Part shown: positions 1 to 64,000 of the stretch, one piece after another
Position numbering within the stretch: position 1 is the first letter of the stretch
How the letters are laid out: each line of letters starts with the position of its first letter
From: Bacillota bacterium
GTDB taxonomy: Bacteria > Bacillota > Sulfobacillia > JAJZYS01 > JAJYTV01
NCBI GenBank assembly: GCA_021847575.1
Contig: JAJZQO010000002.1
Location: 22,829-86,828 of the forward strand
Direction: 5' to 3'
DNA length: 64,000 nucleotides
Notes under the pieces: model-generated
What the model saw: only the letters and a program-made list of their open reading frames with translations
Database searches by the model: none
What the model was told of the DNA's origin: nothing
Translations under genes and position numbers: made by a program

Positions 1-183
1 GGCCGCAAGGTCGTAGACACCGCGGTGGACATTCGCGTTGTCCTCGACGTAGTAGCGCCGCACAGCGTCCAGAACCACCTGCGGCTTCTGCGAGGTGGCT
101 GCGGAATCGACGTAGCACAGGCGCTTGCCGTTTTCGTATCGCCTGAGCAGTGGGAATTCCGAACGCAATGCGACGGGGTTCAT
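1..183 (-). CDS. sufS: Cysteine desulfurase SufS, N-terminal 61 codons only; the gene continues beyond the window start
   Basis: Reverse-complement translation of 1..183 gives MNPVALRSEFPLLRRYENGKRLCYVDSAATSQKPQVV..., a typical SufS/class-V aminotransferase N-terminus. Its ATG overlaps the sufD stop (ATGA). Confidence 0.8.
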   Translation of the reverse strand, partial: MNPVALRSEFPLLRRYENGKRLCYVDSAATSQKPQVVLDAVRRYYVEDNANVHRGVYDLAA

Positions 184-1361
184 AGCTCTACCTTCTCCAG
201 GAAGATGTCGGCAATCTGCTCCCTCACGTCCCGGAGCGGGATGTCCGCGAGCAGCGAGGCGAGGAATCCAGCCACGATGAGTCGCCGAGACTCGACGGGC
301 GTGATGCCGCGGGATTCCATGTAGTAGATCTGCATGGGGTCGACCGGGCCGGCGGAGGCGGCGTGACCCGCGCTGACCTCCCATTCGGAGATCTCAAGCT
401 CGGGAATGAGATCGGCACGCGCCTCCTCGGACAGCATCAGGGTGTGCTCGTGCTGCCAGCCGCTCGCGTTCTTCGCGTTCTTGCGAATAACACTATTCGC
501 GCTGTATATCGCCCGCGCCTTCCCTTGCAGCACTCCGCGCGCCTCGATGTCGCTCGTCGAATGGGCGCCTTCGTGCACCATGACATGGCTGAACTCGAAA
601 TGCTGCCGCCTACCGCCGAAGAAGCTCGCCAAAACGCGGGCTTCGGACCCCGCTCCGCGCAGATACGTGCGCGTGTCGGAGACGGCGAGTCGCGCGCCGA
701 CATCCGCCAGGATCCATTGCAGCCGCGCGTCGCGGCCCAGTTCGGCCCGGCGCGGCCAATAGGCCTGCACGCGGCCGGGCAGGCGCTGGAATTCCGTATA
801 GTTGAGTGCCGCTCCGTCGCCCAGGACGATCTCCACGGCGCCGCGAACCGCCGCCTCGCTGCCAGCTTCGCCCTGCAGCTCGACGATCAGGTCCGCCCTC
901 GCGCCTTCCTCCAGGACCACAAGCACATGTGGCGCGAAGAGGGAACCGCCCTGCAGCCCGATGCTTACCTGCAAGGGCGACGCGAGTTCTCTGCCGCGCT
1001 TCACGCGGCAAAGAACGCCGCCGGCGAACGTCGCGAGGTGCAACGCATGCAGGTGGTCCTGACCCTCGCTGAAGAGCCGTCCGAGATGCCGCTCGAGGTC
1101 CGCCGTCCCCTCCGCGATGGCCTGCGTCAGCTCCATGACCTCGGCGCCGTCATGCACGTCGCCGACCGTGACCGATGCGGTCTGAGGCAAGGCCGGCAGG
1201 GTAAATCCCGCCGCCTCCAGCGGTGTCTGCTTCCTGTGTGCCAAGGGCAGATCGTGAGCCGCGCCGAGCGCCCCAAGGCGTCGCTCCTGCAGCCAGGACG
1301 GCTCGTTCGCGGCGAAAGCCGCGATCTGCTCCGGGGTTAGGTCCACCAAGGTATGAGCCAT
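180..1361 (-). CDS. sufD: Fe-S cluster assembly protein SufD
   Basis: ORF 180..1415. The internal Met MAHTLVDLTPEQ... is preceded by GGAGG, and the C-terminal SufBD fold motifs are present. Lies directly downstream of sufC. Confidence 0.8.
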   Translation of the reverse strand: MAHTLVDLTPEQIAAFAANEPSWLQERRLGALGAAHDLPLAHRKQTPLEAAGFTLPALPQTASVTVGDVHDGAEVMELTQAIAEGTADLERHLGRLFSEGQDHLHALHLATFAGGVLCRVKRGRELASPLQVSIGLQGGSLFAPHVLVVLEEGARADLIVELQGEAGSEAAVRGAVEIVLGDGAALNYTEFQRLPGRVQAYWPRRAELGRDARLQWILADVGARLAVSDTRTYLRGAGSEARVLASFFGGRRQHFEFSHVMVHEGAHSTSDIEARGVLQGKARAIYSANSVIRKNAKNASGWQHEHTLMLSEEARADLIPELEISEWEVSAGHAASAGPVDPMQIYYMESRGITPVESRRLIVAGFLASLLADIPLRDVREQIADIFLEKVEL

Positions 1362-1363
1362 TC

Positions 1364-2146
<783 letters not shown>

Positions 2147-2172
2147 CAGAACGTCGCTCCCCTCGCCAGCTT

Positions 2173-3171
2173 CTAATCCCTACTGATACGCTCATCTTTC
2201 GCAGCAATCTTACACGTGACCTCTTGCTCTGTCAAACGGCCAGAAGACCACTGGACAGGGGTCGAAAGGTCTTCTCCAGCCGCGCGCGCCTCTTGCGGCA
2301 GACTGCCGACGCGGGCCAGGTAGACGCCGGTCAGGGAAAGCGCACCGCCCACCGCAACCCAGAGCGTGAGCGGCGCCTTGAGCAGCCAGCTTGCCGCCAG
2401 CGCGGCGATCACGGGCTCGGCGTTCAGGTACACGAGCACCCGGCTCGGCCCTAGTCTCCCCGTCGCACCCTGCCAGAACGTCAAGCCGAACACCGTCACC
2501 GGCAGTGCCGAGTAGAGCACGGCAAGTGCGCGCCAGCCGATCACGGCATGCTGCAGTCCGATGGCGCCGGCCGGCACGAGCAGAGCGAGCCCGAAGATGG
2601 ACTGCCAGGCCGTGACCGTGAGCGGCGGCAGGCGGCGCACCAGCGGCGCCGACATGATGCCGTAGATCGACCAGAGGATCGCTGCGCCCAGTGCGGCCGC
2701 GTCGCCGAGCAGCGCCGCTGGCGCCGCTGCGGCGTTGGCGGTGCGGCCGCCGAGAACGACGATCGCCGCGCCGACGGTGCCGAGCACGACGCCCAGCCAG
2801 TTGCCCGTGCGAAGCGGGTCCGAGCCTGTAAGATGGCCGAAGACCGCGGCGATGGCCGGCGAGAGGGTCATGAGCACGGCTGCGGAAGCTACATCCGTCC
2901 AGGCGATCGAGCTCGTGAAGAGATACTGGTAGGCCCCGATGCCAATAAAGCCGCTCAGCATCAGCGGCAGCACGTCGCCGCGCTTGATGCCCATCCCGCC
3001 CTGGCGGACCGCCAGGAGCCACAGCGCCGGGGCTGCGACCAGGAAGCGCACGGCGGTGAAGACCGTCGGCGGCAGGTCGCCGACTCCGATCTTCACCGCC
3101 AGGAAGTTGAGGCTCCAGATCAGGATCGTCAGCCAGAGGCCAGCTTCCTGCCAGAAGCCCCGCCGCACCAT
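2173..3171 (-). CDS. EamA/DMT-family (drug/metabolite) transporter
   Basis: 332-aa polytopic membrane protein with two EamA-like repeats of hydrophobic helices. Confidence 0.6.
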   Translation of the reverse strand: MVRRGFWQEAGLWLTILIWSLNFLAVKIGVGDLPPTVFTAVRFLVAAPALWLLAVRQGGMGIKRGDVLPLMLSGFIGIGAYQYLFTSSIAWTDVASAAVLMTLSPAIAAVFGHLTGSDPLRTGNWLGVVLGTVGAAIVVLGGRTANAAAAPAALLGDAAALGAAILWSIYGIMSAPLVRRLPPLTVTAWQSIFGLALLVPAGAIGLQHAVIGWRALAVLYSALPVTVFGLTFWQGATGRLGPSRVLVYLNAEPVIAALAASWLLKAPLTLWVAVGGALSLTGVYLARVGSLPQEARAAGEDLSTPVQWSSGRLTEQEVTCKIAAKDERISRD

Positions 3172-3174
3172 GCG

Positions 3175-4347
<1,173 letters not shown>

Positions 4348-4365
4348 GTCACTACTCCCTTCCGT

Positions 4366-5409
4366 CTATTCTGCCTGCGGCAGCATGACGACCTTGCCGC
4401 AATTGCCCTCGTGCAGGATGCGCATCGCCTCGTCGTAGCGGGTCATCGGCAGGCGGTGCGTCAGGAGCGGAGCGATGTCGAGCTTGCCGGTCGAGAGCAG
4501 GGAGCGCGTCTTGTACCACGTGTCGAACATGCGCCGACCCGTGATGCCCTGCAGCGTGAGCCCCCGCATGATGACCTGCTCGGAAAGCTCCATCGTCACA
4601 TCCTGCGACGGCAGGCCGAGCAGGGATACGCGGGCGCCCATGCGGCAGGCGCGGATCGCGTCGCGGATCGCGACGGGATGGCCGGACATCTCCAGCACCA
4701 CGTCGACGCCCTCGCCCCGCGTCCGCTCGCGCACAGCCTCGACGGTGTCGACCTGCGACGGGTCGAAGACGGCGTCCGCCCCCATCTTGAGGCCAAGGTC
4801 GCGCCGGTAGGGCGAGAGCTCGGTCGCCATGATCTGGTCGGCGCCAGCCGCCCTGGCGACACCGATGGCGAAGAGGCCGATCGACCCCAGCCCCGTGATG
4901 AGTACGGTCTTGCCCGTGATCTCGCCGGCGAAGACGGTGTGGACCGCGTTGCCGAGCGGCTCCTGCGCCGCCGCCACCTCGAACGGCATGTCGGGCGGGT
5001 TCTTCCAGAGGTTTGTCGCCGGCATGACCATGAACTGCGCGAACGAGCCGTCGTGGTCGATGCCCAGGATCTCGACGTTCTCGCAGATATGCCCCTGACC
5101 CGTGCGGCACGAGTGGCAGTGGCCGCAGGTCACGTGCGTCTCGACCGACACGTGGTCACCGACCGCGAAGCCGCGCACCCCCGGCCCCACCTCGACGATC
5201 ACGCCGCCCGTCTCATGTCCCATGATGCGCGGCGGGTGCACCCGCGCCGCCGCCCACTCGTCCCAACTGTACACGTGGTAGTCGGTGCCGCAGATCGAGG
5301 CGGCCCGCACCTCGATCAGGGCCTCGCCGGGCCCGGGCTGGGGAACCGGAACCTTGTGAAGCTCTGCCCCAGGCTCCGCCTTGGTCTTCACCACTGCCCG
5401 CATGTCCAC
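4366..5409 (-). CDS. tdh: L-threonine 3-dehydrogenase
   Basis: 347-aa Zn-dependent MDR. GHETGGV and C..H...C zinc ligands. Forms a tdh-kbl operon. Confidence 0.8.
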   Translation of the reverse strand: MDMRAVVKTKAEPGAELHKVPVPQPGPGEALIEVRAASICGTDYHVYSWDEWAAARVHPPRIMGHETGGVIVEVGPGVRGFAVGDHVSVETHVTCGHCHSCRTGQGHICENVEILGIDHDGSFAQFMVMPATNLWKNPPDMPFEVAAAQEPLGNAVHTVFAGEITGKTVLITGLGSIGLFAIGVARAAGADQIMATELSPYRRDLGLKMGADAVFDPSQVDTVEAVRERTRGEGVDVVLEMSGHPVAIRDAIRACRMGARVSLLGLPSQDVTMELSEQVIMRGLTLQGITGRRMFDTWYKTRSLLSTGKLDIAPLLTHRLPMTRYDEAMRILHEGNCGKVVMLPQAE

Positions 5410-5442
5410 CGCGCTGCGCCTCCCGCAATCTCTGATGCCGCC

Positions 5443-6222
5443 TCACCCTTTGGCGAGGTACCGGCGAAGGTTCCCGGGATCGAGCCTCATGCCCACGAAA
5501 AAGGAACCGAAGAGCGCATAGATGGCGCTCACCTCGTCGAACCGCATCTCGTAGATGATCTTCTTGAATTGCAGCGGATCGTCCGAAAACAGGTCGACGC
5601 CCCACTCCCAGTCGTCGAGACCCATCGAGCCCGTGATGATCTGCCGCACACGATCGGCGTAGCCGCGGCCGATCATGCCGTGGCTGCGCATGAGGTCCCT
5701 GCGCTCCATGGCGTCGAGCATGTACCAGTTGCGCTGCTCGCCGCGCAGCTTGCTCATCGGGTAGAAGCAGATGTAGCCAGTGCGGGGAAGTTCCGGCTCG
5801 AGACGCCCGCGCAAGGCTGCCTCGGCCTCGCGCGACGCCTCCTCGCTGCGCGGCGCCGACGTGTGCGTCGACAGTTCCACGACAGAGAGGAATGAATACG
5901 CGGGCGCGAGAAAGCGTCCAAGACCGCTGCGCGCCCAGGCGTTCTCGATCGCGGCGAGACCTTCGAGGCTCGGCCTGAAGTGCACGCCCATGAGATCCGC
6001 CTTGTGGCCGAGCAGCCAGTAGTGGCCGCTTGATCCGGAATGGTCGGCTTCCTTCGCCTGTTCCCCCGCCATCAGTGCGTCCGCCTCGGCCAGCAGAGCG
6101 TCGCGCTCGCTGTCGGCCAATGCCTGCCAGAGCGGCCAGTCGACGCGGTAGAGACTGTGCAGGCAGAACCAGCCGTCAAGTGTCTGCGGTGCGTTGGCCA
6201 CCTTGAACTTCACCCCGTTCAT
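5443..6222 (-). CDS. hemQ: Coproheme decarboxylase HemQ (chlorite-dismutase family)
   Basis: Within ORF 5443..6726 the internal start gives MNGVKFKVANAPQTLDGWFCLHSLYRVDW..., a typical HemQ N-terminus of 259 aa. The long upstream extension is an out-of-context frame. Confidence 0.75.
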   Translation of the reverse strand: MNGVKFKVANAPQTLDGWFCLHSLYRVDWPLWQALADSERDALLAEADALMAGEQAKEADHSGSSGHYWLLGHKADLMGVHFRPSLEGLAAIENAWARSGLGRFLAPAYSFLSVVELSTHTSAPRSEEASREAEAALRGRLEPELPRTGYICFYPMSKLRGEQRNWYMLDAMERRDLMRSHGMIGRGYADRVRQIITGSMGLDDWEWGVDLFSDDPLQFKKIIYEMRFDEVSAIYALFGSFFVGMRLDPGNLRRYLAKG

Positions 6223-6349
6223 TGTACATCTCGCTGCAAGCCGCACAGCATGCGAAAAGCCCCTGATCGCGGCCGATCGGGCACCCAGGCAGCTACAGCC
6301 GCCTCGCTGGGAGGCCCTTGCAGCGCAATGGAAAGGAAGGTTGCGCGAG

Positions 6350-6960
6350 GCCATCCTGGTGATCGGCGGTTCCGGTCTGATCGGCCCCCAACTGGTGCCG
6401 AACCTGCTGGCCGCAGGCGATGACGTCGTGTGCTCTCGCGCGGCAACCGCGCGGTGGATGTTCCGGGCGTAGAGCATGTGCTGGCCGACCGCGGCGCGGT
6501 TCGAAGCGCTGCCAGGGGCACATTCGATTGGGTGATCGACAACGTCGCCTGCATGCCCGCGGACGCAGACATGATCCTCGATGCGCTCGACGGCGGCTCG
6601 GACATTATGTGCAGAGAGGCACCGCGTTCGTCCACCCCAGCGTTCTGCATGCGGACGAAGGCCCTTCCGCGCCGCTGCGCGAGCAGACGCGCCGCCCGGG
6701 TCCTTGCCGAAAAACGACGATGACATGCCCCCGCACGCCCTACCGGCTGCCGCTGACCTTCCGTGTCGCCATCGATGTCTCGGCCGCCACGGACGGGCAG
6801 TTCACGTGGGCACCGATGGGCGAGTGGATGGCGAGGACGGGCGAATGGGCGAGCAGGTACTACGCAGGGCACGGCGAGGCCGTCTCTGCGGTTGTGAAGG
6901 GCCCTGACAGGCGGCTCGAGGATGTCCGCGAGCGTGCGGACATCCTCGGGCCGCACCCCG
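6350..6960 (+). pseudogene. Degraded NAD-dependent epimerase of the SDR39U1/YfcH type (DUF1731 C-terminal domain); multiple frameshifts and an internal deletion
   Basis: Three different + frames carry consecutive pieces: ILVIGGSGLIGPQLVPNLLAAGDDVV (Rossmann), RGTFDWVIDNVA / FVHPSVLHADEGPS, and PYRLPLTFRVAIDVSAATDGQFTWAPMGEWM (DUF1731-like). There is no intact start codon. Confidence 0.55.
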
Positions 6961-7099
6961 ACTGCGTCAAGCGAGCACCGGTACGAGCCGGTGTCCAGGC
7001 GGCGTGCAGAACCTGCACGCCGCGCCGCTGCGCCGGATCACGAGCTTTCGGTAGGCGCCTGCCCCAGGCAGGCCTTTCTCCCAGGGGCCGCGATGCCGT

Positions 7100-7801
7100 T
7101 CAGGCCAGGGCGTCCGCCCAGATCGCGCCAAGCTGGCCGATGTCGCCGAAGCGCAGCCTGGCCGTCGGCTCGGGTCTGCCGCGCGGCGGCTGCACGAGAT
7201 GCACCGCCATCCCCGCATCGAGGGCGGGCATGTCCTGGTCCTCGTCATCTCCTACCATCAGGCATTCCTCGGCCGACGCCCCCACGGCGTCCGCCATCTC
7301 GAGGAAGTAGCTGCGATGGGGCTTGGCGCTGCGATTCGCCTCGAGACAGGCGACGTGGTCGACCCAGTCGGTGCGCACGCCCGCCCAGCGCAGCCGCTCG
7401 AGCATCACATCGCGCGGGTAGATCGGCATCGTGGCCACGACCACCTTCAGGCCGCGCTCGTGGATCTCCCGCACGACCTGCGCCGCGCCGGTGATCGGCT
7501 TCGCCATCTCCCGGAGGCCCGGCAGGATCTCCTTGGACAGTTGGTGGATGGAACGCCAGAGATCAGCGGGAGAGCGGTCGAGCGCATCGCTCAGCTTGCG
7601 CAGGAGACAGACCTGGTTCGAGTCCTCGTTCACCTCTGGCGCCAGCATCGCGTACGTGGAGCCGGCCAGCACGGCGAGTCCCCGCTCCTGGTCCTCGGGC
7701 ACGAGCTTCGCAGCGAGGGACCTGGTGTACGTCTCGATGAAGTTGTCGACGTCGATGTCGAGCAGGGTTCCGTCAAGGTCGAAGAGCACGGCGCGAATCA
7801 T
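7100..7801 (-). CDS. HAD-superfamily hydrolase
   Basis: 233 aa. Motif I FDLDGTLLD near the N-terminus and motif IV VGDDEDQD. Confidence 0.75.
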   Translation of the reverse strand: MIRAVLFDLDGTLLDIDVDNFIETYTRSLAAKLVPEDQERGLAVLAGSTYAMLAPEVNEDSNQVCLLRKLSDALDRSPADLWRSIHQLSKEILPGLREMAKPITGAAQVVREIHERGLKVVVATMPIYPRDVMLERLRWAGVRTDWVDHVACLEANRSAKPHRSYFLEMADAVGASAEECLMVGDDEDQDMPALDAGMAVHLVQPPRGRPEPTARLRFGDIGQLGAIWADALA

Positions 7802-7843
7802 GCGAAACCTCCTTGCAAATGGCTTTTGCGGGTTTGGACCGGA

Positions 7844-9340
7844 TCAGAAGTACTGCATCGGCTGGTCGTTGAGGTCGGCGATCACGGTCTTTGTCTCGAG
7901 AAACGCATCGACGCCCTCGACCCCGAGGTCCCGTCCGTAGCCGCTATGCTTGAAGCCGCCGAACGGCGCGGTGGGGGTCAACACCTGGTAGGCGTTCAGC
8001 CATACCGTGCCTGCCTCGAGCTCCTGCGAGACGCGCAGGGCCCGGCGCAGGTCCTGGGTCCAGACGGCGGCCGCAAGGCCATACATCGTGCCGTTGGCGA
8101 TGCGGACCGCCTCCTCGTCGCTGTCGAACGGGATGATCGCCGCCACGGGGCCGAAGATCTCCTCCTGCGCGATGTCCGAGCCGGGATCGACATCCCTGAA
8201 CACGGTGGGCGAAAAGAAGTAGCCGCCCCTACTGCGCTCGCCACGGCCGCCGAGGACGGTGCGGCCGCCGAGGTCGACGGCCCTGCCCACGTAACCCGAG
8301 ACGCGCTCGAACTGCGCTGCGCTGACGAGCGGGCCGAGGTCTGTCATGGCGTCCTCCGCTTCGCCCACGACGAGATCGCCCGCGCGCTCTGCCACCGCCT
8401 CGACGAACCGGTCGTAAAGGGGCCGCTGCACCAGGATGCGGCTGCCCGCCTGACAGACCTGGCCGGAATTGAAGAAAATGCCGAAGAGCGCCCCCGAAAC
8501 CGCGTCGTCGAGGTTCGCGTCGGCGAAGACGATGTTGGGGGACTTGCCGCCCAGTTCGAGCGACACGCGCTTGAGGCCCTCGGCGGCCGCGGCCGCCACG
8601 ATCCGACCCGTCTCTGTGCTGCCCGTCAGGGCGATCTTCGCGACCTGCGGGTGGCGCACGAGCGCCGCCCCGACCGTATCGCCGCCCGGCAGAACCGAGA
8701 GCACCCCCTCCGGCAGGCCGGCTTCGCGCGCCGCGTCGGCAAGGGCGAGCGCCACGAGCGGCGTCTCGGGCGCCGGCTTGAGTACCGCAACCGCACCCGC
8801 CGCGAGGCAGGCGGCCACCTTCCATGCCGGCATGAGCAGGGGGAAGTTCCAAGGTGTGATCAGTCCGGCAACCCCGACCGGCTGCTTCTGCGTCCAGGTC
8901 ATATAGCGCGTCGTGGCTCCCTGCAGGCTGAAGGGCAGCGTCCGGCCGTGCACGAGGGTACCGGCCGCCGCGAAGAAGTCGAAGGCGTCGGCCGCCATGG
9001 GGATTTCGATGAAGCGGGCCGCCGAGAGCGGCATGCCGCTCTCGCGCGCCACGAGGCGGGCGAGTTCGATCGTCCGCTCGCGCAGCCGCGTCGCCACCTG
9101 TCCAAGAATGCGCTGACGCTCGAGCACGGGCAGGTTGCGCCAGACACCTTCCGTGTGGGCTCGGTGCGCAACCGCGACAGCGGCCTCGACATCGGCCGGG
9201 CCGCTCGCGGCCACTTCCGCGAACGGCTCCCCCGTCGAGGGGTTCACATCGGCCGATACCTCGCCGCTCAGCGCAGCCCGCCGACCACCCCCGATCGAGA
9301 GCCGACCGTCGAGAAGGTCCCCTGCGATCTCGACGCTCAA
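7844..9340 (-). CDS. NAD(P)-dependent aldehyde dehydrogenase
   Basis: 498 aa. ALDH glutamate motif LELGGKSP and the catalytic Cys region FFNSGQVCQAGSR. Confidence 0.85.
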   Translation of the reverse strand: MSVEIAGDLLDGRLSIGGGRRAALSGEVSADVNPSTGEPFAEVAASGPADVEAAVAVAHRAHTEGVWRNLPVLERQRILGQVATRLRERTIELARLVARESGMPLSAARFIEIPMAADAFDFFAAAGTLVHGRTLPFSLQGATTRYMTWTQKQPVGVAGLITPWNFPLLMPAWKVAACLAAGAVAVLKPAPETPLVALALADAAREAGLPEGVLSVLPGGDTVGAALVRHPQVAKIALTGSTETGRIVAAAAAEGLKRVSLELGGKSPNIVFADANLDDAVSGALFGIFFNSGQVCQAGSRILVQRPLYDRFVEAVAERAGDLVVGEAEDAMTDLGPLVSAAQFERVSGYVGRAVDLGGRTVLGGRGERSRGGYFFSPTVFRDVDPGSDIAQEEIFGPVAAIIPFDSDEEAVRIANGTMYGLAAAVWTQDLRRALRVSQELEAGTVWLNAYQVLTPTAPFGGFKHSGYGRDLGVEGVDAFLETKTVIADLNDQPMQYF

Positions 9341-9765
9341 GGCATCACCAGATCCTCTCGGCCGAGACTGCGCACGTGGTCCGGGTAGAGCGGATAGATC
9401 TCGTCAAGGCTTGGCAGAAGCTTCATGGCCCGCGACAAGGGTCCCGTCGCACGGATCTGCTGGCGCGATAGCGCCTGGGCCAGGTCGAGCTGGCCCTGCC
9501 AGAAGCGGTTCGCGAGGTCGGCCGCCTGGTCGAAGATCAGCGTGGCGGGCGGCTGTTCCGGTCCCATAATGACGTGGAAGTCCCTGCCGGTCAGCGCGGG
9601 GTCTTCGGGCACCCAGCTGACGAATGCCTCGGGATCGTGGAACTGGAAGCGCACCGTGCCCCCCACCTTATGGATCAGGGTGGCCTGCGGCAGAGGGATG
9701 AGCGATTCGAAGAAACTGCCGAGCACGCGGTAGACTTCATCGGTGTCCTCGAAGTAGACGCCCAA
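9337..9765 (-). CDS. SCP2 sterol-carrier-like small protein
   Basis: 142-aa soluble protein with an SCP2-like C-terminal pattern. Overlaps the aldh start by 4 nt and sits between adh and aldh. Confidence 0.45.
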   Translation of the reverse strand: MGVYFEDTDEVYRVLGSFFESLIPLPQATLIHKVGGTVRFQFHDPEAFVSWVPEDPALTGRDFHVIMGPEQPPATLIFDQAADLANRFWQGQLDLAQALSRQQIRATGPLSRAMKLLPSLDEIYPLYPDHVRSLGREDLVMP

Positions 9766-9783
9766 AGCGAGCCCCTCCTCTAT

Positions 9784-10902
9784 TCAGCGGTCGTCCGACA
9801 AACGCAGCAGGGGCCTGCCCGCGCGGCCGTGACGCATGGCGTCGAACGCCTCGTTGATCTGGTCGAGCCGGAACGTCGGACCGGCCAGGGCGGCGAGGTC
9901 GAACGTGCCCTGACGGTAGGCGGCAAAGAGTTGCGGCGCGTCGTCGGCCAAAACCCCGCCGCCGTACCACGTGCCGGTCAAGGTCTTCTGCTGCGAGGGA
10001 AAGGTGAAGGCGTTCAGCGAGACGTCAAGGTGGGGCGGACTCACGCCGACCACAACCGCCGTCCCGCCGGGCCTCAGCGCATTGAACGCCTGGGCGATCG
10101 TCTCCGGCGTGCCTACCACCTCGAACGCCTGGTCGACGCCGTAGCCGCCGGTGAGGTCGAGGATGGCCTGCAGGGCGTCATTTGTCCCCGCCAGCACCAC
10201 GTCGGTCGCGCCGTGCCGCGTCGCTTCCTCGAGCCGCTCGGGCGAGCGGTCCACGGCGATGATCCGGCCCGCACCGCGCATGCGCGCCGCCATCACCACG
10301 CTCTGGCCGACGCCGCCTGCGCCGATGACCGCCACCTCGGCGCCTTCTGGCATCCTCGCCGCGTGCGCCACGGCGCCGTAACCGGTGGTGGCGCTGCAGC
10401 CGATCAGGGCTGCAAGCTCCAGCGGGATCTCGTCAGGCACCGGCACGATCCCCGCCGCGGGCACAAGCGCGTACTCCGCGAAGGCGCCGACGAGGCTCAT
10501 GACGTGGAGCCGCTCACCCTTGTGCTGGACGCCAGTCCTGCCGCGCCAGAGCGTCCCCTTCTCAGCCGCCTTCTTGGTGGTTTCGCACATGCCTGTCCAG
10601 CCACGGTTGCAAGGCACGCAGTCATTGCACTCCGGCAGCCAGGATAGAACGACACGGTCGCCGACCGCGACGCCCCGCACCCCCTCCCCGACCGCCGCAA
10701 CGACGCCGCTGCCCTCGTGCCCGAGGACCATCGGCACGGGCAGAGGGAGGTCACCGGTGATCACATGCTCATCCGTGTGGCAGATCCCCGCGACGGCGAT
10801 GCGCACCAGCACCTCGCCCGGCCCAGGGTCGTCCACATCCACTTCCTCTACGCGCAGGGGCTCCTCGTAATCCCAGAGCACGGCCGCCAAGGCCTTAGGC
10901 AC
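9784..10902 (-). CDS. Zn-dependent alcohol dehydrogenase (MDR family)
   Basis: 372 aa. GHEGSGVV, a structural-zinc Cys cluster C..C..C.......C, and a GAGGVG Rossmann. Confidence 0.85.
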   Translation of the reverse strand: MPKALAAVLWDYEEPLRVEEVDVDDPGPGEVLVRIAVAGICHTDEHVITGDLPLPVPMVLGHEGSGVVAAVGEGVRGVAVGDRVVLSWLPECNDCVPCNRGWTGMCETTKKAAEKGTLWRGRTGVQHKGERLHVMSLVGAFAEYALVPAAGIVPVPDEIPLELAALIGCSATTGYGAVAHAARMPEGAEVAVIGAGGVGQSVVMAARMRGAGRIIAVDRSPERLEEATRHGATDVVLAGTNDALQAILDLTGGYGVDQAFEVVGTPETIAQAFNALRPGGTAVVVGVSPPHLDVSLNAFTFPSQQKTLTGTWYGGGVLADDAPQLFAAYRQGTFDLAALAGPTFRLDQINEAFDAMRHGRAGRPLLRLSDDR

Positions 10903-10952
10903 CTCAATGCACTTCCTTCAGTGTCTGCATGGCCCGCGGACGGCGGCGCAGG

Positions 10953-12098
10953 TCAGGACATCGGTACGCGGGAGATGATCCGCCCGTCCACCCGCTCCAT
11001 GATGTCGTCCAGCGTACGGCCCGTGATGGTTAGCCCGTGGTTCTTCAGCCCGACGACGGCCCGCGACGGGTCGTCAGCCTCGCGCACCGCCTGCGCGACC
11101 GCCTCGGCGAGTTCGATCGTGCCGCAGGGGTAGTTGATCTCCGTGGAACGCACACCGTCCATCCAGGCGTGGACATGGATGATCGCCCCGACCTGGGGAT
11201 GCTCGCGATAGATGATGTGGTGCTCGATGGCATCGACCGAGACCCGATGCCCCTTCATCCAGGGCGCCTGGGAGAGCCGCATCGCACGGAGCTCCGGGTC
11301 GAAGTCCTTGACCATCTGCACGTCCTTGCCAACCTCGCGCAGGTTGGACTTGTCCACGCCGCTCGCGGACATCCAGAAGCGGCGGCGATCGTGCCGCCGG
11401 CTCAGATTGCCGTAGGAGAGGCCGCCCAGCTGAAAGAGGCGCTGCACATGGCGGTATTCGTCCGCCGGCAGGATCTCCTCGATCGGGAAGGGCGTGGGCA
11501 GCACGCCCCAGTTGTCCAGGGCACGCCCGGCGCGGAAGAGTTCGTCAAGCGCGCCGCCGCCGCTCCAGAGATCCTCCTCGAGGTCTGGGTCAAAGACGTT
11601 GTCGACGATCAGGTGGGACTCGGCGAGCGGCGTCAGCCTACCAACGAGCTCCTGCAAGTGCTGCTCGGACTGGTACGGCGCACGCGTCTCGTAGTAGCCG
11701 CGTTCCAGGGTGACGAAATACGTCTTGGGGTCCCGCTCGTCACCGACCACCGCGATGAGCAGATTTCCGAGCGAGCGGATCATCCAGGCATAGGCGCCGC
11801 GCAGGATGTCATCTGGCGGTTCCGGCAGGCGCAGCAGGGCAACGACATAGGTGGCCTGGGCACGCCTCCTGAATGGACGCGGCCGCTCCGAATCGACGAA
11901 GGTGAGGATCAGCTTTGCGTCTTCGGGCGGCGACTGCGCATGCCCGGCCTGCTCAAGCGCCCGCGCCAGCCTGTCGGCAAATGCCTGCATGCAGAGGTCA
12001 GCCGGCGAACCATGGAAAGCGAAATCCACCGAGAAATCCCCCTTCCAGCGCATCCCCGGGTTTGAGCCCCCGCGCGAACCGCGGCCCGGCAATGCCAT
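10953..12098 (-). CDS. Two-domain protein: N-terminal ~200 aa of unknown function fused to a C-terminal class II aldolase/adducin-like domain
   Basis: C-terminal half: ...HHIIYREHPQVGAIIHVHAWMDG...NHGLTITGRTLDDIMERV, matching the class II aldolase metal-binding His pattern. N-terminal half has no recognisable family. RBS AGGTGGG lies 8 nt upstream of the ATG. Confidence 0.5.
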   Translation of the reverse strand: MALPGRGSRGGSNPGMRWKGDFSVDFAFHGSPADLCMQAFADRLARALEQAGHAQSPPEDAKLILTFVDSERPRPFRRRAQATYVVALLRLPEPPDDILRGAYAWMIRSLGNLLIAVVGDERDPKTYFVTLERGYYETRAPYQSEQHLQELVGRLTPLAESHLIVDNVFDPDLEEDLWSGGGALDELFRAGRALDNWGVLPTPFPIEEILPADEYRHVQRLFQLGGLSYGNLSRRHDRRRFWMSASGVDKSNLREVGKDVQMVKDFDPELRAMRLSQAPWMKGHRVSVDAIEHHIIYREHPQVGAIIHVHAWMDGVRSTEINYPCGTIELAEAVAQAVREADDPSRAVVGLKNHGLTITGRTLDDIMERVDGRIISRVPMS

Positions 12099-12129
12099 GG
12101 CAGACGCCCACCTGCTGAAGCAACCTAAC

Positions 12130-12160
12130 AGGTGAACCTCCGCGCACAGCGATTCACCTA
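12130..12160. promoter_or_regulatory. Inverted repeat AGGTGAA-N17-TTCACCT, a candidate operator
   Basis: Perfect 7-bp arms at 12130..12136 and 12154..12160, in the 5' region of the aldolase-fusion/adh/aldh gene cluster. Confidence 0.3.
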
Positions 12161-12281
12161 TGACGATATTTCGCCTTGTAGCAAACGATTCCTGTGTCCG
12201 AATGTACCCATCGCACCGGCGCAGCTGTCGATTTCCACGCGCAGTGTCGGGACCGCCCCGAGGATGCGACGAAAAGCCGGC

Positions 12282-12884
12282 TCAGAATCCGGTGAGGAAG
12301 GGATTCCCGATGCGCTCGCGGCCGATCGTCGTACCAGGGCCGTGGCCGGGATGGACCCGCGTCTCGGCCGGCAACGCGCAGAGACTGGCCAGCGAACGGT
12401 ACAGGGTTTCGGGATCGCCCCCTGGCAGGTCGGTGCGGCCAATCGAGTCGTAGAACAGGCAGTCCCCGGAAAAAAGGTCCTCGCCGATGCGCAGCGCAAG
12501 GTGTCCCGGCGTGTGGCCGGGCACTGCCAGGACTTCGACGGCCAAGCCACCGAGAGACAGATGCTCGCCGCCGCGCAGCAGCCGGTCGGGTTTGGGTACC
12601 GGGTAGGTCTCGCCCAGAAACTCTCCCGTCGCAAGCGGCAGATCCGCCTCCGGGAAGTAGAGCTCGCACGCGAGCAGGGAGCGCAGCCTCTCGGCGCCCA
12701 GCATGTGGTCGCCATGACCATGCGTTATGAGCAAGGCCGATACGTTGAGGTTCAAGGCATGGGCCTTGGCCGCGATCGCCTCGGGCATGTAGCCGGCGTC
12801 GATCAGCAGTGCGTCGCCCGGATCTTGCCAGACGAAATAGCAGTTTGTCGCGAACGGCCCGAAGGTTGCGCTGCGGATCTCCAA
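12282..12884 (-). CDS. MBL-fold metallo-hydrolase (glyoxalase II-like)
   Basis: HGHGDH motif plus downstream His/Asp ligands. TTG start preceded by GGAGGGG; the larger ORF 12282..13184 is over-extended. Confidence 0.7.
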   Translation of the reverse strand: MEIRSATFGPFATNCYFVWQDPGDALLIDAGYMPEAIAAKAHALNLNVSALLITHGHGDHMLGAERLRSLLACELYFPEADLPLATGEFLGETYPVPKPDRLLRGGEHLSLGGLAVEVLAVPGHTPGHLALRIGEDLFSGDCLFYDSIGRTDLPGGDPETLYRSLASLCALPAETRVHPGHGPGTTIGRERIGNPFLTGF

Positions 12885-12927
12885 GTACGTCCCCTCCCCT
12901 GCCAGCTGCGTGGGTCGGCCGCCCGGG

Positions 12928-13377
12928 TCAGTCCTTTGCGCGCCCGCGCTCCCGCGAGTCGATGAGGATCGTGACCGGTCCCGAGTTCTCCGAGAGGAAG
13001 CGCATGTCTGCGCCGAAGACGCCATGCTGGGCCGCGCCGAAGCCCAGGAGGAAGCGTTGCCACAGATCGCGCGCCTGCGCGGGCGGCAGAGCCGGACCGA
13101 AGTCCGGTCGCATGCCGCGCGCCACGTCCCCGTAAAGGGTGAACTGCGGCACGAGCAGGTGGCCAAGTCCCAGCTCGTCGGCACTGTGGCGCAGCCTACC
13201 TGTTTCGTCCGCGAAAATGCGCAGGCCGCGCAGCTTGCGCGTCATCCAGGCGAGGTCCTCGGGCCCGTCCGCCAGCCCGAAGCCGACCAGTGCGGCCTGG
13301 CCCTCCTCAATGGCCGCGACAAGTTCGCCTTCGACGCGGACCTCGGCCCTCGCGACGCGCATGGCAACCGCCCGCAC
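12928..13377 (-). CDS. dtd: D-aminoacyl-tRNA deacylase
   Basis: 149 aa. MRAVAMRV..., SQFTLYGD, and a C-terminal GPVT motif. Confidence 0.85.
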   Translation of the reverse strand: MRAVAMRVARAEVRVEGELVAAIEEGQAALVGFGLADGPEDLAWMTRKLRGLRIFADETGRLRHSADELGLGHLLVPQFTLYGDVARGMRPDFGPALPPAQARDLWQRFLLGFGAAQHGVFGADMRFLSENSGPVTILIDSRERGRAKD

Positions 13378-13609
13378 CGGCCCACCTCCAGCGATGCTGC
13401 AGCCTGCCCGGGGCCATTCAGCGACCCCTCAGGTCCCTGGCAGGCATCATAGCACCGGATGACACCCGCGTGGACAGGCCCCGCTGCAGAGCACGCCCCT
13501 GGGGACGGCCGGCGCCGGCAAACCCCGCCCGACGTGACGGTGATCACGCCTCGTCGGGCGGCCAGGGCGCATGCTGGGCCCACAGGACGCTTGCCGAGGA
13601 GGCGGGAGG

Positions 13610-14737
13610 ATGTCCCAGTCGCCCTATGCGGAGCAGCCGTTCATCGTCATCTGGGAAACGACGCAGGCCTGCGACCTCGCCTGCAAGCACTGCCGCGCCG
13701 CGGCGATACCCATGCGCAACCAGGAGGAGCTGAGCACGGAAGAGGCCATGCGGCTCATCGACGATGTCGCCACGATGCGGCCGCAGCCGAACTTCGTGCT
13801 GACCGGCGGCGATCCGATGAAGCGGCCGGACCTCGAGGAGATCATCCGCTACGCTGCCCGGGAGCGCGGGCTGCGCATCTCGATCACGCCCTCGGCCACG
13901 CCGCTTGTCACCCGGGAGCGCATCCAGGCCTGCGCCGAAGCCGGCCTCGCCCGCTGGGCGTTTTCGATCGACGGCGCCACCCCTGAGGCGCACGACTTCT
14001 TCCGCGGCCAGGATGGCTCGTTCGCCATCACGCTGCGTGCGATCGAGGAGCTCAAAACTCTCGGGCTGCCACTGCAGATCAACACGACCGTGTCGCGCTA
14101 CAACCAAGGCAGCCTGCCGGCTATCGGCAGGCTCGTGCAGGAGCTCGGCACAGTGCTCTGGAGCCTCTTCTTCCTGGTGCCGGTCGGACGCGGCCGCGCC
14201 GACGACGCCCTGGGACCCGCGGAAACCGAGTTGGTGCTCGGCTGGCTCGAGGAATTCGCCCGCACGGCGAACTGCGACGTGAAGACGACCGAGGCGCCGC
14301 AGTGGCGCAGGGTGCTGCGCGAACGGCGGCCGGCCGACGAACAGCGGGCACCTCTCGTGGCCGATCGGGTCGGGCGTGCGCCGCGGCCCGTCACAGACGG
14401 CGACGGCTTCATCTTCGTCAGCCACAAGGGCAACGTCTATCCGAGCGGCTTCCTGCCTCTCGCTCTTGGCAACGTGCGGCAGACCCCGCTCTCCGAGATC
14501 TACCGAAACTCGCCTGTGCTGCTCGCCCTGCGCGACCGCAGCCGACTGCGCGGCAAGTGCCGCATCTGCGCGTTCCGGGAGGTCTGCGGCGGCTCGCGCG
14601 CCAGGGCCTACGCGATCACCGGCGACTATCTCGAGAGCGACCCGTACTGCGCGCACCTGCCCGACCCCGCCGCCGGCCACCGGCAGGTGCGCGCCGACAT
14701 CCGCGCGCGACGCGATGACCCCGCGGAAGTGCGCTAG
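13610..14737 (+). CDS. Radical SAM enzyme with a C-terminal SPASM/twitch-type auxiliary Fe-S domain, stand-alone
   Basis: CDLACKHC (CxxxCxxC) near the N-terminus and a GGDP glycine-rich SAM motif. C-terminus: NCDV...VYPSGFL...GKCRICAFREVCGGSRARAY...DPYC. GGAGG RBS before the ATG at 13610; ORF 13571 is slightly over-called. Confidence 0.8.
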   Translation: MSQSPYAEQPFIVIWETTQACDLACKHCRAAAIPMRNQEELSTEEAMRLIDDVATMRPQPNFVLTGGDPMKRPDLEEIIRYAARERGLRISITPSATPLVTRERIQACAEAGLARWAFSIDGATPEAHDFFRGQDGSFAITLRAIEELKTLGLPLQINTTVSRYNQGSLPAIGRLVQELGTVLWSLFFLVPVGRGRADDALGPAETELVLGWLEEFARTANCDVKTTEAPQWRRVLRERRPADEQRAPLVADRVGRAPRPVTDGDGFIFVSHKGNVYPSGFLPLALGNVRQTPLSEIYRNSPVLLALRDRSRLRGKCRICAFREVCGGSRARAYAITGDYLESDPYCAHLPDPAAGHRQVRADIRARRDDPAEVR

Positions 14738-14749
14738 CCCCGGCGAACC

Positions 14750-15124
14750 TCAGGATGTCTCGCGGGTCAACAGGGCGTCGCGCAGGATCGGCACCTGGCC
14801 CCGTCCGACATCGCGCGTCGCGGTAACGAGCGCGATCGGCTGCCGCCGGCCCAGCTCCAGGATCTGCGCCAAGGCCGCCGCCCTCTCGGGCTGTGCGAGC
14901 TCGTCCATGTAGCGTCGGCGGAACTCCTCGCGCGCCTCGGGATTGGCGTGATACCAGGTGCGCAGCTCGTTCGACGGTGCCACATCCTTCAGCCAGACGT
15001 CCCACGGCGCGCCTTCCTTGCGCACGCCGCGCGGCCAGAGCCTGTCGACCAGCACGCGCAGGACACCCGGTGGCGTCGGCTCGTAGATGCGTCCCGTCAG
15101 GATGACCAAGCCCCATCCCCCCAT
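14750..15124 (-). CDS. DUF488 (YeaO-like) family protein
   Basis: RIYEPTPPGVLRVLVDRLWPRGVRKE...LKDVAPSNELRTWYHANPE matches the YeaO/DUF488 pattern. Start is ambiguous between 15124 (ATG) and 15187 (GTG); the latter is only 18 nt after the rel stop. Confidence 0.6.
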   Translation of the reverse strand: MGGWGLVILTGRIYEPTPPGVLRVLVDRLWPRGVRKEGAPWDVWLKDVAPSNELRTWYHANPEAREEFRRRYMDELAQPERAAALAQILELGRRQPIALVTATRDVGRGQVPILRDALLTRETS

Positions 15125-15204
15125 GTCGGCCGCCACGTCCCTGGAAGCCCGCTGCGCGGCGCGCGCCGCATCCACATCACCCGTCACACGTTCGTCAGGT
15201 CCCG

Positions 15205-17355
15205 TCAGGCGCGCTTCGCCGAGACGACGCGCTCCACCGAGTACACGTCCGGCAGGTGGCGCAAGCGCTCGATGATACCTCGCAGTTCACCTAGATGATG
15301 GATCTCCATCACGACCTGCACCAGGGCGGTGCGGTTGCGGTAGCCCCTTGCCCGCGCCGAAAGGATGTTGAGCCGCGTCTCGGCAACCGCCTGCGCGACA
15401 TCCGCCAGCAGGCCGGCGCGGTCGAGGGCGTGCACCTCGATCTCCACGGGATAGTTCTGCTGCAGCCCCTGGTCCCAGGCAACCTCGACGATGCGGTCCT
15501 GTTCGGTCAGGAGCGCCTTGGCGTTCGGGCATTCGGCCCGGTGCACCGTCACTCCCTTGCCGCGCGTCACATAGCCGATGATCGGGTCACCGGGCACCGG
15601 TGTGCAGCAGCGCGAGAAGCGCACGAGCAGGTTGTCCGCGCCGCGCACCCGCACGCCGTTCGTCGGCTTGCCGTAGTCGGCGAAGGCCTGCCTGTCCTCC
15701 TCCGGTACGCTCACCTGCGGCTCGGGCAGCCGGTCTTTGAGCCGCGTCACCACCTGCGGCGCCGAGAGTCCGCCGTAGCCGACGGCGGCGAAGAGGTCGT
15801 CGATGCCGCCGTAGTGCAGTCGTCGCGCCATGTCGTCGAGCCACTCGGTCCTCAGGATCTCCGACGGATCCAGGTTGACGCGCCTCGCCTCACGCTCGAC
15901 CATGTCCCGTCCGAGCTTGGCGTTCTCCTCGCGGTTCTTAGCCTTGAACCAGGAGCGGATGCGCGAGCGGGCGGAGGATGTCTGCACGAATTGCAGCCAG
16001 TCGAGCGAAGGTCCCTGGCTCGACTTCGACGTGAGGATCTCGACGATGTCGCCGTTTTCGAGCTTGTGGTCGAGGGGCATGATGCGCCCGTTGACGCGCG
16101 CGCCAACGCAGTGGTGGCCCACGTCGGTGTGGATGCGGTAGGCGAAGTCGACCGGCGTGGCACCCGCCGGCAGGTTGTGCACCTGGCCCTTCGGCGTGAA
16201 GACGAACACCTCGTCGGCGAAGAGGTCGATCTTGAGGGTCTCGAGGAACTCGCGCGCGTCGCGCAGGTCTCCCTGCCACTCGAGCAGTTGGCGCAACCAG
16301 CCGAGCTTCTGGTCGAAAGTCGGGTCGGACCGCCCTTCTTTGTACACCCAGTGCGCCGCGATGCCGAACTCTGCCGTGCGGTGCATCTCCTGCGTGCGGA
16401 TCTGCACCTCGACAGGAAGCCCGCCAGGCCCGACCACCGTCGTGTGCAGGCTCTGGTAGAGGTTCGGCTTGGGCATGGCGATGTAGTCCTTGAAGCGACC
16501 GGGAATCGGCGTGTACATGGTGTGGACGATGCCGAGGACGCCGTAGCAGTCCTTGACCGACTCCACGATCACGCGGAGCGCGACGAGGTCGTAGATCTCG
16601 CTGAAATCCTTGCCCTGGCGCATCTTGTTGTAGATGCTGTAAAAGCTCTTCGGCCGCCCCGAGATGTCGGCCGCCACGCCGTGCTCCAAGAGGTTCGCCA
16701 GGATCTCCTGCGCCACCTGGTCGATGTAGCGCTCGCGGTCCCCGCGGCGCTGGCGCACGAGTTCGGCGATGGCCTGGTAGGACTCCGGCTCGAGATAGCG
16801 GAGCGAGAGGTCCTCGAGTTCCCACTTGAGCCGATAGATGCCGAGCCTGTGCGCCAAAGGCGCATAGATCTCGAGCGTCTCCTGCGCTATGCGCCGCTGG
16901 CGCACCGGCTGCAGGTGCTTCAGGGTGCGCAGGTTGTGCAGGCGGTCCGCGAGCTTGATCAGGATGACGCGCACGTCCTGCGCCATGGCGAGGAACATCT
17001 TGCGCAGGTTCTCGGCCTCCTGCTCGAGCTGCGAGCGGTCCTCGAGCAGCGAGAGCTTGGTCACGCCGTCCACCAGCGTCGCCACGTCCCCGCCGAAGGT
17101 GCGGCCGATCTCGTCCAGGCTCGCCGACGTATCCTCCACGACATCGTGTAGAAAGGCCGCCTGCAGCGTCACCGCGTCCATCTCGAGGTCTGCGAGGATC
17201 TCCGCTACCGCCTCGGGATGCGTGATGTAGGGTTCACCCGACTGGCGGAGCTGGCCCTCGTGAAAATGCGCGGCGAACGTATGGGCGTGCGCGACCTCAT
17301 CCCGCTCGTGCGGCGTGAGATAGCCCAGTTTCGAGGCTACGTCGCTCCAAGGCAA
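15205..17355 (-). CDS. rel: Bifunctional (p)ppGpp synthetase/hydrolase Rel
   Basis: 716 aa with an HD hydrolase domain, RelA/SpoT synthetase domain, TGS and ACT. Confidence 0.9.
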   Translation of the reverse strand: MPWSDVASKLGYLTPHERDEVAHAHTFAAHFHEGQLRQSGEPYITHPEAVAEILADLEMDAVTLQAAFLHDVVEDTSASLDEIGRTFGGDVATLVDGVTKLSLLEDRSQLEQEAENLRKMFLAMAQDVRVILIKLADRLHNLRTLKHLQPVRQRRIAQETLEIYAPLAHRLGIYRLKWELEDLSLRYLEPESYQAIAELVRQRRGDRERYIDQVAQEILANLLEHGVAADISGRPKSFYSIYNKMRQGKDFSEIYDLVALRVIVESVKDCYGVLGIVHTMYTPIPGRFKDYIAMPKPNLYQSLHTTVVGPGGLPVEVQIRTQEMHRTAEFGIAAHWVYKEGRSDPTFDQKLGWLRQLLEWQGDLRDAREFLETLKIDLFADEVFVFTPKGQVHNLPAGATPVDFAYRIHTDVGHHCVGARVNGRIMPLDHKLENGDIVEILTSKSSQGPSLDWLQFVQTSSARSRIRSWFKAKNREENAKLGRDMVEREARRVNLDPSEILRTEWLDDMARRLHYGGIDDLFAAVGYGGLSAPQVVTRLKDRLPEPQVSVPEEDRQAFADYGKPTNGVRVRGADNLLVRFSRCCTPVPGDPIIGYVTRGKGVTVHRAECPNAKALLTEQDRIVEVAWDQGLQQNYPVEIEVHALDRAGLLADVAQAVAETRLNILSARARGYRNRTALVQVVMEIHHLGELRGIIERLRHLPDVYSVERVVSAKRA

Positions 17356-17391
17356 GGTCGCACCCCCTTCCGAAGGCCATGTTCGCCAGGA

Positions 17392-17910
17392 CTACGCGTC
17401 GATCTGTACGAGAGTGCAGACCGGCAGATCGCCAAGCTGCTTGCGGCCGGAAAGGAATGTGAGCTCGACGAGGAAGCCCAGCCCCGCCGTGACGCCACCG
17501 GCGCTGCGGATCAGGTCCATCGTCGCGAGGACCGTGCCACCGGTCGCGAGAAGGTCGTCCACCACGAGCACGCGCTGCCCTGGCTTGATCGCGTCGACGT
17601 GCAGTTCGAGGGCGGCCGAGCCGTACTCGAGCTCGTAGTCCCGTCGGATGGAGCGGTAAGGCAGCCGACCCGGCTTGCGCACCGGCAGGAAGCCGATGCC
17701 GAGTTCCGCGGCGATCGGCGCCCCCACCAGGAACCCGCGGGCCTCGGGGGCCGCAACAGCGTCCACGCCGAGTTCGCGTGCAAAGTCGGCAAGCTCGGCG
17801 ATCGCCTCGCGGAAGCTCGGCCCATCGGCAAGCCATGGCGTGATGTCGATGAACTGGATGCCGGCGCGAGGAAAGTCCGGCACGGTACGCAGCGGTGGAC
17901 GTGCTTGCAT
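17392..17910 (-). CDS. apt: Adenine phosphoribosyltransferase
   Basis: 172 aa. PRPP-binding motif VLVVDDLLATGGT. Confidence 0.9.
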   Translation of the reverse strand: MQARPPLRTVPDFPRAGIQFIDITPWLADGPSFREAIAELADFARELGVDAVAAPEARGFLVGAPIAAELGIGFLPVRKPGRLPYRSIRRDYELEYGSAALELHVDAIKPGQRVLVVDDLLATGGTVLATMDLIRSAGGVTAGLGFLVELTFLSGRKQLGDLPVCTLVQIDA

Positions 17911-18059
17911 CCCTTCGGCCGCCCCATGCGCGGCGGCCTGAGCCCCCTTCGCTCGATCTGTCCTGGTCCGACCGCACAGGGCCGACTCTCACTCAGGCCG
18001 TGGGCCGGTGCGCGGCAGCATGTTCAGAATAGCCGAAGAGGGCACCGCATGGGAACGCG

Positions 18060-20399
18060 TCAGACCGCCGCCTCGGCACCGTCGGCCAGAAGCTCGGCGC
18101 AGAGTGCGTCGGTGGCGCCGTACCACAGCCCCGCGCTCTCGCCGAATCGCCTCGCGCGGCGACGGAAGGCATCGAGCACATTCGAGTCCTCAAGTCGCGC
18201 CGGATGCGGTGTCATGCCGGCCGGGCCGACGAGGCCAAGCTCGCGGAAGACGATGTAGGCGATGAGGTCCTCGGGCGCCTGCGGCAGCTGCGCAAGGCGC
18301 GCGGGCGGCCACAGACGCATGCGGCGGTAGGCCTGCCGCAGCTCGTCGTCGCTGGGCGACCACGTCTCCGCGGCCAGTTTCAGGCCGTGCTCGTCCAGCG
18401 GCCGATACGCCAGGACGAGCTTGCGCCCCGCCGCCGCGGCCCGCAGTTCGCCGGGAGACGCCGCCCTTTCCATCGCGACGACCGTCTCGATCGGCAGGAA
18501 CGGCACAGGGTGCGGGCCGACCACGCCACGCATGCGCCCGCTCCGCCAGAGTTCGGTCAATTCGGTCTCGGCGGCGGTGGCAGCGGGATAGAATCCCTCG
18601 CCGAAAGCGGCGGCTGCGCGCCCGACGGTGAGCGTGTCGAGCGTATAGTAGTGGCACAGTCCCACCACCTCACCCGGTCCCATGCCACGCCTGTCCTGCA
18701 CGGCCACGGCGCCCTGCCCCGGCAGGTACCCGGGAGGCACTGCGGCCCGCTCCCGCAGCAGCGCCATGGCGCTCTGGGTGCGCTCCACGATGCGCAGTCT
18801 GGGCCTGCGCTCTCCCTGGTAGGCGTCCACTTCGAGGGCGGCGACAATGTCCAGCCGTCCATTCGCCGGCTCGGCCGAGCGCCAGTGCAGCGCAACGGCC
18901 TCGCCGGAACGGTCGCGCAGGCGGATGCGCCGGTGGCGGCCGTCACCGATCGTCCTGTCCTCCAGGACCTCTGCGTCCTCGACCAGCCACTGCGGCGCCG
19001 GGTTGCCCGGGCCGAACGGCCGCAGGCGCGCGAGCCCGTCCGCGACGCTGAGGGCCGCGTCCGCGAGTTGCAGGCGCGCGTCCACCTGGCGCGGCTCGGG
19101 CTCGGCAGGATTCAGGCGGTAATACCCCTCAAGCACCTCGCGCAGTGAGGCCAGCGCCGGGGCCTCCAACCGGAAACCGGCAGCGCCTGGATGGCCGCCG
19201 TACTCCCGCAGATGCTCTTTGGCGGCGGCCAGAGCCGCCAGGAGCGGGGCGCCGGCTGGTGCCCGGGCACTTCCGTAGGCCATGCCGGCGTCCACGCTGA
19301 TCACGAAGGCGGGCAGCGAGAACTCCTCGCAGAGCCGCGCGGCGACGATGCCGATCACGCCGCGGTGCCACCCCTCCCCGTAGACCACGACACACGGCGC
19401 CCCCGCCGGGACCTGCTCCCTCGCCTGCTCCGCCACATCCTGCTCGAGCGTCCGCCGCTCCCGGTTGAGACTCTCAAGACGCTGCGCGATCGCCCCGGCG
19501 GACGCACGGTCGGCACGCAGCAGGCGCAGTGCGAGGTCCGGATGGTCGAGGCGGCCGCTTGCGTTGAGCCGCGGAGCCATGACGAAGGCGGCCGTCTCCT
19601 CGTCGACCGCGCCCTGATAGCGCGCCGCGGCGAGGAGCGCCGCGATGCCCGGCCTGGGGCTCTTGTCCATGCGGGCGAGCCCGAGACGGGCGATGCGGCG
19701 GTTCTCCCCGACGAGCGGCACCTGGTCCGCAAGCGTGCCCAGCGCCGCGAGATCGAGCAGCTCGCCGCTCCCGTCGCCAAGCCACGCATTCGCGAGTTGC
19801 AGCGCGACGCCCGCGCCCGAGAGCCAACGCAGCGGGTGGGACGGCGCGAGGCTGCCCGGATGGGCGAGCGGAGCCTCGGGCAGACGCTCCGCTCGCTCGT
19901 GGTGGTCGGTGAGCCACAGGCGCACGCCGAGCTGCTGGGCAACCTCCGCCGCCTCGAGGGCCGAGACGCCGCAATCGACGGTGACGATGCCCTCGACGCC
20001 CTGCGCGTGCAGACGGCGCACCGTCTCTGGCTTGACCCCGTAGCCGTCGGCAAGCCGGTGCGGCAGGAAGACCTCGGCGCTGTGTCCCATGGCTTCGACG
20101 GCCGCCAGCACGATCGCGGCACCGGTGATGCCATCGACATCGTAGTCGCCGTGGATGGCGAGGCGCCTGCCCTGCCCGAGAAACGACGAGATGTCTGCGG
20201 CGATCTCATCAAGGCCCGGAATCTCGCGCCAGTTCGGCTGGGCGCCGCCAGCCGCGAACTCTGCGAGGTCATCCGGCGTCAGGCCCCTGGCGGCAAGCAG
20301 CCGCGCAACGGCCGGCGGCTCACCGCCTGCGATGTGGCGGCTCAGGCTGTCGGGCGAAGCCTGCCTGAGCCGCAGGTTGAGGACGCCATCCCCTGCCAT
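18060..20399 (-). CDS. recJ: Single-stranded-DNA-specific exonuclease RecJ
   Basis: 779-aa DHH/DHHA1 family (DHHERAE). Conserved position next to apt and rel. Confidence 0.85.
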   Translation of the reverse strand: MAGDGVLNLRLRQASPDSLSRHIAGGEPPAVARLLAARGLTPDDLAEFAAGGAQPNWREIPGLDEIAADISSFLGQGRRLAIHGDYDVDGITGAAIVLAAVEAMGHSAEVFLPHRLADGYGVKPETVRRLHAQGVEGIVTVDCGVSALEAAEVAQQLGVRLWLTDHHERAERLPEAPLAHPGSLAPSHPLRWLSGAGVALQLANAWLGDGSGELLDLAALGTLADQVPLVGENRRIARLGLARMDKSPRPGIAALLAAARYQGAVDEETAAFVMAPRLNASGRLDHPDLALRLLRADRASAGAIAQRLESLNRERRTLEQDVAEQAREQVPAGAPCVVVYGEGWHRGVIGIVAARLCEEFSLPAFVISVDAGMAYGSARAPAGAPLLAALAAAKEHLREYGGHPGAAGFRLEAPALASLREVLEGYYRLNPAEPEPRQVDARLQLADAALSVADGLARLRPFGPGNPAPQWLVEDAEVLEDRTIGDGRHRRIRLRDRSGEAVALHWRSAEPANGRLDIVAALEVDAYQGERRPRLRIVERTQSAMALLRERAAVPPGYLPGQGAVAVQDRRGMGPGEVVGLCHYYTLDTLTVGRAAAAFGEGFYPAATAAETELTELWRSGRMRGVVGPHPVPFLPIETVVAMERAASPGELRAAAAGRKLVLAYRPLDEHGLKLAAETWSPSDDELRQAYRRMRLWPPARLAQLPQAPEDLIAYIVFRELGLVGPAGMTPHPARLEDSNVLDAFRRRARRFGESAGLWYGATDALCAELLADGAEAAV

Positions 20400-21268
20400 C
20401 AGGCCTCCTCCTCGGGGTTCACGTGCACATGCACCGCGGCCACTTCCGGATGATTCGCCATGATCGTCTCCTTGACGTACGTCGCGACGTCGTGCCCAGC
20501 CCGCACGGTCAGATCGCCGCGTACGGCGATCTCCATATCCACGAGGACCTGCGCGCCCATGTAGCGGCCGCGCACGCCGTTCACCCTGCGCACTTCGCCC
20601 TGCGACGCGGCGTCCTGCCGCAGCGCGTCGAGCAGTGCCCTGTCGTCGAACCGGTCCATCAGATCCGCCACGGCCTGGTTCACCAGTTGCCAGCCGCTGA
20701 AGATGACGAGCAAAGAGACGAGCATGGCCAGGAGCGGGTCGAAGTAGGGCGCCACGAGCCTGGCGAGCAAGACGCCGGCCAGGGCGGCAACACTGCCGAA
20801 CACGTCCATCTGGTGATCCACAGCGGACGCCCGCAAGGCCTTCGAATGGTTGAGGTCGGCGGCCCGGCGGCTCAGCCAGTACATGCCTTCCTTGAGGACC
20901 AGGGAAATGATCGCGACATACGCGGCGACGAGTCCAGGGATGGGCTCGTGCCCAAAGTAAAGGGCCCGCGCCGACTCGTACAGAATCTCGACGCCGGCCA
21001 GCAGCAGAAGGATGCCGACAATCTTCGCCGCTACGGACTCGGCCTTCTGGTGTCCGTAGGGGTGCTCGCTGTCCGGCGGGACATGTCCCACGCGCACACC
21101 GATGGCGACGGCAAGGCTCGCGCCGACGTCCGCCAGATTGTGCAGGCCGTCCGCAAGCAGAACCTGCGCCTGCGCGACGATGCCCACAACGATCTTAAGT
21201 ACCGACAGCACGACGTTGACCGCGACTCCCAGGTTGCCGGCAAGGCGACCCAGGCGCTCCGGGCGCAT
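20399..21268 (-). CDS. Cation diffusion facilitator (CDF) family metal efflux transporter
   Basis: 289 aa, six TM helices with an HxxxD motif and a C-terminal cytoplasmic domain. Confidence 0.75.
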   Translation of the reverse strand: MRPERLGRLAGNLGVAVNVVLSVLKIVVGIVAQAQVLLADGLHNLADVGASLAVAIGVRVGHVPPDSEHPYGHQKAESVAAKIVGILLLLAGVEILYESARALYFGHEPIPGLVAAYVAIISLVLKEGMYWLSRRAADLNHSKALRASAVDHQMDVFGSVAALAGVLLARLVAPYFDPLLAMLVSLLVIFSGWQLVNQAVADLMDRFDDRALLDALRQDAASQGEVRRVNGVRGRYMGAQVLVDMEIAVRGDLTVRAGHDVATYVKETIMANHPEVAAVHVHVNPEEEA

Positions 21269-21322
21269 GACGCCACCCCCACCCCATGAATGTAGACGAA
21301 GTGTGGAGGGCGAGCCAAGGGC

Positions 21323-21721
21323 TCAGCCGCGTGGCGCGGTCGCCATCAAGGCCAGGGCGGCCAAGACACCGAGCAGTCTCAGGCTCCTGGCGATCCCCGT
21401 CTGCCTGAGATCCGCCGCCAGACGACTAGGCTCCGCCGAGACCGCCCACAGACCCGGGCCCAGCAAGGGGCCCAGCACGCGGACGAAGACGAAGATCCCC
21501 AGCGCCTGGGCCAGGCTACCCCGCCCACGGCTGCCGAAGCCGCTGGCGAAGGCCTCGCTCAGGATTCCGACGGCGATTGCGACGCTCGCCCAGATCGGGG
21601 AGCCCTGCGCGAAAGCAAGCCAGAGGGCAACGCCAAACCCGGCGAGGAAACCCGTCAGCGGTACGCCCAGCAGTGTCAGTGTGGTCAGGATCAAGCCGCT
21701 AGCGGCTGCAGCGACGCTCAT
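21323..21721 (-). CDS. Small integral membrane protein (DUF456-like)
   Basis: 132 aa, very hydrophobic with 3-4 predicted helices. Confidence 0.45.
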   Translation of the reverse strand: MSVAAAASGLILTTLTLLGVPLTGFLAGFGVALWLAFAQGSPIWASVAIAVGILSEAFASGFGSRGRGSLAQALGIFVFVRVLGPLLGPGLWAVSAEPSRLAADLRQTGIARSLRLLGVLAALALMATAPRG

Positions 21722-21750
21722 GCAGCGAGCATGCCACCGCTGCAGGCACG

Positions 21751-22707
21751 CTATGAGCCTTCGAGCGAAATGCGCATCCCGTCACGCGCCGCAACCACCC
21801 CGGCGCCACTCGCCTCGGCCACGAAAGCGGCGATCGCGTCGGCGTCCGGTGCCGCGCTCGCGTCGAAATGGCTGATCACGGCCTGCGCGACACCACTGCG
21901 CCGCAGCAGTTCGGCCGCTCCGACGGCGGTCAGGTGGCGATGGGCGTGCTGCCAGAAGAAACTGACATTCAGGATGGCGAGGTCCGCGCCCCGGATTGCG
22001 GCGACCAGCTCTTCGCGCACGTCGACGATTTCGCTCGGCAGGCTGAGCGGCACGCCCTGGCGGACGTGCCGCAGGACGCCGTCGCCGTCGCGGTAGCTGA
22101 GCACGAACGACGCATCGGAACTGTAGGCGATCGTCCGTCCCCCGCCCCGCAGCATGAACCCGTAGTTCTCGGGCCCGTGCTCCACCTTGAACGGCGTGGC
22201 CTGCACCTTGCCGACAGAGACCGGGTGACCCTCGCGCCACGTCACGACCTCAGGCCCGCCGCCGTACCATGGACTCGGGTCCTCGCCCCGGTGGAAGCGG
22301 CCCACAAGCCCGTCGCGCAGCGCTTCGGCCGGCATGGCGAGAATGCCCTTGCGCGTCGCCATGCCACGGCACATGCCCTCTACGAGGGCTCCCGCGCCAA
22401 GGTAGTGGTCGGTGTGGCCGTGCGAGATCAGAACGCCGTCAAGGCGTCTTGTGTCAAGATGCGCCCGCGCGGCGTGGAAGGCGGCACCCGGACCGGGATC
22501 GATGGCGATCGCCGAACCGGCCAGGTTGAGCCAGATCCCGCCGGTGCGCCTGCGCTGCCCGATGACCCCGGACGGGTTGCCGCCGGTGCCGAGGAAGTGC
22601 AGGAAGTCTCCCCGCTCGGGGGAGACTTCCTCGCTGCGCAACCAACGCGCGACGCGGCGCACGCGAGACTCGGTCCGCTCGAAGAGCCGTTCTGCGTCGC
22701 GCCTCAC
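21751..22707 (-). CDS. MBL-fold metallo-hydrolase
   Basis: HGHTDH motif. The proposed GTG start overlaps the secF stop (GTGA). ORF 21751..22779 is over-extended into secF. Confidence 0.6.
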   Translation of the reverse strand: MRRDAERLFERTESRVRRVARWLRSEEVSPERGDFLHFLGTGGNPSGVIGQRRRTGGIWLNLAGSAIAIDPGPGAAFHAARAHLDTRRLDGVLISHGHTDHYLGAGALVEGMCRGMATRKGILAMPAEALRDGLVGRFHRGEDPSPWYGGGPEVVTWREGHPVSVGKVQATPFKVEHGPENYGFMLRGGGRTIAYSSDASFVLSYRDGDGVLRHVRQGVPLSLPSEIVDVREELVAAIRGADLAILNVSFFWQHAHRHLTAVGAAELLRRSGVAQAVISHFDASAAPDADAIAAFVAEASGAGVVAARDGMRISLEGS

Positions 22708-23633
22708 CGCTCGGCCTTGGCGCTCCTGCGCGTGGCCGGTGCGGACGCCCGCTCGTTTGCGTCGACCCAGATGTACCAAAGCGGACTCGCGAACAGGATC
22801 GAGGAGTAGGCACCGAAGACAACGCCGATCAAGATGGCCGCGGAAAGATCCCTCGTCGTCGAGCCGCCGAAGAGCAGCAGCGCGAGCATCGCCAGGATTA
22901 CGACGACGGCGGTGATGATCGACCGCGCCAAGGTTTGGTTCAGCGAACGGTTCGTCAGGTCCTTGAGCGGCTCACCGCGCTTGCGCAGGCGCATGTTCTC
23001 ACGAATCCGGTCGAAGATGATGATTCGGTCGTTCAGCGAGTAGCCGATGATGATCAGCACGGCCGGCACGATGTTCTGACTTATCTGGAAGTGGATCAGG
23101 GCAACGAGGCCCAGGGTGACGATGGCGTCGTAGAAGATCGCCGCGATGCCGGTCAAGGCAAAGCGCAGGTCGAAGCGGATCATCATGTAGAGGACGATCG
23201 CAAGCGATGCGATCAGGACGGCGAGAATACCCGCCTTGACGAGTTCGTTCGAGAATGTGCCCGTGACCTTGTTGAGGCCACTGATCGAGTACTGGCCCAC
23301 CTGGGAGGTGAGGTCGCTCTGCAGGGCGTAGCGGGCATGCTCACCCAAGGAAGGGATCTCGATCAGGACGTCGCGCGAGGTCTGTCCGGTCTCCGTCCCG
23401 ACCAGCTGGATGACGGAGTTGCCGATGTGGTCGCGCTCGAGCACGGTGCGGATCTGGGCCGCGCTCACAGGCTTCTGGAACTGCAGGTTGTAGGTGATGC
23501 CACCCGTGAAGTCGATGCCGAGGTTCAGCCCGCGCAGGAAGAACCCGCCCAGGGCGATGATCAGCACGACCAGGGAGACGATGAACCACGTGCGGCGATG
23601 TCCGATGAAATCGAAGTGCGGCATTGGTCTCAC
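22704..23633 (-). CDS. secF: Protein translocase subunit SecF
   Basis: 309 aa with typical SecF TM topology and motifs (GIDFTGG, LNDRIIIFDRIREN). Confidence 0.9.
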   Translation of the reverse strand: MRPMPHFDFIGHRRTWFIVSLVVLIIALGGFFLRGLNLGIDFTGGITYNLQFQKPVSAAQIRTVLERDHIGNSVIQLVGTETGQTSRDVLIEIPSLGEHARYALQSDLTSQVGQYSISGLNKVTGTFSNELVKAGILAVLIASLAIVLYMMIRFDLRFALTGIAAIFYDAIVTLGLVALIHFQISQNIVPAVLIIIGYSLNDRIIIFDRIRENMRLRKRGEPLKDLTNRSLNQTLARSIITAVVVILAMLALLLFGGSTTRDLSAAILIGVVFGAYSSILFASPLWYIWVDANERASAPATRRSAKAER

Positions 23634-23643
23634 GTCCCCCCTA

Positions 23644-24846
23644 TTAGCCCAGGAACAGTTTCTGGTTGCGCACGAGCACGGTGTCCTCGGAGAGACGCAA
23701 CAGGTAGCGCGTAACGCCGACGGCAGTGACGAAGCTCGCCAGGACGCCGATGATCAGCGTCACGGCAAAGCCGCGCACCTCGCCGGTGCCGAAGTAGTAC
23801 AGCACGGCGGCGGCGATCACGGTCGACACGTTCGAGTCCATGATGGCGCGCAGGGCATTCTTGAAGCCGTGGTCGATCGCGGCGCCCATGGTGCGCCCGG
23901 CGCGCAGTTCATCCCTGATGCGCGCGAAGATGATGACGTTCGCGTCGACGGCGATGGCCGCCGACAGGATCACGCCCGCGATGCCCGGCAGCGTCAGCAC
24001 TGCGCCGAAGACGATGAGCGCTCCCACGACGAGGATGAGATAGATCCCGAGAGCGATGTCCGCGATGAAGCCCGCGTAGCGGTAGATGCCGAGCATCACC
24101 AGGATGATCAGCGCCATGGCGATCAGGATCGCGATCGCGCTTGCGTGGATCGAGTCCTGACCCAGAAGCGGCGACACGGTCTGCGCCTCGATGATCCGCA
24201 TCGGAATCGGCAGGGCGCCGGAGTTCAGGAGGTCTGCCGTCTGCTGGGCCTGCTTCAGGCTCGAGAAACCACCTGAGATCATGCCCTGGCCACCGCTGAT
24301 CACGGAGTCCACCCTCGGGTTCTCGAGCTCGTTCTTGTCGAGCCAGATCGAGATGGTTTGGCCGAGGTACTTCTTCGTGGCCGCTGCGAACAGCCTGGCG
24401 CCTTCCGAATTGAACTGCAGGTTGACGATCGGGCCGTAGGTCTGGTCGAGGGCCGCCGAGGCGGAAGTGAGGTCCTTGCCTGTCAGGATGATCGATCCGT
24501 TCGGCGCCTTGAAGATCAGCTGCGCCGTCTGTCCAATCATCTTGATGGCCGCCTGCTGGTTGTGTACCCCCGCAAGGTCGACGACGATCTGGTTCGAGCC
24601 CTGCAGCTGGATCGACGGCTCGGAGATGCCGAGCTTGTTGGCGCGGTAGGCGATGATCGTCTCCGCTTTCTGCATGTCTGCGTGCGTCGCCGGGCGTGTC
24701 GCCTGCAGAACGACGTGCACGCCACCCTTCAGGTCGAGACCTTCCTTCACGTAATTCGTGACCGGACTGACCGCGGTGAAGTAGACGTACACTGCGGCCA
24801 CCACGACCACGATCAGAATGAGGCCGAGAATTCCGCGGCCGCGCAC
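23644..24846 (-). CDS. secD: Protein translocase subunit SecD
   Basis: 400 aa. SecD periplasmic domain plus C-terminal TM bundle. Upstream of secF. Confidence 0.9.
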   Translation of the reverse strand: MRGRGILGLILIVVVVAAVYVYFTAVSPVTNYVKEGLDLKGGVHVVLQATRPATHADMQKAETIIAYRANKLGISEPSIQLQGSNQIVVDLAGVHNQQAAIKMIGQTAQLIFKAPNGSIILTGKDLTSASAALDQTYGPIVNLQFNSEGARLFAAATKKYLGQTISIWLDKNELENPRVDSVISGGQGMISGGFSSLKQAQQTADLLNSGALPIPMRIIEAQTVSPLLGQDSIHASAIAILIAMALIILVMLGIYRYAGFIADIALGIYLILVVGALIVFGAVLTLPGIAGVILSAAIAVDANVIIFARIRDELRAGRTMGAAIDHGFKNALRAIMDSNVSTVIAAAVLYYFGTGEVRGFAVTLIIGVLASFVTAVGVTRYLLRLSEDTVLVRNQKLFLG

Positions 24847-24885
24847 GGCTTGTCCTCCTCATGAGCAAATGAAAGTCCACACGGC

Positions 24886-24913
24886 ATTATACGGGAAGCG
24901 CGTCACACGGTCC
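24886..24913 (-). promoter_or_regulatory. Putative sigma-A promoter for secDF (-35 TGGACC, 17-nt spacer, -10 TATAAT)
   Basis: On the minus strand, TATAAT lies 33 nt upstream of the secD ATG. The palindrome CCACCAGACCTTGGTGG overlaps the -35. Confidence 0.45.
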
Positions 24914-24972
24914 ACCAGACCTTGGTGGCAGCCGCGGGGGCACCTGGTTTTCCCGCTCTCCACTTCCAGCGG

Positions 24973-25593
24973 CTACAGCAGCCTGTGTTCGTTCGCCGTG
25001 AGGCTGAAACGGCAGTGCAGTACCTCGGCCGCCCGCCTGCACATCACCATGCGGCTCAAGAAAATCTCGAAGTAGTTCATCGGCGAGATGGAATCGTCGA
25101 TCTGCAGTGCGAGCGTGATCACCGCCGCGTCGCGGTCGATCACGAGCTGGCTGCGCCGGACGGCGGCGTTGACGCGGTCGTGCTCGTCGTACTGCGCCGG
25201 ATCCTCAGTCTGAACGCGGCTGATGTGCACGTCGGACTTGTCCGCGAGGATCAGGGCAGCCGAGACCGGCGAGACGGCCTCGCCGTACTCCTCCTCGTGG
25301 TTGCCGATCGCGCCGAGCACGATGGCGATCTCCTCGGGCGGCATCTCGAGCTCCCGCAGGATGGGATAGGACAGCATCGCGGACGACTGGCCGTGGTGGT
25401 TGCGCCCAGCGATGTTCCCGATGTCGTGCAGGTAACCGGCAATAGCGGCCAACTCCGCATCACGCTGCGGGTAGCCGAGTTCGATCAGCACGCGGCGCGC
25501 GATTTTGGCCACGAGTCCGACATGGCGCGTGCCGTGTTCCGTGTAGCCCATGGCCCGCAGCGCGCCGTTCGCGGCAAGGACGAACTGGTGCAC
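24973..25593 (-). CDS. HD-domain phosphohydrolase
   Basis: 206 aa. H...HD metal-binding motif (GYLHDIGN) typical of HD/HDIG hydrolases. Confidence 0.6.
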   Translation of the reverse strand: MHQFVLAANGALRAMGYTEHGTRHVGLVAKIARRVLIELGYPQRDAELAAIAGYLHDIGNIAGRNHHGQSSAMLSYPILRELEMPPEEIAIVLGAIGNHEEEYGEAVSPVSAALILADKSDVHISRVQTEDPAQYDEHDRVNAAVRRSQLVIDRDAAVITLALQIDDSISPMNYFEIFLSRMVMCRRAAEVLHCRFSLTANEHRLL

Positions 25594-25615
25594 GTCCTGG
25601 CGCCCGGCAACGTTC

Positions 25616-25984
25616 TCAAGCGTTACGGCGATCGGGTTCTACCCCCTTCTTGCGCAGGGCCGCCTCCACGCGGTCCGCCACTGCCACTGGATCCAGTCCA
25701 TCGGTATGGAGGTGGATGACGGCCCGCGCCATGGCGGCCCCCAGGCGCTCCCGCTCCACCCGGATCCTCTCCTGCCCGTACCCCACCATGCGCCGCATGC
25801 GGACTGTGTCGAGCTCGGCGTCGAGCACCACAACGTAATGGTAACCGAGTTCGAGCGCAAGGTCGCGCACGCTCGAATGTTCTTGCGGCAAGCAGTGTGC
25901 GTCGTAGCCGCGCAGGCGCAGGATGCGCGCAAGGGTCGACTTGCCCGCGGCGGAAACGCCGACGACGGCCACCGGTGCCGGCAT
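25616..25984 (-). CDS. Small P-loop NTPase/kinase-like protein
   Basis: 122 aa. Walker A VVGVSAAGKSTLA at the N-terminus. Confidence 0.5.
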   Translation of the reverse strand: MPAPVAVVGVSAAGKSTLARILRLRGYDAHCLPQEHSSVRDLALELGYHYVVVLDAELDTVRMRRMVGYGQERIRVERERLGAAMARAVIHLHTDGLDPVAVADRVEAALRKKGVEPDRRNA

Positions 25985-25985
25985 G

Positions 25986-26693
25986 CTATGCCGGCAGGTG
26001 CAGGCTGAACGCCCGCGCCGTCGCGTCCGTGCCGCTGCAGATGCCGAACACCCCCACCGTCATGTCATCGCGGGCACGACCTTTCGCTTCGCCGTGCGAG
26101 AGGTCCAAGATCGCCTGCGCGAGTTGTTCGGCGCCTTGTTCGGCCGCCGAGCGGACCAGCCCGACGATGCCGTCCAGCACGCGGCTGCCGCCGGACCAGC
26201 GATCCGGTGCCAGGACACCATCCGAGAGCGCTACGATGATCGTCCCCTCGCCAAGGGGGAACTCATGCACGAACGGCTTCGTGGACGGATCCACGCCGAT
26301 CGGCCCGTAGGGACACATGAGCCGCTCGACAACGCCCTGCCGTCGCACCAGAACCATGTCCGGCCCGTTCTGCGACACAAGCAGCGCCCTCGCCTCGAGG
26401 TCCGCCGACACGATCGTCAGCGTCGCGGAGACCTTGCCGCCGCGCTGCGCGTAAAGGAGGTCGTGGACGGCGCGGGCCGTCGCCCCGTCGCGCGCGCCCT
26501 CGGAGATGAGGTTGGCGCAGCGGTTGGCGACGAGCAGGGCGGTCCGCCTCGCGGCCTCGCCGTTTCCCTGCCCATCGGCCATGATCAGCGACACGCCGCC
26601 GCGCGCCCGCTCAACCACCTGTGCCTGATCGCCGCTAAAGTCAAGGCCGTGCCGCGGCAGTTTGCGCACGGCGACGCAAATCTCAAGCGCCAC
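25986..26693 (-). CDS. PP2C/SpoIIE-type serine/threonine phosphatase (stand-alone catalytic domain)
   Basis: 235 aa. DFSGD...MADGQGNG...SDG acidic metal-binding pattern of the SpoIIE/PP2C fold. Overlaps the selB stop by 11 nt. Confidence 0.65.
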   Translation of the reverse strand: MALEICVAVRKLPRHGLDFSGDQAQVVERARGGVSLIMADGQGNGEAARRTALLVANRCANLISEGARDGATARAVHDLLYAQRGGKVSATLTIVSADLEARALLVSQNGPDMVLVRRQGVVERLMCPYGPIGVDPSTKPFVHEFPLGEGTIIVALSDGVLAPDRWSGGSRVLDGIVGLVRSAAEQGAEQLAQAILDLSHGEAKGRARDDMTVGVFGICSGTDATARAFSLHLPA

Positions 26694-28596
26694 CGCCGCT
26701 CCCCTCCCCTGGCGCGATCAGCCGTCGCACATCGCCGAAGCGCCTTGTCAGGCGTATCTGATCGAAATGTTCGAGCAGCGGCACCGCGTATTTGCGCGTC
26801 GTGCCCATCGCCTCGCGCAACTCGGCCGTCGTCGCCTCCCGGCCGCCTGCCAGCAGCCGCCGCACTTTTTCCGCCGCGTCGGTGAGCGCGGCCTTTGCGA
26901 AGTAGAGGTCTTTGGCCCTGGCGAGTCTGCCGCTGTCGACGAGGTATGCGAGAAGATCCTGCAGGCGCTCCGGCGACATGCCCGAGGCCCCGGGCCAGTC
27001 GGCGGGGACCGCGGGCTGCAGCCCGCCCGCGGCGACGAATGCCTCAAGGTCTCGCAGTTGTCGCTCGAGTTCGGGCGGGAACTGCTGGCTTGCCCCCAGC
27101 GGGCGCACGCGCTCGCCGGACAGCGCGACCCTGCCTTCCGCCGCGAGCTCCGCCAGGAGCTGCGATGCCTCGCGGACGGCCAGTTCCGGCACCACCTCGC
27201 GCCGCCACTGCTGGCGCTCGATGCCCCGCCAGAGGGGATCCAGATCCGCCTGGGCCAGCATCTGCTCGAGTTCCACCTGCACCCGGCGTTCAAACTCCTC
27301 CCGGTCGAGATAGAGCTCGCCCAGTCTGCGCAACCGTCCCTCCTCCGCGAGGCTTTCCGCCACCTGCCGGGCCTCGCTGGAAGCCAAACCCAACTCCTGC
27401 GCAAGCGTGCGCGTATCTGCCGCGAAACGCCGGCGCACCGCACCCAGCACCATGTCGGCGGGAGATGCCTCGCGCCTGCGCTCGAGTTCCGCGATATCCT
27501 CCGGGTGGCCGCGTCGCTGACGGCCCGCGAGATCGAGGACCAAGCCGCCACCGATCGTACGGGGCGGCGAGAAGCTGCGTACGACCACCCTGTCCCGCAC
27601 CACCGCAGGGAACGGCGTCTCGCCGCGGAAGCGCACGAAATCCCCTGTGCCGGGTGGGATCTCCTGACGCCTCAAGGGCACGACCCGGCCGATCACCTCC
27701 GTCGTGCCGATGTGCAAGCGCACGCGCACACGCGTGGGCAGCGGCGGGGCTTCGGCCAACAGGGTCAGATGCAGCGTGACCTGCGATGTCTCCTGCACGC
27801 TGCCCGGCGTGGCCAGCACCTGTCCGCGCGCAACCTGATCGCGATCGACCTGAGAGAGGTTGACCGCCGTGCGCTCGCCCGCGCGGCAGCGCTCGCGCGC
27901 CTCGCCGTGGGACTGCAGTCCGCGCACGCGCGCGCTCAGGTGCCCGGGCACCAGCTCCAGGCGATCGTCGACCGCGATCTCGCCAGACGCCAGTGTGCCG
28001 GTGACGACAGTGCCGAAACCGGGCATAGAGAACACGCGATCGATCGGCAGGCGCGCGGGTCCGAGCGCGCTGCGCGGACGCAGCCGAGCGACGGCCGCCT
28101 CCAGAAGTCCCTGCAGTTCCGCAATGCCTCCGCCTGTCACGGAGGATACGCCGACGACAGGCGCACCCTCGAGAAACGTGCCGTGGAGCTCCTGGCGCAG
28201 ATCGGCCTCGATCAACCGCCGCCACTCGTCGTCGACCAAGTCGATCTTGGTCAGGCAGACGATGCCTTCGGACACGCCGAGCAGCGACAGGATCTCGAGG
28301 TGCTCGCGCGTCTGCGGCATCACGCCCTCGTCAGCCGCCACCACGAGCAGAACGATGTCCATGCCTTGGGCGCCCGCGACCATGTGATGGATGAAGCGCT
28401 CGTGCCCAGGCACGTCCACGATCGCCGCCCTCTGGCCCGATGGCAGGGTGAAGGGCGCGAAGCCGAGCTCGATCGAGATGCCACGTGCCCGCTCTTCCGG
28501 CAGGCGATCGGTTTCGTGCCCCGTCAGCGCGCGGATAAGTGCCGTCTTGCCATGATCGACATGACCCGCCGTACCAATGATCAAGCGTAGATCCAT
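26683..28596 (-). CDS. selB: Selenocysteine-specific translation elongation factor SelB
   Basis: EF-Tu-like GTPase ([19 protein letters not shown]) followed by a long C-terminal tandem winged-helix region (...[20 protein letters not shown]). GGAGG RBS before the internal ATG at 28596. Confidence 0.8.
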
Positions 28597-28667
28597 GTGT
28601 GCCTCCGCTCTGCCCGGGCAGGCCCGCGCGGGCCGCTCAGAAAGCCCTTTTGCGTGTCCGACGGCGT

Positions 28668-28696
28668 TTGACAGCCGACACATCGGACTCTATACT
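28668..28696 (+). promoter_or_regulatory. Consensus sigma-70/sigma-A promoter for tRNA-Pro (TTGACA-N17-TATACT)
   Basis: -35 TTGACA at 28668..28673 and -10 TATACT at 28691..28696. The tRNA 5' end is at 28709. Confidence 0.7.
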
Positions 28697-28708
28697 TTCG
28701 GTGTGCTT

Positions 28709-28786
28709 CGGGGAGTGGCGCAGTTTGGCTAGCGCGCTGCGTTCGGGACGCAGAGGTCGCAGGTTCAAATCCTGTCTCCCCGACCA
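28709..28786 (+). tRNA. tRNA-Pro (anticodon CGG), CCA-encoded
   Basis: Manual cloverleaf: acceptor CGGGGAG/CTCCCCG, D-stem GCGC/GCGC, anticodon stem CTGCG/CGCAG with loop TTCGGGA (U33, anticodon CGG, G37), 5-nt variable loop, T-arm GCAGG-TTCAAAT-CCTGT, discriminator A, then CCA. Confidence 0.8.
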
Positions 28787-28794
28787 TTATTCCA

Positions 28795-28826
28795 GGGACC
28801 GTCCGCCATGCGGTCGGTCCCTTTTG
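28795..28826. terminator. Hairpin GGGACCG...CGGTCCC followed by TTTT, an intrinsic terminator after the tRNA (possibly bidirectional with the nudix gene)
   Basis: 7-bp GC-rich stem with a T-run at 28822..28825. Located between the tRNA 3' end and the convergent nudix gene. Confidence 0.55.
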
Positions 28827-28855
28827 TCGAAGGTGGGAGGCCAATTGGTGGTAGG

Positions 28856-29275
28856 TCACTTCCCATGCAGCTCCAGTGCCTTGCGCAACAGCGTACGGTA
28901 CCCGGGGTAGCCCCGCCGCTGGACCTGCTCCTGCGCGTCCTCGATCCTGAACCAGCGCGCCTCGGCGATCTCGCTCTGCAACGCCTGCAGCTCACCCTCC
29001 TCGTACGTCATCAGGAAGTACGTGACCTGCTTGTCGTTGCCGCCCGGGAGGACGTAGCCCACTTGGCCCAGCCGCACGCCGGGACGCGCTTGCACGCCGG
29101 TCTCTTCCAGAACCTCCCGTACCGCCGCCTCCCTGGCTGTTTCGCCAGCCTCGATGTGCCCCTTTGGAAACGTCCAGCGACCGTAGCGGTCTCGTATCAT
29201 CAGGACCTCTTCGCCACGCATTACGATGCCGCCCGCCGACTGCTCGGTCATTCCGACACCCCAACTTCCTGTCAC
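28856..29275 (-). CDS. NUDIX hydrolase
   Basis: Nudix box GHIEAGETAREAAVREVLEETG. 139 aa; the alternative start 29251 is also possible. Confidence 0.8.
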   Translation of the reverse strand: MTGSWGVGMTEQSAGGIVMRGEEVLMIRDRYGRWTFPKGHIEAGETAREAAVREVLEETGVQARPGVRLGQVGYVLPGGNDKQVTYFLMTYEEGELQALQSEIAEARWFRIEDAQEQVQRRGYPGYRTLLRKALELHGK

Positions 29276-29293
29276 TGCGGAAGGAGCGTTGCA

Positions 29294-29721
29294 TGTTCAT
29301 TATAGTCGTAGGTTGCGGCCGGCTGGGGTCGTCGCTCGCCCGTAGCATGGCGGGCGCGGGCCACCAGGTGACGGTCGTCGACTGGAACCCGCAGAGGTTC
29401 GAGCGCATTGCGGATCTGTCCGAAGTGGCCCAGGTGCTCGGCACCGGCATCGACATCGACGTGCTGCGTGGCGCTGGCGCTGAAGCATGCGACGCCCTCG
29501 TCGCCGTCACGGACCACGACAACTCCAACATCATGATTGCCCAGACCGCTGAGCAGATGTTCCATGTGCGGCACGTCGTAGCGCGGGTCAACGATCCACG
29601 CACTGGGCCCTTGCTCGAGACCTTCGGCATTCAGTCCGTCTGCCCGACACAGCTTGCCGCGGACGCTCTCTTCGCGACCCTGCAGGCCGACTGGCACGGC
29701 GAGACCCCAAAGTCCCACTGA
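29294..29721 (+). CDS. TrkA-N (RCK NAD-binding) domain protein, short form
   Basis: MFIIVVGCGRLGSSLA... Rossmann GxGxxG. 142 aa. RBS GGAAGGAG before the ATG. Confidence 0.7.
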
Positions 29722-29743
29722 CCGCGACCCGCAAGGAGGCGAG

Positions 29744-30442
29744 ATGCCGGCGCGCAAAGGCGCGGCCGGCGCGAGGATGTACGTGATCGTGGTCGGTGGC
29801 GGCAAGGTCGGGTATTACCTGACGAAGACGCTGCTCGGGGAAGGACACGAGGTCGCCATCGTCGAGCGCGACGAGAAGGTCTGCCGCAAGCTGGAGCTGG
29901 ATCTGGGCGAGATTCTGGTGCACGCCGACGGCTCCACGCCGGCCGGACTCGAGTTGGCCGGCGCGGCTCGGGCCCAGGTGCTTACCGCGGTCACCGGTCA
30001 GGACGAAACCAACCTGGTCGCCTGTCAGGTCGCGCGGACGTTCTTCAACGTCAGCCGCACGATCGGCCGCATCAACAACCCGAAGAACGAAGCCCTCTTC
30101 CGCGTGCTCAACGCCGGCACAGCCGTAAGTTCCACGCAAGTCATCACGGATCTCATCCAGCGCGAGGTCGACACTCGCCGCATCCAGAAGCTGCTGCCGC
30201 TCGCGACCGGCAAGGTCAACCTCTTCGAGGTCGACATGGCCGACACGTCGCCGGTGGTCGGCAGAAACGTGGCCGAACTGAGCCTGCCACCAGGCAGCCT
30301 CCTGGTGGCGGTCCTGCGCGGCGACGACGTGATCGTCCCTGACGGCCGCACGCAGCTGCGCAAGGGAGACAGGCTGATCGCCGTGGCGCAGAGCGACCGC
30401 GAGGAGGAGCTCGCACGTCTGCTGTTCGGCGCAGAGGCCTGA
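29744..30442 (+). CDS. TrkA/KtrA-like K+ transport regulatory protein (TrkA-N plus TrkA-C)
   Basis: MYVIVVGGGKVGYYL... plus a C-terminal RCK_C domain. AGGAGG RBS 4 nt before the ATG at 29744. Confidence 0.7.
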   Translation: MPARKGAAGARMYVIVVGGGKVGYYLTKTLLGEGHEVAIVERDEKVCRKLELDLGEILVHADGSTPAGLELAGAARAQVLTAVTGQDETNLVACQVARTFFNVSRTIGRINNPKNEALFRVLNAGTAVSSTQVITDLIQREVDTRRIQKLLPLATGKVNLFEVDMADTSPVVGRNVAELSLPPGSLLVAVLRGDDVIVPDGRTQLRKGDRLIAVAQSDREEELARLLFGAEA

Positions 30443-30470
30443 TCGGGGTCGGGCATAGTACACCGCGGAG

Positions 30471-31946
30471 GTGCAATCCGCGGTGTCTTTTCTTTTGGCT
30501 CTCGTCGGCAGTTTCGTTGCGGGCCTGGTGCTCCTCGCGCTGTTCGCGGCCGTCTTCACGCCGCTCCTGCAGGCGCTTGGCCGCCGCTTCATGGGCATTC
30601 TCGTGCGCGAGAGCTACACGGGCAATGTGATCTCGCTGGTCAATACGATGCAGCGCCTGGGCCCGCAGACCATGGGCGAGCTGATGCTGCGCTCGGGTTC
30701 CGACGGCAAGGTGATCCAGCGCCCCTTGGGTACGCCGCGCCACCTCTCCCCATGGCAGGACCTGCTCTTCAACCCCGCGCAGCTCGGGCGGCCGCCGCTG
30801 ACGGCGGAGGCCAAGGTCGACCTTGGGGTGGTGATCGGCCCGAAGGCCAAGCGCCCCCTGCGGATCGACATCCCCTTGCTCATCGCGGGCATGTCGTACG
30901 GCGGCGCGCTTACGGCGGACGTCAAGGTGGCTCTGGCCCATGCGGCGAACCAGGTCGGCACCGCGACCAACACCGGCGAGGCCTTCCTCGCCGAGGAACG
31001 GCGCGCAGCACACAAGCTGATCGTGCAGTACCATCGCGGCACATGGCCGATGTCGCCGCAGAACCACCCGCAGCTGCTGGCCTCCGCCGACGCCATCGAG
31101 ATACAGATCGGACAGGGTGCGCAGGCGGGCGCTCCGATGCGAACGCCGGCGCAGATCGTGCGCCCCGAGCAGCGCAAGGCGTACGGCTTGGCTCCCGGCA
31201 AGGATGCTGTCATCGACGGGCGGCTTCAGGGCGTGCAGGATGCGTCGGACCTCGCCGAACTTGTCAAGCGGCTGCGCGAAGCCTACGAAGTGCCGGTCGG
31301 GCTGAAATTTGCGCCAAGCGACCGTATCGAGCAGGATCTCGACGACCTGGCCGCGGCACCAGTCGACTTCATCTGCCTGGACGGGGCAGAGGGGGGAACG
31401 CATGGCGGACCCACGATCCTGCAGGACGACTTCGGTCTGCCGACGATGCACGCCATCGCCCGCGCCGACGCGCACCTGCGCCGCAGCGGCCGGCGCGCGG
31501 AGTTGTCCCTGATCGCCTCGGGCGGCCTGCACACCCCTGGAATGTGTCTCAAGGCCCTGGCTCTCGGTGCCGATGCCTGCTACCTGGGCACAAGCGTGCT
31601 CGTGGCCGCCGTCAGCGAGCAGGCTATCAACATCGCGCCGTGGGAGCCGCCCTACAGCATGCTGCTGCAGAGCGGCAGCCGCCGCGGGCGCTTCTCGGTC
31701 GACAACGCAACGCAGCGCCTCACAGCCTTCCTGCGCTCGTCGACGGCGGAGATCGAGATCGGCATGCGCGCTTTGGGTAAGGGCGCCCTGGCGGAACTCG
31801 GCCGTCAGGACATGATCGCCCTGACCCCGCTGACGTCCGCCCTGACAGGTTGCCGCCTGCCGCTCGGTCCGGTCGGGCAGGAGTCGGACGTCGGCTACCG
31901 GCCTATCGATCGGAAAGACGGCGAACACCCGAGAGCCCTGCACTGA
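30471..31946 (+). CDS. FMN-binding glutamate synthase family protein (GltS domain-2-like), membrane-anchored
   Basis: 491 aa. N-terminal TM helix. MSYGG..., IQIGQGAQAGAP and ASGGL FMN/Fe-S-type motifs of the GltB central-domain family. Confidence 0.7.
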   Translation: MQSAVSFLLALVGSFVAGLVLLALFAAVFTPLLQALGRRFMGILVRESYTGNVISLVNTMQRLGPQTMGELMLRSGSDGKVIQRPLGTPRHLSPWQDLLFNPAQLGRPPLTAEAKVDLGVVIGPKAKRPLRIDIPLLIAGMSYGGALTADVKVALAHAANQVGTATNTGEAFLAEERRAAHKLIVQYHRGTWPMSPQNHPQLLASADAIEIQIGQGAQAGAPMRTPAQIVRPEQRKAYGLAPGKDAVIDGRLQGVQDASDLAELVKRLREAYEVPVGLKFAPSDRIEQDLDDLAAAPVDFICLDGAEGGTHGGPTILQDDFGLPTMHAIARADAHLRRSGRRAELSLIASGGLHTPGMCLKALALGADACYLGTSVLVAAVSEQAINIAPWEPPYSMLLQSGSRRGRFSVDNATQRLTAFLRSSTAEIEIGMRALGKGALAELGRQDMIALTPLTSALTGCRLPLGPVGQESDVGYRPIDRKDGEHPRALH

Positions 31947-32027
31947 AGAGGATATCTAAGGTTGTCCTGTCGAATTCCTCCGAACCGGGCACTCCGCAGT
32001 GGCCTGGACCCGGAGGCTTCGAGAGGA

Positions 32028-32912
32028 GTGAGGCTCGTGAGCACGAGCTTGTGGATCGTCGTCATCGTTGTTCTCCTGATCCTGCTCGGCATACGCTTCG
32101 TCCAGCAGGGCACAATGGGCGTCGTCGTGCGCTTCGGACGTTTCAGCCGCACGGCCCAGCCGGGCATCGCGGTGATCATCCCCTTCCTTGAGACGCTGCG
32201 GCGCGTGTCGACGCGCTCGCAGACGATCCAGATGCCCGCATCGCCGGTGTTGACAGGTGACAACGTCTCACCGGTGATCGACGCGTACTTCGTCTTCCGC
32301 GTCGTCAGCCCGCGGGACTTCCTCTTCGAGATCCAGAACCCCGTGGAGACGGTGCAGGCCATCATGTTCTCGACGATCCGCCGGGTGATCGCGGAGATGC
32401 ACCTCTCAGAGGCGATGGCGGCTCGCGACAAGATCGACGCCGAGCTGCGCAAGGAACTGGACGAGAAGACGGCTGGCTGGGGCTTCCGCGTCGAGCAGGT
32501 CGCCATCCGGGACTTCCAGTTGCCACCTGAGATGAAGCAGTCCATGGAGCAGCAGAAGATCGCGGACGCTCAGCGGCACGCGGCGATCAACACGGCGGAG
32601 GGCCAGAAGCAGGCTGCCATCCTCGCCGCCGAGGGTCAGCGCCAGGCGGCGATCACCGAGGCTGAAGGACGCGCTCAGGCCATCCTGACGGTTGCGCAGG
32701 CCGAGTCTCAGGCGATCCAGAAGGTCTACGGCGCCTACCTGGGACAGGGTGGCACGCCGGAGGCCATGCAAGCCGTCATCACGGTGCGCAGCCTCGAGGC
32801 GCTCGAGAGGGTCGCGAACGGCCAGGCCACCAAGATCCTGCTGCCGAACAACCTCGCCAGTCTCGCGGGCACGCTCGCGGGACTCGCTGAGGTCGGCAAG
32901 AGCGCCACCTAG
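32028..32912 (+). CDS. SPFH/band-7 (stomatin/prohibitin-like) membrane protein
   Basis: N-terminal TM followed by an SPFH domain and an Ala/Gln-rich coiled-coil tail (AEGQKQAAILAAEGQRQAAITEAEGRAQA). GTG start with a GAGGAGTGAGG RBS. Confidence 0.75.
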   Translation: MRLVSTSLWIVVIVVLLILLGIRFVQQGTMGVVVRFGRFSRTAQPGIAVIIPFLETLRRVSTRSQTIQMPASPVLTGDNVSPVIDAYFVFRVVSPRDFLFEIQNPVETVQAIMFSTIRRVIAEMHLSEAMAARDKIDAELRKELDEKTAGWGFRVEQVAIRDFQLPPEMKQSMEQQKIADAQRHAAINTAEGQKQAAILAAEGQRQAAITEAEGRAQAILTVAQAESQAIQKVYGAYLGQGGTPEAMQAVITVRSLEALERVANGQATKILLPNNLASLAGTLAGLAEVGKSAT

Positions 32913-32967
32913 CACAGCGCGCAGCAGCAGGGGAGGACCGCATCGAGCGGTCCTCCCCTGCTGCTGC

Positions 32968-33753
32968 TTACCCGCCCTGGTCTTCGTCCTCCTCGCGCCA
33001 GATGGACTTGACCGTCTCGTATGTCGCCGGATAGTCGGCCGTGTAACGCAGGTAGTGCGGAATCGGGTAGCGCACGCCGCCCTGATGCGTACCAACCAGG
33101 CCACGCGCGAACGATTCGGCAGCGGCCCACGGCAAGGTGAAGGCCATCTCGTGGTCCTGGGTCTGGCCAAAGACGCGATCTCCGTAGCAGGGCAGGATCA
33201 CCTGGGGCATCCCGGTCTGCCGCGTGCGGTTTACGATCTCCGCGCAGTCGGCCCTGGCGCTGAACTCGGACGTGATGCTGCCGCCCGTCTCGAAGAGCGC
33301 AGCGGCCACCATGCGCATCACCTGCGCGGAGTTGCCATAGACGGCCACCACCTCGGGCTCGAAACGAGCCGAGCGCAGCGGGCCGACCAGCACCGTGCCT
33401 GCGACCTCGGCGCGCGGCACGCTGGCTTCGGTGCGCAAGGCCCCCTCGCGATCCTTCGCGTACATCCCCTCGGCCAGCCGCCCTTCGGCATAGAACGCCG
33501 GTGGTCTGCGGAACGCGAATGCCACCGAGGCGATCGGGCACGAAAGGTCCTCACCCGCCATCGCTATCGTCCAACCGTAGCGCCTCGCCATCGATACGCC
33601 TTGGCAGATGCTGACCTGGATGCCCAGGTCAGCCTTCGGCCTGCGCGTGCGCTCCGGCACCTCCTCGCCTTCCGCCATCACGCGAAGCGCGAGCGGGAAG
33701 GTCTCCGGCCGGACGTAGCGCTCGATCTCCTCGCTGAGCTCAGCGGCTGTCAT
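32968..33753 (-). CDS. Hypothetical protein, possibly DUF169 family
   Basis: 261-aa soluble protein. GGGGGGAG RBS before the ATG at 33753. Family assignment from memory only. Confidence 0.4.
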   Translation of the reverse strand: MTAAELSEEIERYVRPETFPLALRVMAEGEEVPERTRRPKADLGIQVSICQGVSMARRYGWTIAMAGEDLSCPIASVAFAFRRPPAFYAEGRLAEGMYAKDREGALRTEASVPRAEVAGTVLVGPLRSARFEPEVVAVYGNSAQVMRMVAAALFETGGSITSEFSARADCAEIVNRTRQTGMPQVILPCYGDRVFGQTQDHEMAFTLPWAAAESFARGLVGTHQGGVRYPIPHYLRYTADYPATYETVKSIWREEDEDQGG

Positions 33754-33863
33754 GGCGCTCCCCCCCTGTGCATCAAGGCGGCTTTCGCCACCTGCGGCAC
33801 GCGCGCCTGCCCACTTGTACACGAAGGTGCCGACCAAAGCCGCAACGAACCTAATCATCCACA

Positions 33864-36371
33864 ATGAGGGAGGCGACTGTGTTGCGCCTGCTGCGAGCCG
33901 TCCTGCTACTCGCCGTGGCCGTCCTCGTCACCGTGGTGCTGTCGATCCCGCTGGGTCCTTTGCCGCCTCTTCTGCCCCTGCTCAATCCCGGGCAGGGCGT
34001 CTGGTCGGTCGCCGGCCAGGCGGTACCTGCCAGCGGAGACACCCTGCAGCTCCCTGGACTCAGGCATCAGGTCACTGTCACCTGGTCCAAAGGCGGGGTG
34101 CCGCATGTCTTCGCCGCAAACGACCACGACCTCTTCTTCATGCAGGGCTACCTTGAGGCATCGAACCGGCTCTTCCAGATGGATGCCATGCGGCGCGAGG
34201 GTGAAGGCACACTTGCCGCCGTTCTGGGCAAGACGGCACTCAAGAACGACGAGCAGTTCCTGAGCTACGGCCTTCTTGTCGGGGCCCAGCGCACCCTCCG
34301 AGCGATGCAGCGGACAGCTGCCGGTCGACAGGCACTTGCGGTCCTCGACGCCTACAGTGCCGGCGTCAACCTGCTCATCGAGCAGGACGAGGCGGGACAC
34401 AAGCTACCACTGCTCTTCAACCTGCTCGGATACCGGCCGAAGCCATGGACGCCGCTCGACAGCCTGGTGGTGCAGGAGGACATGCAGCAGGACCTCTCGC
34501 TCAACCTCACGGCGCTCGACATGGCCGTGCTCGTGCAGCGCTTCGGCCCCGCGCTGGCGAACTCGCTGCTGCCTCTCCTGCCGCCGAACGCGCAGCACCC
34601 CTACGATCCGGGTCCCTACGCGAGCCCGTCCGCCGCTCCCCTGCCACCCGTCGCGGTGGGGACAGCAATCGCGAAGGCATCGGCCGCCATAGCCGGTCGC
34701 GTCCTCGACACGCCCACGCTCTACGCGGGTGCCTTCCAGGGCCTCGAGATGAGCAACAACTGGGTCGTCGGCGGTCAGCTCACAGCGTCGGGCAAGCCCC
34801 TGCTCGCAGGCGATCCGCACCTGAACCTGACCCTGCCTTCGATCTGGTACGAGATCCAGCTCGACGATCCCCGCTACGACGTGGCAGGGGTGAGCATCCC
34901 TGGTACACCAGGCATCCTCATAGGCCACAACGCGCAGATCGCGTGGAGCCTGACCGACACCGAAAGCCAGAGCACCTTCTTCTACGTCGAGCGCCTTAAC
35001 GGCAGCCACCCGACCAAGTACCTCTTCGACGGCACCTGGCATCCGCTGACGTGGCACCGCTATACCCTCAAGGTCGGCGGTGGCAAGACCGTCCAATACG
35101 ACGTGCCCTGGACTAACAATGGCCCGATCCTGACGGCCGACGGCCAGACGGTCGCCATGGACTGGACGGGGCAGCTGGCTTCGCAGGACTTGACGGCGCT
35201 GCTCGCGGTCAACCAGGCGCAGGACTGGCAGCAATTCAAGACGGCCCTGCTGCCCTGGAACAATCCGCCGCACAACTTCATCTTCGCGGACAAGGCCGGC
35301 GAGATCGGCATCATCGCCCCCGGCTTCTACCCGATCTTCCCCAAGGGTGTGCGGCCCTGGCTGCCGATGAACGGCACGGGCGGGGCGGAATGGAGCGGCA
35401 GGATTCCCGAGAGCGCCGTGCCCCAGTCCTACGATCCGCCATCCCACTTCCTCTGGTCCGCCAACCAGCGTCCGGTCGCGGCGAACTACCCCTACTACAT
35501 CGGTACGGCATGGGACTGGTTCTCCAACGGCTATCGGGCCGACACGATCTACGGCTACCTGGCGGACCCAGGCAACCGTCCCTTCACCGTGGCCAAGATG
35601 GAACAGCTGCAAGCGGACAACCAGGACTACCTGGCCCTGCATATGGCGCCACTGATCGCGCACGCGGGCCGCGAGCTCGCTCTCGGAGGAGCGGTCGGCC
35701 AGGCTGTGGCCAGCCTTGGCTCGTGGTCAGGCGTCATGGCCCGCGACTCCGTACAGGCGACGATCTTCAACGCCTTCTGGCAGGCCTACATGCAGGCGAC
35801 CTTCGGTCCCTGGTGGCGCCAGGCGAAGGTGCCGGTCAAGAGCGACCCGGACCTGGCCATCTCGCAGGGCCTCACGCCGCTCGTGGAAGACCTGCAGGTC
35901 TGGACGCTCGACCATCAGAGGTCGCCTTGGCTGATGGACCCCGCGACGCATCGGATGCGGACCACCGACGAACTGATGCGTCAGGCCCTGCGGCAGGCTC
36001 TCGCTACCCTCGGCAAGACGCTCGGCCCGAACCCCGCCCACTGGCAGTGGGGACGCCTGCACAAGCGACTCTTCGCTTCGCTCTCTGGTCTTACCGCATT
36101 GGCGCGCGGCCCGTACGCTTCGGGCGGGGACCAGAACTCGCCTGACGCGGCTGAACCGGGCCTCGTGGCCACGTCGGGCCCTTCCTGGCGCATGGTGGTC
36201 GACCTCGCCGACCTCTCGGCCTCCCAGGCCATCTACCCTGGCGGGCAGTCGGAGAATCCCGTGTCGGCGGACTACGCGAACTTCCTGCCCTACTGGCTCC
36301 ACTACCGCTACCTGCCCTTCGTGTGGGCCAGCCGCGCCACCGCTGGCGCGCGGACCACCTACCAGCCCTGA
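33864..36371 (+). CDS. Penicillin acylase family protein (Ntn-hydrolase, peptidase S45)
   Basis: 835 aa. N-terminal signal/TM. MQGYLEASNRLFQMD in the alpha-subunit and the catalytic nucleophile motif GLEMSNNWVVGG at the start of the beta-subunit. An alternative GTG start at 33879 has a better RBS. Confidence 0.8.
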   Translation: MREATVLRLLRAVLLLAVAVLVTVVLSIPLGPLPPLLPLLNPGQGVWSVAGQAVPASGDTLQLPGLRHQVTVTWSKGGVPHVFAANDHDLFFMQGYLEASNRLFQMDAMRREGEGTLAAVLGKTALKNDEQFLSYGLLVGAQRTLRAMQRTAAGRQALAVLDAYSAGVNLLIEQDEAGHKLPLLFNLLGYRPKPWTPLDSLVVQEDMQQDLSLNLTALDMAVLVQRFGPALANSLLPLLPPNAQHPYDPGPYASPSAAPLPPVAVGTAIAKASAAIAGRVLDTPTLYAGAFQGLEMSNNWVVGGQLTASGKPLLAGDPHLNLTLPSIWYEIQLDDPRYDVAGVSIPGTPGILIGHNAQIAWSLTDTESQSTFFYVERLNGSHPTKYLFDGTWHPLTWHRYTLKVGGGKTVQYDVPWTNNGPILTADGQTVAMDWTGQLASQDLTALLAVNQAQDWQQFKTALLPWNNPPHNFIFADKAGEIGIIAPGFYPIFPKGVRPWLPMNGTGGAEWSGRIPESAVPQSYDPPSHFLWSANQRPVAANYPYYIGTAWDWFSNGYRADTIYGYLADPGNRPFTVAKMEQLQADNQDYLALHMAPLIAHAGRELALGGAVGQAVASLGSWSGVMARDSVQATIFNAFWQAYMQATFGPWWRQAKVPVKSDPDLAISQGLTPLVEDLQVWTLDHQRSPWLMDPATHRMRTTDELMRQALRQALATLGKTLGPNPAHWQWGRLHKRLFASLSGLTALARGPYASGGDQNSPDAAEPGLVATSGPSWRMVVDLADLSASQAIYPGGQSENPVSADYANFLPYWLHYRYLPFVWASRATAGARTTYQP

Positions 36372-36383
36372 GGAGGCTTTAGC

Positions 36384-36770
36384 ATGCCGCAGGCTTCGCG
36401 AATCGCCGCTTTCCTGGCCGCTCTCATCCTGACCTGGCTTCTGACGCTCTGGCTCGGCGCCTGGGGCCCGCTGGTCGCAGGCGTCCTCGCCGGGCGCTTC
36501 GCGCCACGGCGTGGCGGTTTCATCTACCCGGCGCTGGGCGGCCTCGTGGCGTGGCTCGCCTGGTTCGCCGCCACAGCTCTGACGGCTCCGCTCATCCCGC
36601 TTGCGCGACTGCTCGGCGCAATCGTCGGCATCGGTGCTGCGGGCGGACTGGCGCTGACCGTGATCGCCAGCGTGCTCTGCGCTGTCGTGGTGGGGCTCGG
36701 CGCTCTCGCCGGTGCCGCGATCTTCGCGCTGATCCACCCTCCCGCCGCAGATTCCACGCTTGCGGGCTGA
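36384..36770 (+). CDS. Small integral membrane protein (about 4 TM), hypothetical
   Basis: 128 aa. GAGGAGG RBS. Starts 12 nt after the acylase stop and precedes cydA. Confidence 0.5.
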   Translation: MPQASRIAAFLAALILTWLLTLWLGAWGPLVAGVLAGRFAPRRGGFIYPALGGLVAWLAWFAATALTAPLIPLARLLGAIVGIGAAGGLALTVIASVLCAVVVGLGALAGAAIFALIHPPAADSTLAG

Positions 36771-36850
36771 AGCCACTTTCCGCCAGTCGCGGCGCAGGCG
36801 GGATTGCAGATACTGACGGGCGAGCCACCATCTGAGGAGGCGCCGCCTGG

Positions 36851-38161
36851 TTGGAGAATCTCGTCGCCGCCCGCATCCAAATGGGCTTCACGCTGGGCTT
36901 TCACATGCTGTTTGCCGCGTTCGGCGTCGGCTTCCCGCTGCTGATGGTGCTTGCGGAAGGCATGGCGCTGCGCGGCGGTCCCGCCCACTATCTGAAGCTC
37001 GCCCAAATCTGGGGCAAGGCCAATGCCCTGCTGTTCGCGGTGGGCGCCGTCAGCGGCACGGCGCTGGCGTTCGAGCTCGGCCTGCTTTGGCCGGGGTTCA
37101 TGCTGTTGGCCGGCAGCACGATCGGCGCCGGCTTCGCCAGCGAAGCATTCGCCTTCTTCATCGAAGCGATCTTCATCGGTCTCTACTTGTATGGCTGGAA
37201 TCGGCTAAGCCCTTTGGGCCACTGGCTGACCGGCATCCCCATCGTGATCGGCGGCATGGCGTCCGCCGCGCTCGTCGTCTCCGTCGACGCGTGGATGCAG
37301 CATCCCGTAGGCGCCGCATCGCTCCTGCGGACACCTGCGCGCGCGGCGCCCCTCGCGATGCTGTTCCAGAACCCGCACTGGCCAGTCATGGCACTCCACG
37401 CCACGATCGCCTGCCTGGCCGCCACAGGCTTCACCCTGGCTACGGTGTACGCCATGGGGATGCTGCGCGGCCGACGCGACGAGATCCACAAGGCGGGGCT
37501 GCGCATCGCAATGGTGTTGGCGACCGGGTCCGCCATCCTGATGCCCTTGACGGGCGACATGAGCGGAAAGGCCGTGGCAGCGTTCCAGCCGACCAAGCTG
37601 GCGGCGATGGAGTCCCAGTTCCGCACGCAGACCGCCGCGCCACTGCGCATCGGCGGCTTGCCGGACCCGAAGGCGCGCACGGTCAACTATGCTCTCGAGA
37701 TTCCCGGTGGCCTGAGCTGGCTTGCCTATGGCCGGAGCTCCGCGAGGGTCGTCGGCCTGGACCATGTCAGGACGGCAGACTGGCCCGACGTGCCGGTGAC
37801 CCACGTATCCTTTCAAGTGATGGTGGGAGCGGGCCTGCTGATGGTCGTGATCGCCCTCTACTACTGGTGGAACATGCGTTCGCGGGGAGGCGGACTGACC
37901 AGAAGTCTCCTCGGTGCCCTCGTCGCCGGCGGTCCGCTTGCGTTCTTCGCGCTCGAGACAGGCTGGATGGTGACGGAGGTCGGGCGGCAGCCGTGGGTCG
38001 TCTATGGTGTGCAGCGCACGGCGGACGCGGTCACGCCCGCGCATGATCTGCTCGGTTACCTGATCGGCTACGCCCTGCTCTACCTGCTGCTGGGCACGAC
38101 GGTGATCTGGCTCCTGCGCCGGGTCGAACGAGAGGCGCCGGCCCTGGAGGAAGCGGCATGA
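36851..38161 (+). CDS. cydA: Cytochrome bd ubiquinol/menaquinol oxidase subunit I
   Basis: 436 aa. Conserved N-terminus MGFTLGFHMLFAAFGVGFPLL and Q-loop region. TTG start. Confidence 0.85.
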   Translation: MENLVAARIQMGFTLGFHMLFAAFGVGFPLLMVLAEGMALRGGPAHYLKLAQIWGKANALLFAVGAVSGTALAFELGLLWPGFMLLAGSTIGAGFASEAFAFFIEAIFIGLYLYGWNRLSPLGHWLTGIPIVIGGMASAALVVSVDAWMQHPVGAASLLRTPARAAPLAMLFQNPHWPVMALHATIACLAATGFTLATVYAMGMLRGRRDEIHKAGLRIAMVLATGSAILMPLTGDMSGKAVAAFQPTKLAAMESQFRTQTAAPLRIGGLPDPKARTVNYALEIPGGLSWLAYGRSSARVVGLDHVRTADWPDVPVTHVSFQVMVGAGLLMVVIALYYWWNMRSRGGGLTRSLLGALVAGGPLAFFALETGWMVTEVGRQPWVVYGVQRTADAVTPAHDLLGYLIGYALLYLLLGTTVIWLLRRVEREAPALEEAA

Positions 38162-39168
38162 CAGCGGGAGTGCCTTGGCCGGACGTGGCCTGGCTCGTCG
38201 CCGTCGCCGCCATGACCGCCTACATGCTGCTGGGCGGGGCGGACTTCGGCGGCGGCGTCTGGGACCTCTTCGCCTGGGGACAGGATGCGGCGTTGCAGCG
38301 GCGCGCGATCGCGCGGGCGATGGGTCCGGTCTGGGAAGCGAACCACGTCTGGCTGATCTTTCTCCTGATCCTGCTGTTCACGCTTTTCCCGATCGCGTTC
38401 CACCGGCTGGTCATCGGTCTCTATCTGCCGCTCAACCTCGTCCTGCTCGGCATCATCCTGCGCGGAGCGGCCTTTGTCTTCCGGGCGCATGGTCGCCGCG
38501 GCATCGGCCCACAGTCCACGTGGGGCAGGACATTCGGAGCAGCCAGCAGCCTGACGGTCGTGCTGCTCGGCGCGTCGCTCGCCGCGACCTCCTCCGGCGG
38601 GGATCTCACCATCGCCTGGCGCTCGTGGCTCAGCCCCTTCGCCATCGTGACGGGCCTCTTCGCGCTGTCCGCAACCGCCTACCTGGCCGCCACCTACTTG
38701 ACGCTCGAGGCGTCCGGCGGACTGCGCAAGACCTTCCGCGCCAGGGCACTGCTGGCGGGGGAAGCCGCCGGACTCGCCGCCGTCCTGGGCCTCGCCCTCA
38801 TGCCGTTCGAGGCGCCGCGCCTCTTCCTGCGTCTCGTGGCCCCGGATGTCCTCGGCCTCGCTCTCCTTGCGGCCGGGCTGGGCGCAGGGTCATACGCGAG
38901 TCTGCGCGCAGGGCAGGACCGGCTCGGCAGGTCTCTTGCGGCCGCCACCCTGTCGGTGCTGCTCTGGTCCTGGGCCGCGGCGCAGTGGCCATACATCATC
39001 TATCCCGGCTTCACCGTGCGCGGGAGCGCCGCGCCGGCCCTGGCTGTGCGACAGGTGCTGACGCTGGTGCCGTTCGGCCTCGTGCTCCTGCTCCCGTCGC
39101 TCTGGCTCCTGTTCCACGTGTTCAAGGGCCGCTTGCCGATCGACGGCGACGCGGGACCCGCCCGCTAG
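38158..39168 (+). CDS. cydB: Cytochrome bd oxidase subunit II
   Basis: 336 aa, overlaps the cydA stop (ATGA). Typical CydB hydrophobic profile and the EANHVWL motif. Confidence 0.85.
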   Translation: MTAGVPWPDVAWLVAVAAMTAYMLLGGADFGGGVWDLFAWGQDAALQRRAIARAMGPVWEANHVWLIFLLILLFTLFPIAFHRLVIGLYLPLNLVLLGIILRGAAFVFRAHGRRGIGPQSTWGRTFGAASSLTVVLLGASLAATSSGGDLTIAWRSWLSPFAIVTGLFALSATAYLAATYLTLEASGGLRKTFRARALLAGEAAGLAAVLGLALMPFEAPRLFLRLVAPDVLGLALLAAGLGAGSYASLRAGQDRLGRSLAAATLSVLLWSWAAAQWPYIIYPGFTVRGSAAPALAVRQVLTLVPFGLVLLLPSLWLLFHVFKGRLPIDGDAGPAR

Positions 39169-39287
39169 GGCGCAGTCCGGCCGGGGACACGGGACAGCCG
39201 GGTCCGCGCGGGTCGGTGCAGGGCCTCGCATGGGCAGAAAAAAACGAAGCCCCGGCATGGCGCCGAAGCTCCGTCTCACGCACGCGT

Positions 39288-39641
39288 TCAGCAGTGCGAA
39301 TGGGCTTCCTGTCCGTCTTCGGTTGTGAACGAGTGGCCGCACGAGCACTGGTGCACGGCGTTCGGGTTGTGGATCGTGAAGCCGGCGCCCTCGATCGTGT
39401 CGATGTAGTCGATCTCTGCTCCCTTGAGCAGCGGCGCCGAGTTTTCGTCGATCACCAGCCGCACCCCCTGCACCTCGGCGATCGTGTCGCCCTCGCGCTC
39501 CTCGGTGTCAAAGGCCATGCCGTAGTTGAAGCCGGCGCAGCCGCCGCCCGAGACGAAAAGCCTGAGGCTGTACGGGCCATTGCCCTCCTGTGCCATCAAC
39601 TCCTGCACCTTCAGCGCAGCAGTTGTCGAAATCTCGACCAT
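39288..39641 (-). CDS. Iron-sulfur cluster insertion protein (HesB/IscA/ErpA family)
   Basis: 117 aa with C-x...-C-G-C ligand Cys (GGGCAGF..., CSCGHSF). Confidence 0.85.
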   Translation of the reverse strand: MVEISTTAALKVQELMAQEGNGPYSLRLFVSGGGCAGFNYGMAFDTEEREGDTIAEVQGVRLVIDENSAPLLKGAEIDYIDTIEGAGFTIHNPNAVHQCSCGHSFTTEDGQEAHSHC

Positions 39642-39695
39642 ATTTCTCGCCTCCCCTCAACCTGTCGCGCCAATGCGGCGGACCGTATGGCTGCA

Positions 39696-40322
39696 TTATA
39701 GCATGAGTTCGCCCCGAGACCTCGGCGGCGGCTTCGCCACGATCAGCTGCACGAGGCCGCCCGCAACCTCGTCTACGCGCTCCGGCAAAAGGCCCGCCAT
39801 GCGCACATAATCGAGTGTGCGGCGGTTGATGTTCTCGCCCATCAGCCAGAGCGTCAGCGGATTGAGAACATCCTGCAGGCAGCCTAGGGCGCCCGGCACG
39901 CGAACGTGCTCGAGCAACACGACGCGCCCGTCCGGCCGCACGACGCGTCTTGCCTCGCGGAGTCCCTGCAGCGGATCGGGCACGGTGCAGAAGACGCATG
40001 TCGCGAGGACCGTGTCGAACGATTGATCCGGAAATTCGAGCGCCTGGACATCCATCAGGCGAAGGTCGCAGGGCACGGACGGCGTCCGCCCGTAAGCCCC
40101 CGCCAGCATAGCCGCGCTGAAATCGACGCCGGTCACGCGGCTGACCTCGTGCGGGTCGTAGAGCGGCAGGTTGCCGCCAGTGCCGACGCCGAGCTCCAGC
40201 ACAGCGCCCCTGGCCTCGGCGAGCGCAAGCAGGCGCCATTCCCTGCGGATCTGCCGGTCCGCATAGTGATAGAAGCGGGCATTGCGGTCGTAGCGTCGCT
40301 TGGCGTGCGCGGTCGCGCGCAA
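39696..40322 (-). CDS. Class I SAM-dependent methyltransferase
   Basis: VLELGVGTGGN motif I. ORF 39696..40439 overlaps dapB; a TTG start at 40322 is proposed, so the start is uncertain. Confidence 0.55.
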   Translation of the reverse strand: MRATAHAKRRYDRNARFYHYADRQIRREWRLLALAEARGAVLELGVGTGGNLPLYDPHEVSRVTGVDFSAAMLAGAYGRTPSVPCDLRLMDVQALEFPDQSFDTVLATCVFCTVPDPLQGLREARRVVRPDGRVVLLEHVRVPGALGCLQDVLNPLTLWLMGENINRRTLDYVRMAGLLPERVDEVAGGLVQLIVAKPPPRSRGELML

Positions 40323-40347
40323 GTCGTGCGCCGACCGACCCCCGTGC

Positions 40348-41097
40348 TCAGGCAAGAGGCGGCAGGAAGGCCCCAAGGTCGCGGACGAGGCCCTCCTTCT
40401 CCCGGATCCCGAGCACGCTGAGGCGCAGGCCTGCGGCATAGCAGCTGCGGTCCAGGGCGTCGTGGCGCAGTGTCAGCACCTCGCCAGGGCTGCCCAGCAG
40501 AACTTCCTGGTGGGCGACGAGGCCAGGCAGGCGCACGCTGTGCACGGGCACTTCCCGCTCCCCCTGCGCCTCAAGCACACGAGCCAGCCTGAGAGCCGTG
40601 CCGCTCGGCTTGTCCCGCTTGGTTGCGGCATGCATCTCGATGACTTCCGCACCCTCGAAGTAGGGCAGCGCCATCTGCGCGATGCGCTCCACGAGCCATG
40701 CCACCACGGAAAAGTTGGCGATAACCGCCCCCGAAAGGCCCCGCTGCCTGCAGAGGGCATCGGCATCGCGCAGGGCGCTGTCCGTCACGCCCGTCGTACC
40801 GATGACCGGACGCACTCCCGACATGAGCGCGAGGCGGAGGTGGCTCTCGGCCACCTCCGCCCGCGTGAAGTCACAGAGCACGTCAGGCGCAAGCTCCGAC
40901 ATTGCGTCGCCGACGGCGCCGTAGATGTGGCGCCCGTCCGCCTTGCCGTGCCAGATCTCGCCCAGATCCCGCCCGGCGCTCGCCTGACCGACGGCCCCAA
41001 CGATCTCGACGCCGGACATGAGGTCGAGAGCCGCACCAGTCGCCCGGCCCGTACGGCCGGAAGGGCCAGCGAAAAGCACTCGGACGGGCTTTGTCAT
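40348..41097 (-). CDS. dapB: 4-hydroxy-tetrahydrodipicolinate reductase
   Basis: 249 aa. N-terminal Rossmann VLFAGPSGRTG and DapB C-terminal domain. Confidence 0.8.
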   Translation of the reverse strand: MTKPVRVLFAGPSGRTGRATGAALDLMSGVEIVGAVGQASAGRDLGEIWHGKADGRHIYGAVGDAMSELAPDVLCDFTRAEVAESHLRLALMSGVRPVIGTTGVTDSALRDADALCRQRGLSGAVIANFSVVAWLVERIAQMALPYFEGAEVIEMHAATKRDKPSGTALRLARVLEAQGEREVPVHSVRLPGLVAHQEVLLGSPGEVLTLRHDALDRSCYAAGLRLSVLGIREKEGLVRDLGAFLPPLA

Positions 41098-41098
41098 C

Positions 41099-41476
41099 TC
41101 AGCTCCTGAGCAGGCTCTCGAGGCGGAACGCCTCGCTCATGTCACCCTGAAGGCGCACGCGCCCCTGCATGAACAGGCCCATGGCCGACGCCTTCTCGGC
41201 CAGCAGATCCGCGAAGTCCGAAGTGGAGAGGGTGACGGCCGCCTTTGGCGCGTCGCCATCGTCAGGCACGATCGCCACCTGCCCGTCGTTGACGCGCAAC
41301 CGGAAGCGGCCACCGCCTTCGCCGGTCAGTTCCACGACGTAGTCCGAGGCGATGCCCTTGAGCTTGTCCTGATTCTCGTTCATGCGTGCCATGACGCCTT
41401 CCAGCAGTTCGCGTCCGTCCATGCACACCCGCCAGGTCGGCGGAAGCCCCCTCCCGAAGTCTGAGAATGCGCTCAC
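41099..41476 (-). CDS. SCP2 sterol-binding domain protein
   Basis: 125 aa. ...GLFMQGRVRLQGDMSEAFRLESLL, a typical SCP2 C-terminus. Confidence 0.6.
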   Translation of the reverse strand: MSAFSDFGRGLPPTWRVCMDGRELLEGVMARMNENQDKLKGIASDYVVELTGEGGGRFRLRVNDGQVAIVPDDGDAPKAAVTLSTSDFADLLAEKASAMGLFMQGRVRLQGDMSEAFRLESLLRS

Positions 41477-41518
41477 GTTGTTCCATCCGGAGTTCGCGGA
41501 TTCCTTTCCCCGTCCCCT

Positions 41519-42679
41519 TCAAACCTCCTGCAGTTGGTATTCCGCGAGCAGGGCTCTGGCAATCACCATGCGCTGGATCTCGCTCGTTCCTTCATAGATC
41601 TCGGTGATTTTGCTGTCCCGCACCAGGCGCTCCTGCAGCGTTCCCGCCTGGTAGCCCTCGCCACCCATCAGCTCGGCTCCCCGCATGGCCCCGCTGACCG
41701 CGACCTTCGATGCGAAGAGCTTGGCCATCGAGATCTCCTTGGTCGCGCGGATGCCCTGGCCGTGCTTCCACGCCGCCTGGTAGAGCAGCAGGCGTGCCGC
41801 TTCCAGGTCGGTCGCCATCTCCGCGAGGTGCGCCTGGACGAGCTGGCGGTCGGCGAGGCGGCGGCCAAACGTCTCGCGCTCCAACGCATAGCGGGCAGCA
41901 TTGTCGAGCGTCGCCTGCAGGATGGCCACCGCCTGCGCCGCGATGCCGATGCGCCCGCCGTGCAGCGTGCGCAGGGCGATCTTGTAGCCTTCGTCCACAA
42001 TGCCCAGCACGCGGTCGTCCGGCACGAAGACGTCCTGCAGGATGACGTCCGTCGTGGCCGAGGCGCGGATGCCGAGCTTGTGCAGCGGCGGTCCGAAAGA
42101 GAGACCCGGCGCGTCCTTCGGCACGACGAAGCAGGTGATGCCATGGCTGCGCTTCTCGGGCGAGGTGACGGCGTACAAAAGGTATTCGTCGGCCTGTCCG
42201 CCGTTGGTGGTGAAGACCTTGCGGCCGTTCAGGCGCCACCCTCCCTCGACGCGCGCCGCCTGGGTCTGCAGGGCGGCCGCGTCGGAGCCGGCGTTCGGTT
42301 CGGTGAGCGAATAGGCGCCGAGCACTTCGCCGCGGGCTAGGCGCGGCAAGAAGCGCATGCGCTGCTCCTCGCTGCCATGGTTGTATACGGCCTCGGCGTG
42401 GAGCGAGTTGTGCACCTCGAAGATGACGCCCGTCACGGCGCATGCGCGCGAGAACTCTTCCACGCACAAGGTGTACGAGAGGTAGTCGGCACCACGGCCG
42501 CCATACTTCTCGGGCAGCATCATGCAGAGAAAGCCCTCTTCGGCGAGGCGATGGAAATTGTACCAGGGAAACTCGTGCGTCTTCTCGTAGTCCGCGGCGC
42601 GCGGTGCGAACTCCAGCGTCGCGAGCGTCCTCGCCCTTGCCCGCGTCGCCGCCTGCTCCTCGGTAAGTTCGAAGTCCAT
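41519..42679 (-). CDS. Acyl-CoA dehydrogenase
   Basis: True start at MDFELTEEQ... (386 aa). ACAD N-terminal, middle and C-terminal domains, with the catalytic Glu near the C-terminus (YEGTSEIQ). The long ORF 41519..43261 is over-extended. Confidence 0.85.
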   Translation of the reverse strand: MDFELTEEQAATRARARTLATLEFAPRAADYEKTHEFPWYNFHRLAEEGFLCMMLPEKYGGRGADYLSYTLCVEEFSRACAVTGVIFEVHNSLHAEAVYNHGSEEQRMRFLPRLARGEVLGAYSLTEPNAGSDAAALQTQAARVEGGWRLNGRKVFTTNGGQADEYLLYAVTSPEKRSHGITCFVVPKDAPGLSFGPPLHKLGIRASATTDVILQDVFVPDDRVLGIVDEGYKIALRTLHGGRIGIAAQAVAILQATLDNAARYALERETFGRRLADRQLVQAHLAEMATDLEAARLLLYQAAWKHGQGIRATKEISMAKLFASKVAVSGAMRGAELMGGEGYQAGTLQERLVRDSKITEIYEGTSEIQRMVIARALLAEYQLQEV

Positions 42680-42761
42680 GGCAATCCGGCTGCCCAGCGG
42701 ACTCTGGCCCGCCGGGAAGCGCCGCCACCTCCTTCCGTCGTTGCCTGATGGGATCCCTACC

Positions 42762-43688
42762 CTACTCCGCCTCCGCGTGCAGCGCCCGCGCCGCCCGCAC
42801 CGGATCCAGCCGGCGTTCGGCCACCGCCGCCAGTACCTCCTGCCAGTTGCCCTCGGCCTTGCTCCTCGCGACCACGCGCTGCACCAACTGGTCCGCCAGC
42901 GCGTCGCGCACCAGGCGTTCGGCCTCCTGCACTCTTCTCGCCGACTGCTCGGGGTCCGAAAGGCGCACCTCCGAATGCCTGAGGATCGCGTCTGCGATCT
43001 CGGCGATGCCGATATCCTGCTGGGCCTGGGCCGCCAACACGGGTGGCTGCCATGTGCGCGCGGGACCCATGTGCAGCATCTGGCGCAGCTCCCGCATCGT
43101 CTGGTCCGCGCCGGGGCGGTCGGACTTGTTGACGACGAAGATGTCGCCGATCTCGAGAATGCCCGCCTTGAAGGCCTGAACGTCGTCGCCCAGCCCCGGC
43201 ACGACGACGACGATGGTGGTGTCGGCGAAGCCCATGACGTCCACTTCGCTCTGGCCGGCACCGACCGTCTCGAGCAGGATCAGGTCCTTGCCGAACGCCT
43301 GCAGCAGTTGGATCGCGCGCGGCGTCGCGCGCGCAAGGCCGCCGAGATGACCCCTCGAGGCAAGCGAGCGCATGAAGACTTCGCTGCCACGGCCCTCCAT
43401 GCGTACCCGGTCACCGAGCAGCGCGCCGCCTGTGAAGGGTGACGACGGGTCGACCGCCAGGATGCCAACCTTGCGGCCACGCGCGAGAAACTGGCCCGCG
43501 AGCTTGTCTACAAGCGTGGACTTGCCTACGCCAGGCGCGCCGGTGACACCGACCACAATGCCGTGTCCGGTATGGGGGTAAACCTCCGCGATGATTTCGT
43601 CCGCCGCCCGCGGCTCGCTTTCCACCAGCGTCAGGGCGCGTGCCAGTGCGCGCCGGTCACCCGCCAGGATGGACTTGCCCATGCTCAT
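42762..43688 (-). CDS. meaB: Methylmalonyl-CoA mutase-associated GTPase MeaB (ArgK family)
   Basis: Internal start [18 protein letters not shown]... P-loop [12 protein letters not shown] and NKxD-like VVNKSD. ATGA overlap with the upstream B12-subunit stop. Confidence 0.8.
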
Positions 43689-44107
43689 GCCCGCTTTACG
43701 CACTCCCGGGTGAAGCGAACGATCTCGTCGGTTTCCGTGCCGGGTCCGAACACGGCCCTGACGCCCAGCTTGCGCAGCGCTTCGGCGTCCTCCTCCGGAA
43801 TGATGCCGCCTACGACGACCTTGACGTCGTCCATGTGCTGCAGGCGCAGGAGGTCGACCACCGCTGGCACCAGCGTCAGGTGGGCTCCAGACAGGATCGA
43901 GAGTCCCACCACGTCGACATCTTCCTGGAGGGCCGCCTCGACGATCTCCTCCGGCGTCTGGTGCAGACCTGTGTAGATGACCTCCATGCCTGCATCGCGC
44001 AGGGCCCGCGCGACAACCTTGGCCCCGCGGTCGTGTCCGTCCAGTCCCGGCTTGCCGATCAGAACGCGAATCGGCCGGGTGCCCTCCCTGTCCTCTGTAG
44101 CGGTCAA
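43685..44107 (-). CDS. Methylmalonyl-CoA mutase small subunit, B12-binding domain protein
   Basis: 140 aa. B12-binding DxHxxG motif ([12 protein letters not shown]). Confidence 0.8.
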
Positions 44108-44745
44108 ACCACTGCCGCCTCCCGATTGCTTCCGAATACCGCCCGCACGGCGCGGACGAACCCAGCCTCTGTCGCATGTGCCCCGCTCGCGTCAAGCATT
44201 GGCGGCATCATGCCGCTACGCGATCCCGCAGGTTGGTGCACACCCTCGAGCGCGAGGTCTGCTGCCGACCGGTCGCGTTCGGTGCGGAACCCTCGCCGCG
44301 CGCCGCGGGCGCCCGCCGACTTGCGTGGGGATGAGTCTTGGGGCCGGAGTTGACCATGAAACTGGAGCGTTCGCCGAGCAGGTTGCCTTGGACAGGCGCT
44401 CCATGTCCCGCAATGGCTCGATGGCCACGCCTTCTCGGAGCCCTCGCCAAGCCTCTTTGCGTCGTCGGAGTCGCAGCCCATCAACCCAGGCATGTCAAAC
44501 GCGGTGGATCGACCGGTCCGACCCCGTCGGAGCAAATAATAGTAGAAGCGTTCGTTCGTCTCCATGGCCCCGCGACCTGTCGCAATTGTCCACGGGCGCT
44601 CGCGGTACATGCCCGGGTGGATTCCTCGGGTATACGGATACTGGCCGGGTTCACCAATGTCGCGCACCGGGTGCGCGGTCTGGCCATCCGCCCGATAGAC
44701 GGGCTGGACGTCGAGGCCCGACGGTGTTTTGCGCTCGTTGGCCAT
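44108..44745 (-). pseudogene. Remnant of the methylmalonyl-CoA mutase catalytic (large) subunit: about 105 N-terminal codons, then a frameshift and truncation
   Basis: PGQYPYTRGIHPGMYRERPWTIATGRGAMETNERFYYYLLRRGRTGRSTAFDMPGLMGCDSDD closely matches the MCM N-terminus. Similarity continues briefly in another frame (AIEPLRDMERLS) and then disappears. Only ~640 nt is available where ~1.6 kb is needed. Confidence 0.6.
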
Positions 44746-44916
44746 CGAACCACCTCCGATCGGTCGTCGCGGCGGTCTCCCACGCGCGAACGACGCGCGC
44801 CACACGTTTTCTGGCAGCACCCATTCTACGCGCAGCGTGGTTGAAGCGACAAGCGGCAGGCGCTGCGCCGCACCCTGTAGAAGGTTTGATCATTCGGCGC
44901 TATGGAGTGATCTTTC

Positions 44917-46293
44917 TTGCAGCTGTCTCCGGAGCTCTTTCGGCAGTACGACATCCGCGGCCATGTCGGCGCGGACCTGACGCCCGAAGTGGCACACCAG
45001 ATCGCGCTCGGCACCGCCGCCTACTGGCTGCAGCACGGGCAAGCCACCGCCATCGTCGGGCGCGACTGCCGCCTGTCGTCCCCGGAGCTCGCCGAGGCGT
45101 TTGTGGACGGGCTCTTGGACGGCGGGATGGAGCGCATCGTCGATCTCGGCATGGTACCGACGCCGTTCGTCTATTTTGCGCGGCACAACCTCGGGATCGG
45201 TCCCGCCGCGATGATCACAGGCTCGCACAATCCGCCGCAGATGAACGGCTTCAAGCTCGCGCTCGGTCCCGGAACGCTGTATGGCGCGGAGATCCAGGAG
45301 GTGCAGGAATGCTGCCGCACGGCGAGCGCCGGGCGCAGGGTGGGCCGCGTCGCGCCCTACGACATCTTTCCGGCCTACCGCAGACGCATGAAGGAACTCT
45401 TCCCCGAAGGGCTGGGCGGCCTGGAGGTGGTCGCGGACGCCGGAAACGGAGCCGGCGGCCCCTACGCGCCGACGGTGCTCGAAGACCTCGGGCTCGAAGT
45501 GCATCCCCTGTTCTGCGAGCCTGACGGTCACTTCCCCAACCACCACCCGGACCCGCTTCAGCCGAAGAACATGGCGGCGCTCCAGGCCGAGGTCGCCCAA
45601 CGGCATGCCCAGCTGGGCTTCGCCTTCGACGGCGACATGGATCGGGTAGGCGCGGTGGACAGCGGCGGCCAGATCATGGCCGTGGATGAGCTGCTGATTC
45701 TCTACTGGCGCGACATCTATCCGCGCTATCCCGACAAGCCGACCCTCGTCGAGGTGAAGTGCTCGCAGCGCCTGTTCGACGATCTCACGCGCATGGGCGC
45801 GCACCCCAGGTTCACCCCGACCGGACACTCTCTCATCAAGGCCGCCATGCGCGAAGTCGGGGCGGTCTTCGCGGGCGAACTCTCGGGACACATCTTCTTC
45901 GCCGACCGCTTCACGGGCGACGACGACGCGCTCTACGCGGCGCTGCGGCTCGCCGAGATCCGCGCGCGCAGCGGCCGCACACTTGCGGACCTGCTCTCGG
46001 ACCTGCCCCCCGCGTTCGCGACGCCGGAGACGCGTGTCGCCTGCCCAGAATCGGCCAAGGCTTCGGTGACGCAGTCCGTGCAGGCCTCCTTCGCAGGCCG
46101 ATTCCCGCTTGTCACCGTCGACGGAGTGCGGGTGATCTTCGACAGGGCATGGGCCCTCCTGAGGCCGTCGAACACGGAGCCGGCTCTCGTGCTGCGCGCC
46201 GAAGGCGAGACGGAGGCCGCGCTCGCATTCGCGAAGTCCCAGATGGAGCAGGCGCTGCTTTCGCATCCCGAAGTATCGCGTCCCGCCTGGTAG
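44917..46293 (+). CDS. Phosphomannomutase/phosphoglucomutase (alpha-D-phosphohexomutase)
   Basis: 458 aa. Active-site TGSHNP, metal loop FDGDMDR, sugar-binding GELSGH. TTG start. Confidence 0.85.
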   Translation: MQLSPELFRQYDIRGHVGADLTPEVAHQIALGTAAYWLQHGQATAIVGRDCRLSSPELAEAFVDGLLDGGMERIVDLGMVPTPFVYFARHNLGIGPAAMITGSHNPPQMNGFKLALGPGTLYGAEIQEVQECCRTASAGRRVGRVAPYDIFPAYRRRMKELFPEGLGGLEVVADAGNGAGGPYAPTVLEDLGLEVHPLFCEPDGHFPNHHPDPLQPKNMAALQAEVAQRHAQLGFAFDGDMDRVGAVDSGGQIMAVDELLILYWRDIYPRYPDKPTLVEVKCSQRLFDDLTRMGAHPRFTPTGHSLIKAAMREVGAVFAGELSGHIFFADRFTGDDDALYAALRLAEIRARSGRTLADLLSDLPPAFATPETRVACPESAKASVTQSVQASFAGRFPLVTVDGVRVIFDRAWALLRPSNTEPALVLRAEGETEAALAFAKSQMEQALLSHPEVSRPAW

Positions 46294-46417
46294 GCTTCGT
46301 GACGTCTTTACTCCCTCAGGCGCCCTGTCCACCTGCGTGCGAGCGAGCCTGACGGACATCGGACGAAAGCGTGGTATCCTTTTCGACGCCTTTGCCTTAA
46401 ATCGGCCAGCAGGTGTT

Positions 46418-46445
46418 GCATTCGCCCGCCTTGGTGGTATATTGG
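46418..46445 (+). promoter_or_regulatory. Sigma-A promoter (-35 TTGCAT, 16-nt spacer, -10 TATATT) driving the M-box leader
   Basis: -35 at 46418..46423 and -10 at 46440..46445, immediately upstream of the riboswitch aptamer. Confidence 0.6.
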
Positions 46446-46454
46446 TTGTGGATC

Positions 46455-46640
46455 GTCTGTTAGGTGAGGCTACCCGCGAGAGATAGGCTCTTGCCCGGAA
46501 ACATCGAGAGATGCCCACGGGTGAAACAGTCCCGGTCGATACAAGGCCGGAACCAGAGAGCTGGAGCGAAGCTCCTATGCCGCGCGGTGCTGAAGCTCAA
46601 CGAGAAGACGCCAGTTTTTCCTGGGCGTGTTCTCACGCCC
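46455..46640 (+). ncRNA. M-box (ykoK-type) Mg2+-sensing riboswitch with an intrinsic terminator expression platform
   Basis: Contains the hallmark M-box segments GUUAGGUGAGGCU and CCUAUGCC...GUGCUGAAGCUCAACGA. A terminator CCTGGGCGTG-TTCT-CACGCCCAGG plus T6 lies at 46610..46639. Sits upstream of an NRAMP transporter. Confidence 0.75.
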
Positions 46641-46837
46641 AGGTTTTTTGGTGAAAGGGGGGATCAGGCCGTGGCCGCTGACGATCATAGTAGACCCAGG
46701 CTTCGGGACGCTGGACAGGGTTCCGGGCAGGCGGCGGTTGCGGCCTGTCCCGTGGTGCGCGCCTTCTAGCCGCGCCAGGTCTCTCCCTGCACGCTCCCGA
46801 CGCCACCGACAACCGGTCGCGGAAGGAGGCGTGACGC

Positions 46838-48190
46838 ATGGCTTCGGCCAAGATGGACAATGAGCTTGAGTTGCCGCGGGACGTGCGTCAGCGCGCCGAG
46901 GACCGGCTTGCGCTCCAGTACGCGCGGCAGGATCGCGGCCTGTGGGCGAGCCTGCGGATGCTCGGGCTGCTGATCGGGCCGGGGATCCTCGTCATGATTG
47001 CAGACAACGATGCCGGCGGCGTCATCACGTACGCGCAAACCGGCGCCAGTTACGGCCTCGGCTTCTTCATCCCGTTTCTCGTGGTGATGATCCCGGTCGC
47101 CTTCGTCGTCCAGGAGATGACCGTGCGCCTCGGCGCCGTGACGCGCCGTGGCCACGCAGAACTGATCTTCATGCGCTACGGGCGCTTCTGGGGTACCTTC
47201 TCCGCCATCGATCTCGTCATCGCCAACACCCTCACGCTCGTGACGGAGTTCATCGGCATCGCAGCGGGTCTCGCCATCTTCCGCGTACCGATCGGCCTGT
47301 CGGTCGTGCTGGGACTGGCCGCCGTCTGGGCTGTCACGCTGATCGGGCGCTATCGGCTTTGGGAGCGCATTTCCCTCTGGGTCGCGCTGCTCAATGTCGT
47401 GTTCGTGCCACTTGCCCTGGCCGCCCATCCCGACTTCGCCGCCGTGGCAAGCAGCTTCCTCACGTGGCACATCCGCGGCGGGGCCTCAGGGCCATTCCTC
47501 ATGCTGCTCCTGGCGAACCTCGGCACCACGATCGCGCCCTGGATGCTGTTCTTCCAGCAGTCCGCCGTCGTCGACAAGGGCCTCACCCCACGCGATGTGC
47601 GCTTCGGCCGCGTGGACACTTTGATCGGCAGCGTCGTGATGGGCGTGGTGGCCATCGCGCTCGTCATCCTCGCCGCCACCGTGCTGCACGCCGTCCCAGG
47701 AGCAAGCGGGCTCGAGATCCGCTCCATCCTGAGTTCCGTCGGCAGGCATGTCGGCAGCTGGGCGGAGTCGCTGTTCGCCCTGGGTCTGATTGAGTCCGGC
47801 CTGATTGCAGCCATGGCCATCACCGCGAGCACCTCGTGGGCCGCCGGTGAGGCCCTCGGCCTGAAGGTCCGCAGCCTGAACGCCGGACTCAGGCAGGCGC
47901 TTCCCTTCTACCTGCCGGGCCTGATCGCCGTCACCCTGGCCGCCTGCGTCGTCCTTATCCCCGGTGCGCCGCTCGGTTACCTCAACGTCCTCGTGCAAGT
48001 GCTCGCCACCGTGTTCATGCCCGCGGCGCTGCTGTTCCTCCTGCTCCTCGTCAACGACCGCGAAGTGATGGGCCGACACGTCAACAGCCGCCTGCAGAAC
48101 GTGACGGCGATCGGCATCGTCGCACTCCTCGTCCTCATGAACGGCCTCTACGGCCTCTCGGTCGTGCTGCCTTCCCTCTTCCCGCACTGA
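46838..48190 (+). CDS. NRAMP-family divalent cation transporter (MntH-like; possibly the Mg2+-transporting NrmT subtype)
   Basis: 450 aa, 11-12 TM. NRAMP motif IGPGILVMIADNDAGGVITYAQTGASYG. GGAAGGAGG RBS. Confidence 0.8.
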   Translation: MASAKMDNELELPRDVRQRAEDRLALQYARQDRGLWASLRMLGLLIGPGILVMIADNDAGGVITYAQTGASYGLGFFIPFLVVMIPVAFVVQEMTVRLGAVTRRGHAELIFMRYGRFWGTFSAIDLVIANTLTLVTEFIGIAAGLAIFRVPIGLSVVLGLAAVWAVTLIGRYRLWERISLWVALLNVVFVPLALAAHPDFAAVASSFLTWHIRGGASGPFLMLLLANLGTTIAPWMLFFQQSAVVDKGLTPRDVRFGRVDTLIGSVVMGVVAIALVILAATVLHAVPGASGLEIRSILSSVGRHVGSWAESLFALGLIESGLIAAMAITASTSWAAGEALGLKVRSLNAGLRQALPFYLPGLIAVTLAACVVLIPGAPLGYLNVLVQVLATVFMPAALLFLLLLVNDREVMGRHVNSRLQNVTAIGIVALLVLMNGLYGLSVVLPSLFPH

Positions 48191-48208
48191 TCTCGTTGAA
48201 AGGAGTCG

Positions 48209-48409
48209 ATGCACATGGCCCGCACGCTCAGCTACGACCAGGACGCGATCTGGAATGTCGTGCGCGAGGAATCACTCCTGCAGGAGCCACCCGTCTTCCA
48301 CCGCGTCGACGTCCGCGGCCCTGTGGCGGTGGTCTGGTGGGGTCTTCGCATCTACGTCGTGCTGATGGCCGCACTGGTTGTCACCGGCTTTTTGCACGGT
48401 CTGCGCTAG
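48209..48409 (+). CDS. Small membrane protein (66 aa), hypothetical, co-transcribed with the NRAMP gene
   Basis: AGGAG RBS. One predicted TM helix (VAVVWWGLRIYVVLMAALVVTGFL). Starts 18 nt after the NRAMP stop. Confidence 0.4.
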   Translation: MHMARTLSYDQDAIWNVVREESLLQEPPVFHRVDVRGPVAVVWWGLRIYVVLMAALVVTGFLHGLR

Positions 48410-48427
48410 GATCGATGTCGCATGGTC

Positions 48428-48461
48428 GACAGCGGCGGGGGGACCTGCCGCTGTCTATGTT
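48428..48461. terminator. Bidirectional intrinsic terminator hairpin (GACAGCGGC-N10-GCCGCTGTC)
   Basis: 9-bp perfect stem between the convergent small ORF (+) and lysR (-), followed by a T-rich stretch. Confidence 0.5.
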
Positions 48462-49351
48462 TAAGTGAGCTCATCGTGCAGTGCCTGCCAGAGTGCCTCC
48501 TCGACCGGAAGGCGCCGGCGGCTGAGTCCCCTGTACGTGTAGACCCTGCGCGGCCCGCCGAGGTCCGGACAGGTCGCGGCCGCGAGGCGGCCGGCCTCCA
48601 CCTCCCACGCGACCGAAAGCCGGGAAAGCACCGCAACGCCGAGCCCCGCCGCGACCGCCCGCTTCACCGCCTCGTTCGAGGCGAGCTCCATCACCGGCCG
48701 CGGCTCATGGCCGAGCGCCCTCTGCAGCACGACCCGGGTGTGCGACTCGCTCTCCCGCAGGACGAGGGGCGCCGCCGCGAGCTCCGCGATCGTCCAGTCG
48801 CGATTTCTGCGGGGATCGCCCGCGGACAGGACGATGCTCAGCTCTTCCGTGCCCAAAGTGTCGATCTCGAACCCGCCTTGCCAAGGCGGCGTGTCGAGCG
48901 CCCCCATGGCGACGGCGACGTCGATCGCTCCACTCTCCAGAAGCTCGCGCAGCGCCGCGGGATTCTCCACGCTCAGCGTGATCTGGACATCGGGATGCCG
49001 GCGCACGAACGGTGCAAGACGGTAGGGCAGAAGGTAACTGGAGGGCGTTGCGCTGGCCCCGATGCGCACCCGCCCGCCGCCACCGCGCATGGTCTCCATG
49101 GCGCGGTCCAGGGCCTCGACGCCTCTGAGCACACGGTCGACATGGCGAAGCAGCTCGTCCCCGGCGGCGGTAAGCTGGATCCGCCTGTGGACCACCTCGA
49201 CGAGCGGCACGCCGAGTTCCTGCTCGAGGGCACGCACCTGCATGCTGATCGCCGGCTGGCTCCGCCCGAGCACTGCGGCCGCGGCTGTGAACGTCCGGGA
49301 CTGCGCCACCACCTGGAACACCTTCAGCTGGCCGAGCTGCAATCTCCTCAC
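48461..49351 (-). CDS. LysR-family transcriptional regulator
   Basis: 296 aa. N-terminal HTH (LKVFQVVAQSRTFTAAAAVLGRSQPAISMQVRALE) plus a LysR substrate-binding domain. GTG start. Confidence 0.85.
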   Translation of the reverse strand: MRRLQLGQLKVFQVVAQSRTFTAAAAVLGRSQPAISMQVRALEQELGVPLVEVVHRRIQLTAAGDELLRHVDRVLRGVEALDRAMETMRGGGGRVRIGASATPSSYLLPYRLAPFVRRHPDVQITLSVENPAALRELLESGAIDVAVAMGALDTPPWQGGFEIDTLGTEELSIVLSAGDPRRNRDWTIAELAAAPLVLRESESHTRVVLQRALGHEPRPVMELASNEAVKRAVAAGLGVAVLSRLSVAWEVEAGRLAAATCPDLGGPRRVYTYRGLSRRRLPVEEALWQALHDELT

Positions 49352-49355
49352 TCCG

Positions 49356-49370
49356 ATAAGCGCAGCTTAT
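49356..49370. promoter_or_regulatory. LysR-type T-N11-A box ATAAGCGCAGCTTAT in the divergent lysR/MFS promoter region
   Basis: Perfect dyad ATAAGC-GCA-GCTTAT 5 nt upstream of the lysR start, in an AT-richer 80-nt intergenic region. Confidence 0.55.
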
Positions 49371-49429
49371 GGTAATACGAAGATACTGTAGCATTTTTCT
49401 TTCGCTACGGATGCACTATCCTTTTTGTC

Positions 49430-50842
49430 ATGCAAAACGACAGGGCAGGACTCGAGACGGGTCTGGCGGAACATCCCTGGCTCGCAGTCGCCACGGTCTG
49501 CCTGGGCGCCGCGATGGCGGCGATCGACGCCAGCATCGTCAACGTGGGCCTGCCCACCATGCAGCACTTCTTCCATACGACCGTCAGCAATGTCGCTTGG
49601 GTGTCGCTCACCTACCTGCTCATCCTCACGACCGTCGTCGTTCTCGCCGGCCGCCTGGCGGACGGTATCGGGCGCTCGCGCATGTACCGCGCGGGCTTTC
49701 TCGTGTTCGGCGTCGCCTCGGCGGGCTGCGGCTTTGCGCCCAGCCTTGGCGTGCTGCTGATCTCCCGCCTGGTCCAGGGCGTGGGCGCGGCGATGCTGCA
49801 GGCGAACTCTGTCGCGATCGTGACGTCGAGCGTTCCCGCGTCGATGCGCGGCCGGGCGATCGGCGTGCAGGGCGCCGCCCAGGCCGTCGGACTCGCTATC
49901 GGACCCGCCATCGGCGGATTCCTCCTTGCGGCCTTTTCCTGGCGCGCCATATTCCTCGTCAACCTGCCGATCGCAGCCCTCGCGCTGATCGTCGGACCGT
50001 ACACCCTGCCGAAGGATCCCGCTAAGCGCACGATGCCGCACGTGGACCCGCTCTCGTCCGTGCTCATGGCCCTCGTGCTCGTGCTCGCGCTCGCCAGCCT
50101 CAACCCCTCGCTGCCTGGCCATCAGTTCTGGTACGCGGAGCTGTTGGCCGCGGTCGTGCTCGGCTACATCTTCGCGCGACGACAGGGGCTCGTGCCGACA
50201 CCGCTGATCGAACCCGAACTCGTCAAGATCCTCAACGTTACGGGCGGGGTCGTGCTGGGCGTTCTCTCGTTCAGCGTCCTCTACGGCGTCATCTTCCTGA
50301 CGCCATACTACCTGCAGGAGGTGCGCCACCTGCCGGCCGCCCGCATGGGCCTCCTGCTCACGGCGATCGCGCTCGCGATGACGGCCGTCGCGCCGTTCGC
50401 CGGAACTTTCGCGGATCGCTTCGGCAACCGCAAGGTGGCCGTGGGCGGCCTGCTCATCCTCACCGCGGGCAGCGTGGCAATCTTCGCGTGGACACCCCTG
50501 ACGAACTTCGCCTGGACGGTTCCTGCGATGGCCTTGATCGGCGCGGGCGCAGGGGTCTTCACGCCGCCCAACAACAGTTCCGTCATGGGTAGCGCGCCGC
50601 CGCATCACCTTGGTGTGACAGGCGGCCTGCTCAACATGGGCCGCTCGATCGGCATGAGCCTTGGACAGGCGCTGGTCGCTAGCCTGTTCGAGCTCGGCTC
50701 CATGCACGGCAGCTACTTCAACGGCTTCCGCGAAGCCATGATACTGGTCCTCGTGATCGCCATCGTGGCCCTGGTGCTGCAGTGGTTCATGCCCAAGGAC
50801 AGCGGCACAGCCGGCCACGACATGCCGTTCCTGCCGGATTGA
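49430..50842 (+). CDS. MFS transporter, DHA2 (14-TMS drug:H+ antiporter) family
   Basis: 470 aa, 14 predicted TM. MFS signature G(R/K)xxD(R/K)xGR between TM2 and TM3 (GRLADGIGRSR). Confidence 0.8.
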   Translation: MQNDRAGLETGLAEHPWLAVATVCLGAAMAAIDASIVNVGLPTMQHFFHTTVSNVAWVSLTYLLILTTVVVLAGRLADGIGRSRMYRAGFLVFGVASAGCGFAPSLGVLLISRLVQGVGAAMLQANSVAIVTSSVPASMRGRAIGVQGAAQAVGLAIGPAIGGFLLAAFSWRAIFLVNLPIAALALIVGPYTLPKDPAKRTMPHVDPLSSVLMALVLVLALASLNPSLPGHQFWYAELLAAVVLGYIFARRQGLVPTPLIEPELVKILNVTGGVVLGVLSFSVLYGVIFLTPYYLQEVRHLPAARMGLLLTAIALAMTAVAPFAGTFADRFGNRKVAVGGLLILTAGSVAIFAWTPLTNFAWTVPAMALIGAGAGVFTPPNNSSVMGSAPPHHLGVTGGLLNMGRSIGMSLGQALVASLFELGSMHGSYFNGFREAMILVLVIAIVALVLQWFMPKDSGTAGHDMPFLPD

Positions 50843-50869
50843 CGGCTCGGGCCGCGCGTTCTGCCGCTG

Positions 50870-51706
50870 TCAGGCGTGCGCGACCAAGGTGAAGAGAACC
50901 ATGACCGCCGTGGCCAGGGCCACCTCCTGGCGTCCCAGCCGGTTCATCTCGAGCCACGGCCCCCCGCTGCCGAGCCACAGATACGCCCGTACCATCTGCG
51001 GCAGGAGCGGCACCGCCGCCCAGATTGGCAGGTAGCCGAACAGGCTGACGACGACGACCCCCACCGTGATCAACGAGGCCGATCCTGCCATGAGGATCGT
51101 CCCCTGCCGCACCTCCTCGGCCTCCATGTGCGTGCGCGCGGCCACGATCTGCAGACGCAGGAAGCCCACTCCGTAGAGGAAGTGCAGCACGAGTCCGAGG
51201 TAAATGATCCACATCGCCATATCCGGCCGCAGCCCTAGCGCCAGCCACGTGCCAGGTACAACGAGCAGTAACCCCCATGTCGCGACCAGCTCGCGCAGGG
51301 TGCGCCATCTCTCGCCCCAGAAGCCGAGCAGGATGGCAACCGCGTAAAAGGGTGCGGCCAGAAACGGAAGCAGGTAGATGGCGGCGTTCCGGGCTTCGCT
51401 GGCTGCGGCCGCTCCGAATGCGCCCGAGAGCAGCAGTTCGCAGAGCAAGACGCCGAGGCAGTTCCAGGCCCGGCCGGGCTCGGACCCGGATACGCGAAGG
51501 AGCCGCTCAAGCGGCTCCTTCGCCATCAGCAGGAGAACCATTGCCGGCAGGAGCCATACGGCCGCCCAGGTGAGGTCGTCCGCCACGGCCAGCGCCGTCA
51601 CGTAGCCCGTGATGAGCATCGACCAGGCGCCATATTCGCGCGGCAGCAGCCACCACAAGCCTTTGCGCGGCGCCGCAGCCCCCCTTATCGCTTGTGCAGT
51701 GTACAT
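50870..51706 (-). CDS. Polytopic membrane protein, hypothetical (YwiC-like?)
   Basis: 278 aa with about 8 hydrophobic helices. No catalytic motifs recognised. Confidence 0.4.
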   Translation of the reverse strand: MYTAQAIRGAAAPRKGLWWLLPREYGAWSMLITGYVTALAVADDLTWAAVWLLPAMVLLLMAKEPLERLLRVSGSEPGRAWNCLGVLLCELLLSGAFGAAAASEARNAAIYLLPFLAAPFYAVAILLGFWGERWRTLRELVATWGLLLVVPGTWLALGLRPDMAMWIIYLGLVLHFLYGVGFLRLQIVAARTHMEAEEVRQGTILMAGSASLITVGVVVVSLFGYLPIWAAVPLLPQMVRAYLWLGSGGPWLEMNRLGRQEVALATAVMVLFTLVAHA

Positions 51707-51716
51707 GCTGACGCCC

Positions 51717-52613
51717 TCACTCCCGCCTGTCGCCCACCTGGGACTGGCTTTCGAATTGCTCGAGGAAGTGGATCACGTCCCGTGTGATCGGGCTCGGTGT
51801 CGACGACCCCGACGTGACGCCGACCGTCGCCTTGCCTTCGAGCCAGCGCGGATCGATGTCGTCCACGCCGTCGACGAGATAGGCCGGGCGCGCTGCCTGC
51901 TCCTTGACCACCTGCACCAGGCGGTTCGAGTTGTTGGAACGCGTGTCGCCCACCACGATGACGAGATCGCAAGCCTCCGCCTGGCGCACGGCCGCCTCCT
52001 GGCGCAGCTGCGTCGCTAGGCAGATCTCGTTGTACACCTCGACCTCGGGGTAGAGTTGCCTGAGCTGCGCGATCGTGGCGTCCGTATCCCAGCGCGAAAG
52101 TGTCGTCTGGGTCACGACGGCGAGTCTCTTCCCGGCCAGGTCCAATTCACGCACATCTTCCGCCGTCTCGATGAGGTGCACACGGTCTGGCGCCTCCCCC
52201 ATCGCGCCCTCGGGCTCCGGGTGGCCGCGACGGCCGATATAGAGGACGGTGTATCCCTCGTCGGCGAGCGTGCGGATGAGGTCATGGGTCTTCGTGACGT
52301 CGGGACAGGTGGCGTCCACGACGTCCAGGCCCTTCTCCGCGGCGCGCCGCCGCACTTCCTGCGAGACGCCATGCGCGGTGAAGATCACCGTGCCTTCGCT
52401 GACACGTTCCAGCAGTTCGAGTCGGTTCTCGCCGTCCAGCGATACGACCCCGTAGCGGTCGAGCTCCTCGACCGCATGGCGGTTATGCACGATCAGACCG
52501 AGGACGAAGATCGGCTTGCGCGTCTTCGGGTCCTCCGCCACCTGCCGCACCAGCTTCTGGGCGTCGACGACGCCGTAACAATAGCCGCGCGGCGTAATCC
52601 TCACGACCTGCAC
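51717..52613 (-). CDS. ispH: 4-hydroxy-3-methylbut-2-enyl diphosphate reductase IspH/LytB
   Basis: VQVVRITPRGYCYGVVDA... with a GTG start after GGGGGGAG. Conserved Cys (CYG, ATCPDV, NSNR). ORF 51717..53072 is over-extended. Confidence 0.8.
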   Translation of the reverse strand: MQVVRITPRGYCYGVVDAQKLVRQVAEDPKTRKPIFVLGLIVHNRHAVEELDRYGVVSLDGENRLELLERVSEGTVIFTAHGVSQEVRRRAAEKGLDVVDATCPDVTKTHDLIRTLADEGYTVLYIGRRGHPEPEGAMGEAPDRVHLIETAEDVRELDLAGKRLAVVTQTTLSRWDTDATIAQLRQLYPEVEVYNEICLATQLRQEAAVRQAEACDLVIVVGDTRSNNSNRLVQVVKEQAARPAYLVDGVDDIDPRWLEGKATVGVTSGSSTPSPITRDVIHFLEQFESQSQVGDRRE

Positions 52614-52635
52614 CGGCGAACTCCCCCCAAAGCCG

Positions 52636-53613
52636 TCAGCGTGCGAGAGCGCGCCTAGCCCACTCATAGGCGTAATAGGTGACGATGAAGCGGGCACCTG
52701 CCCGCTTAAAGGCCACAAGCGACTCGCCCACCACTTGGTCGCGGTCGAGCCAGCCGCGCTCGGCGGCCGCTTCCAGCATGGCATATTCGCCTGACACTTG
52801 GTAGGCCCCGACCGGCACCTGGGCCTCACTCGCCACCTTCGCCAGAATGTCGAGATAGGGCATCCCGGGCTTGACGAGAAGCATGTCGGCACCTTCGGCC
52901 ACATCGAGGCGCGCCTCGCGCAGCGCGTCGCGTCCGTTGCGGAAGTCCATCTGGTAGCCCGAACGATCGCCGTGCTGCGGCGCCGACCCGGCCGCCTCGC
53001 GGAAGGGGCCGTAGAATCCCGAGCGGTACTTGACGGCGTACGACAGGATGGCTGTCTGGCTGAAGCCCGCACTGTCGAGACCTGCGCGCAGTGCCGCGAC
53101 CCGCCCGTCCATCATGTCGGAAGGGGCGATCACGTCCGCCCCGGCCTCCGCTTGGCTGACCGCCGCGGCCGCGAGCAGAGGCAGGGTCGCGTCGTTGTCC
53201 ACGCTGCCGTCCTCGCGCAGTACCCCGCAGTGGCCGTGGTTTGTATATTCGCACAGGCAGGTGTCCGCCATCACCAGGAGGTCTGGTACCGCCTGCTTGA
53301 TGCGGCGCGTCGCGTCCTGGACCGGCGCGTCGAGGCGAGCGGCCCAGCTGCCTGCGGAGTCCTTCTCCGGCGGAATGCCGAAAAGCAGCACTGCCGGCAC
53401 ACCCGCACGGTAGATGGCTTCGGCCTCCTTGGCGGCCTCGTCGGCAGAGAGATGCTCCTGTCCCGGCAGGGATGAGATCGGACGGCGGACACCCTGCCCC
53501 GGCACGACGAACAGCGGCTGGACGAGGTCCTTGGCCCTGATGTCCCATTCCGCCACGAGGTCGCGCATCGCTCGGCTCGCCCGCAGTCGCCTGGGACGTT
53601 CGATCAGCTTCAT
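52636..53613 (-). CDS. hemB: Porphobilinogen synthase (delta-aminolevulinic acid dehydratase)
   Basis: MKLIERPRRLRASRAMRDLV... with a GAAGGAG RBS. Metal-binding Cys cluster CLCEYTNHGHCG. Confidence 0.85.
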   Translation of the reverse strand: MKLIERPRRLRASRAMRDLVAEWDIRAKDLVQPLFVVPGQGVRRPISSLPGQEHLSADEAAKEAEAIYRAGVPAVLLFGIPPEKDSAGSWAARLDAPVQDATRRIKQAVPDLLVMADTCLCEYTNHGHCGVLREDGSVDNDATLPLLAAAAVSQAEAGADVIAPSDMMDGRVAALRAGLDSAGFSQTAILSYAVKYRSGFYGPFREAAGSAPQHGDRSGYQMDFRNGRDALREARLDVAEGADMLLVKPGMPYLDILAKVASEAQVPVGAYQVSGEYAMLEAAAERGWLDRDQVVGESLVAFKRAGARFIVTYYAYEWARRALAR

Positions 53614-54701
53614 GTGGATGTCACTCCTTCGGACGAGCCCTTGGGGCCTGGGAGTACCTGCCGGAGCGCGGCAAGAATCGCTGCAAGTCCGGGCGATGCG
53701 GCCTGTGCGGCCGGCGCCAGCCCCAACTCGAGGCATGCGGCTCGGGTCGTGGGGCCGATCGCGACGGTCGGCACGCCGTTCAGAAAACCCCGCGGCAGGG
53801 CCGACACGGCCCCTTGCACTGCCGACGGGCTGTAGAACACCGCCGCGTCGGGTGGCCCAGTGTTCACGAGCGCCGCGGCTTGGACTTTGTCCGCCTGACG
53901 CACGGTCCGGTAGAGCGGCACGGCATCGCTCCGCAGTCCCAGTTCCCCAAGCGCCGCGAGCAAGGCCTGGTCGACGGGATCCGGACCGAGCAAGAGCGCC
54001 CGGTCCCCTGGGCGCACGCGGCCGGCCAGCTGCGCGGCGAGACCTGATGCCGTACCTTCGCGGGCAATCTCGGCGAGAAGTCCCCTGGCCCGCAGGGAAA
54101 GCGCCGTCGCGGGACCCACGGCCAGGAGGCGCGCATCGCCCAGACGCCGCACATCCATGGCTTTCGCGTCCAGCGCGGCGAAAAAATTCTGTACCGCGTT
54201 CTGGCTCGTGAAGAGCATGTAGCGGTAGGTTCCGAGACGCTCGAGCGCGCCCTCGAGTGGCGATGCGTCAACTGCCGGCTCGATGCTGAGGGCAGCCAGC
54301 AGGACGGGTTCGGCGCCGCGCAAGCGCAATGCGCCGAGCAGCGCGCCGGCCTGCGCCGCCGCACGGGTCACCAGGACACGGCGGCCGGCGTAGGGCGGAG
54401 GCTGAACCATGGGGCCGCAGGGCCCAAGCGTCGGCAGACTCACCACCGCGTGACCCTGCCCGAGAAAGGACTCGGCCTCGGCGGCCAGCGCCTCCGAAGG
54501 GCCATAGAGGCGCGCCACGACGCCCTCGCGGCGCTGCATGACCAGCGCGGGCGGAACAACCTGCGCCTGCGGGCGCAGGTAGAGTTCGAGCGACGCGGGC
54601 AAGGCCGCGGCGCTTGACACGATCGGTGCGGCATCGAGCAGTTCGCCGAGGAGAGGCGTCGCTGACGGGTCCCAATAGGCGTAGAAAACCTCAAGGGCCA
54701 T
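53610..54701 (-). CDS. hemD: Uroporphyrinogen-III synthase HemD with an ~100-aa N-terminal extension of unknown function
   Basis: The C-terminal ~255 aa (RRVLVTRAAAQAG...) has the HemD two-lobe pattern. ATGA overlap with hemB; the start overlaps the hemC stop by 11 nt. The alternative internal start MVQPPPYAGRRVLVTR would give a standalone HemD. Confidence 0.6.
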   Translation of the reverse strand: MALEVFYAYWDPSATPLLGELLDAAPIVSSAAALPASLELYLRPQAQVVPPALVMQRREGVVARLYGPSEALAAEAESFLGQGHAVVSLPTLGPCGPMVQPPPYAGRRVLVTRAAAQAGALLGALRLRGAEPVLLAALSIEPAVDASPLEGALERLGTYRYMLFTSQNAVQNFFAALDAKAMDVRRLGDARLLAVGPATALSLRARGLLAEIAREGTASGLAAQLAGRVRPGDRALLLGPDPVDQALLAALGELGLRSDAVPLYRTVRQADKVQAAALVNTGPPDAAVFYSPSAVQGAVSALPRGFLNGVPTVAIGPTTRAACLELGLAPAAQAASPGLAAILAALRQVLPGPKGSSEGVTST

Positions 54702-55611
54702 CCGCGGCCGCCCCCCCGAGTATCCGCCCAGCGCCGCCCAGCAGGAGCTGTTTCGCCGCCTCGCGCCCGAGCTCTTCCGCCTGCTCGCCTTCAAGACTGA
54801 CGCGCATCGCAACGCCGCCGTCGGGCGCGAACACCCCCGCGGTCAGGACGAGACGGGGGCCCTGGCGTCGCGCCAAGGCTCCCACCGGCAGGCTGCAGCC
54901 GCTGCCGAGTTCCCTCAGTACGGTGCGCTCGCAGAGCGCGACCTCCTCCGTCAGCGCATGGCTGACGCCTCTCAGCCATGGCAGGATGTCCGTCCGACCT
55001 TCGGCCGCCTCGACGGCAATGATGCCCTGCGCCGGTGCCCCCAGCACCTCGTCCGGCTCCAGGTACTGGGCGATCGCGGCAGCGCGACCGTCCCGCAAGA
55101 GGCCTGCGGCAGCCATGACGAGCGCATCGTACTCGCCATCGGCGAGCTTGCGCAGTCGCGTCCCGACATTGCCACGTACGTCGGCGACCTGGAGGTCCGG
55201 CCGGAGGTGCAGGAGCTGTGCCTGTCGTCTGGGACTCGACGTGCCGACGCGCGCGCCGTAAGGCAGGCTGGCAAGTGTCAGGCCCTGCGGACCCACAAGC
55301 GCATCGCGCGGGTCCTCGCGCGGCAAGAGCGCCGCAATGACGAGGCCATGCGCCAGTTCGGTCGGCAGGTCCTTGAGGCTGTGCACAGCGACATCGGCCT
55401 CACCGCGCCTGAGCATCGCCTCGATCTCCTGCGTGAACACGCCCTTGCCGCCGATGCGGCTAAGACCGACGTCCTGCCTGACGTCGCCTTCGGTCTCGAC
55501 CTCGACGTAATGGATATCGGCCTGCGGCTCGGCTGCCGCGAGCGCAGCGCCAAACAGCTCGGCCTGCCTTTTGGCAAGAGGGCTGCGCCGCGAGGCGATG
55601 CGGACCTCCAT
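54691..55611 (-). CDS. hemC: Hydroxymethylbilane synthase (porphobilinogen deaminase)
   Basis: MEVRIASRRSPLAKRQAE... with the dipyrromethane cofactor Cys region. 306 aa. Confidence 0.85.
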   Translation of the reverse strand: MEVRIASRRSPLAKRQAELFGAALAAAEPQADIHYVEVETEGDVRQDVGLSRIGGKGVFTQEIEAMLRRGEADVAVHSLKDLPTELAHGLVIAALLPREDPRDALVGPQGLTLASLPYGARVGTSSPRRQAQLLHLRPDLQVADVRGNVGTRLRKLADGEYDALVMAAAGLLRDGRAAAIAQYLEPDEVLGAPAQGIIAVEAAEGRTDILPWLRGVSHALTEEVALCERTVLRELGSGCSLPVGALARRQGPRLVLTAGVFAPDGGVAMRVSLEGEQAEELGREAAKQLLLGGAGRILGGAAADGP

Positions 55612-55679
55612 TCCATCACCCCCACCTGGCCAATGCACCGGGCCGAGCCCGGCTCGGCGCCAGCGAGAAATCCCCGTGC

Positions 55680-56960
55680 TCAGGCCTCCTGCGGCCAGTC
55701 GGGGCCGTCGAGCCGGAACATCTCCGCCGCAAGGCGCAGGCAGTTCTCGCCATCGTCCCGCAGCGCACACTCTTTCAGTGCCAGCGTGGGATCGTTGAGC
55801 AACTTGTTCACAATGCGCGAAGCCAGCTGCTCGATCACCTGCTTTTCGCTGTCGGGGACCTCACCCAAGCGCCGGAACGCCCGCCGCAACTCGGCTTCGC
55901 GTACCTCGTCCGCCTTGCCGCGCAAGGAGCGGATGAGCGGTAGAGCCTGTCGCTCGCAACGGCGGCGTTCGAAATCCGCCGCGGCGGCCAGGACGACGGT
56001 CTGCGCCGCGGCGGCCGCCTGCAGCCGCTGCTGGCGCTGCGCGAGGCTGATCGCGGAGAGGTCGTCGAGCCCGTACAGTTCCGCACCAGGCAATGCCCCG
56101 CACCCAAGCTCGATATCGCGCGGCAACGACAGGTCGACCAGTAGCATTCGCCGGCCGCCTCGCCTGCGCATGGCCTCGCGCAGATCCTTGGCATATAAAA
56201 CCTCGTGTGGCGCACCCGTCGAACTCAGGACGACATCGGCCTGCGCGAGGTAGTCGTCGATCTCCGCCCAGCCGATGGCCACGCCACCCGCCTCCCGCGC
56301 GAGCGCCGAAGCCCTCTGGCGGGTCCTGTTCGCGATCACGAGGCGCACGTCGCCCGCTTCGCGCAGGTGCTCGCAGCAGAGTCGCGCCACTTCGCCAGCG
56401 CCGATCAACAGTACGGTGCGGCCTGAGAGATCCGGGAACGTGCGTTTGGCCAGGGCGACGGCAGCGCTGCCCACGGAGACCGGATGGTGGTCCATGCCCG
56501 TCTCACGGTGCGCCCGCCGGGCCGCGGCAAGGGCCGCCTGCACGAGCATGCTCAGTTCCTTGCCGACGGCGCCCGCGGCGGCGGCCTGCTGGAAGGCCTG
56601 CTTGACCTGGCCAAGGATCTGCGTCTCGCCGATGAGCTGCGCCTCGAGGCCCGCCGCGACCAGGAACAGATGACGCACGACATCCTGTCCGTCGAGGCGG
56701 AAGGCGTAGCGCCCCAGCACCGGTGTGGGCGTCTGGGTCACCGTGGCGAACACCGTCTGGAGCAGGGGGGCAACCTCGTCTACGACGCCGAAAGCGTAGA
56801 TCTCGCTGCGGTTGCAGGTATGAAGCACGAAGGCCTCCTGCGCCACCTCGAGCACGCGTCTATAGACCTCGTCGATATGCGGCTCGAGCGACAGGCGACC
56901 CCGCATGTCGAGATCGGTCCCCTGGTGGCTGACGCCGAGAAAGGTCCAGCCCGTCTTCAT
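55680..56960 (-). CDS. hemA: Glutamyl-tRNA reductase
   Basis: MKTGWTFLGVSHQ...HTCNRSEIY catalytic-Cys motif, then NADPH-binding and dimerisation domains. 426 aa. Confidence 0.85.
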   Translation of the reverse strand: MKTGWTFLGVSHQGTDLDMRGRLSLEPHIDEVYRRVLEVAQEAFVLHTCNRSEIYAFGVVDEVAPLLQTVFATVTQTPTPVLGRYAFRLDGQDVVRHLFLVAAGLEAQLIGETQILGQVKQAFQQAAAAGAVGKELSMLVQAALAAARRAHRETGMDHHPVSVGSAAVALAKRTFPDLSGRTVLLIGAGEVARLCCEHLREAGDVRLVIANRTRQRASALAREAGGVAIGWAEIDDYLAQADVVLSSTGAPHEVLYAKDLREAMRRRGGRRMLLVDLSLPRDIELGCGALPGAELYGLDDLSAISLAQRQQRLQAAAAAQTVVLAAAADFERRRCERQALPLIRSLRGKADEVREAELRRAFRRLGEVPDSEKQVIEQLASRIVNKLLNDPTLALKECALRDDGENCLRLAAEMFRLDGPDWPQEA

Positions 56961-57670
56961 TCCGCTGCAACCCCCTGGTGGATGGCGACAGAGCCGAGGG
57001 TTAGGGGCCAAGTTTCGACCTTCTCGAATCCCGCCCCGCGATAGAGGTCAGCCAGAGCCGCGCGGCCCGGAAACCTGCGATGGGACTCGGGCAGCCAGGC
57101 ATAGGCCGCGCCACCGCGGCCCGCGAGCCGTCCGAGGACCGGCACGATGCCGTAGAAAAACAGCTTGAAGCCGAAGAAGTAAAGGGGATTGGTCGGGCGC
57201 GAGACCTCGAGCGACAAGGCGCGTCCCCCAGGACGCAGCACGCGGCGCATCTCCTTCAGCGCGGTCGGCAGATCGGGGAAGTTGCGCAGGCCGAAACCGC
57301 ATGTCACGAGGTCGAAGCTCGCGTCGGGGAAGGGCAGTTGCAGAGCGTTGCCCTCGACGAGTTCTATGCGCGAGGCAAGACCGCGCTCGGCGACCTTGCG
57401 CTCCGCGACCTCGAGCATGTCGTGGCTGAGGTCCAGGCCCGTGACGTGCACCCCTGGCGCAAGTTGTGCAATCATGATCGCAAGGTCGCCTGTGCCAGTG
57501 GCGAGGTCAAGACACCGCTCGCCATCCACGGGCGAGACCTGTTCGAGGAACCTGCGCTGCCACCTGCCCCATTGGCCAAGCGTGATCACGCGGTTCATCG
57601 GGTCGTAGACTTGCGCGATGTCGCCGAAGATGCGTCGGATCTTGGCGTCATGCGGTTCGTGGCGGGCCAA
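56957..57670 (-). CDS. menG: Demethylmenaquinone/ubiquinone methyltransferase (UbiE/MenG)
   Basis: IFGDIAQVYDPMNRVITLGQ...LDLATGTGDLA (SAM motif I). 237 aa with a TTG start after GGGAGG. The stop overlaps the hemA start (ATGA). Confidence 0.75.
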   Translation of the reverse strand: MARHEPHDAKIRRIFGDIAQVYDPMNRVITLGQWGRWQRRFLEQVSPVDGERCLDLATGTGDLAIMIAQLAPGVHVTGLDLSHDMLEVAERKVAERGLASRIELVEGNALQLPFPDASFDLVTCGFGLRNFPDLPTALKEMRRVLRPGGRALSLEVSRPTNPLYFFGFKLFFYGIVPVLGRLAGRGGAAYAWLPESHRRFPGRAALADLYRGAGFEKVETWPLTLGSVAIHQGVAAE

Positions 57671-57687
57671 GACGGCGCCTCCCAACT

Positions 57688-57999
57688 TCAACTTTCCCGC
57701 CCGGGCTGTGCAGGATCCCGCGCAAGCACATAAACGCGGCGGCCCGAGACAGGGTGCTGCCAGACTTCGACCGTGCGTCGGCTGGTGGGATCGACAAAGC
57801 GTTCGCCGGCAAAGACGAATCCATCGGGTGGATCCGCAAGCTCCGGCTGGTAGCGCGGGCCGACCAGCAGGCCCGCCAGCAGCAGAAGAAGTCCCATACC
57901 GGCCAGGTACGCCGCAGCAAACGCTCCCGTCGCGAGGAACCAAACGAGCCCTGTCGCGAGCAGCAGCCCACCGACCAAGAGAAACCAGCGATTGCGCAT
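57688..57999 (-). CDS. Small membrane protein (2 TM), hypothetical
   Basis: About 103 aa. GGAGG RBS. Immediately upstream of menG. Confidence 0.4.
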   Translation of the reverse strand: MRNRWFLLVGGLLLATGLVWFLATGAFAAAYLAGMGLLLLLAGLLVGPRYQPELADPPDGFVFAGERFVDPTSRRTVEVWQHPVSGRRVYVLARDPAQPGRES

Positions 58000-58156
58000 G
58001 TCGAGATGCCTCCACGGCAACCTGGCCGATTCCTTCGACAGTTTAGCACAGGCACGGCAACAGCGTGGGTCGAAGCGCTCGCCAAGTGCTGGACACTGCG
58101 CTATATTGACCCCATCGGCCAGGCGTCAGCCCAATTCGTAATTGTGAGGCAGCCCC

Positions 58157-59308
58157 ATGTTACAAAGGCGACTTCGGCCGCTTATCGGTTGCGCAATGGC
58201 TGTGCTCACCCTCAGCGCCTGCGGTGCCCCAACGCACGGAGCGGCCCAAAAATCGCACACCAAGGCCCATCATTCAACGCACACGGCGATTGCGGCGGGC
58301 ACACCTGTCGACGTGGACGGTTACACGACCTATCTCCCCGCCGACGTACTTGCGGATACGCCAGGCATCGTCGCGGCGTTGACGCCATACGGCCTGGTCT
58401 GGAGTTCCTACGCCGCGTCCATCGACGTCGGCGGCACACTCACGATGCCGCACCCCTACACCGTCGAACTGTCGCCGTCGCCAGGCAGTGGACCACTCAG
58501 CCGCGGCGCGCGGCCGCTGGCGTCGCTGCCCAACAGGGTTGGCGGCCAGAGTGCCGACCTGCACTTCGTCGGTGCGAGCGGGCCGTACATCGGATTCACC
58601 CTCGACGTGGCAGGCACAGCGACCACGCTTGCAGCAGGAATGCTCGATCTGGCCACGGGCAAGGTGCGCATGGCGCCGCAGGGCCTCGCGACCGACGCCG
58701 GCGTCATCGTCGGTGGAGAGCGCATGGGCATCCTCGCCCCAACCGCGACATACGTCTTCGACCCGAAGAGCGGGCAGGTGACGGGCTATCCCGCGGACGA
58801 CGCCTCCTACCTCTGGGTCGACCTCGCTTACGGCGAGGCGGTCGGCACGCAAACGGTGCCCGATCCGCCACAGCCCGGCGTCGCTGCCTACCCGGCCGGC
58901 AATTCGGTCATCTACGCGCCGCCACGTTGGCAGGAATCGAGCCGCCAACTCGGCGGCGACTTCACGATCTGGCGCGTCGTCAACCCCGCGGATCCGTCGG
59001 CCTTGGTCGAGGTGGAGACCGCCCCTTGCATTGGTTGCAGCGTCGTAAGTCTCACGGCCGGGGCCCTGCCCGCCCCGAAGGTGATCCTGCCGGACGGCGC
59101 GGGCTCCCCGCAGGTCGCGGAGCGCTGGCTCAGCGATTACGCAATCGCCTACCACGGCTCGGTCAAGGGCTACCGCTATCCTGTCTTCGGCCTCGCCATC
59201 GCGCCCAGGCCCGGACAGAGCGGCTTCGCGGAGATCGTCGTCTCCCTGCCGGCAGCGGAGTTCCGTCTGGCTCAAGCGATTCTCGCGAGTTATCCCTTGC
59301 CGCGCTGA
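58157..59308 (+). CDS. Putative lipoprotein, hypothetical
   Basis: 383 aa. Signal peptide with the lipobox LTLSAC. No recognisable enzymatic motif. Confidence 0.5.
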   Translation: MLQRRLRPLIGCAMAVLTLSACGAPTHGAAQKSHTKAHHSTHTAIAAGTPVDVDGYTTYLPADVLADTPGIVAALTPYGLVWSSYAASIDVGGTLTMPHPYTVELSPSPGSGPLSRGARPLASLPNRVGGQSADLHFVGASGPYIGFTLDVAGTATTLAAGMLDLATGKVRMAPQGLATDAGVIVGGERMGILAPTATYVFDPKSGQVTGYPADDASYLWVDLAYGEAVGTQTVPDPPQPGVAAYPAGNSVIYAPPRWQESSRQLGGDFTIWRVVNPADPSALVEVETAPCIGCSVVSLTAGALPAPKVILPDGAGSPQVAERWLSDYAIAYHGSVKGYRYPVFGLAIAPRPGQSGFAEIVVSLPAAEFRLAQAILASYPLPR

Positions 59309-60357
59309 TCGATCTCCGGAACGGTGCCCGTACCGCTCGTGTCGAATGGTCCGAATGTCGACAGGTCGCGGCGGAAGAACGCGCTTGCCAGCGTATCGCC
59401 CAGGCGTTGCACGACATCGGCCGGAACGCTCCCTTGCCGCCACCAGAGTTCGGACCGCTCGAAGCTGAGCGGCACGAACGCGAGCGAGAACGCGCTGGCG
59501 GCCGCTCCACTCGCAACGCCGAGGTCGGCCGCCCCCTGCGCCACCGCATCCGCAACCTCCCAGTGACCCGCGAGCAGGCGGTCGTAACCCGCGATCTGTC
59601 CTGGCTCCACCCCCTCGCGGGCAAGCATGGTGTCAAGCAGGCGGCGGGCGCCAGCCCCCGGTTCACGGTTCACCACCCTGAGCCCGGGAGTGGCGAGATC
59701 GGGCCTGCCCGCACCCTGGCGCAGCACAAAACCCATCTGCCAACTCGAGAGCACGATCCGCGCCACGCCTGGCGGCGCCGGCGGGGCTTCGTCGTCCTGC
59801 GTCCAGTGCACGGCGGCGAAGTGCGTGCGTCCCTGCGCCAGATCGTCAAGGGCCGCGCCGCTGCCCGCCGTGAACCAGTACGCCCGCATACCCTGCTGCT
59901 GGAGATGTCCCTCCAAGAGGCCCAGCGCCGGATCGCAGCCCGTGAGGAAGAGCGTGTCCGGGCGTGGTGCTGCGAAGCGGCGGAACGAGACCTGTCCCTG
60001 CGCGTCCCGCTCGGCGAGCCCGTCGGCCGCGGCCCCCGGCCAGCGGTAGGCGCCCAGTCGGGCTGCGGGGCGGAGCACCTCGCGGTCGCCGACGATGGCG
60101 GCCAGAACCCGCGTCGTGAGGCCCGGAGGCAGGAGTTCCGCGTCGGGCCCGATGTCTGGGTCCAGCGAGAACAGGTCGCCCAGCGGCACGCCGAGCACCT
60201 TGGCAAGGCGCAGGCCCACCTCGATGCTCGGTCCGCTGTCCCCCGCCTCGACCGATCCGATCGTCTGGCGCGTCAGCCCGGCCATTTGCGCCAGTGCCTG
60301 CTGAGTCAGACCGCGCATGAGGCGAATCTCGCGAAGGCGGCTGCGCACGCCTGCCAT
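59290..60357 (-). CDS. XRE-family HTH transcriptional regulator fused to a periplasmic-binding-protein-like (molybdate/tungstate-type) sensor domain
   Basis: N-terminal LREIRLMRGLTQQALAQMAGLTRQTIGSVEAG is an HTH_XRE fold. C-terminal ~250 aa has PBP type-2-like alternating beta-alpha. AGGAGG RBS at 60357. Confidence 0.6.
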   Translation of the reverse strand: MAGVRSRLREIRLMRGLTQQALAQMAGLTRQTIGSVEAGDSGPSIEVGLRLAKVLGVPLGDLFSLDPDIGPDAELLPPGLTTRVLAAIVGDREVLRPAARLGAYRWPGAAADGLAERDAQGQVSFRRFAAPRPDTLFLTGCDPALGLLEGHLQQQGMRAYWFTAGSGAALDDLAQGRTHFAAVHWTQDDEAPPAPPGVARIVLSSWQMGFVLRQGAGRPDLATPGLRVVNREPGAGARRLLDTMLAREGVEPGQIAGYDRLLAGHWEVADAVAQGAADLGVASGAAASAFSLAFVPLSFERSELWWRQGSVPADVVQRLGDTLASAFFRRDLSTFGPFDTSGTGTVPEIDQRGKG

Positions 60358-60468
60358 GGCACACCTCCTGCCAAGTGCTCGCAATGTCAGGTCCATTATA
60401 CGTCAACGTAAACTTTGCTTGTCATTTGCAGCAACGCTCATGTATGGTAAGGGCATCTTCGGCGGGAG

Positions 60469-61446
60469 GTGCCCTGCTTGCGAATCCGCGTCCTCATTTT
60501 GGCACTCGCCGCAGTGACATCGGTCAGCCTTGCGGCCTGCGGCCCGACAGCCGTGAAATCGGCCGGGCAACGGCGCTCGGCGGTATCGGTCGCCTACGCC
60601 GGTTCGCTCGCGTACATGAACGACCAAGTTCTCGGTCCCGCCTTCACGAAGGCCACCGGCATCGCCTACGAGGGACGCGGCAGCGGCGCCTGGGCCTTGG
60701 CCCATGAGCTGCAGAGCGGCATCGTACAGGCGGACGTGTTCGAAAGTCTCGGTTTCGGTCCGGTCGCCGCGGTCGGGACGGGGAAGGCGAACTGGGCCAT
60801 CGGTTTCGCCACGAGCCCGCTGGTCGTGGCCTATAACCCGAAAAGCCGCTACGCCGCCAAGTTCGAGGCGATCGCCAAAGGTCTGGAACCCGTGCGGGAT
60901 CTTTTCACCTTGCTGGCTACACCTGGACTTCGGCTCGGCCGCACGAACCCCGCCACCGACCCGCAGGGCCAGACCTTCTACCTGATGGTCGAACTCGCGC
61001 AGCGCATCTACCACCTCCCGCCGGATACAACGCAGCGCATCCTGGGCGCCTGGAACAATCCCAGCGAAGTCTTCTCGGAAGAGGGGCTGCCCACACAGCT
61101 CGAGGCCGGTGGGCTCGACGCCGCGTCCGCCTTTCTGCCCCAGGCCAAGCAGCATGGTCTGAGCTACATCGTCCTGCCCGCGGTGCTCGATTTTGCAGAC
61201 CCGGCCGAATTGCCACTCTACGCTTCGGCCGCAATGACGATACCGTCCGTTGGCACGGTGCACGGTCAGCTCTCGATGCTCGCCCTGACGGTCTTGAAGG
61301 GCCGCAACGCCGCATCCGGCGTTTCTTTTGCACGCTTCGTGCTCGCCCGGGCCCAGGCGCATCTCTGGCGGAGCCAGGGCTATGAGCTGATCCGGCCGCT
61401 TGCCTGGGGCCTGACGAAAGATATGCCGAAGGGGCTGCCCCGCTAG
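60469..61446 (+). CDS. Extracellular solute-binding lipoprotein (tungstate/molybdate/sulfate-type PBP), orphan
   Basis: 325 aa. Signal peptide with the lipobox LAAC. PBP type-2 fold resembling TupA/WtpA-like binders. No adjacent permease or ATPase. Confidence 0.55.
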   Translation: MPCLRIRVLILALAAVTSVSLAACGPTAVKSAGQRRSAVSVAYAGSLAYMNDQVLGPAFTKATGIAYEGRGSGAWALAHELQSGIVQADVFESLGFGPVAAVGTGKANWAIGFATSPLVVAYNPKSRYAAKFEAIAKGLEPVRDLFTLLATPGLRLGRTNPATDPQGQTFYLMVELAQRIYHLPPDTTQRILGAWNNPSEVFSEEGLPTQLEAGGLDAASAFLPQAKQHGLSYIVLPAVLDFADPAELPLYASAAMTIPSVGTVHGQLSMLALTVLKGRNAASGVSFARFVLARAQAHLWRSQGYELIRPLAWGLTKDMPKGLPR

Positions 61447-61463
61447 GCAACCCCTTCGCCGCA

Positions 61464-61784
61464 TCAGCGCTGCTTCAGCTTGACCGCCGTGCCGTAGGCG
61501 ACGACTTCGGTCATCGTCTGGCCCAGTTCCGACGAATCGAAGCGCATCCCGACCACCGCGTCGGCATTCAGCTTGCCGGCGTTCTCCAGCATGCGGTCGA
61601 CCGCCTGGCGCCGCGTGTCCTCCAGGAGCCGCGTGTACTCATGGATCTCGCCGCCACCCAGACTGCGCAGGCTCGCGAGCAGATTGCCGCCCAGGCCCTG
61701 GGAGCGCACCACGACACCGAACACGGTCCCGAGCGTCTCATCGATCTCATGCCTGCCAACATCGAACGACGTCGTCACCAGCAC
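61464..61784 (-). CDS. YbjQ/UPF0145 family protein (heavy-metal-binding domain)
   Basis: 106 aa, typical YbjQ pattern (VTTSFDVGRHEI...VVGMRFDS...AYGTAV). Confidence 0.7.
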   Translation of the reverse strand: MLVTTSFDVGRHEIDETLGTVFGVVVRSQGLGGNLLASLRSLGGGEIHEYTRLLEDTRRQAVDRMLENAGKLNADAVVGMRFDSSELGQTMTEVVAYGTAVKLKQR

Positions 61785-61819
61785 TGGCTAGAACCCCCGA
61801 TCAGAACTGTGCTTCGTGG

Positions 61820-62765
61820 TCAGACGCTGCTGCGGGTGCAGGTGGCGCGCACCGCACTGTCGACTGCGAGTCCCACCTCACCGAAGCCGAGAGCGATCAG
61901 TCCCTGCTTGCCGGCATACGTCGCGATGTCGCCCGCCGCGAAGACGCCGTCGACACCCGTGCGCATGCCCCAGTCGACCTCGATCTGCCCTTCCCGGATG
62001 GCAAGACCCCAGTTTCTGATCGGACCGAGATCGGTCGAGAAGCCGATGCAGATCAAAATCTCATCGACCGCGATGCGCTCCAGGCTGTCGGCCCCGACCG
62101 GTCCGATCACGGCTGCCTGGACCTGTCTCTCGCCCTCGATCTCGCGCAGCTCCCACGGCTGACCGTACCTGACGGCGGAATTCTGCATGCGCCCAACCGA
62201 CTCCTCGTGCGCCTGCCATTTGGGCAGGTTGTGCACCAAGGGGACTTGAGCCAGCGGTGCCAACGTGTTGGCCCAGTCCAGGGCGGAGTCGCCACCGCCA
62301 ACGATCAGGACACGTCGGCCGACGTAGCGCCGGATGCCCGCGACGTGGTAAGCGACGCCGCACCCGCAGAACTCCGCCTCGCCGCTTACGCCGAGCTTGC
62401 GCGGGCGGAAGGCGGCGGGGCCAGCCGCGATCACGACCGTACGCGCCAGGCTCTCGCCGGCGGTCGTACCAAGCCAGAACACCTATCTTCCCGCTCGAGC
62501 GAGAGCCCTGCTCGCCGAGGCAGAGCGACTGGCCGTCCTTGAGGCACTGCGCCTCGAGGCGGGCAATGAGCTCCCGGCCCTTGACGCGCGGCATGCCGCC
62601 GATGTCGACGATCTCCTTGTCGGGGTAAAGCGATGTGACCTGTCCACCCAGTCCCGGCATGCTGTCGAACAGCCGCGCCGAGACCTGCCGCATGTTCGCG
62701 TGGTAGAGGCCGAAGAGACCGCAGGGCCCGCCGCCTATGATCGCGAGCTCATCTACGGACGACAA
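61820..62765 (-). pseudogene. Ferredoxin-NADP+ reductase type 2 / thioredoxin-reductase-like flavoprotein (YumC-like), interrupted by a frameshift near 62470
   Basis: N-terminal frame: MSSVDELAIIGGGPCGLF...DGQSLCLGEQ, with a TTG start after GGGGGAG. C-terminal frame: VFWLGTTAGESLARTVVIAAG...VLIVGGGDSALDW...AAGD. The two frames join colinearly with YumC-type proteins if 1 nt is restored. Confidence 0.55.
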
Positions 62766-62933
62766 GAGACTCCCCCAGGTGGTCGTGCTGTCTTCCTCGT
62801 AGGCCTGGATAGGCCACATGATCCACCATGTCATCGTCCACTTGGACCACCGATGTGACCGGATGATCTTGTCAGCCAGGCAGTTCCAGGTTGTTATTGA
62901 GGTAGCCGACACCGGGAGGGGAGCTGAGAAGAG

Positions 62934-64000
62934 TTGGAGTCATTCCGCTACATCCTGGTCGGCGGCGGCATGGCCACCGCCGCCGCGGCCGAGGGCATCC
63001 GCCGACACGACCAATATGGCAGCATCGGCCTCTTCAGCCAGGACCGCTACCCGCCCTACAGCCGACCTCCGCTGTCAAAGGGCCTCTGGCAGGGCAAACG
63101 GATGGAGACCATCTGGCGCTATCCCGACCCGGCCGCCCTCGGCATCCGCGAACACCTCGGGCAGGGTGTGGCCGACATCGCGCCGGCCGCCCATCGCATC
63201 CGCCTGCAGGACGGCCGAACATTCGGATACGACAAGCTTCTGATCGCAACAGGCGGCGCTCCGCGGCGCCTGCCGGGCGATCCCCAAGGGGTCCACTACC
63301 TGCGCACTCTCGACGATTACCTTGGCATCTACCGTGCAGCCAGGCAGCAGAGCTTCCTGATCGTCGGTGGCGGCTTCATCGGCGCGGAACTCGCGTGCGC
63401 CCTGATCCGGCAGCAGAAAGACGTGCGCATGGTCTTCCCCGCGCCGACGATCCTGGCGAGGATCCTGCCGCAGGATCTGGCGCAATCCGTCAGCGCCTAC
63501 TACGCCGCCCAGGGCGTGCAACTCTCCCCGCTGACCTCGGTGCACGAGGTGCGGCGAGAAGGCGACAGGATGTTGGTCGCGCCGAGCGGCGGCGAACCGA
63601 TCGAGATCGACGCCGTCATAGCTGGTCTCGGCATCAGGCCGTCGACGACGCTCGCGGAGGAAGCCGGGCTGCAGGTACAGGACGGCATCGTCGTGGACCA
63701 GTACGGCCGGACCAGCGACCCCGACATCTACGCGGCGGGCGACGTGGCGCGTTTCCCCCTACCTGCGCTCGGCAGGAGCGTCAGGGTGGAACACGAGGAC
63801 AACGCGATCAGTCGCGGCCGCATCGCCGGCAGGAACATGGCCGGCGCCGGCGAGGCCGCGACGGACGCTCCCTTCTTCTACTCGGACCTTTTCGACCTGG
63901 GTTTCGAGGCCGTAGGCGATCTCGACGCGGGGCTCGCCACCTTCGCGGACTGGGCGGAGCCATATCGCAAGGGCGTTGTGTACTACCTTGCCGACGGCAA
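62934..64000 (+). CDS. FAD-dependent pyridine nucleotide-disulfide oxidoreductase (ferredoxin/rubredoxin reductase or AIF-like), 3'-truncated by the window end
   Basis: Not in the supplied ORF track (non-ATG start, no stop inside the window). Manual translation gives ESFRYILVGGGMATAAAAEGIR...LLIATGGAPRRLP...FLIVGGGFIGAELA...YAAGDVARFP, i.e. two Rossmann motifs. TTG start after GGGAGGGGAG. Confidence 0.65.
   Translation, partial: MESFRYILVGGGMATAAAAEGIRRHDQYGSIGLFSQDRYPPYSRPPLSKGLWQGKRMETIWRYPDPAALGIREHLGQGVADIAPAAHRIRLQDGRTFGYDKLLIATGGAPRRLPGDPQGVHYLRTLDDYLGIYRAARQQSFLIVGGGFIGAELACALIRQQKDVRMVFPAPTILARILPQDLAQSVSAYYAAQGVQLSPLTSVHEVRREGDRMLVAPSGGEPIEIDAVIAGLGIRPSTTLAEEAGLQVQDGIVVDQYGRTSDPDIYAAGDVARFPLPALGRSVRVEHEDNAISRGRIAGRNMAGAGEAATDAPFFYSDLFDLGFEAVGDLDAGLATFADWAEPYRKGVVYYLADG

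Follow-up and report, generated by a model that had tools for sequence, protein, structure and literature searches.

The window, the whole 64-kb stretch of DNA analyzed here, encodes a radical SAM protein that is probably an AhbD-type heme synthase devoid of the AuxI cluster, induced by anoxia or nitric oxide (NO), present alongside ChdC/HemQ and inserted together with a DUF488 gene between rel and dtd. Judged from its sequence, the protein would most likely convert coproheme to heme independently of oxygen and would back up HemQ, the peroxide-dependent enzyme. The family is already named and partly characterized, and the finding is largely ordinary. The sequence observations of the original prediction are confirmed, with two corrections to its cysteines given below. 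The genes concerned are the following.

5443..6222, minus strand: chdC/hemQ, H2O2-dependent coproheme decarboxylase (Pfam Chlor_dismutase; NCBIfam NF008913)
12928..13377, minus strand: dtd, D-aminoacyl-tRNA deacylase (Pfam Tyr_Deacylase, 4.5e-37), downstream flank of the insertion
13610..14737, plus strand: radical SAM gene (ORF call, 375 aa)
14750..15124, minus strand: DUF488 (YeaO-like) gene (124 aa; maximal ORF to 15187; Pfam DUF488-N3i 1.2e-29, DUF488 2.8e-26)
15205..17355, minus strand: rel, (p)ppGpp synthetase/hydrolase (ORF), upstream flank of the insertion
52636..57011, minus strand: hemA-hemC-hemD-hemB, tetrapyrrole trunk pathway (Pfam GlutR_N/GlutR_dimer, Porphobil_deam, HEM4, ALAD)

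Profile searches clearly place the radical SAM protein in NCBIfam TIGR04053 (456.3 bits, cut-off 395), a family that bears no functional name at NCBI. The second-best model is AhbD (TIGR04545; EC 1.3.98.6), aligned over its full length at 324.4 bits, followed by NirJ2, AhbC and NirJ, all of which are tetrapyrrole-modifying radical SAM enzymes. AhbD is the nearest characterized relative of TIGR04053, and several homologs 50–58% identical to the window protein carry the IMG label "AdoMet-dependent heme synthase". The failure to reach the AhbD equivalog cut-off (324 versus 500 bits) counts against the heme synthase reading. The original prediction held that the substrate was unknown and that an AhbD-like heme role was unlikely; neither view is supported by these scores, nor by the heme genetics of the haloarchaeal member type described below. 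It had also allowed that the protein might fall into a single characterized family, and this is essentially the outcome of the profile search.

The window protein resembles the AhbD of Methanosarcina barkeri and Desulfovibrio vulgaris in length class, in its CX3CX2C motif and in a C-terminal CX2CX5CX20-38C motif. The canonical radical SAM motif was correctly predicted and reads CDLACKHC (C21, C25, and C28). VYPS, KCRICAFREVCGGS, and DPYC are all found in the protein. Residues C21, C25, C28, S279, C317, C320, C326, S329, and C347 are invariant among 69 homologous sequences, and S279, S329, and the four C-terminal cysteines are also invariant across phyla. When the protein is aligned to solved PqqE, S279 lies opposite the cysteine of the "PC" motif and S329 opposite that of the "GGC" motif. 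Given both Ser-for-Cys changes, the AuxI cluster site is gone, while CX2CX5CX20C (AuxII) stays. The SPASM region is degenerate, as had been proposed, with four of the seven or eight SPASM cysteines left throughout the family. The predicted serine in VYPS is indeed present, but it is not a single substitution (the second is in CGGS), and it is invariant family-wide. In contrast, the cysteine of "NCDV", taken earlier as a SPASM element, is conserved in close relatives alone and is no cluster ligand.

The spacing of the window protein (E228-x32-V-x17-S279-x37-C317-x2-C320-x5-C326-x2-S329-x17-C347) matches that of M. barkeri AhbD (C223, C256, C274, C312, C315, C321, C324, and C342), with E, V, S, and S in place of all four AuxI ligands. 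Glu/Ser/Ser in place of three AuxI cysteines, at identical spacing, has been described for AhbD of non-methanogenic archaea (Fix et al. 2023, PMC10452713). Aeropyrum pernix Q9YBE2 belongs to this type, which would also include haloarchaeal AhbD such as Haloferax volcanii HVO_2144. The serine substitution is a family-wide trait of the AuxI-less AhbD type and no oddity of the window gene. In M. barkeri AhbD, loss of AuxI leads to accumulation of the monovinyl intermediate (PMC10452713), and the absence of a cluster needed past that stage has to be counted against the heme synthase reading.

The original prediction took the protein by default for a SPASM-type maturase (RiPP, anSME, PqqE, or MftC-like) with a substrate encoded elsewhere, a reading that we consider extremely improbable. 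Pfam detects a Radical_SAM domain and a weak SPASM match (24.4 bits), and the AlphaFold2 model (pLDDT 90.6) has PqqE (6C8V), SuiB (5V1Q), anSME (4K37), and SkfB (6EFN) as its nearest solved structures, with a similar overall fold (Foldseek TM up to 0.70) and a common AuxII-type CX2CX5C...C site. However, sequence identity to these maturases is 13–22%, and the window protein has neither the AuxI site, found missing throughout its family, nor a peptide-recognition domain: no RRE/PqqD-like domain is present, and the radical SAM core begins near residue 10. Peptide-maturase models reach 90–130 bits against cut-offs of 265–725, and among the genes surrounding 85 loci, no small peptide, sulfatase, pqq, or mft gene recurs. 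The enzyme does stand alone, without an adjacent precursor peptide, as first described. The 22-aa ORF (13394..13462) and the 113-aa antisense ORF (13242..13583) considered earlier exist mechanically, but no ORF resembling a precursor shows conservation, and conservation of the upstream region is limited to the operator and promoter. With coproheme, a metabolite, as the substrate, no precursor ORF is expected.

A homolog, the "NirJ" of Thermus thermophilus (UniProt D5GU68, nic cluster; TIGR04053 482.8 bits, 51% identity), raises the alternative of a NirJ-like enzyme that helps make heme d1 for the cd1 nitrite reductase. Its name and its position in a nirS-nirJ-nirM cluster, beside the gene for that reductase, speak for this role and are counted against the heme synthase reading. 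The window protein also matches the NirJ2 model at 216 bits and the NirJ model at 160 bits, which favors the same role. These scores, however, are far below the NirJ cut-offs (500 and 515), and true plasmid-borne NirJ proteins are 29–32% identical to the window protein, versus 47–54% for family members. The part of the window that was annotated shows no nirS, nirF, or nirDLGH, and the gene is kept in Haloferax, which has copper NirK, and at Bacillus loci where no cd1 reductase is seen. The heme d1 role of the Thermus protein is itself assumed, and for the window protein we regard it as very unlikely.

Genetic evidence for a heme synthase comes from the AuxI-less type in haloarchaea. In H. volcanii, ahbD (HVO_2144) is located among nirK, halocyanin, and norB genes; its deletion abolishes anaerobic growth alone, and protoheme rescues the mutant (PMC5746218). 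The Haloferax larsenii homolog encoded amid nirK, halocyanin, and norB, as in H. volcanii, shares 51% identity with the window protein and scores 501.6 bits with TIGR04053 and 342.8 with the AhbD model. From this congeneric gene neighborhood we infer by orthology that HVO_2144 is of the TIGR04053 type. AuxI-less AhbD coexists with a ChdC-type enzyme, with a split between aerobic and anaerobic use (PMC5746218), and ChdC accompanies the window protein as well. Unlike the archaeal enzymes, the window protein is bacterial, the coproporphyrin-dependent pathway, and not siroheme, would supply its coproheme, and its rel-dtd location is unrelated. According to reviews, Gram-positives that have the coproporphyrin-dependent pathway and no other Ahb enzymes carry AhbD homologs as the anaerobic alternative to ChdC (PMC13564367; PMC12670364). 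Our literature search found no biochemical assay for any bacterial TIGR04053 member.

The heme genes of the window are compatible with such a pair. The nearby hemQ mentioned in the original prediction encodes a ChdC (328.6 bits with NCBIfam NF008913, "hydrogen peroxide-dependent heme synthase", cut-off 253) and lies 7.4 kb from the radical SAM gene. The presence of hemACDB indicates de novo heme synthesis by the organism. No ferrochelatase or coproporphyrinogen oxidase gene is seen in the window, a point against the heme synthase reading; ahbA, ahbB, and ahbC are not seen there either. In relatives, chdC and the radical SAM gene lie 3.7 kb apart, and at an unrelated locus of a Thermaerobacter MAG a HemQ-like gene is 1.2 kb from the radical SAM gene. 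At the distant loci L011–L084, no chdC is found within 10 kb of it, which is another point against the heme synthase reading. We propose ChdC as the aerobic counterpart of the radical SAM protein. The two would share substrate and product, but ChdC has an unrelated fold (a ferredoxin-like dimeric alpha-beta barrel) and needs an oxidant, whereas the radical SAM route is oxygen-independent. The same logic applies to CgdH/HemN of the protoporphyrin pathway, a radical SAM propionate decarboxylase that is the anaerobic equivalent of an enzyme requiring oxygen and is commonly under FNR/Anr/Dnr control. It differs in belonging to another radical SAM subfamily without a SPASM domain and in acting on a metal-free substrate at another step of another pathway.

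The reaction proposed is identical to that of AhbD, the SAM-dependent oxidative decarboxylation of two coproheme propionates. By analogy with characterized AhbD, the [4Fe-4S] cluster bound by CX3CX2C would reductively cleave SAM, and the resulting 5'-deoxyadenosyl radical would attack coproheme (Fe-coproporphyrin III) by removing a hydrogen from one of its propionate side chains. Loss of CO2 and one electron from the substrate radical would give a vinyl group, and a second round of decarboxylation would yield heme b. The lone auxiliary [4Fe-4S] cluster (C317, C320, C326, and C347) is the likely electron outlet.

Upstream of the radical SAM gene, which is transcribed divergently from dtd, three elements are recognized.

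13534..13547, no strand assigned: CRP/FNR-type palindrome GTGACGGTGATCAC (GTGA-N6-TCAC), predicted operator (sequence and conservation)
13570..13575, plus strand: -10-like hexamer CATGCT (CAnnAT or CAnnnT conserved; alignment A2, site list)
13596..13602, plus strand: ribosome-binding site GAGGAGG (direct sequence reading; mostly kept in relatives)

The palindrome is the sole site of its kind in the window and is invariant over eight related loci amid a poorly conserved upstream region. Across phyla, 48 of the 85 distinct loci carry an exact GTGA-N6-TCAC match between -115 and -55 relative to the start codon, against a background rate of 0.06 per kb. The hexamer lies 22 nt downstream of the palindrome, whose center is 29 nt upstream of the hexamer start; this spacing puts the center near -41.5 of the inferred transcription start site, the geometry of a class II activator. 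No canonical -35/-10 promoter is present in this region. The palindrome is a predicted operator of a putative Crp-family activator responsive to anoxia or NO, and anoxia or NO would switch the gene on via a class II CRP/FNR-type promoter.

Loci that combine the radical SAM gene with the palindrome are rich in NO- and anoxia-response genes. Neighbors in other phyla include Crp/Fnr regulators (36 loci), RIC/ScdA (28), NnrS-like (27), and qNOR (13) genes, as well as hemerythrins; the homolog is near nrdDG and FprA in B. mycoides and within norCBH-nirS-"nirJ" in Thermus. The Thermus gene has its own promoter, PnirJ, which is switched on when anoxia is combined with nitrate, nitrite, or NO and requires DnrS, the CRP-family DnrT, and the nsrRST cluster (PMC5748679). 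In contrast to the window gene, the Thermus gene lies within a megaplasmid-borne nor/nir island and has no exact GTGA-N6-TCAC box upstream.

These neighborhoods could also point to a distinct job in NO stress for a protein of the AhbD/NirJ superfamily that is not simply isofunctional with AhbD, such as acting on another tetrapyrrole or on damaged or nitrosylated heme, or providing a cofactor for NorB or NnrS-type proteins, with DUF488 as a possible partner. Across phyla the neighbors are RIC/ScdA, NnrS-like, qNOR, hemerythrin, DUF2249, and FprA rather than heme-pathway genes; the family is curated separately and scores far below the AhbD cut-off; the protein lacks AuxI, a cluster that matters to M. 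barkeri AhbD in its second decarboxylation; and DUF488 is again nearby in three independent contexts. Nevertheless, we consider such a function unlikely. The rescue of the H. volcanii mutant by protoheme points to heme supply itself, and chdC is close by in two unrelated Bacillota contexts. Moreover, as NorB and cytochromes need heme b, co-regulation of an anaerobic isoenzyme of heme synthesis with denitrification genes is expected.

The radical SAM gene and the DUF488 gene were inserted together into the rel-dtd neighborhood, in an organism ancestral to a small high-GC Bacillota clade. The order rel-DUF488-rSAM-...-dtd recurs at loci of at least six different MAG assemblies or samples; the radical SAM proteins of these loci are 81–84% identical to that of the window. 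In L094, the closest outgroup, whose Rel is 80% identical, dtd comes immediately after rel, with no DUF488 or radical SAM gene between them, and the same holds for three more distant outgroups (L095, L096, and L097). With rel and dtd directly adjacent in these outgroups, the pair represents a clade-specific insertion, in agreement with the original prediction; the order is not universal in relatives.

As to whether the radical SAM and DUF488 genes travel together, they do so among the close relatives, in a single further Bacillota context (L090), and in Thermus, where DUF488 is 3.7 kb away, but at the distant loci L011–L084 this is seen for L046 alone; the pairing is only loosely conserved. 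The DUF488 gene belongs to the "inactive" N3 subclade of Pfam. It converges on the radical SAM gene across a 12-nt gap and runs in the same direction as rel, whose homologs contain RelA_SpoT, HD, TGS, and ACT domains. Its true start is probably the ATG at 15124, which fits P0141 (124 aa, 98% identity to the query) and the length of close homologs (118–124 aa). For the radical SAM gene, an alternative upstream ATG is possible at 13571, but the ribosome-binding site and the alignment of homologs favor 13610.

The radical SAM (rSAM) gene lies in a window with a G+C content of 67.6%, and its immediate surroundings are as follows.

12928..13377, minus strand: dtd (Pfam Tyr_Deacylase)
13534..13547, no strand: palindrome GTGACGGTGATCAC (GTGA-N6-TCAC), within the 232-bp dtd–rSAM intergenic region
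13596..13602, plus strand: ribosome-binding site GAGGAGG, preceding the rSAM ORF
13610..14737, plus strand: rSAM gene, 375-aa ORF (ORF listing and direct reading), with a Pfam Radical_SAM match and a weak SPASM match
14750..15124, minus strand: DUF488 gene (Pfam), convergent with the rSAM gene; probable ATG start, 124 aa as in the 98% identical protein P0141; maximal start 15187
15205..17355, minus strand: rel (ORF listing)

The wider gene order is secD-secF-...-recJ-apt-rel on the rel side, and dtd, an MBL hydrolase gene and, further out, a Chlor_dismutase gene on the dtd side. All motifs quoted in the original prediction are found in the sequence. The arrangement rel-DUF488-rSAM-(variable)-dtd-MBL is common to loci from six or more distinct MAG assemblies or samples, where the rSAM protein is 81–84% identical to that of the window. 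In the nearest outgroup found via Rel (L094, Rel 80% identical), the order is apt-rel-dtd-MBL-chdC-ADH-aminotransferase-EamA-ABC and the rel-dtd gap is empty; rel is likewise followed directly by dtd in the more distant relatives L095, L096, and Caldinitratiruptor L097. These outgroups, with rel and dtd adjoining, bear out the proposed insertion of the DUF488 and rSAM genes. The gap between rSAM and dtd varies. It is empty in the window and holds a MerR/resolvase gene in one relative (L002:8849-9472) and an abhydrolase gene with a small 77-aa ORF in another (L088:8248-9243). Because the cargo differs between these relatives, this position is suggestive of a recombination hot spot. In a Thermaerobacter MAG (L001), a 74% identical rSAM protein is encoded at an unrelated locus, without DUF488.

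A second block, at 7100..12098 between the MBL gene and chdC, comprises genes for a HAD hydrolase, an aldehyde dehydrogenase, a 142-aa ORF without family match, a zinc alcohol dehydrogenase, and a class II aldolase-like-domain protein. As a whole it is absent at the matching position in L002 and L094, while L088 has an Aldolase_II gene just past the MBL gene; it is probably a second lineage-specific insertion.

Searches against HMMs of the SPASM subfamilies, as the original prediction had advised, place the rSAM protein cleanly in one named family. It scores 456.3 bits against the NCBIfam radical SAM/SPASM model TIGR04053 ('BA_1875 family', cut-off 395), residues 6–351 aligning with profile positions 3–366 of 366. 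Homologs from Haloferax, Thermus, Bacillus, Acidobacteriota, and Arachnia also pass this cut-off. The second-best model is the AhbD equivalog TIGR04545, aligned end to end with 324.4 bits and below its cut-off of 500, followed by NirJ2, a haloarchaeal pseudo-SAM family, NirJ, AhbC, and NirJ1. The NirJ models TIGR04051 and TIGR04055 give 160 and 216 bits, below their respective cut-offs of 515 and 500, and no nir genes are found among the annotated window ORFs. The earlier view of an enzyme with unknown substrate, for which an AhbD-like heme role was unlikely, is not supported by this placement in TIGR04053 with AhbD as the next-best model.

The family is large, with at least 8000 database matches, among which the named members belong mostly to Paenibacillus, Sporosarcina, Bacillus-group genera, and Thermaerobacter. 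Several homologs, 50–58% identical to the window protein, carry the IMG label 'AdoMet-dependent heme synthase'. A species-level genome collection contains at least 525 confirmed relatives among the 599 pattern-matched stretches listed; the 80 loci kept from these are mostly from Acidobacteriota (Terriglobia) and Gemmatimonadota, with some from Bacillota, Propionibacteriaceae, and others. On plasmids, the family forms a discrete block at 47–54% identity (Bacillus cereus group, Thermus, Deinococcus, and haloarchaea), below which come true NirJ at 29–32% identity and then PqqE and MftC; none of the plasmid records has a PGAP-named 'heme b synthase'. One tiny 'plasmid' labelled Campylobacter jejuni (NZ_CP029056.1, 2,894 bp) consists mostly of one TIGR04053 gene, whose product shares 50% identity with the window protein; the gene does not belong in that taxon, and the contig may be a contaminant. 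No paper on TIGR04053 was found by name in the literature searched.

The cysteine pattern narrows this placement further. Residues C21, C25, C28, S279 (YPS), C317, C320, C326, S329 (CGGS), and C347 are invariant in 69 Bacillota sequences and in 14 cross-phylum sequences. The window protein has the family pattern CX3CX2C, YPS, CX2CX5CGGS, and a distal Cys. The YPS serine, originally read as an oddity of this gene, is thus a family trait, since both S279 and S329 are invariant in all these sequences; the NCDV cysteine occurs only in the closest relatives of the window protein. The motifs common to all AhbDs, an N-terminal CX3CX2C and a C-terminal CX2CX5CX20-38C (PMC10452713), are present as C21-x3-C25-x2-C28 and C317-x2-C320-x5-C326-x20-C347. 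Furthermore, the counted spacing in the window protein, E228-x32-V-x17-S279-x37-C317-x2-C320-x5-C326-x2-S329-x17-C347, equals that of the eight SPASM cysteines of Methanosarcina barkeri AhbD (C223, C256, C274, C312, C315, C321, C324, and C342).

The full-SPASM AhbD of methanogens and sulfate reducers has four cysteines for the first auxiliary [4Fe-4S] cluster (AuxI), whereas the window protein has E228, V, S279, and S329 at these positions. In non-methanogenic archaeal AhbDs, C223, C274, and C324 are replaced by conserved Glu, Ser, and Ser, C256 is not conserved, and only CX2CX5CX20-38C is kept (Fix et al. 2023, PMC10452713). By published spacing, this Glu/Ser/Ser set is matched by E228, S279, and S329 of the window protein. 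The serines are invariant in the family, and position 228 is Glu in most members and Ala in 4 of the 14. The Cys-to-Ser mapping is based on the published AhbD spacing together with an alignment to the solved PqqE, in which S279 pairs with the cysteine of the 'PC' motif and S329 with that of the 'GGC' motif. From this pattern and alignment, the window protein is predicted to have kept the second auxiliary site (AuxII) beside its radical SAM cluster and to have lost AuxI. The C-terminal domain fits neither the canonical SPASM type nor the Twitch type. An AlphaFold2 model (pLDDT 90.6) has PqqE, SkfB, SuiB (TM 0.70), and anSME as its nearest solved folds; no AhbD structure was found in the PDB by sequence or fold search.

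A role as a maturase of a peptide or protein, the usual one for SPASM enzymes in the original prediction, is very unlikely. Of the 7–8 cysteines of a full SPASM domain, only four C-terminal ones are conserved in the 69 sequences, the PqqE, MftC, sactipeptide, and other RiPP maturase models give about 90–130 bits against cut-offs of at least 265, and Pfam finds no RRE/PqqD domain in the protein. The 22-aa and 113-aa ORFs, once considered as precursor peptides, are rejected, as their region shows conservation only in the putative operator and promoter, and eight aligned upstream regions contain no conserved small ORF. The gene is a new member of a named family, which is itself best understood as an AuxI-less form of the heme synthase AhbD. 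The stand-alone SPASM enzyme of the original prediction was a real feature and is now largely explained.

The window also contains genes of heme synthesis and use.

5443..6222, minus strand: chdC (Chlor_dismutase); NF008913, H2O2-dependent heme synthase, 328.6 bits (cut-off 253)
36851..39168, strand n/a: cydAB, heme-dependent cytochrome bd oxidase (ORF annotation)
52.6–57.0 kb (within 50870..57011), minus strand: hemA-hemC-hemD-hemB (ORF annotation)

The presence of ChdC, hemACDB, and cydAB implies, at the level of gene content, that the organism makes heme by a pathway that would end at coproheme; cpfC and cgoX are not seen in the 64-kb window. In relatives without the 7.1–12.1 kb block, the rSAM gene is only 3.7 kb from chdC. 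In the Thermaerobacter MAG (L001:10001-12955), the genes after rSAM encode, in order, a short Crp-type HTH protein, a YgaP-like protein, and, 1.2 kb from rSAM, an actinobacterial-type HemQ-like protein of 222 aa, which scores 184 bits against a cut-off of 235. By tblastn with the window HemQ, the distant TIGR04053 loci (L011-L084) show no chdC at a distance of 10 kb or less.

ChdC (HemQ) needs H2O2, so coproporphyrin-dependent bacteria need another, oxygen-free last step of heme synthesis. Reviews point to AhbD homologs as this route, and in Bacillaceae the oxygen-independent enzyme is still called 'yet unknown' (PMC10965808). The rSAM protein would most likely serve as an oxygen-independent alternative to ChdC, expressed from a conserved, predicted anoxia/NO-responsive promoter. 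The locus offers a clean example, combining ChdC with an AuxI-less AhbD-type enzyme that has its own predicted promoter of this kind.

The palindrome GTGA-N6-TCAC occurs once in 64 kb (chance expectation 0.72). It is invariant in the eight aligned upstream regions, which represent two different genomic contexts and have a mean identity of 55%. A GCAnn(A/C)T element, resembling a -10 hexamer, starts 22 nt downstream of the palindrome and is invariant at those positions in all eight, and the ribosome-binding site is kept as GGAGG in seven. Assuming a transcription start about 7 nt past the hexamer, near 13582, the palindrome is predicted to be centred at -41.5, as in class II activation by CRP/FNR. 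A consensus scan found no self-sufficient sigma-70-type promoter in 13300..15300.

The predicted operator extends well beyond this clade. Of the 85 distinct loci compared, 48 have an exact GTGA-N6-TCAC between -115 and -55 relative to the start codon, against a background of 0.06 per kb. In Acidobacteriota it mostly takes the form (T)GTGAC-N4-GTCAC(A) at -72..-80, and the box also precedes the gene in a Dormibacterota MAG, a Binatia MAG, B. mycoides, and a Bacillota-type context (L090). The Thermaerobacter locus has the same palindrome at -90. In Acidobacteriota a TGGCA...TTGC-like element follows the box, and its spacing leads us to reject a sigma-54 reading. Searches by tblastn with proteins from related loci found no Crp-family, hemerythrin, DUF2249, NnrS-like, or HhH-GPD homologs in the window, and we infer that the regulator is a CRP/HcpR/DNR-like protein encoded elsewhere.

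The neighborhoods of the distant loci (L011-L084, from Acidobacteriota, Gemmatimonadota, Propionibacteriaceae, and others) are of a nitric-oxide or denitrification type. Within 6 kb of the TIGR04053 gene there is a Crp/Fnr regulator in 36 loci, RIC/ScdA in 28, an NnrS-like gene in 27, and qNOR NorB and a LytTR response regulator in 13 each; hemerythrin and rubrerythrin genes are nearby in further loci. No heme-pathway genes are found within the same 6 kb. The B. mycoides copy adjoins DUF438/DUF1858, nrdDG, a YwiC-like gene, and FprA.

Genetic and transcriptional data exist for counterparts in haloarchaea and Thermus. Deletion of Haloferax volcanii ahbD (HVO_2144) leaves aerobic growth normal and strongly reduces denitrifying and DMSO-respiring growth (Kosugi et al. 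2017, PMC5746218). Protoheme restores DMSO-respiring growth of the mutant and partly restores denitrifying growth, and the neighbors of HVO_2144 are nirK, halocyanin, and norB (PMC5746218). A Haloferax larsenii plasmid shows a matching setting, with DUF2249, rSAM, halocyanin, a 762-aa norB-type oxidase, HTH genes, and a multicopper oxidase. Its rSAM protein is 51% identical to the window protein and scores 501.6 bits with TIGR04053 and 342.8 with the AhbD model, also below the cut-off of 500; an H. elongans protein in the same 90%-identity cluster is named TIGR04053 by NCBI. Judged from this congeneric gene neighborhood, the genetically characterized haloarchaeal AhbD type would belong to TIGR04053. 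For the predicted SAM-dependent conversion of coproheme III to heme b, the deletion phenotype of H. volcanii ahbD is the one piece of indirect support.

The Thermus thermophilus representative of the family goes by the name nirJ (UniProt D5GU68) and lies in the order norC-norB-norH-nirS-nirJ-cytochrome c. Its promoter is silent aerobically, is switched on by anoxia with nitrate, nitrite, or NO, and needs DnrS, the CRP-family regulator DnrT, and the nsrRST cluster (PMC5748679). Only its name ties this nirJ to heme d1 (PMC7694296).

NCBI lists TIGR04053 without function, and no enzyme tests of bacterial members were found in the literature searched. The haloarchaeal nor-cluster gene, counterpart of ahbD by neighborhood, gives a lead on the function of the family, and the GTGA-N6-TCAC operator upstream of members in several phyla gives one on its regulation. 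Together they would make both directly testable. A far broader proposal, which we regard as improbable, is that TIGR04053 enzymes form the catalytic core of an NO/anoxia stimulon shared by Acidobacteriota, Bacillota, Deinococcota, and haloarchaea under a CRP-type operator. Their single auxiliary cluster would then serve an NO-specific role, remaking or repairing the heme of NO-damaged hemoproteins or acting on another tetrapyrrole, with DUF488 as a partner.

The DUF488 protein matches DUF488-N3i (PF22752) with 103.9 bits (cut-off 27) and DUF488 (PF04343) with 93 bits (cut-off 22.2), its best Pfam match being the 'inactive' N3 subclade. The gene is transcribed in the same direction as rel and lies 80 bp beyond it. 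Being convergent, DUF488 and rSAM do not form one operon. In two other loci (L090:5907-8615 and L092:6001-7379), a gene for a DUF488 protein 54–67% identical to that of the window and one for an HhH-GPD DNA glycosylase apparently make up an operon. In L090 the operon is followed by the TIGR04053 gene, with hemerythrin/DUF2249 genes alongside, and the same box, with a 22-nt spacing (to CATCAT at the operon), precedes both the operon and the rSAM gene, which would place the DUF488–glycosylase pair under the same operator as rSAM. In L092, genes for a Crp regulator, a ferredoxin, hemerythrin/DUF2249, and an NnrS-like protein are in the vicinity of the pair. These arrangements hint that the regulon of the rSAM gene includes a module for the repair of nitrosative damage.

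The idea that rSAM and DUF488 travel together stands for the close clade, for L090, and, at a distance of 3.7 kb from nirJ, for Thermus. It fails for the distant loci, where DUF488 is within 10 kb in one (L046) of L011-L084, and at the Thermaerobacter locus, where there is none. A general partnership is not supported, as more distant DUF488 homologs (56% identity) occur in unrelated contexts. On these grounds, we regard the two genes as only loosely associated, and in certain lineages only. The pairing may be what is left of an NO/anoxia island from which the insertion came.

Several further features of the window were recorded. Next after hemACDB come ispH (LytB) and, at 50870..51706, a YwiC-like gene, the whole group spanning 50870..57011. 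In Thermus (L086) and B. mycoides (L087), too, a YwiC-like gene is found close to the TIGR04053 gene. The selenocysteine elongation factor gene selB is at 26683..28683 and sufBD/sufC at 180..2146; together with cydAB, they are consistent with a respiring organism capable of microaerobic or anaerobic life. Three ORFs with coding-like GC3 have no Pfam match: 9337..9765 (minus strand), which also lacks an NCBIfam match, 58157..59308 (plus strand), and 21323..21721 (minus strand), a 132-aa ORF whose position is kept in the relative L002.

Follow-up and report, generated by a model that had tools for sequence, protein, structure and literature searches.

Four open reading frames were confirmed on the minus strand of the window (the whole 64-kb stretch of DNA that was analysed), encoding in order a selenocysteine-specific elongation factor (selB), a PP2C-type phosphatase, a small P-loop protein and an HD-domain hydrolase, each at the position first predicted for it (Table 1). 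The gene identities given in the original prediction were correct, as judged from Pfam, TIGR00475 and PDB matches. That description ended at the HD gene; the two genes that follow it, secD and secF, are the key to the context of the locus.

Table 1. Features of the selB-cassette-secDF locus (positions are those of the window)
Feature	Position	Strand	Description
selB	26683..28596	-	637 aa; selenocysteine-specific elongation factor; precedes the cassette only in this lineage
PP2C	25986..26693	-	235 aa, GTG start; stand-alone SpoIIE-type Ser/Thr phosphatase domain
mini P-loop protein	25616..25984	-	122 aa; uncurated family; near-constant partner of the PP2C gene
HD-domain phosphohydrolase	24973..25593	-	206 aa counted from GTG 25593
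in-frame stretch 5' of the HD gene	25594..25641	-	encodes the conserved N-terminus NPIAVTLENVAGRQD; closed by TAG 25641-25639
sigma-70-like promoter match	24886..24914	-	TGGACC, 17 nt spacer, TATAAT; consensus match only; in the HD-secD spacer
secD	23644..24846	-	400 aa; Pfam SecD_1st, SecDF_P1_head and SecD_SecF_C on the identical gene of locus L001
secF	22704..23633	-	longest ORF 309 aa; 306 aa as called in the public record
tRNA-Pro(CGG)	28709..28786	+	divergent from selB; in a syntenic block kept in close relatives

The spacings between the four genes are -11, +1 and +22 nt. As originally described, selB and PP2C share 11 nt at the selB stop and the HD gene starts 22 nt past the P-loop gene; the P-loop gene, which had been placed 1 nt before the PP2C stop, is instead separated from it by 1 nt without overlap (PP2C stop TAG 25988-25986, P-loop ATG 25984-25982). 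The coding signal is strong in all four genes (GC3 0.80-0.89), and each is under purifying selection, with dN/dS of 0.05-0.18 across the set when compared with two relatives. From selB to HD the genes share a strand, overlap or lie very close together, and contain no terminator-like site that could be found between the ends of the block. This tight same-strand packing makes co-transcription plausible, and we infer the operon from spacing alone. The HD and secD genes are separated by a 126-nt spacer, with secD and secF on the same strand, and the promoter match in that spacer is a possible internal secDF promoter. A promoter-like site at this position counts against one single transcript.

The selB product scored 327 bits against the TIGR00475 equivalog model (cutoff 242), matched the Pfam models GTP_EFTU, GTP_EFTU_D2, Beta-barrel_SelB and SelB-wing_3, and had as its best solved relatives Aquifex SelB (4zu9, 4.7e-65) and E. 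coli SelB (5lzb), both at about 1e-64. Domain III is followed by a 258-aa C-terminal extension of winged-helix type, from which SECIS binding is predicted. Among the winged-helix models of Pfam, a single one matches this extension (SelB-wing_3, residues 582-626, E = 1e-16), whereas the Symbiobacterium orthologue matches both wing_2 and wing_3. SelB is a paralogue of EF-Tu. The selB open reading frame is intact, equal in length to those of relatives, and has a dN/dS of 0.16-0.18 against two of them; this purifying selection points to a genuine working gene with its partners elsewhere.

No partners were detected within the 64 kb, in agreement with the original observation. ARAGORN and Rfam found no tRNA-Sec in the window, where the only hits were tRNA-Pro(CGG) and an M-box, and Pfam scans of the 28 other sizeable open reading frames found neither SelA nor SelD. 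A tRNA-Sec nested within selB has been reported for Alphaproteobacteria; a permissive Rfam scan of positions 24000-29500, together with ARAGORN and Rfam at gathering thresholds, returned only the tRNA-Pro. The statement that the window holds no UGA-interrupted gene also held: a scan for an in-frame TGA between two coding-like segments yielded no selenoprotein gene, as the candidates at 7846, 9786 and 31944 are pairs of adjacent separate genes and a fourth is an antisense shadow ORF over recJ. A metagenome-assembled genome of Symbiobacterium thermophilum likewise has the order selB-PP2C-P-loop-HD-secDF; the genes ahead of selB encode a TetR regulator and an ABC transporter, and neither selA nor selD is among them. 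Since S. thermophilum has this same layout and uses selenocysteine, with 12 selenoproteins reported (PMC1794560), a selB standing by itself is nothing unusual for this lineage.

The phosphatase belongs to the SpoIIE subfamily of PPM/PP2C enzymes, exceeding the gathering cutoff of PF07228 (E = 2e-20; 74 bits, cutoff 25) and carrying the metal-binding aspartate motifs, with D22, D40-G41, D158-G159 and D209-D210 invariant among 10 diverse members. Its dN/dS is 0.10-0.12 against two relatives. The closest solved relative is a Ser/Thr phosphatase from Sphaerobacter thermophilus (PDB 3pu9, E = 5e-40 over residues 4-218), for which a literature search found no publication. The family and the metal-binding aspartates are shared with the SpoIIE-SpoIIAA-SpoIIAB and RsbU-RsbV-RsbW partner-switching modules. 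In contrast to those modules, the cassette contains no STAS substrate, GHKL anti-sigma kinase or sigma factor, and the phosphatase is a bare catalytic domain with the P-loop protein as its constant partner. Neither a STAS-domain substrate nor a GHKL serine kinase/anti-sigma factor was seen next to PP2C in the window or in the related loci with gene calls listed.

The P-loop protein belongs to a family of about 115-135 aa with a Walker A motif and an invariant QEHS motif, in which the Walker-B aspartate is not conserved. It reached no curated family cutoff, with sub-threshold matches only to AAA_18, AAA_33, dNK and RapZ-like_N, and a profile search against PDB gave weak matches. An AlphaFold2 model of moderate confidence (pLDDT 76) combines the Walker A motif with a predicted kinase-type Rossmann-like fold, and its best structural matches are shikimate kinase, dephospho-CoA kinase, GMP kinase and CMP kinase, all of them small-molecule kinases. 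The model suggests a shikimate/NMP-kinase-like fold and a putative kinase role, although genuine NMP and shikimate kinases are far larger proteins. Compared with these and with HprK/P and PDRP/PSRP, it is set apart by its size, by QEHS and by scores below all curated cutoffs. In two genomes (L028 and L033) the P-loop and HD domains are fused in a single open reading frame, with a 7TM HD-GYP gene directly upstream of PP2C, and one further protein (P0228) is a P-loop-GAF-HD-GYP fusion. Two longer P-loop proteins, P0261 and P0307, carry a C-terminal domain but are not HD fusions.

Profile searches, which had been proposed for placing the last two proteins, assigned the HD protein to PF01966 (E = 5e-10, above the Pfam cutoff, with the H...HD...D metal-binding residues), while the P-loop protein fell in no curated family and the HD protein in none of the characterised subfamilies compared (YqeK, YpgQ, PgpH, HD-GYP, RNase Y, SpoT). 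The HD family retains 55-63% identity across phyla, and its gene usually lies between yajC and secD in the order tgt-yajC-HD-secDF in several phyla; in Moorella glycerini and Endomicrobiellum it stands there alone. Four relatives have a TTG start of the HD gene at the position occupied here by TAG 25641-25639. In Armatimonadota the gene is found elsewhere, adjoining lpxK with ruvB nearby, a context that gave no functional hint. A search for a phospho-acceptor serine or threonine specific to HD proteins that accompany the PP2C/P-loop pair gave two differential columns, neither of which is Ser/Thr.

The distribution of the cassette was surveyed in an HD-centred genome census (80 loci) and in a metagenome census seeded with a PP2C alignment (64 loci). 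In the latter, a P-loop gene lies at most 300 nt downstream of PP2C in 51 of the 64 loci, the pair is at most 2 kb upstream of secD in 33 of 37 cases, and the gene upstream of the pair is yajC in 31 of 42 cases and selB in five. This disagrees with the suggestion that the trio is co-regulated with selenoprotein synthesis. As 18 of 33 pairs have no adjacent HD gene, HD cannot be the sole target of the pair. In the HD-centred census, 13 loci have PP2C and P-loop genes, in every case as a pair immediately 5' of HD, and selB lies upstream within 10 kb in 10 of the 80, all from one clade (nine close relatives and S. thermophilum), so that the co-occurrence of the trio with selB, set originally as a test, mostly fails. 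The gene order is conserved in close relatives and in S. thermophilum; elsewhere the upstream gene is mostly yajC. A Thermincolia locus (L006) reads yajC-PP2C-P-loop-HD-secD-secF-CDF-recJ-apt-relA without selB, the cassette is also found without selB in a further Bacillota genome (L004) and in Desulfitispora (L096), and PP2C-P-loop-secDF occurs without HD or selB in Selenomonas (L094) and a Chloroflexi genome (L095). Overall, several classes of Bacillota have the cassette directly ahead of secDF, as do metagenome-assembled genomes labelled Chloroflexi and Ignavibacteriales. What constantly accompanies the trio is secDF rather than selB, and the selB adjacency is restricted to a Symbiobacterium/Thermaerobacter-like clade of high-GC Bacillota. 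Distant lineages, Negativicutes and a Chloroflexi metagenome-assembled genome among them, have the pair placed in the same way with respect to secD.

Even within the clade the arrangement varies. In L019-L022, selB abuts HD and the PP2C/P-loop pair is missing; about 2 kb separates selB from the trio in L009, where a malic-enzyme gene intervenes, and in L151. Close relatives keep the order NUDIX - tRNA-Pro - selB upstream, and in them recJ, apt and relA are as syntenic as selB. The adjacency of selB and cassette is retained at 47-50% SelB identity in L008, L089 and L117, and this persistence to about 47% (L089, L117) makes a clade-specific functional link between them formally possible.

Taken together, the locus is probably made up of two unrelated units, which are likely to share one transcript. 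The first is a genuine SelB under purifying selection, with selA, selD, tRNA-Sec and the selenoprotein genes probably outside the 64-kb window. The second is a widespread cassette, composed of a stand-alone SpoIIE-type PP2C, a P-loop protein of about 120 aa with the QEHS motif and, in some genomes, a highly conserved HD phosphohydrolase, which lies directly upstream of secD-secF and in most bacteria is preceded by tgt-yajC. In the Symbiobacterium/Thermaerobacter-like clade, selB is found where tgt-yajC would be; it would have become the upstream neighbour there, and its adjacency is best read as lineage-specific synteny rather than a selenocysteine function. Within the cassette, the P-loop protein, with its modelled kinase-like fold, would act as a phosphotransferase, PP2C, with all catalytic aspartates present, would reverse that phosphorylation, and the two would form a switch acting on, or together with, the HD hydrolase and expressed alongside the SecDF export machinery. 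Such a kinase/phosphatase couple is our best guess, and the original fallback description, a kinase/phosphatase/HD cassette of unknown role, still holds. A bolder form of this proposal, which we consider unlikely, would make the QEHS protein a new non-Hanks class of P-loop protein kinase in the manner of HprK/P or PDRP, paired with the bare PP2C in a switch that controls HD and, through HD or directly, SecDF export; in the Symbiobacterium/Thermaerobacter clade the co-transcribed selB could then make SelB a further target, as EF-Tu is elsewhere.

A possible, though less favoured, explanation is that the cassette serves nucleotide metabolism, with the P-loop protein a small-molecule kinase, HD a nucleotide or second-messenger phosphohydrolase of the same pathway (for example, turnover of cyclic or polyphosphorylated nucleotides and re-phosphorylation of the product) and PP2C a regulator. 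The structural matches of the P-loop model fit this role, as do the P-loop fusions to HD and to GAF-HD-GYP, an architecture of cyclic-di-GMP phosphodiesterases, and the 7TM HD-GYP gene 5' of PP2C in L028 and L033. Against it, a P-loop protein of about 115 aa lacks the substrate-binding and lid elaborations of NMP and shikimate kinases, the pair often lacks an adjacent HD, and to our knowledge SpoIIE-type PP2Cs have been described solely as enzymes that act on proteins, which implies a phosphoprotein. That the three genes form no functional unit and are housekeeping genes riding in a ruvAB-queA-tgt-yajC-secDF-recJ-apt-relA superoperon region is decidedly improbable. The genes of this long conserved region are functionally unrelated, HD and the pair each occur without the other, and the Armatimonadota HD gene sits by lpxK; nevertheless, the PP2C-P-loop adjacency (51/64 and 13/13), the P-loop-HD fusions that arose and persist, and the shared position relative to secD in Negativicutes and Chloroflexi all speak for a unit.

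The selenocysteine-linked module, in which PP2C and the P-loop protein would regulate SelB or selenoprotein synthesis by phosphorylation, or HD and the P-loop protein would serve selenium or nucleotide metabolism for selenocysteine, is very improbable, and by distribution it is largely refuted. The EF-Tu of other Bacillota is under the control of Ser/Thr kinases, and the paralogy of SelB with EF-Tu, the 11-nt overlap in the window and the adjacency kept at 47-50% SelB identity are what this module would predict. However, selB is not nearby in 37 of 42 pairs or in the five loci without it described above, L019-L022 keep selB beside HD without the pair, unrelated genes intervene in L009 with a similar distance in L151, and in close relatives recJ, apt and relA show the same degree of synteny. 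Runella slithyformis HD-Pnk is a bifunctional RNA end-healing enzyme, and the present family does include fusions of a P-loop domain with HD, but an end-healing pair (HD as 2',3'-phosphoesterase, P-loop protein as 5'-OH polynucleotide kinase) has hardly any probability here: none of the loci showed an RNA ligase partner, Pnk kinase domains are much larger than the P-loop domain, Pnk families in Pfam and NCBIfam were unmatched, and PP2C would be left unexplained. Least credible is a decaying selB in a lineage that has lost selenocysteine; the lack of other selenocysteine components in 64 kb would fit, yet the gene is intact at full length, constrained, above the equivalog cutoff and conserved across a clade that includes a selenocysteine-using species. 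An anti-phage defence system was also considered and rejected, as PADLOC was negative and gave generic P-loop/HD motif matches only (E = 1e-3 to 2e-5, ~25-40 residues).

Canonical sel clusters include selA-selB-selC operons with neighbouring fdhA (PMC1794560). The SelB described here resembles that of E. coli selAB and similar clusters in its GTPase domain, domains II and III and winged-helix extension; it differs in having no selA, selC, selD or selenoprotein gene within 64 kb and in lying, as in S. thermophilum, between a divergent tRNA-Pro and a secDF-linked cassette. As regards selenium biology, the outcome is negative: signalling-type genes next to a solitary selB do not amount to evidence for a new selenocysteine regulatory module, and in this lineage, to which the selenoprotein-rich S. 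thermophilum belongs, selB simply stands away from the other sel genes. Relative to the tgt-yajC-secD-secF cluster, the order HD-secD-secF-...-CDF-recJ-apt-relA is as in Thermincolia, Moorella and Desulfitispora, and tgt and yajC are absent from the 64-kb window, with selB in their place. We know of no PP2C, P-loop or HD genes between yajC and secD in the classical E. coli yajC-secDF operon. The by-product of this analysis is a cassette of bare PP2C and tiny QEHS P-loop protein, with or without HD, upstream of secDF, of which no description was found; a literature search returned no publication joining secDF with PP2C/SpoIIE, or the HD gene with yajC and secDF. If the kinase/phosphatase couple is real, it would be a further Ser/Thr phosphorylation system of non-Hanks type, with a link to protein export or to nucleotide signalling, built around a P-loop family that has no curated model. 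The three cassette proteins are small and soluble.

The reported four-gene layout is real. Four co-directional ORFs occupy positions 24973-28596 of the minus strand, and profile matches, with a Walker A motif in the third, give them the identities named in the original prediction, namely SelB, a PP2C phosphatase, a P-loop protein and an HD-domain protein. All four have a GC3 of 0.80-0.89, a high-GC coding signature. The first is a bona fide SelB, with the Pfam domains GTP_EFTU, GTP_EFTU_D2, Beta-barrel_SelB and SelB-wing_3 and with Aquifex and E. coli SelB as the closest solved structures (~1e-64). The PP2C gene, whose product is matched by PDB 3pu9 (E = 5e-40), shares 11 nt with the end of selB. 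The P-loop protein reached no cutoff of the curated Pfam/NCBIfam families, and its ATG lies 1 nt past the PP2C stop codon, a small correction to the original prediction, which had placed it 1 nt before. Past secF the order is an MBL-fold gene, a small ORF, a CDF transporter gene, recJ, apt, relA and dtd.

Features of the selB locus and of other parts of the window
Feature	Position	Strand	Details
MBL-fold gene	21751-22779	minus	directly past secF
secD	23644-24846	minus	126 nt after HD gene, then secF
HD-domain protein	24973-25593	minus	206 aa; PF01966; 22 nt after P-loop gene
P-loop protein	25616-25984	minus	122 aa; Walker A motif
PP2C, stand-alone SpoIIE-type domain	25986-26693	minus	GTG start; 235 aa; PF07228, E = 2e-20
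selB (SelB)	26683-28596	minus	637 aa; TIGR00475, 327 bits against a cutoff of 242
Promoter-like match for tRNA-Pro(CGG)	28668-28696		strong; TTGACA, 17 nt spacer, TATACT
tRNA-Pro(CGG)	28709-28786	plus	divergent, upstream of selB
M-box (Mg2+) riboswitch	46449-46615	plus	118 bits
Nramp-family transporter gene	46838-48190	plus	
Heme-biosynthesis cluster	51717-57011	minus	GluTR, porphobilinogen deaminase, HemD, ALAD, then LytB/IspH gene
Chlorite-dismutase-family ORF	5443-6726		~200 aa extension

Co-transcription from selB to HD is pointed to by the tight spacings (-11, +1 and +22 nt) and by a scan of the minus strand that found no terminator-like hairpin between selB and HD; the same strand has a single promoter-like match, in the spacer between HD and secD (24914-24886). 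The tRNA-Pro(CGG) gene is found at the same place in most close relatives that were compared, and so is the MBL-fold gene in the close relatives. The latter overlaps secF in the longest-ORF reading and has a faint match to Anti-Pycsar_Apyc1 (cyclic-nucleotide phosphodiesterase-like) in the precomputed Pfam list.

When PP2C homologues were taken at falling identity and their gene contexts compared, the order selB-PP2C-P-loop-HD-secDF was repeated in close relatives (84-89% PP2C identity) and in one locus at 66%, and at 42-44% the same trio was present without selB. The order in a Thermincolia MAG is ruvB-queH-...-queA-tgt-yajC-[PP2C-P-loop-HD]-secD-secF-CDF-recJ-apt-relA, and a similar selB-less trio occurs in another Bacillota genome and in Desulfitispora alkaliphila; tgt and yajC were not found anywhere in the window. 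In Selenomonas and a Chloroflexi MAG, the PP2C/P-loop pair lies directly 5' of secDF with the HD gene missing, the small proteins there being P-loop homologues by alignment. The HD family is very conserved, with more than 8000 matches across phyla at ~55-63% identity. Moorella glycerini and Endomicrobiellum show the typical setting of its gene, in which HD is all that separates yajC from secD.

In a census centred on HD, covering 80 loci from species-representative genomes, 13 loci had PP2C and P-loop together directly ahead of HD, and selB lay within 10 kb upstream in 10. Of these ten, five come from close relatives and carry the full layout, and one comes from a Symbiobacterium thermophilum MAG, where the order is selB-PP2C-P-loop-HD-secDF and SelB is 47% identical. 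In the remaining four (L019-L022; 74-80% HD identity; e.g. L022:7902-10618), HD directly follows selB after a spacer of ~210-250 nt and the PP2C and P-loop genes are missing, so these two genes were either acquired or lost inside the selB clade. At two loci (L009 and L151) about 2 kb separates selB from the trio, a gap filled in L009 by unrelated genes. A second census, centred on PP2C, covered 80 metagenome loci. Of the 64 loci with enough sequence, 51 had a P-loop gene no more than 300 nt downstream, and secD lay within 2 kb of the pair in 33 of 37 pairs having at least 2.5 kb of downstream sequence, with HD between them in 15 and not in 18. Where at least 2.2 kb of upstream sequence was available (42 pairs), yajC was found in 31, selB in five and neither in six.

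What stays constant beside the PP2C/P-loop pair is secDF, and the same holds for HD in most lineages sampled. As a neighbour of the cassette, selB occurs in just one high-GC Bacillota clade; MAGs with the label Thermaerobacter are the nearest relatives that have a name, and Symbiobacterium is the most distant member of the clade. Close relatives share the whole syntenic block TrkA-NUDIX-tRNA-Pro-selB-(pair)-HD-secDF-MBL-CDF-recJ-apt-relA, so selB has stayed beside the cassette no more persistently than recJ or relA have. The proposed functional link of the trio to selenoprotein synthesis is not supported by this distribution; the other suggestion of the original prediction, a kinase/phosphatase/HD cassette of uncharacterised role, is. 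The four-gene layout brings together, in this lineage specifically, an ordinary functional selB and a widespread, uncharacterised secDF-linked PP2C/P-loop/HD cassette.

The reported lack of selA, selD, tRNA-Sec and UGA-interrupted ORFs nearby held up in scans of the window. ARAGORN and Rfam, together with a permissive Rfam scan of the region, returned no tRNA-Sec and no SECIS family, and Pfam scans of 28 other sizeable window ORFs, which encode ordinary metabolism, regulators and transporters, returned no SelA and no SelD. When coding-like segments separated by just one in-frame TGA were looked for, the window gave only adjacent independent genes and an antisense shadow ORF over recJ. selB is not decaying; its dN/dS against two relatives is 0.16-0.18, similar to that of secD (0.12-0.14). 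S. thermophilum has been reported to decode selenocysteine, with 12 selenoproteins (PMC1794560), and a TetR regulator and an ABC transporter lie upstream of selB at its locus, with no selA or selD there; a stand-alone selB is therefore normal for this lineage. The layout is of low interest for selenium biology. Moderate interest attaches to the cassette itself, a putative and so far unstudied module for phosphorylation or nucleotides beside the Sec translocon genes. A search of the available literature found nothing on a PP2C/P-loop/HD cluster.

The PP2C protein keeps all acidic metal-binding motifs, with D22, D40-G41, D158-G159 and D209-D210 invariant in 10 diverse members. The P-loop family is small (393 cluster representatives in 1.84 billion; median 133 aa), and its hallmark is a Walker A motif followed ~20 residues later by a Q-E-H-S motif, 99-100% conserved. 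Conservation in the family extends to R64, R80 and T94 but not to a Walker-B Asp, and the AF2 model is of moderate confidence (pLDDT 76). In the HD protein the H/HD/H/D residues are invariant and the model is confident (pLDDT 89.5); its structural neighbours are generic HD-fold only (PPX/GppA C-terminal domain, GlyRS-beta HD, YedJ and HD-GYP), and sequence searches of structures found no solved relative. PADLOC matched no defence system in the cassette. In four close relatives the HD start codon is a TTG (GTTGAA) that falls within the 3'-terminal part of the P-loop gene. The window reads GTAGAA there (25594-25641, minus), a synonymous Val in the P-loop frame and a TAG in the HD frame, and the 15 codons after that TAG still encode the conserved HD N-terminus NPIAVTLENVAGRQD. 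With TAG at this position, HD starts either at GTG 25593, 16 aa shorter than in relatives, or at a non-canonical ATC 25632.

P-loop and HD form one ORF in two different MAGs (L028:9599-10618, 339 aa; L033:9599-10591, 330 aa), both with a 7TM HD-GYP gene directly upstream of PP2C, and the 488-aa family member P0228 combines a QEHS P-loop domain, GAF and HD-GYP (HD_5) in one protein. These fusions link the P-loop domain functionally to HD-type hydrolases. Two other members, P0261 and P0307, carry the P-loop domain together with a C-terminal domain of ~200 aa. In the most economical model that we infer, the P-loop protein would serve as phosphotransferase and PP2C as phosphatase, the two working on, or together with, the HD enzyme, and the three would be expressed with SecDF; the main rival is that P-loop and HD are a small-molecule nucleotide kinase/hydrolase pair. 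For the phosphotransferase/phosphatase couple, HD as the sole target is disfavoured because an HD gene is missing next to half of the pairs and because comparison of HD proteins with and without the pair gave no Ser/Thr position specific to the former.

Elsewhere in the window, the M-box riboswitch precedes a gene for an Nramp-family transporter and not one for MgtE or MgtA. Several ORFs of the heme-biosynthesis cluster, taken in their longest reading, carry long N-terminal extensions and overlap, so the true starts are probably further downstream.

Follow-up and report, generated by a model that had tools for sequence, protein, structure and literature searches.

Which cation is taken up by the product of an NRAMP-family gene preceded by a magnesium riboswitch, and what else controls this gene? 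These questions are raised by one locus in a 64,000-nt stretch of DNA (hereafter, the window) from a Bacillota bacterium, assembly GCA_021847575.1, contig JAJZQO010000002.1, positions 22,829-86,828 of the forward strand. Genomes related to the source lineage come from acidic and hot environments. A sequence-only reading of the locus had proposed an M-box upstream of a possible Mg2+-transporting NRAMP variant, followed by a small membrane ORF. Here the window locus is compared with 80 related loci, giving 81 loci in total.

The M-box leader and the operon limits

The features of the locus are collected in Table 1. The leader follows a phosphogluco/phosphomannomutase gene; the transporter gene is followed by a small ORF and, further on, by a LysR gene. 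In GC content the operon matches its flanks, and there is no sign of recent horizontal acquisition, which was considered and rejected.

Table 1. Features of the candidate Mg2+-uptake operon (positions in the window)
Feature	Position	Strand	Details
Candidate sigma-A promoter	46416..46443	+	-35 TTGCAT 46416-46421; 16-nt spacer; TG 46435-46436; -10 TATATT 46438-46443
M-box (Mg2+) riboswitch aptamer	46449..46615	+	RF00380 match
Candidate antiterminator	46603..46633	+	P1 3' strand 46603-46614 pairs with terminator 5' half and loop, 46621-46633
Intrinsic terminator	46620..46649	+	10-bp stem 46620-46643, 4-nt loop, T6 tail; terminator scan
SD-like GGGGGG of the upstream ORF	46657..46662	+	8 nt before GTG
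Alternative long-range helix	46658..46753	+	SD and start of the upstream ORF (46658-46673) with 46740-46753; RNAalifold, window group
Conserved upstream ORF (putative leader peptide)	46671..46769	+	32 codons and stop, VAADDHSRPRLRDAGQGSGQAAVAACPVVRAF
7-bp hairpin GGACAGG/CCTGTCC	46713..46750	+	arms 46713-46719 and 46744-46750; inside the upstream ORF
Anti-SD helix	46792..46831	+	CGCTCCC 46792-46798 with GGAGGCG 46825-46831 in the transporter SD region; RNAalifold
Predicted NRMT-type (NRAMP-related Mg2+) transporter gene	46838..48190	+	450 aa; Pfam Nramp, similarity to EleNRMT
Small membrane protein gene	48215..48409	+	64 aa from ATG 48215 (66 aa if ATG 48209); AGGAG 48201-48205
Terminator-like hairpin closing the operon	48428..48455	+	12-bp stem; terminator scan
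LysR-family gene	48461-49351	-	convergent; beyond the terminator-like hairpin

The RF00380 model aligns with the leader over the full aptamer (model positions 1-169 of 169) and scores 118 bits in cmscan, far over the gathering score of 44 (E 1e-25). Both segments quoted as M-box hallmarks in the sequence-only reading fall in conserved aptamer positions. The orthologous gene is likewise preceded by an M-box in 28 of the 80 related loci, all of the Bacillota type, so that together with the window there are 29 M-box loci.

The terminator with a 10-bp stem and a U6 tail, expected from the letters, was recovered by the terminator scan. Eight of its ten pairs are GC, and the fold has an energy of -20.9 kcal/mol. 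Nearly all M-box loci have an equivalent terminator behind the aptamer. The 3' strand of the aptamer stem P1 doubles as the 5' arm of an alternative hairpin (-13.3 kcal/mol by RNAfold, nascent transcript up to 46633) and could in this way disrupt the downstream terminator, as in an M-box expression platform. This hairpin is predicted to function as an antiterminator. Aptamer, terminator and antiterminator are all present, and presumably act together as a switch.

The TTGCAT and TATATT hexamers, read earlier as a promoter, are there at the 16-nt spacing, and the preceding TG makes the -10 box an extended one by sequence reading. A consensus scan misses this candidate because the -35 box has only three of six consensus matches. 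The hexamers and the TG dinucleotide are invariant in the window and its closest relatives (L001 and L002), whereas the flanking bases diverge.

The transporter

The transporter matches PF01566 (Nramp) with 219 bits over profile positions 2-357 of 357. The canonical MntH models score far below their cut-offs (113 against 430 bits for the NCBIfam MntH model and 50 against 272 for TIGR01197). In TM1, residues D58-A59-G60-G61 form a DxxG motif aligned to NDAGG of the characterized Eggerthella lenta transporter EleNRMT; in TM6, G229-T230-T231-I232-A233-P234-W235 form a TxxA motif aligned to GTTIAPW of the same protein. This TM6 heptapeptide is invariant across 17 relatives. The methionine of the Mn site is replaced by alanine, and the DPGN and A/CxxM-P-H motifs are absent. 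Positions D58/G61, T230/A233, W235, E137 and Q387 are all conserved. DxxG in helix 1 together with TxxA/T in helix 6 is given as the signature defining NRMTs in the EleNRMT report (PMC8806188).

Structural comparison points the same way. The best PDB match by sequence is EleNRMT 7QIA, with 186 bits as compared to approximately 70 for MntH (DraNramp). The AF2 model of the transporter matches NRAMP-family structures of the LeuT-type fold, and its top Foldseek matches are 7qia and 7qji (E 4e-16, against 4e-11 or weaker for MntH structures). The EleNRMT fold match (TM 0.68/0.76) is ahead of all MntH structures. By the Nramp domain and fold, the two motifs and the closer similarity to characterized NRMTs than to MntH, the window protein is assigned to the NRMT type and not to MntH. 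The alignment to NrmT and MntH with inspection of TM1 and TM6, recommended in the sequence-only reading, thus yields the NRMT signature, and its suggestion of a Mg2+-transporting variant agrees with the loss of the Mn-site methionine, DxxG/TxxA and EleNRMT as the nearest characterized protein. Like EleNRMT, the transporter most likely takes up Mg2+, and probably Mn2+ as well, without being coupled to protons. Association with the M-box is itself a published predictor of the Mg2+ specificity of NrmT (PMC4072509).

The small membrane protein

The small ORF preceded by AGGAG is real. It had been assigned 66 aa from the first ATG; the second ATG is the start conserved in the relatives and better spaced from AGGAG, and thus the protein probably has 64 aa. 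It has no significant match in Pfam or NCBIfam and belongs to a family without annotation, with the core motif (K/R)GW-x3-AFW-x-LR-x-YI...GF. AF2 predicts one C-terminal transmembrane helix at residues 37-63 with pLDDT about 95; conservation of the soluble N-terminal part is poor, and so is the confidence of its model.

Exactly one homologue of this protein is encoded directly downstream of the transporter in all 81 loci (622 candidate frames searched), which range from Bacillota to Thermoplasmata and thus include bacteria and archaea. The distance from the transporter stop codon is 8-35 nt and includes a Shine-Dalgarno box. The two proteins co-diverge, with a Mantel correlation of 0.81 between their distance matrices. 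An exhaustive family search produced 85 clusters, all of 42-98 aa, and the family and its transporter branch are similarly narrow. The sole long homologue (P0043) has an N-terminal extension only.

Loci of the EleNRMT type contain no homologue of the small protein and have instead a gene encoding MgtE_N and CBS domains 4 nt upstream. We infer that the small protein is an obligate partner of the window's NRMT branch, replacing the MgtE_N-CBS partner of other branches. The accessory role proposed for it in the sequence-only reading is consistent with its position in 81 of 81 loci and with the co-divergence.

The upstream ORF

The spacer between the terminator and the ATG of the transporter gene is approximately 190 nt long, close to the 200 nt estimated earlier. 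It contains a short upstream ORF (uORF) found in all 29 M-box loci. The start position of the uORF varies only among ATG, GTG and TTG (first base G in 18 loci, A in 7, T in 4 and C in none), and a GG.GG block preceding it at constant distance hardly varies among 28 distinct leaders. All 19 of 19 lineages keep the frame free of stops over 22 codons or more, as compared to 10 of 19 and 0 of 19 for the other two frames (joint shuffle P about 2e-7, which is optimistic because the lineages are related). The entropy of codon positions increases in the order 2<1<3, a coding-like periodicity. Changes in Pro, Glu and Ser codons occur at wobble positions and keep the peptide, both in bacterial and in archaeal versions; similar uORFs exist in loci without an M-box, archaeal ones among them. 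The length of the uORF in the family is 22-70 codons.

Across the family the N-terminus resembles that of leader peptides of the MgtL/MgtQ type, being rich in Asp, Glu and Pro (D/E/P) and in small residues. The D/E/P fraction is 0.38 in residues 2-8 and 0.13 in the rest of the peptide; for small residues these values are 0.45 and 0.28 (Fisher p 3e-10, optimistic for the same reason as the shuffle P). The window peptide, starting with VAADDHSR, is the weakest example in respect of D/E/P, with only Asp4-Asp5 in residues 2-8. The serine codon of the uORF is invariably AGT, even at 68% GC, a hint that constraints on the RNA account for some of the conservation. No Rfam family matches the spacer beyond noise, even at E <= 10. 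It seems plausible, although this is less certain than the role proposed for the small protein, that the uORF encodes a regulatory leader peptide adding a translation-level input.

RNA structures in the spacer

The sequence-only reading had suggested that a 7-bp hairpin in the spacer is a second control layer. The hairpin exists, with its arms at 46713-46719 and 46744-46750 and not at about 46696-46735 as originally given. In seven relatives 88% of the cells are paired and two pairs are changed on both sides, but such values are attained in 62-110 of 500 shuffles. Moreover, its 3' strand is shared with an alternative long-range helix that pairs the Shine-Dalgarno box and start of the uORF. The latter is 91.5% paired, and only 4-5 of 500 shuffles reach its pairing and covariation. 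An analogous helix at the uORF start in the Sulfobacillus-type group has five pairs changed on both sides. The anti-SD helix at the transporter gene is retained in 7 of 7 relatives, and an analogous hairpin with compensatory changes exists in the Sulfobacillus-type group. Covariation of the spacer helices exceeds both shuffle and slide controls. Thus the idea of a second control layer was right in spirit, as there is a conserved uORF with flanking helices, but it does not extend to the 7-bp hairpin, whose covariation is within the controls.

The conserved helices are predicted to sequester both ribosome-binding sites. By folding alone, the pairing of the transporter Shine-Dalgarno box is about 0.8-1.0, barely above the 0.5-0.9 obtained with shuffled upstream sequence (18 of 20 lineages). 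The consensus structure of Alicyclobacillus-type spacers computed by RNAalifold contained no pairs, and their MAFFT alignment was poor. A switch similar to ermC or mgtQ gained no support: when a ribosome footprint was masked along the uORF in equilibrium folding with ViennaRNA, the accessibility of the transporter Shine-Dalgarno box did not change (0.27 versus 0.26-0.29). Folding at equilibrium thus gives no support to early stalling or to coupling by termination.

Alternative explanations

One could suppose that the main physiological substrate of the transporter is Mn2+ or another transition metal, and that the M-box merely couples expression to the general divalent-cation status. EleNRMT carries Mn2+ as well as Mg2+ (PMC8806188), the NrmT of Acidobacterium rescued a Mn2+-uptake defect and only poorly a Mg2+ defect, and the relatives are named "Mn2+/Fe2+ NRAMP family transporter" in databases. 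However, the soft methionine ligand is replaced by alanine, Thr230 provides the additional oxygen ligand required by EleNRMT for Mg2+, and the M-box has the score of a typical Mg2+ aptamer. Further, all M-box-linked NrmT assayed so far transported Mg2+ (PMC4072509), whereas the Acidobacterium NrmT has no M-box. All this makes a primarily Mn2+-transporting protein improbable, and Mg2+ remains the preferred substrate. The small membrane protein might also be co-transcribed with the transporter without being its subunit, and might, for example, assist membrane insertion, regulate another protein or act as a stress peptide. In line with such roles, no natural fusion with the transporter was found among 120 transporter homologues or in the 85 clusters of the small-protein family, and the soluble part is variable. 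We nevertheless consider them unlikely, as the protein never parts from the transporter branch in 81 loci, keeps its place immediately after the transporter gene and co-diverges with it across two domains of life, and its family is about as narrow as the branch; a partner of the transporter is the preferred reading.

Two further alternatives concern the leader. The conserved block following the terminator might be not translated at all, being an RNA element, either a protein or ribosome site or a structure controlling the downstream ribosome-binding site. The fixed AGT codon, the replacement of CATAGTAGAC by CATAGAAGTC, which alters the peptide, and the inclusion of the uORF region in conserved helices are arguments for that, as are the archaeal loci, in which GGAGG directly adjoins the putative start, a position taken by ATT or ATA in some of them. 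On the other hand, only ATG, GTG and TTG are seen at the uORF start in the M-box loci, the spacing from the Shine-Dalgarno box is fixed, a single frame is open in all lineages, wobble changes preserve the peptide, and Rfam contains nothing similar to the spacer. On balance, a purely RNA element is rather doubtful, and a translated leader peptide is preferred. Finally, the 7-bp hairpin could itself be the second device, for example a thermometer or another terminator; most of the cells of the seven relatives allow the stem, which has the two double-sided changes. This is very improbable: no T-tract follows the hairpin, shuffled alignments match its pairing and covariation, its 3' strand is claimed by a helix with equal or better support, and since it lies inside the uORF, translating ribosomes would melt the stem. 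As a separate device it is rejected on the shuffle controls.

Proposed mechanism and implications

Taken together, the data make it quite probable that the locus is an operon for the uptake of Mg2+ that is repressed by Mg2+, consisting of an M-box off-switch, a NRMT transporter, a putative small partner protein and a putative uORF leader peptide. The candidate promoter would drive a leader beginning with the aptamer. At high cytoplasmic Mg2+, the aptamer would become compact and hold the P1 3' strand, so that the 10-bp terminator forms and ends transcription at about 46649. When Mg2+ is low, the P1 3' strand would instead pair with the terminator's 5' half, allowing RNA polymerase to read through. 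Such switching is the established logic of M-box off-switches. The read-through transcript would carry, in this order, the uORF, the NRMT-type SLC11 transporter and the 64-aa protein with a single transmembrane helix. The most likely form of the uORF input would be Mg2+-dependent destabilization of the ribosome, as in MgtL/MgtQ, acting via the helices that sequester both ribosome-binding sites.

A broader and more tentative possibility, which we regard as less probable than its negation, is that the transporter, with a D/E/P leader peptide and a single-helix protein as its obligate subunit, forms a three-part module, and that this module has moved between Bacillota, Acidulodesulfobacterium-like bacteria and Thermoplasmata, the leader being a MgtL/MgtQ-like ribosome sensor of cytoplasmic Mg2+. 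If this were true, Bacillota would combine two independent Mg2+ sensors within a single leader, with the aptamer controlling transcription and the ribosome controlling translation, and archaea would have leader-peptide-based Mg2+ control, of which we know no description. The small subunit would then be the first known accessory subunit of a SLC11-family transporter. Even apart from the module, a functional uORF would mean that ribosome-based Mg2+ sensing exists far beyond enterobacteria and can be layered on a riboswitch. The strict linkage of the small protein to one NRMT branch in two domains of life suggests that NRMTs have branch-specific partners, a small peptide or MgtE_N-CBS, which is relevant to the gating of these uncoupled transporters.

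Comparison with known systems

Proteins shorter than 100 aa with a single transmembrane helix are encoded with or near other cation transporters, as KdpF with KdpABC and MgtS and MgtR with MgtA. They have no sequence relationship to the small protein of the window, and to our knowledge none of them is a partner of a SLC11/NRAMP-family transporter.

Operons with M-box and NrmT were described in 2014 (Shin et al., PMC4072509), as the sequence-only reading had correctly noted. The M-box-NRMT core of the window is a new member of this known kind of operon. Since M-box control of NRMT is established, the core finding contributes mainly one more member, from a high-GC lineage of Bacillota that has been little studied; beyond the earlier reading there are an unannotated small protein tied to the transporter branch and a conserved uORF in the leader. 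The closest described loci are Ca_c0685 and Ca_c3329 of C. acetobutylicum (PMC4072509), where an M-box and an intrinsic terminator likewise precede a NrmT/NRMT transporter and repression by Mg2+ is expected. The clostridial operons and most NrmT loci contain a gene for a homologue of the MgtE N-terminal domain, a neighbour that is typical of NrmT but not strictly defining; there is none at the window locus, which has instead the 64-aa downstream membrane protein and the uORF in the long spacer. M-box-NrmT operons were reported mostly in Clostridia and Deltaproteobacteria (Shin et al., PMC4072509), whereas the window branch belongs to acidophile- and thermophile-associated Bacillota. Cultured relatives whose loci are laid out in this way include Sulfobacillus thermotolerans, Alicyclobacillus tolerans and Sulfoacidibacillus thermotolerans.

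The best match both in sequence and in fold is EleNRMT (7QIA/7QIC/7QJI/7QJJ; Ramanadane et al. 2022, PMC8806188). Both proteins have the Asp, Gly, Thr, Ala and Gln site and have lost the TM6b histidines; the identity in the structural alignment is only about 30%. Loci of the EleNRMT type differ in having neither an M-box nor a homologue of the small protein, and in their upstream gene for a 450-aa MgtE_N and CBS protein.

The enterobacterial leader peptides MgtL (mgtA) and MgtQ (mgtB) resemble the uORF in that a short ORF, acidic and with proline near the N-terminus, precedes a Mg2+ transporter gene. There, destabilization of the ribosome at low Mg2+ alters the structure of the leader RNA, and in mgtQ the 3:4 stem sequesters the ribosome-binding site of the transporter. 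The criterion applied above to the peptides, a D/E/P-rich stretch including small residues among the first ~10 residues, is taken from bioRxiv 10.1101/2021.02.02.429294. The window uORF occurs in another phylum, is not homologous in sequence, follows an M-box terminator and belongs to a family of longer ORFs (MgtL and MgtQ have 8-17 codons). In contrast to MgtL and MgtQ, its coupling to downstream expression is only putative, the folding test having been negative.

Another similar arrangement is the pe20 M-box of M. tuberculosis with the uORF Rv1805A (D'Halluin et al. 2026, PMC12810186). There also a conserved small uORF follows the M-box, its N-terminal region including a proline is conserved, and there is an interplay between Shine-Dalgarno and anti-Shine-Dalgarno sequences. 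The mycobacterial switch has a translational platform and Rho-dependent termination, and the genes under its control are PE/PPE genes; the peptide is reported to occur in mycobacteria only (PMC12810186), whereas in the window the M-box is coupled to a classical intrinsic terminator and a NRMT gene.

The M-box leader

The leader of the NRAMP-related gene (the transporter, 450 aa) contains a full M-box. The sequence-only reading had recognized this element and proposed an Rfam search as the check; cmscan against Rfam 15 covers the whole RF00380 model (1-169) with 118 bits (E 1e-25; gathering score 44). Both segments quoted in that reading lie in conserved aptamer positions. The strong terminator with a T6 tail is also as described there. 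It starts four bases past the 3' end of the M-box, and its folding energy in isolation is -20.9 kcal/mol. In the nascent RNA extending to 46633, the 3' strand of the aptamer stem P1 pairs instead with the 5' half of the terminator and its loop, giving an alternative hairpin (-13.3 kcal/mol). Thus one strand is common to the Mg2+-stabilised aptamer and the antiterminator, which is the described logic of M-box off-switches (PMC4072509). The M-box, antiterminator and terminator would presumably respond to Mg2+. The promoter proposed in the same reading is present and has an extended -10 TG. Its hexamers and the TG are unchanged in the three closest relatives, amid diverged flanks and a partly diverged spacer. 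However, it was not called by the consensus scan, as its -35 box has only 3/6 matches.

Features of the transporter locus and its surroundings (window positions)
Feature	Position	Strand	Remarks
MeaB/ArgK-type GTPase-like ORF	42762-44195	-	by sequence motifs alone
ORF resembling B12-binding domain of methylmalonyl-CoA mutase-type enzymes	43685-44107	-	by sequence motifs alone
Upstream neighbour	44917-46293	+	all four PGM/PMM domains
Candidate promoter	TTGCAT 46416-46421, TATATT 46438-46443	+	16-nt spacer
M-box (RF00380)	46449-46615	+	cmscan, Rfam 15
Alternative (antiterminator) hairpin	46603-46614 with 46621-46633	+	
Terminator stem	46620-46643	+	10 bp, 8 GC pairs, 4-nt loop, then TTTTTT
Helix of uORF SD and start codon with mid-spacer segment	46658-46673 with 46740-46753	+	RNAalifold
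Upstream ORF (uORF)	GTG 46671 to stop ending 46769	+	encodes VAADDHSRPRLRDAGQGSGQAAVAACPVVRAF
Anti-SD strand with transporter SD	46792-46798 with 46825-46831	+	RNAalifold
NRAMP-family transporter gene	46838-48190	+	GGAGG 8 nt before ATG; Pfam Nramp
Common hairpin between small ORF and LysR gene	48428-48455		the two genes converge
LysR-family regulator gene	48461-49351	-	immediately downstream of operon
DHA2/EmrB-type MFS efflux permease gene	49430-50842	+	divergent from LysR gene

A search limited to one genome per species yielded 80 loci with orthologous transporters (54-92% identity). The closest belong to uncultured Bacillota (92%, 91% and 76%). Others come from Alicyclobacillus, Sulfobacillus, Sulfoacidibacillus and Ferroacidibacillus, from Acidithiobacillus and Acidiphilium, from "Deltaproteobacteria" MAGs, where database homologues of the small protein considered below are labelled Acidulodesulfobacterium, and from archaea (Thermoplasmata, Micrarchaeota, Marsarchaeota). 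A full-length same-strand M-box precedes the transporter in 28 of the 80 loci, always of the Bacillota type (Rfam, 28/28); the Rfam scan of these loci found none in archaea or Acidithiobacillus. The GC content of the operon is that of its flanks. Other RNA elements near the orthologous operons (L018 385-466, L080 5951-6061, L042 2265-2355 and L063 497-570, all on the minus strand) are a ZTP riboswitch, a SAM riboswitch, tRNA-Sec and a group II intron fragment. Within the window, Rfam matches just one further element, a tRNA gene (28709-28783, plus strand, 64 bits).

The transporter

The transporter matches Pfam Nramp at 219 bits and is far below the curated MntH cut-offs (113 vs 430; 50 vs 272). 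By sequence the nearest solved structure is the Eggerthella lenta NRMT (EleNRMT; 7QIA, 186 bits), the Deinococcus MntH structures scoring about 70 bits. The metal site consists of D58-A-G-G61 in helix 1, E137 in helix 3, T230-T-I-A233-P-W235 in helix 6 and Q387 in helix 10. This is the DxxG/TxxA signature by which Ramanadane et al. define the NRMT clade of Mg2+ transporters, and mutation of its Thr abolishes Mg2+ transport (PMC8806188). The soft-ligand Met is replaced by Ala and the first His of the proton pathway by Trp. For an AlphaFold model (pLDDT 68, pTM 0.72; the alignment was shallow), the best Foldseek matches are the two EleNRMT entries (E 4e-16, TM 0.68/0.76), with every canonical NRAMP ranking lower. 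Retention of the Mn-site Met had been named as evidence against an Mg2+-transporting variant; this Met is absent, and thus the NRMT assignment, to which signature, sequence and predicted fold all point, stands.

EleNRMT also carries Mn2+ (PMC8806188). Shin et al. considered the riboswitch a better predictor of Mg2+ specificity, since an Acidobacterium NrmT without an M-box acted as a Mn2+ transporter (PMC4072509).

The upstream neighbour, which had been called a phosphomannomutase, has the expected domains, but it is below every NCBIfam equivalog cut-off (best PgmG, 401 vs 600), and thus only the family-level assignment holds.

The small membrane protein

The 66-aa ORF reported directly downstream of the transporter exists, but its start is probably the second ATG (48215), giving 64 aa: this ATG is conserved in relatives and lies 9 nt from AGGAG, versus 3 nt for the first one. 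An iterative profile search, which took in all reading frames (622 candidates) beyond the transporter's 3' end, found exactly one homologue per locus in all 81 loci, the window included, usually starting 8-35 nt past the transporter stop codon and preceded by an SD. The conserved core is (K/R)GW-x3-AFW-x-LR-x-YI; a hydrophobic stretch then runs up to GF, and the chain ends 0-3 residues later. Residues 37-63 are modelled as one helix (AlphaFold, pLDDT ~95). Distances between small proteins correlate with those between transporters (Mantel r = 0.81, p <= 5e-4), and thus the pair has been inherited or transferred together. The protein has no Pfam or NCBIfam match. A word-indexed search returned 164 clusters, nearly all unnamed or "hypothetical protein", and an exhaustive HMMER search of 1.84 billion representatives gave 85 clusters, all of 42-98 aa and none with a fusion to anything. 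This small membrane protein is the putative partner of this NRMT branch.

The upstream ORF in the spacer

All M-box loci have the same layout: aptamer, terminator, a spacer of 110-230 nt, SD and start codon. The spacer contains an upstream ORF (uORF), whose existence is well supported by sequence comparison. A GG.GG block is found at a fixed distance from its start codon, which opens with G in 18 loci, with A in 7, with T in 4 and with C in none. In 19/19 lineages the frame runs for 22 codons or more without a stop (other frames 10/19 and 0/19); relatedness among the lineages makes the joint shuffle probability, ~2e-7, optimistic. Conservation across genera is confined to the first ~10 residues, roughly M-[DSE]-[STA]-[DG]-P-[GS]-[GD]-x-S-R-R, the remainder varying in sequence and length (22 to 70 codons) and overlapping the transporter start in some Alicyclobacillus-type loci. 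Residues 2-8 are 38% D/E/P, 45% small and 15% bulky, versus 13%, 28% and 47% in the remainder (Fisher p 3e-10 for D/E/P). The window peptide is the weakest example of the motif, with Asp4, Asp5 and Pro at residue 9.

Similar ORFs are also found where there is no M-box, 170-225 nt ahead of the transporter. Eight of the Acidulodesulfobacterium type begin MRSEPDSS (L017, L020, L023, L026, L028, L037, L045, L047). The motif x-D-E-P-P-(S/N/G) occurs in at least nine loci of Thermoplasmata, where several uORFs are exactly 26 codons long. Thermoplasmata uORFs were seen in L009, L010, L012, L015, L021, L025, L031, L038, L062, L063, L071 and L077; acidic, proline-rich starts in loci without an M-box include MSDEPPN..., L[KN]DEPP..., VDGDDPPG... 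and MRSEPDSS.... The archaeal start codon is uncertain: the GGAGG directly adjoins it, and in three loci the codon at this position is ATT or ATA. No uORF was found in Acidithiobacillus and Micrarchaeota loci except L030 (Acidithiobacillus sp. MAG), where the Bacillota-like LDSDPSCFHK... lies 197 nt upstream of the transporter and no M-box was detected; separate acquisition or a binning error is possible.

Peptide or RNA

In the Acidulodesulfobacterium-type and Thermoplasmata uORFs the codons for Pro, Glu and Ser differ at the wobble base with the peptide unchanged, and column entropy over uORF codons 2-9 is 1.48, 1.28 and 1.65 at positions 1, 2 and 3. On the other hand, some of the conservation concerns the nucleotides themselves (one AGT codon, for example, is invariant), and thus this region may also act as RNA. 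Rfam gave nothing in the spacer even at E <= 10. RNAalifold predicts the same two helices, one at the uORF start and one at the transporter SD, in the window and its close relatives (7 in the alignments) and, independently, in the Sulfobacillus-type leaders. In the latter, 83.5% of cells pair versus 74.8% in shuffles (0/500 reach this), covariation is 0.354 versus 0.224 (slid registers 0.12-0.20), and 11 pairs are changed on both sides. In the window group, where most pairs are invariant, 91.5% of cells pair (4-5/500 shuffles reach this), with covariation 0.220 versus 0.170 (slid registers 0.06-0.14). The 7-bp hairpin of the sequence-only reading was misplaced at ~46696-46735: its arms are 46713-46719 and 46744-46750, both inside the uORF, with the 3' strand common to the helix at the uORF start. 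It can form in 88% of cells, as it does in 62-110/500 shuffles.

Pairing of the transporter SD is only slightly above that of shuffled controls. When ribosome footprints were masked along the uORF in 20 lineages, as in an mgtQ/ermC-like switch, the predicted accessibility of this SD did not move: 0.27 without a ribosome, 0.27-0.29 stalled and 0.26 terminating.

Comparison with known systems

The interpretation of the locus as an M-box-controlled NRMT is supported as a whole, and this core is of a kind already known. Two features set the locus apart: an unannotated small membrane protein, strictly linked to the transporter, is found instead of an MgtE_N partner, and the leader has a conserved uORF beyond its classical M-box terminator. 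In the literature searched, neither is described for NRMT genes. In the characterised EleNRMT branch, in contrast, the gene 4 nt upstream of the NRMT gene (1644-2997 in the Eggerthellaceae loci L081-L084) codes for an MgtE_N+CBS protein of 450 aa, and a convergent Rrf2 gene adjoins or overlaps the NRMT 3' end. The presence of MgtE_N here is in line with the finding of Shin et al. that most NrmT genes have an MgtE-N-like neighbour (PMC4072509). The Eggerthellaceae loci have no match to the small-protein profile and no M-box. Thus different NRMT branches probably have different partners.

The closest precedents for a possible action of the uORF are enterobacterial leader peptides, and its resemblance to MgtL and MgtQ is real. 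Translation of MgtL (N-terminal MEPDPT) aborts within six residues, and N-terminal D/E/P stretches mixed with small residues act likewise, an effect enhanced by low Mg2+ (bioRxiv 10.1101/2021.02.02.429294). In the 8-codon mgtQ of Salmonella, Asp and Glu codons are needed to free the mgtB ribosome-binding site from the 3:4 stem (PMC8092293). For M. tuberculosis pe20, a 2026 paper reported an M-box and, after it, a conserved uORF in which an N-terminal proline is conserved; that switch combines a translational platform with Rho-dependent termination (PMC12810186).
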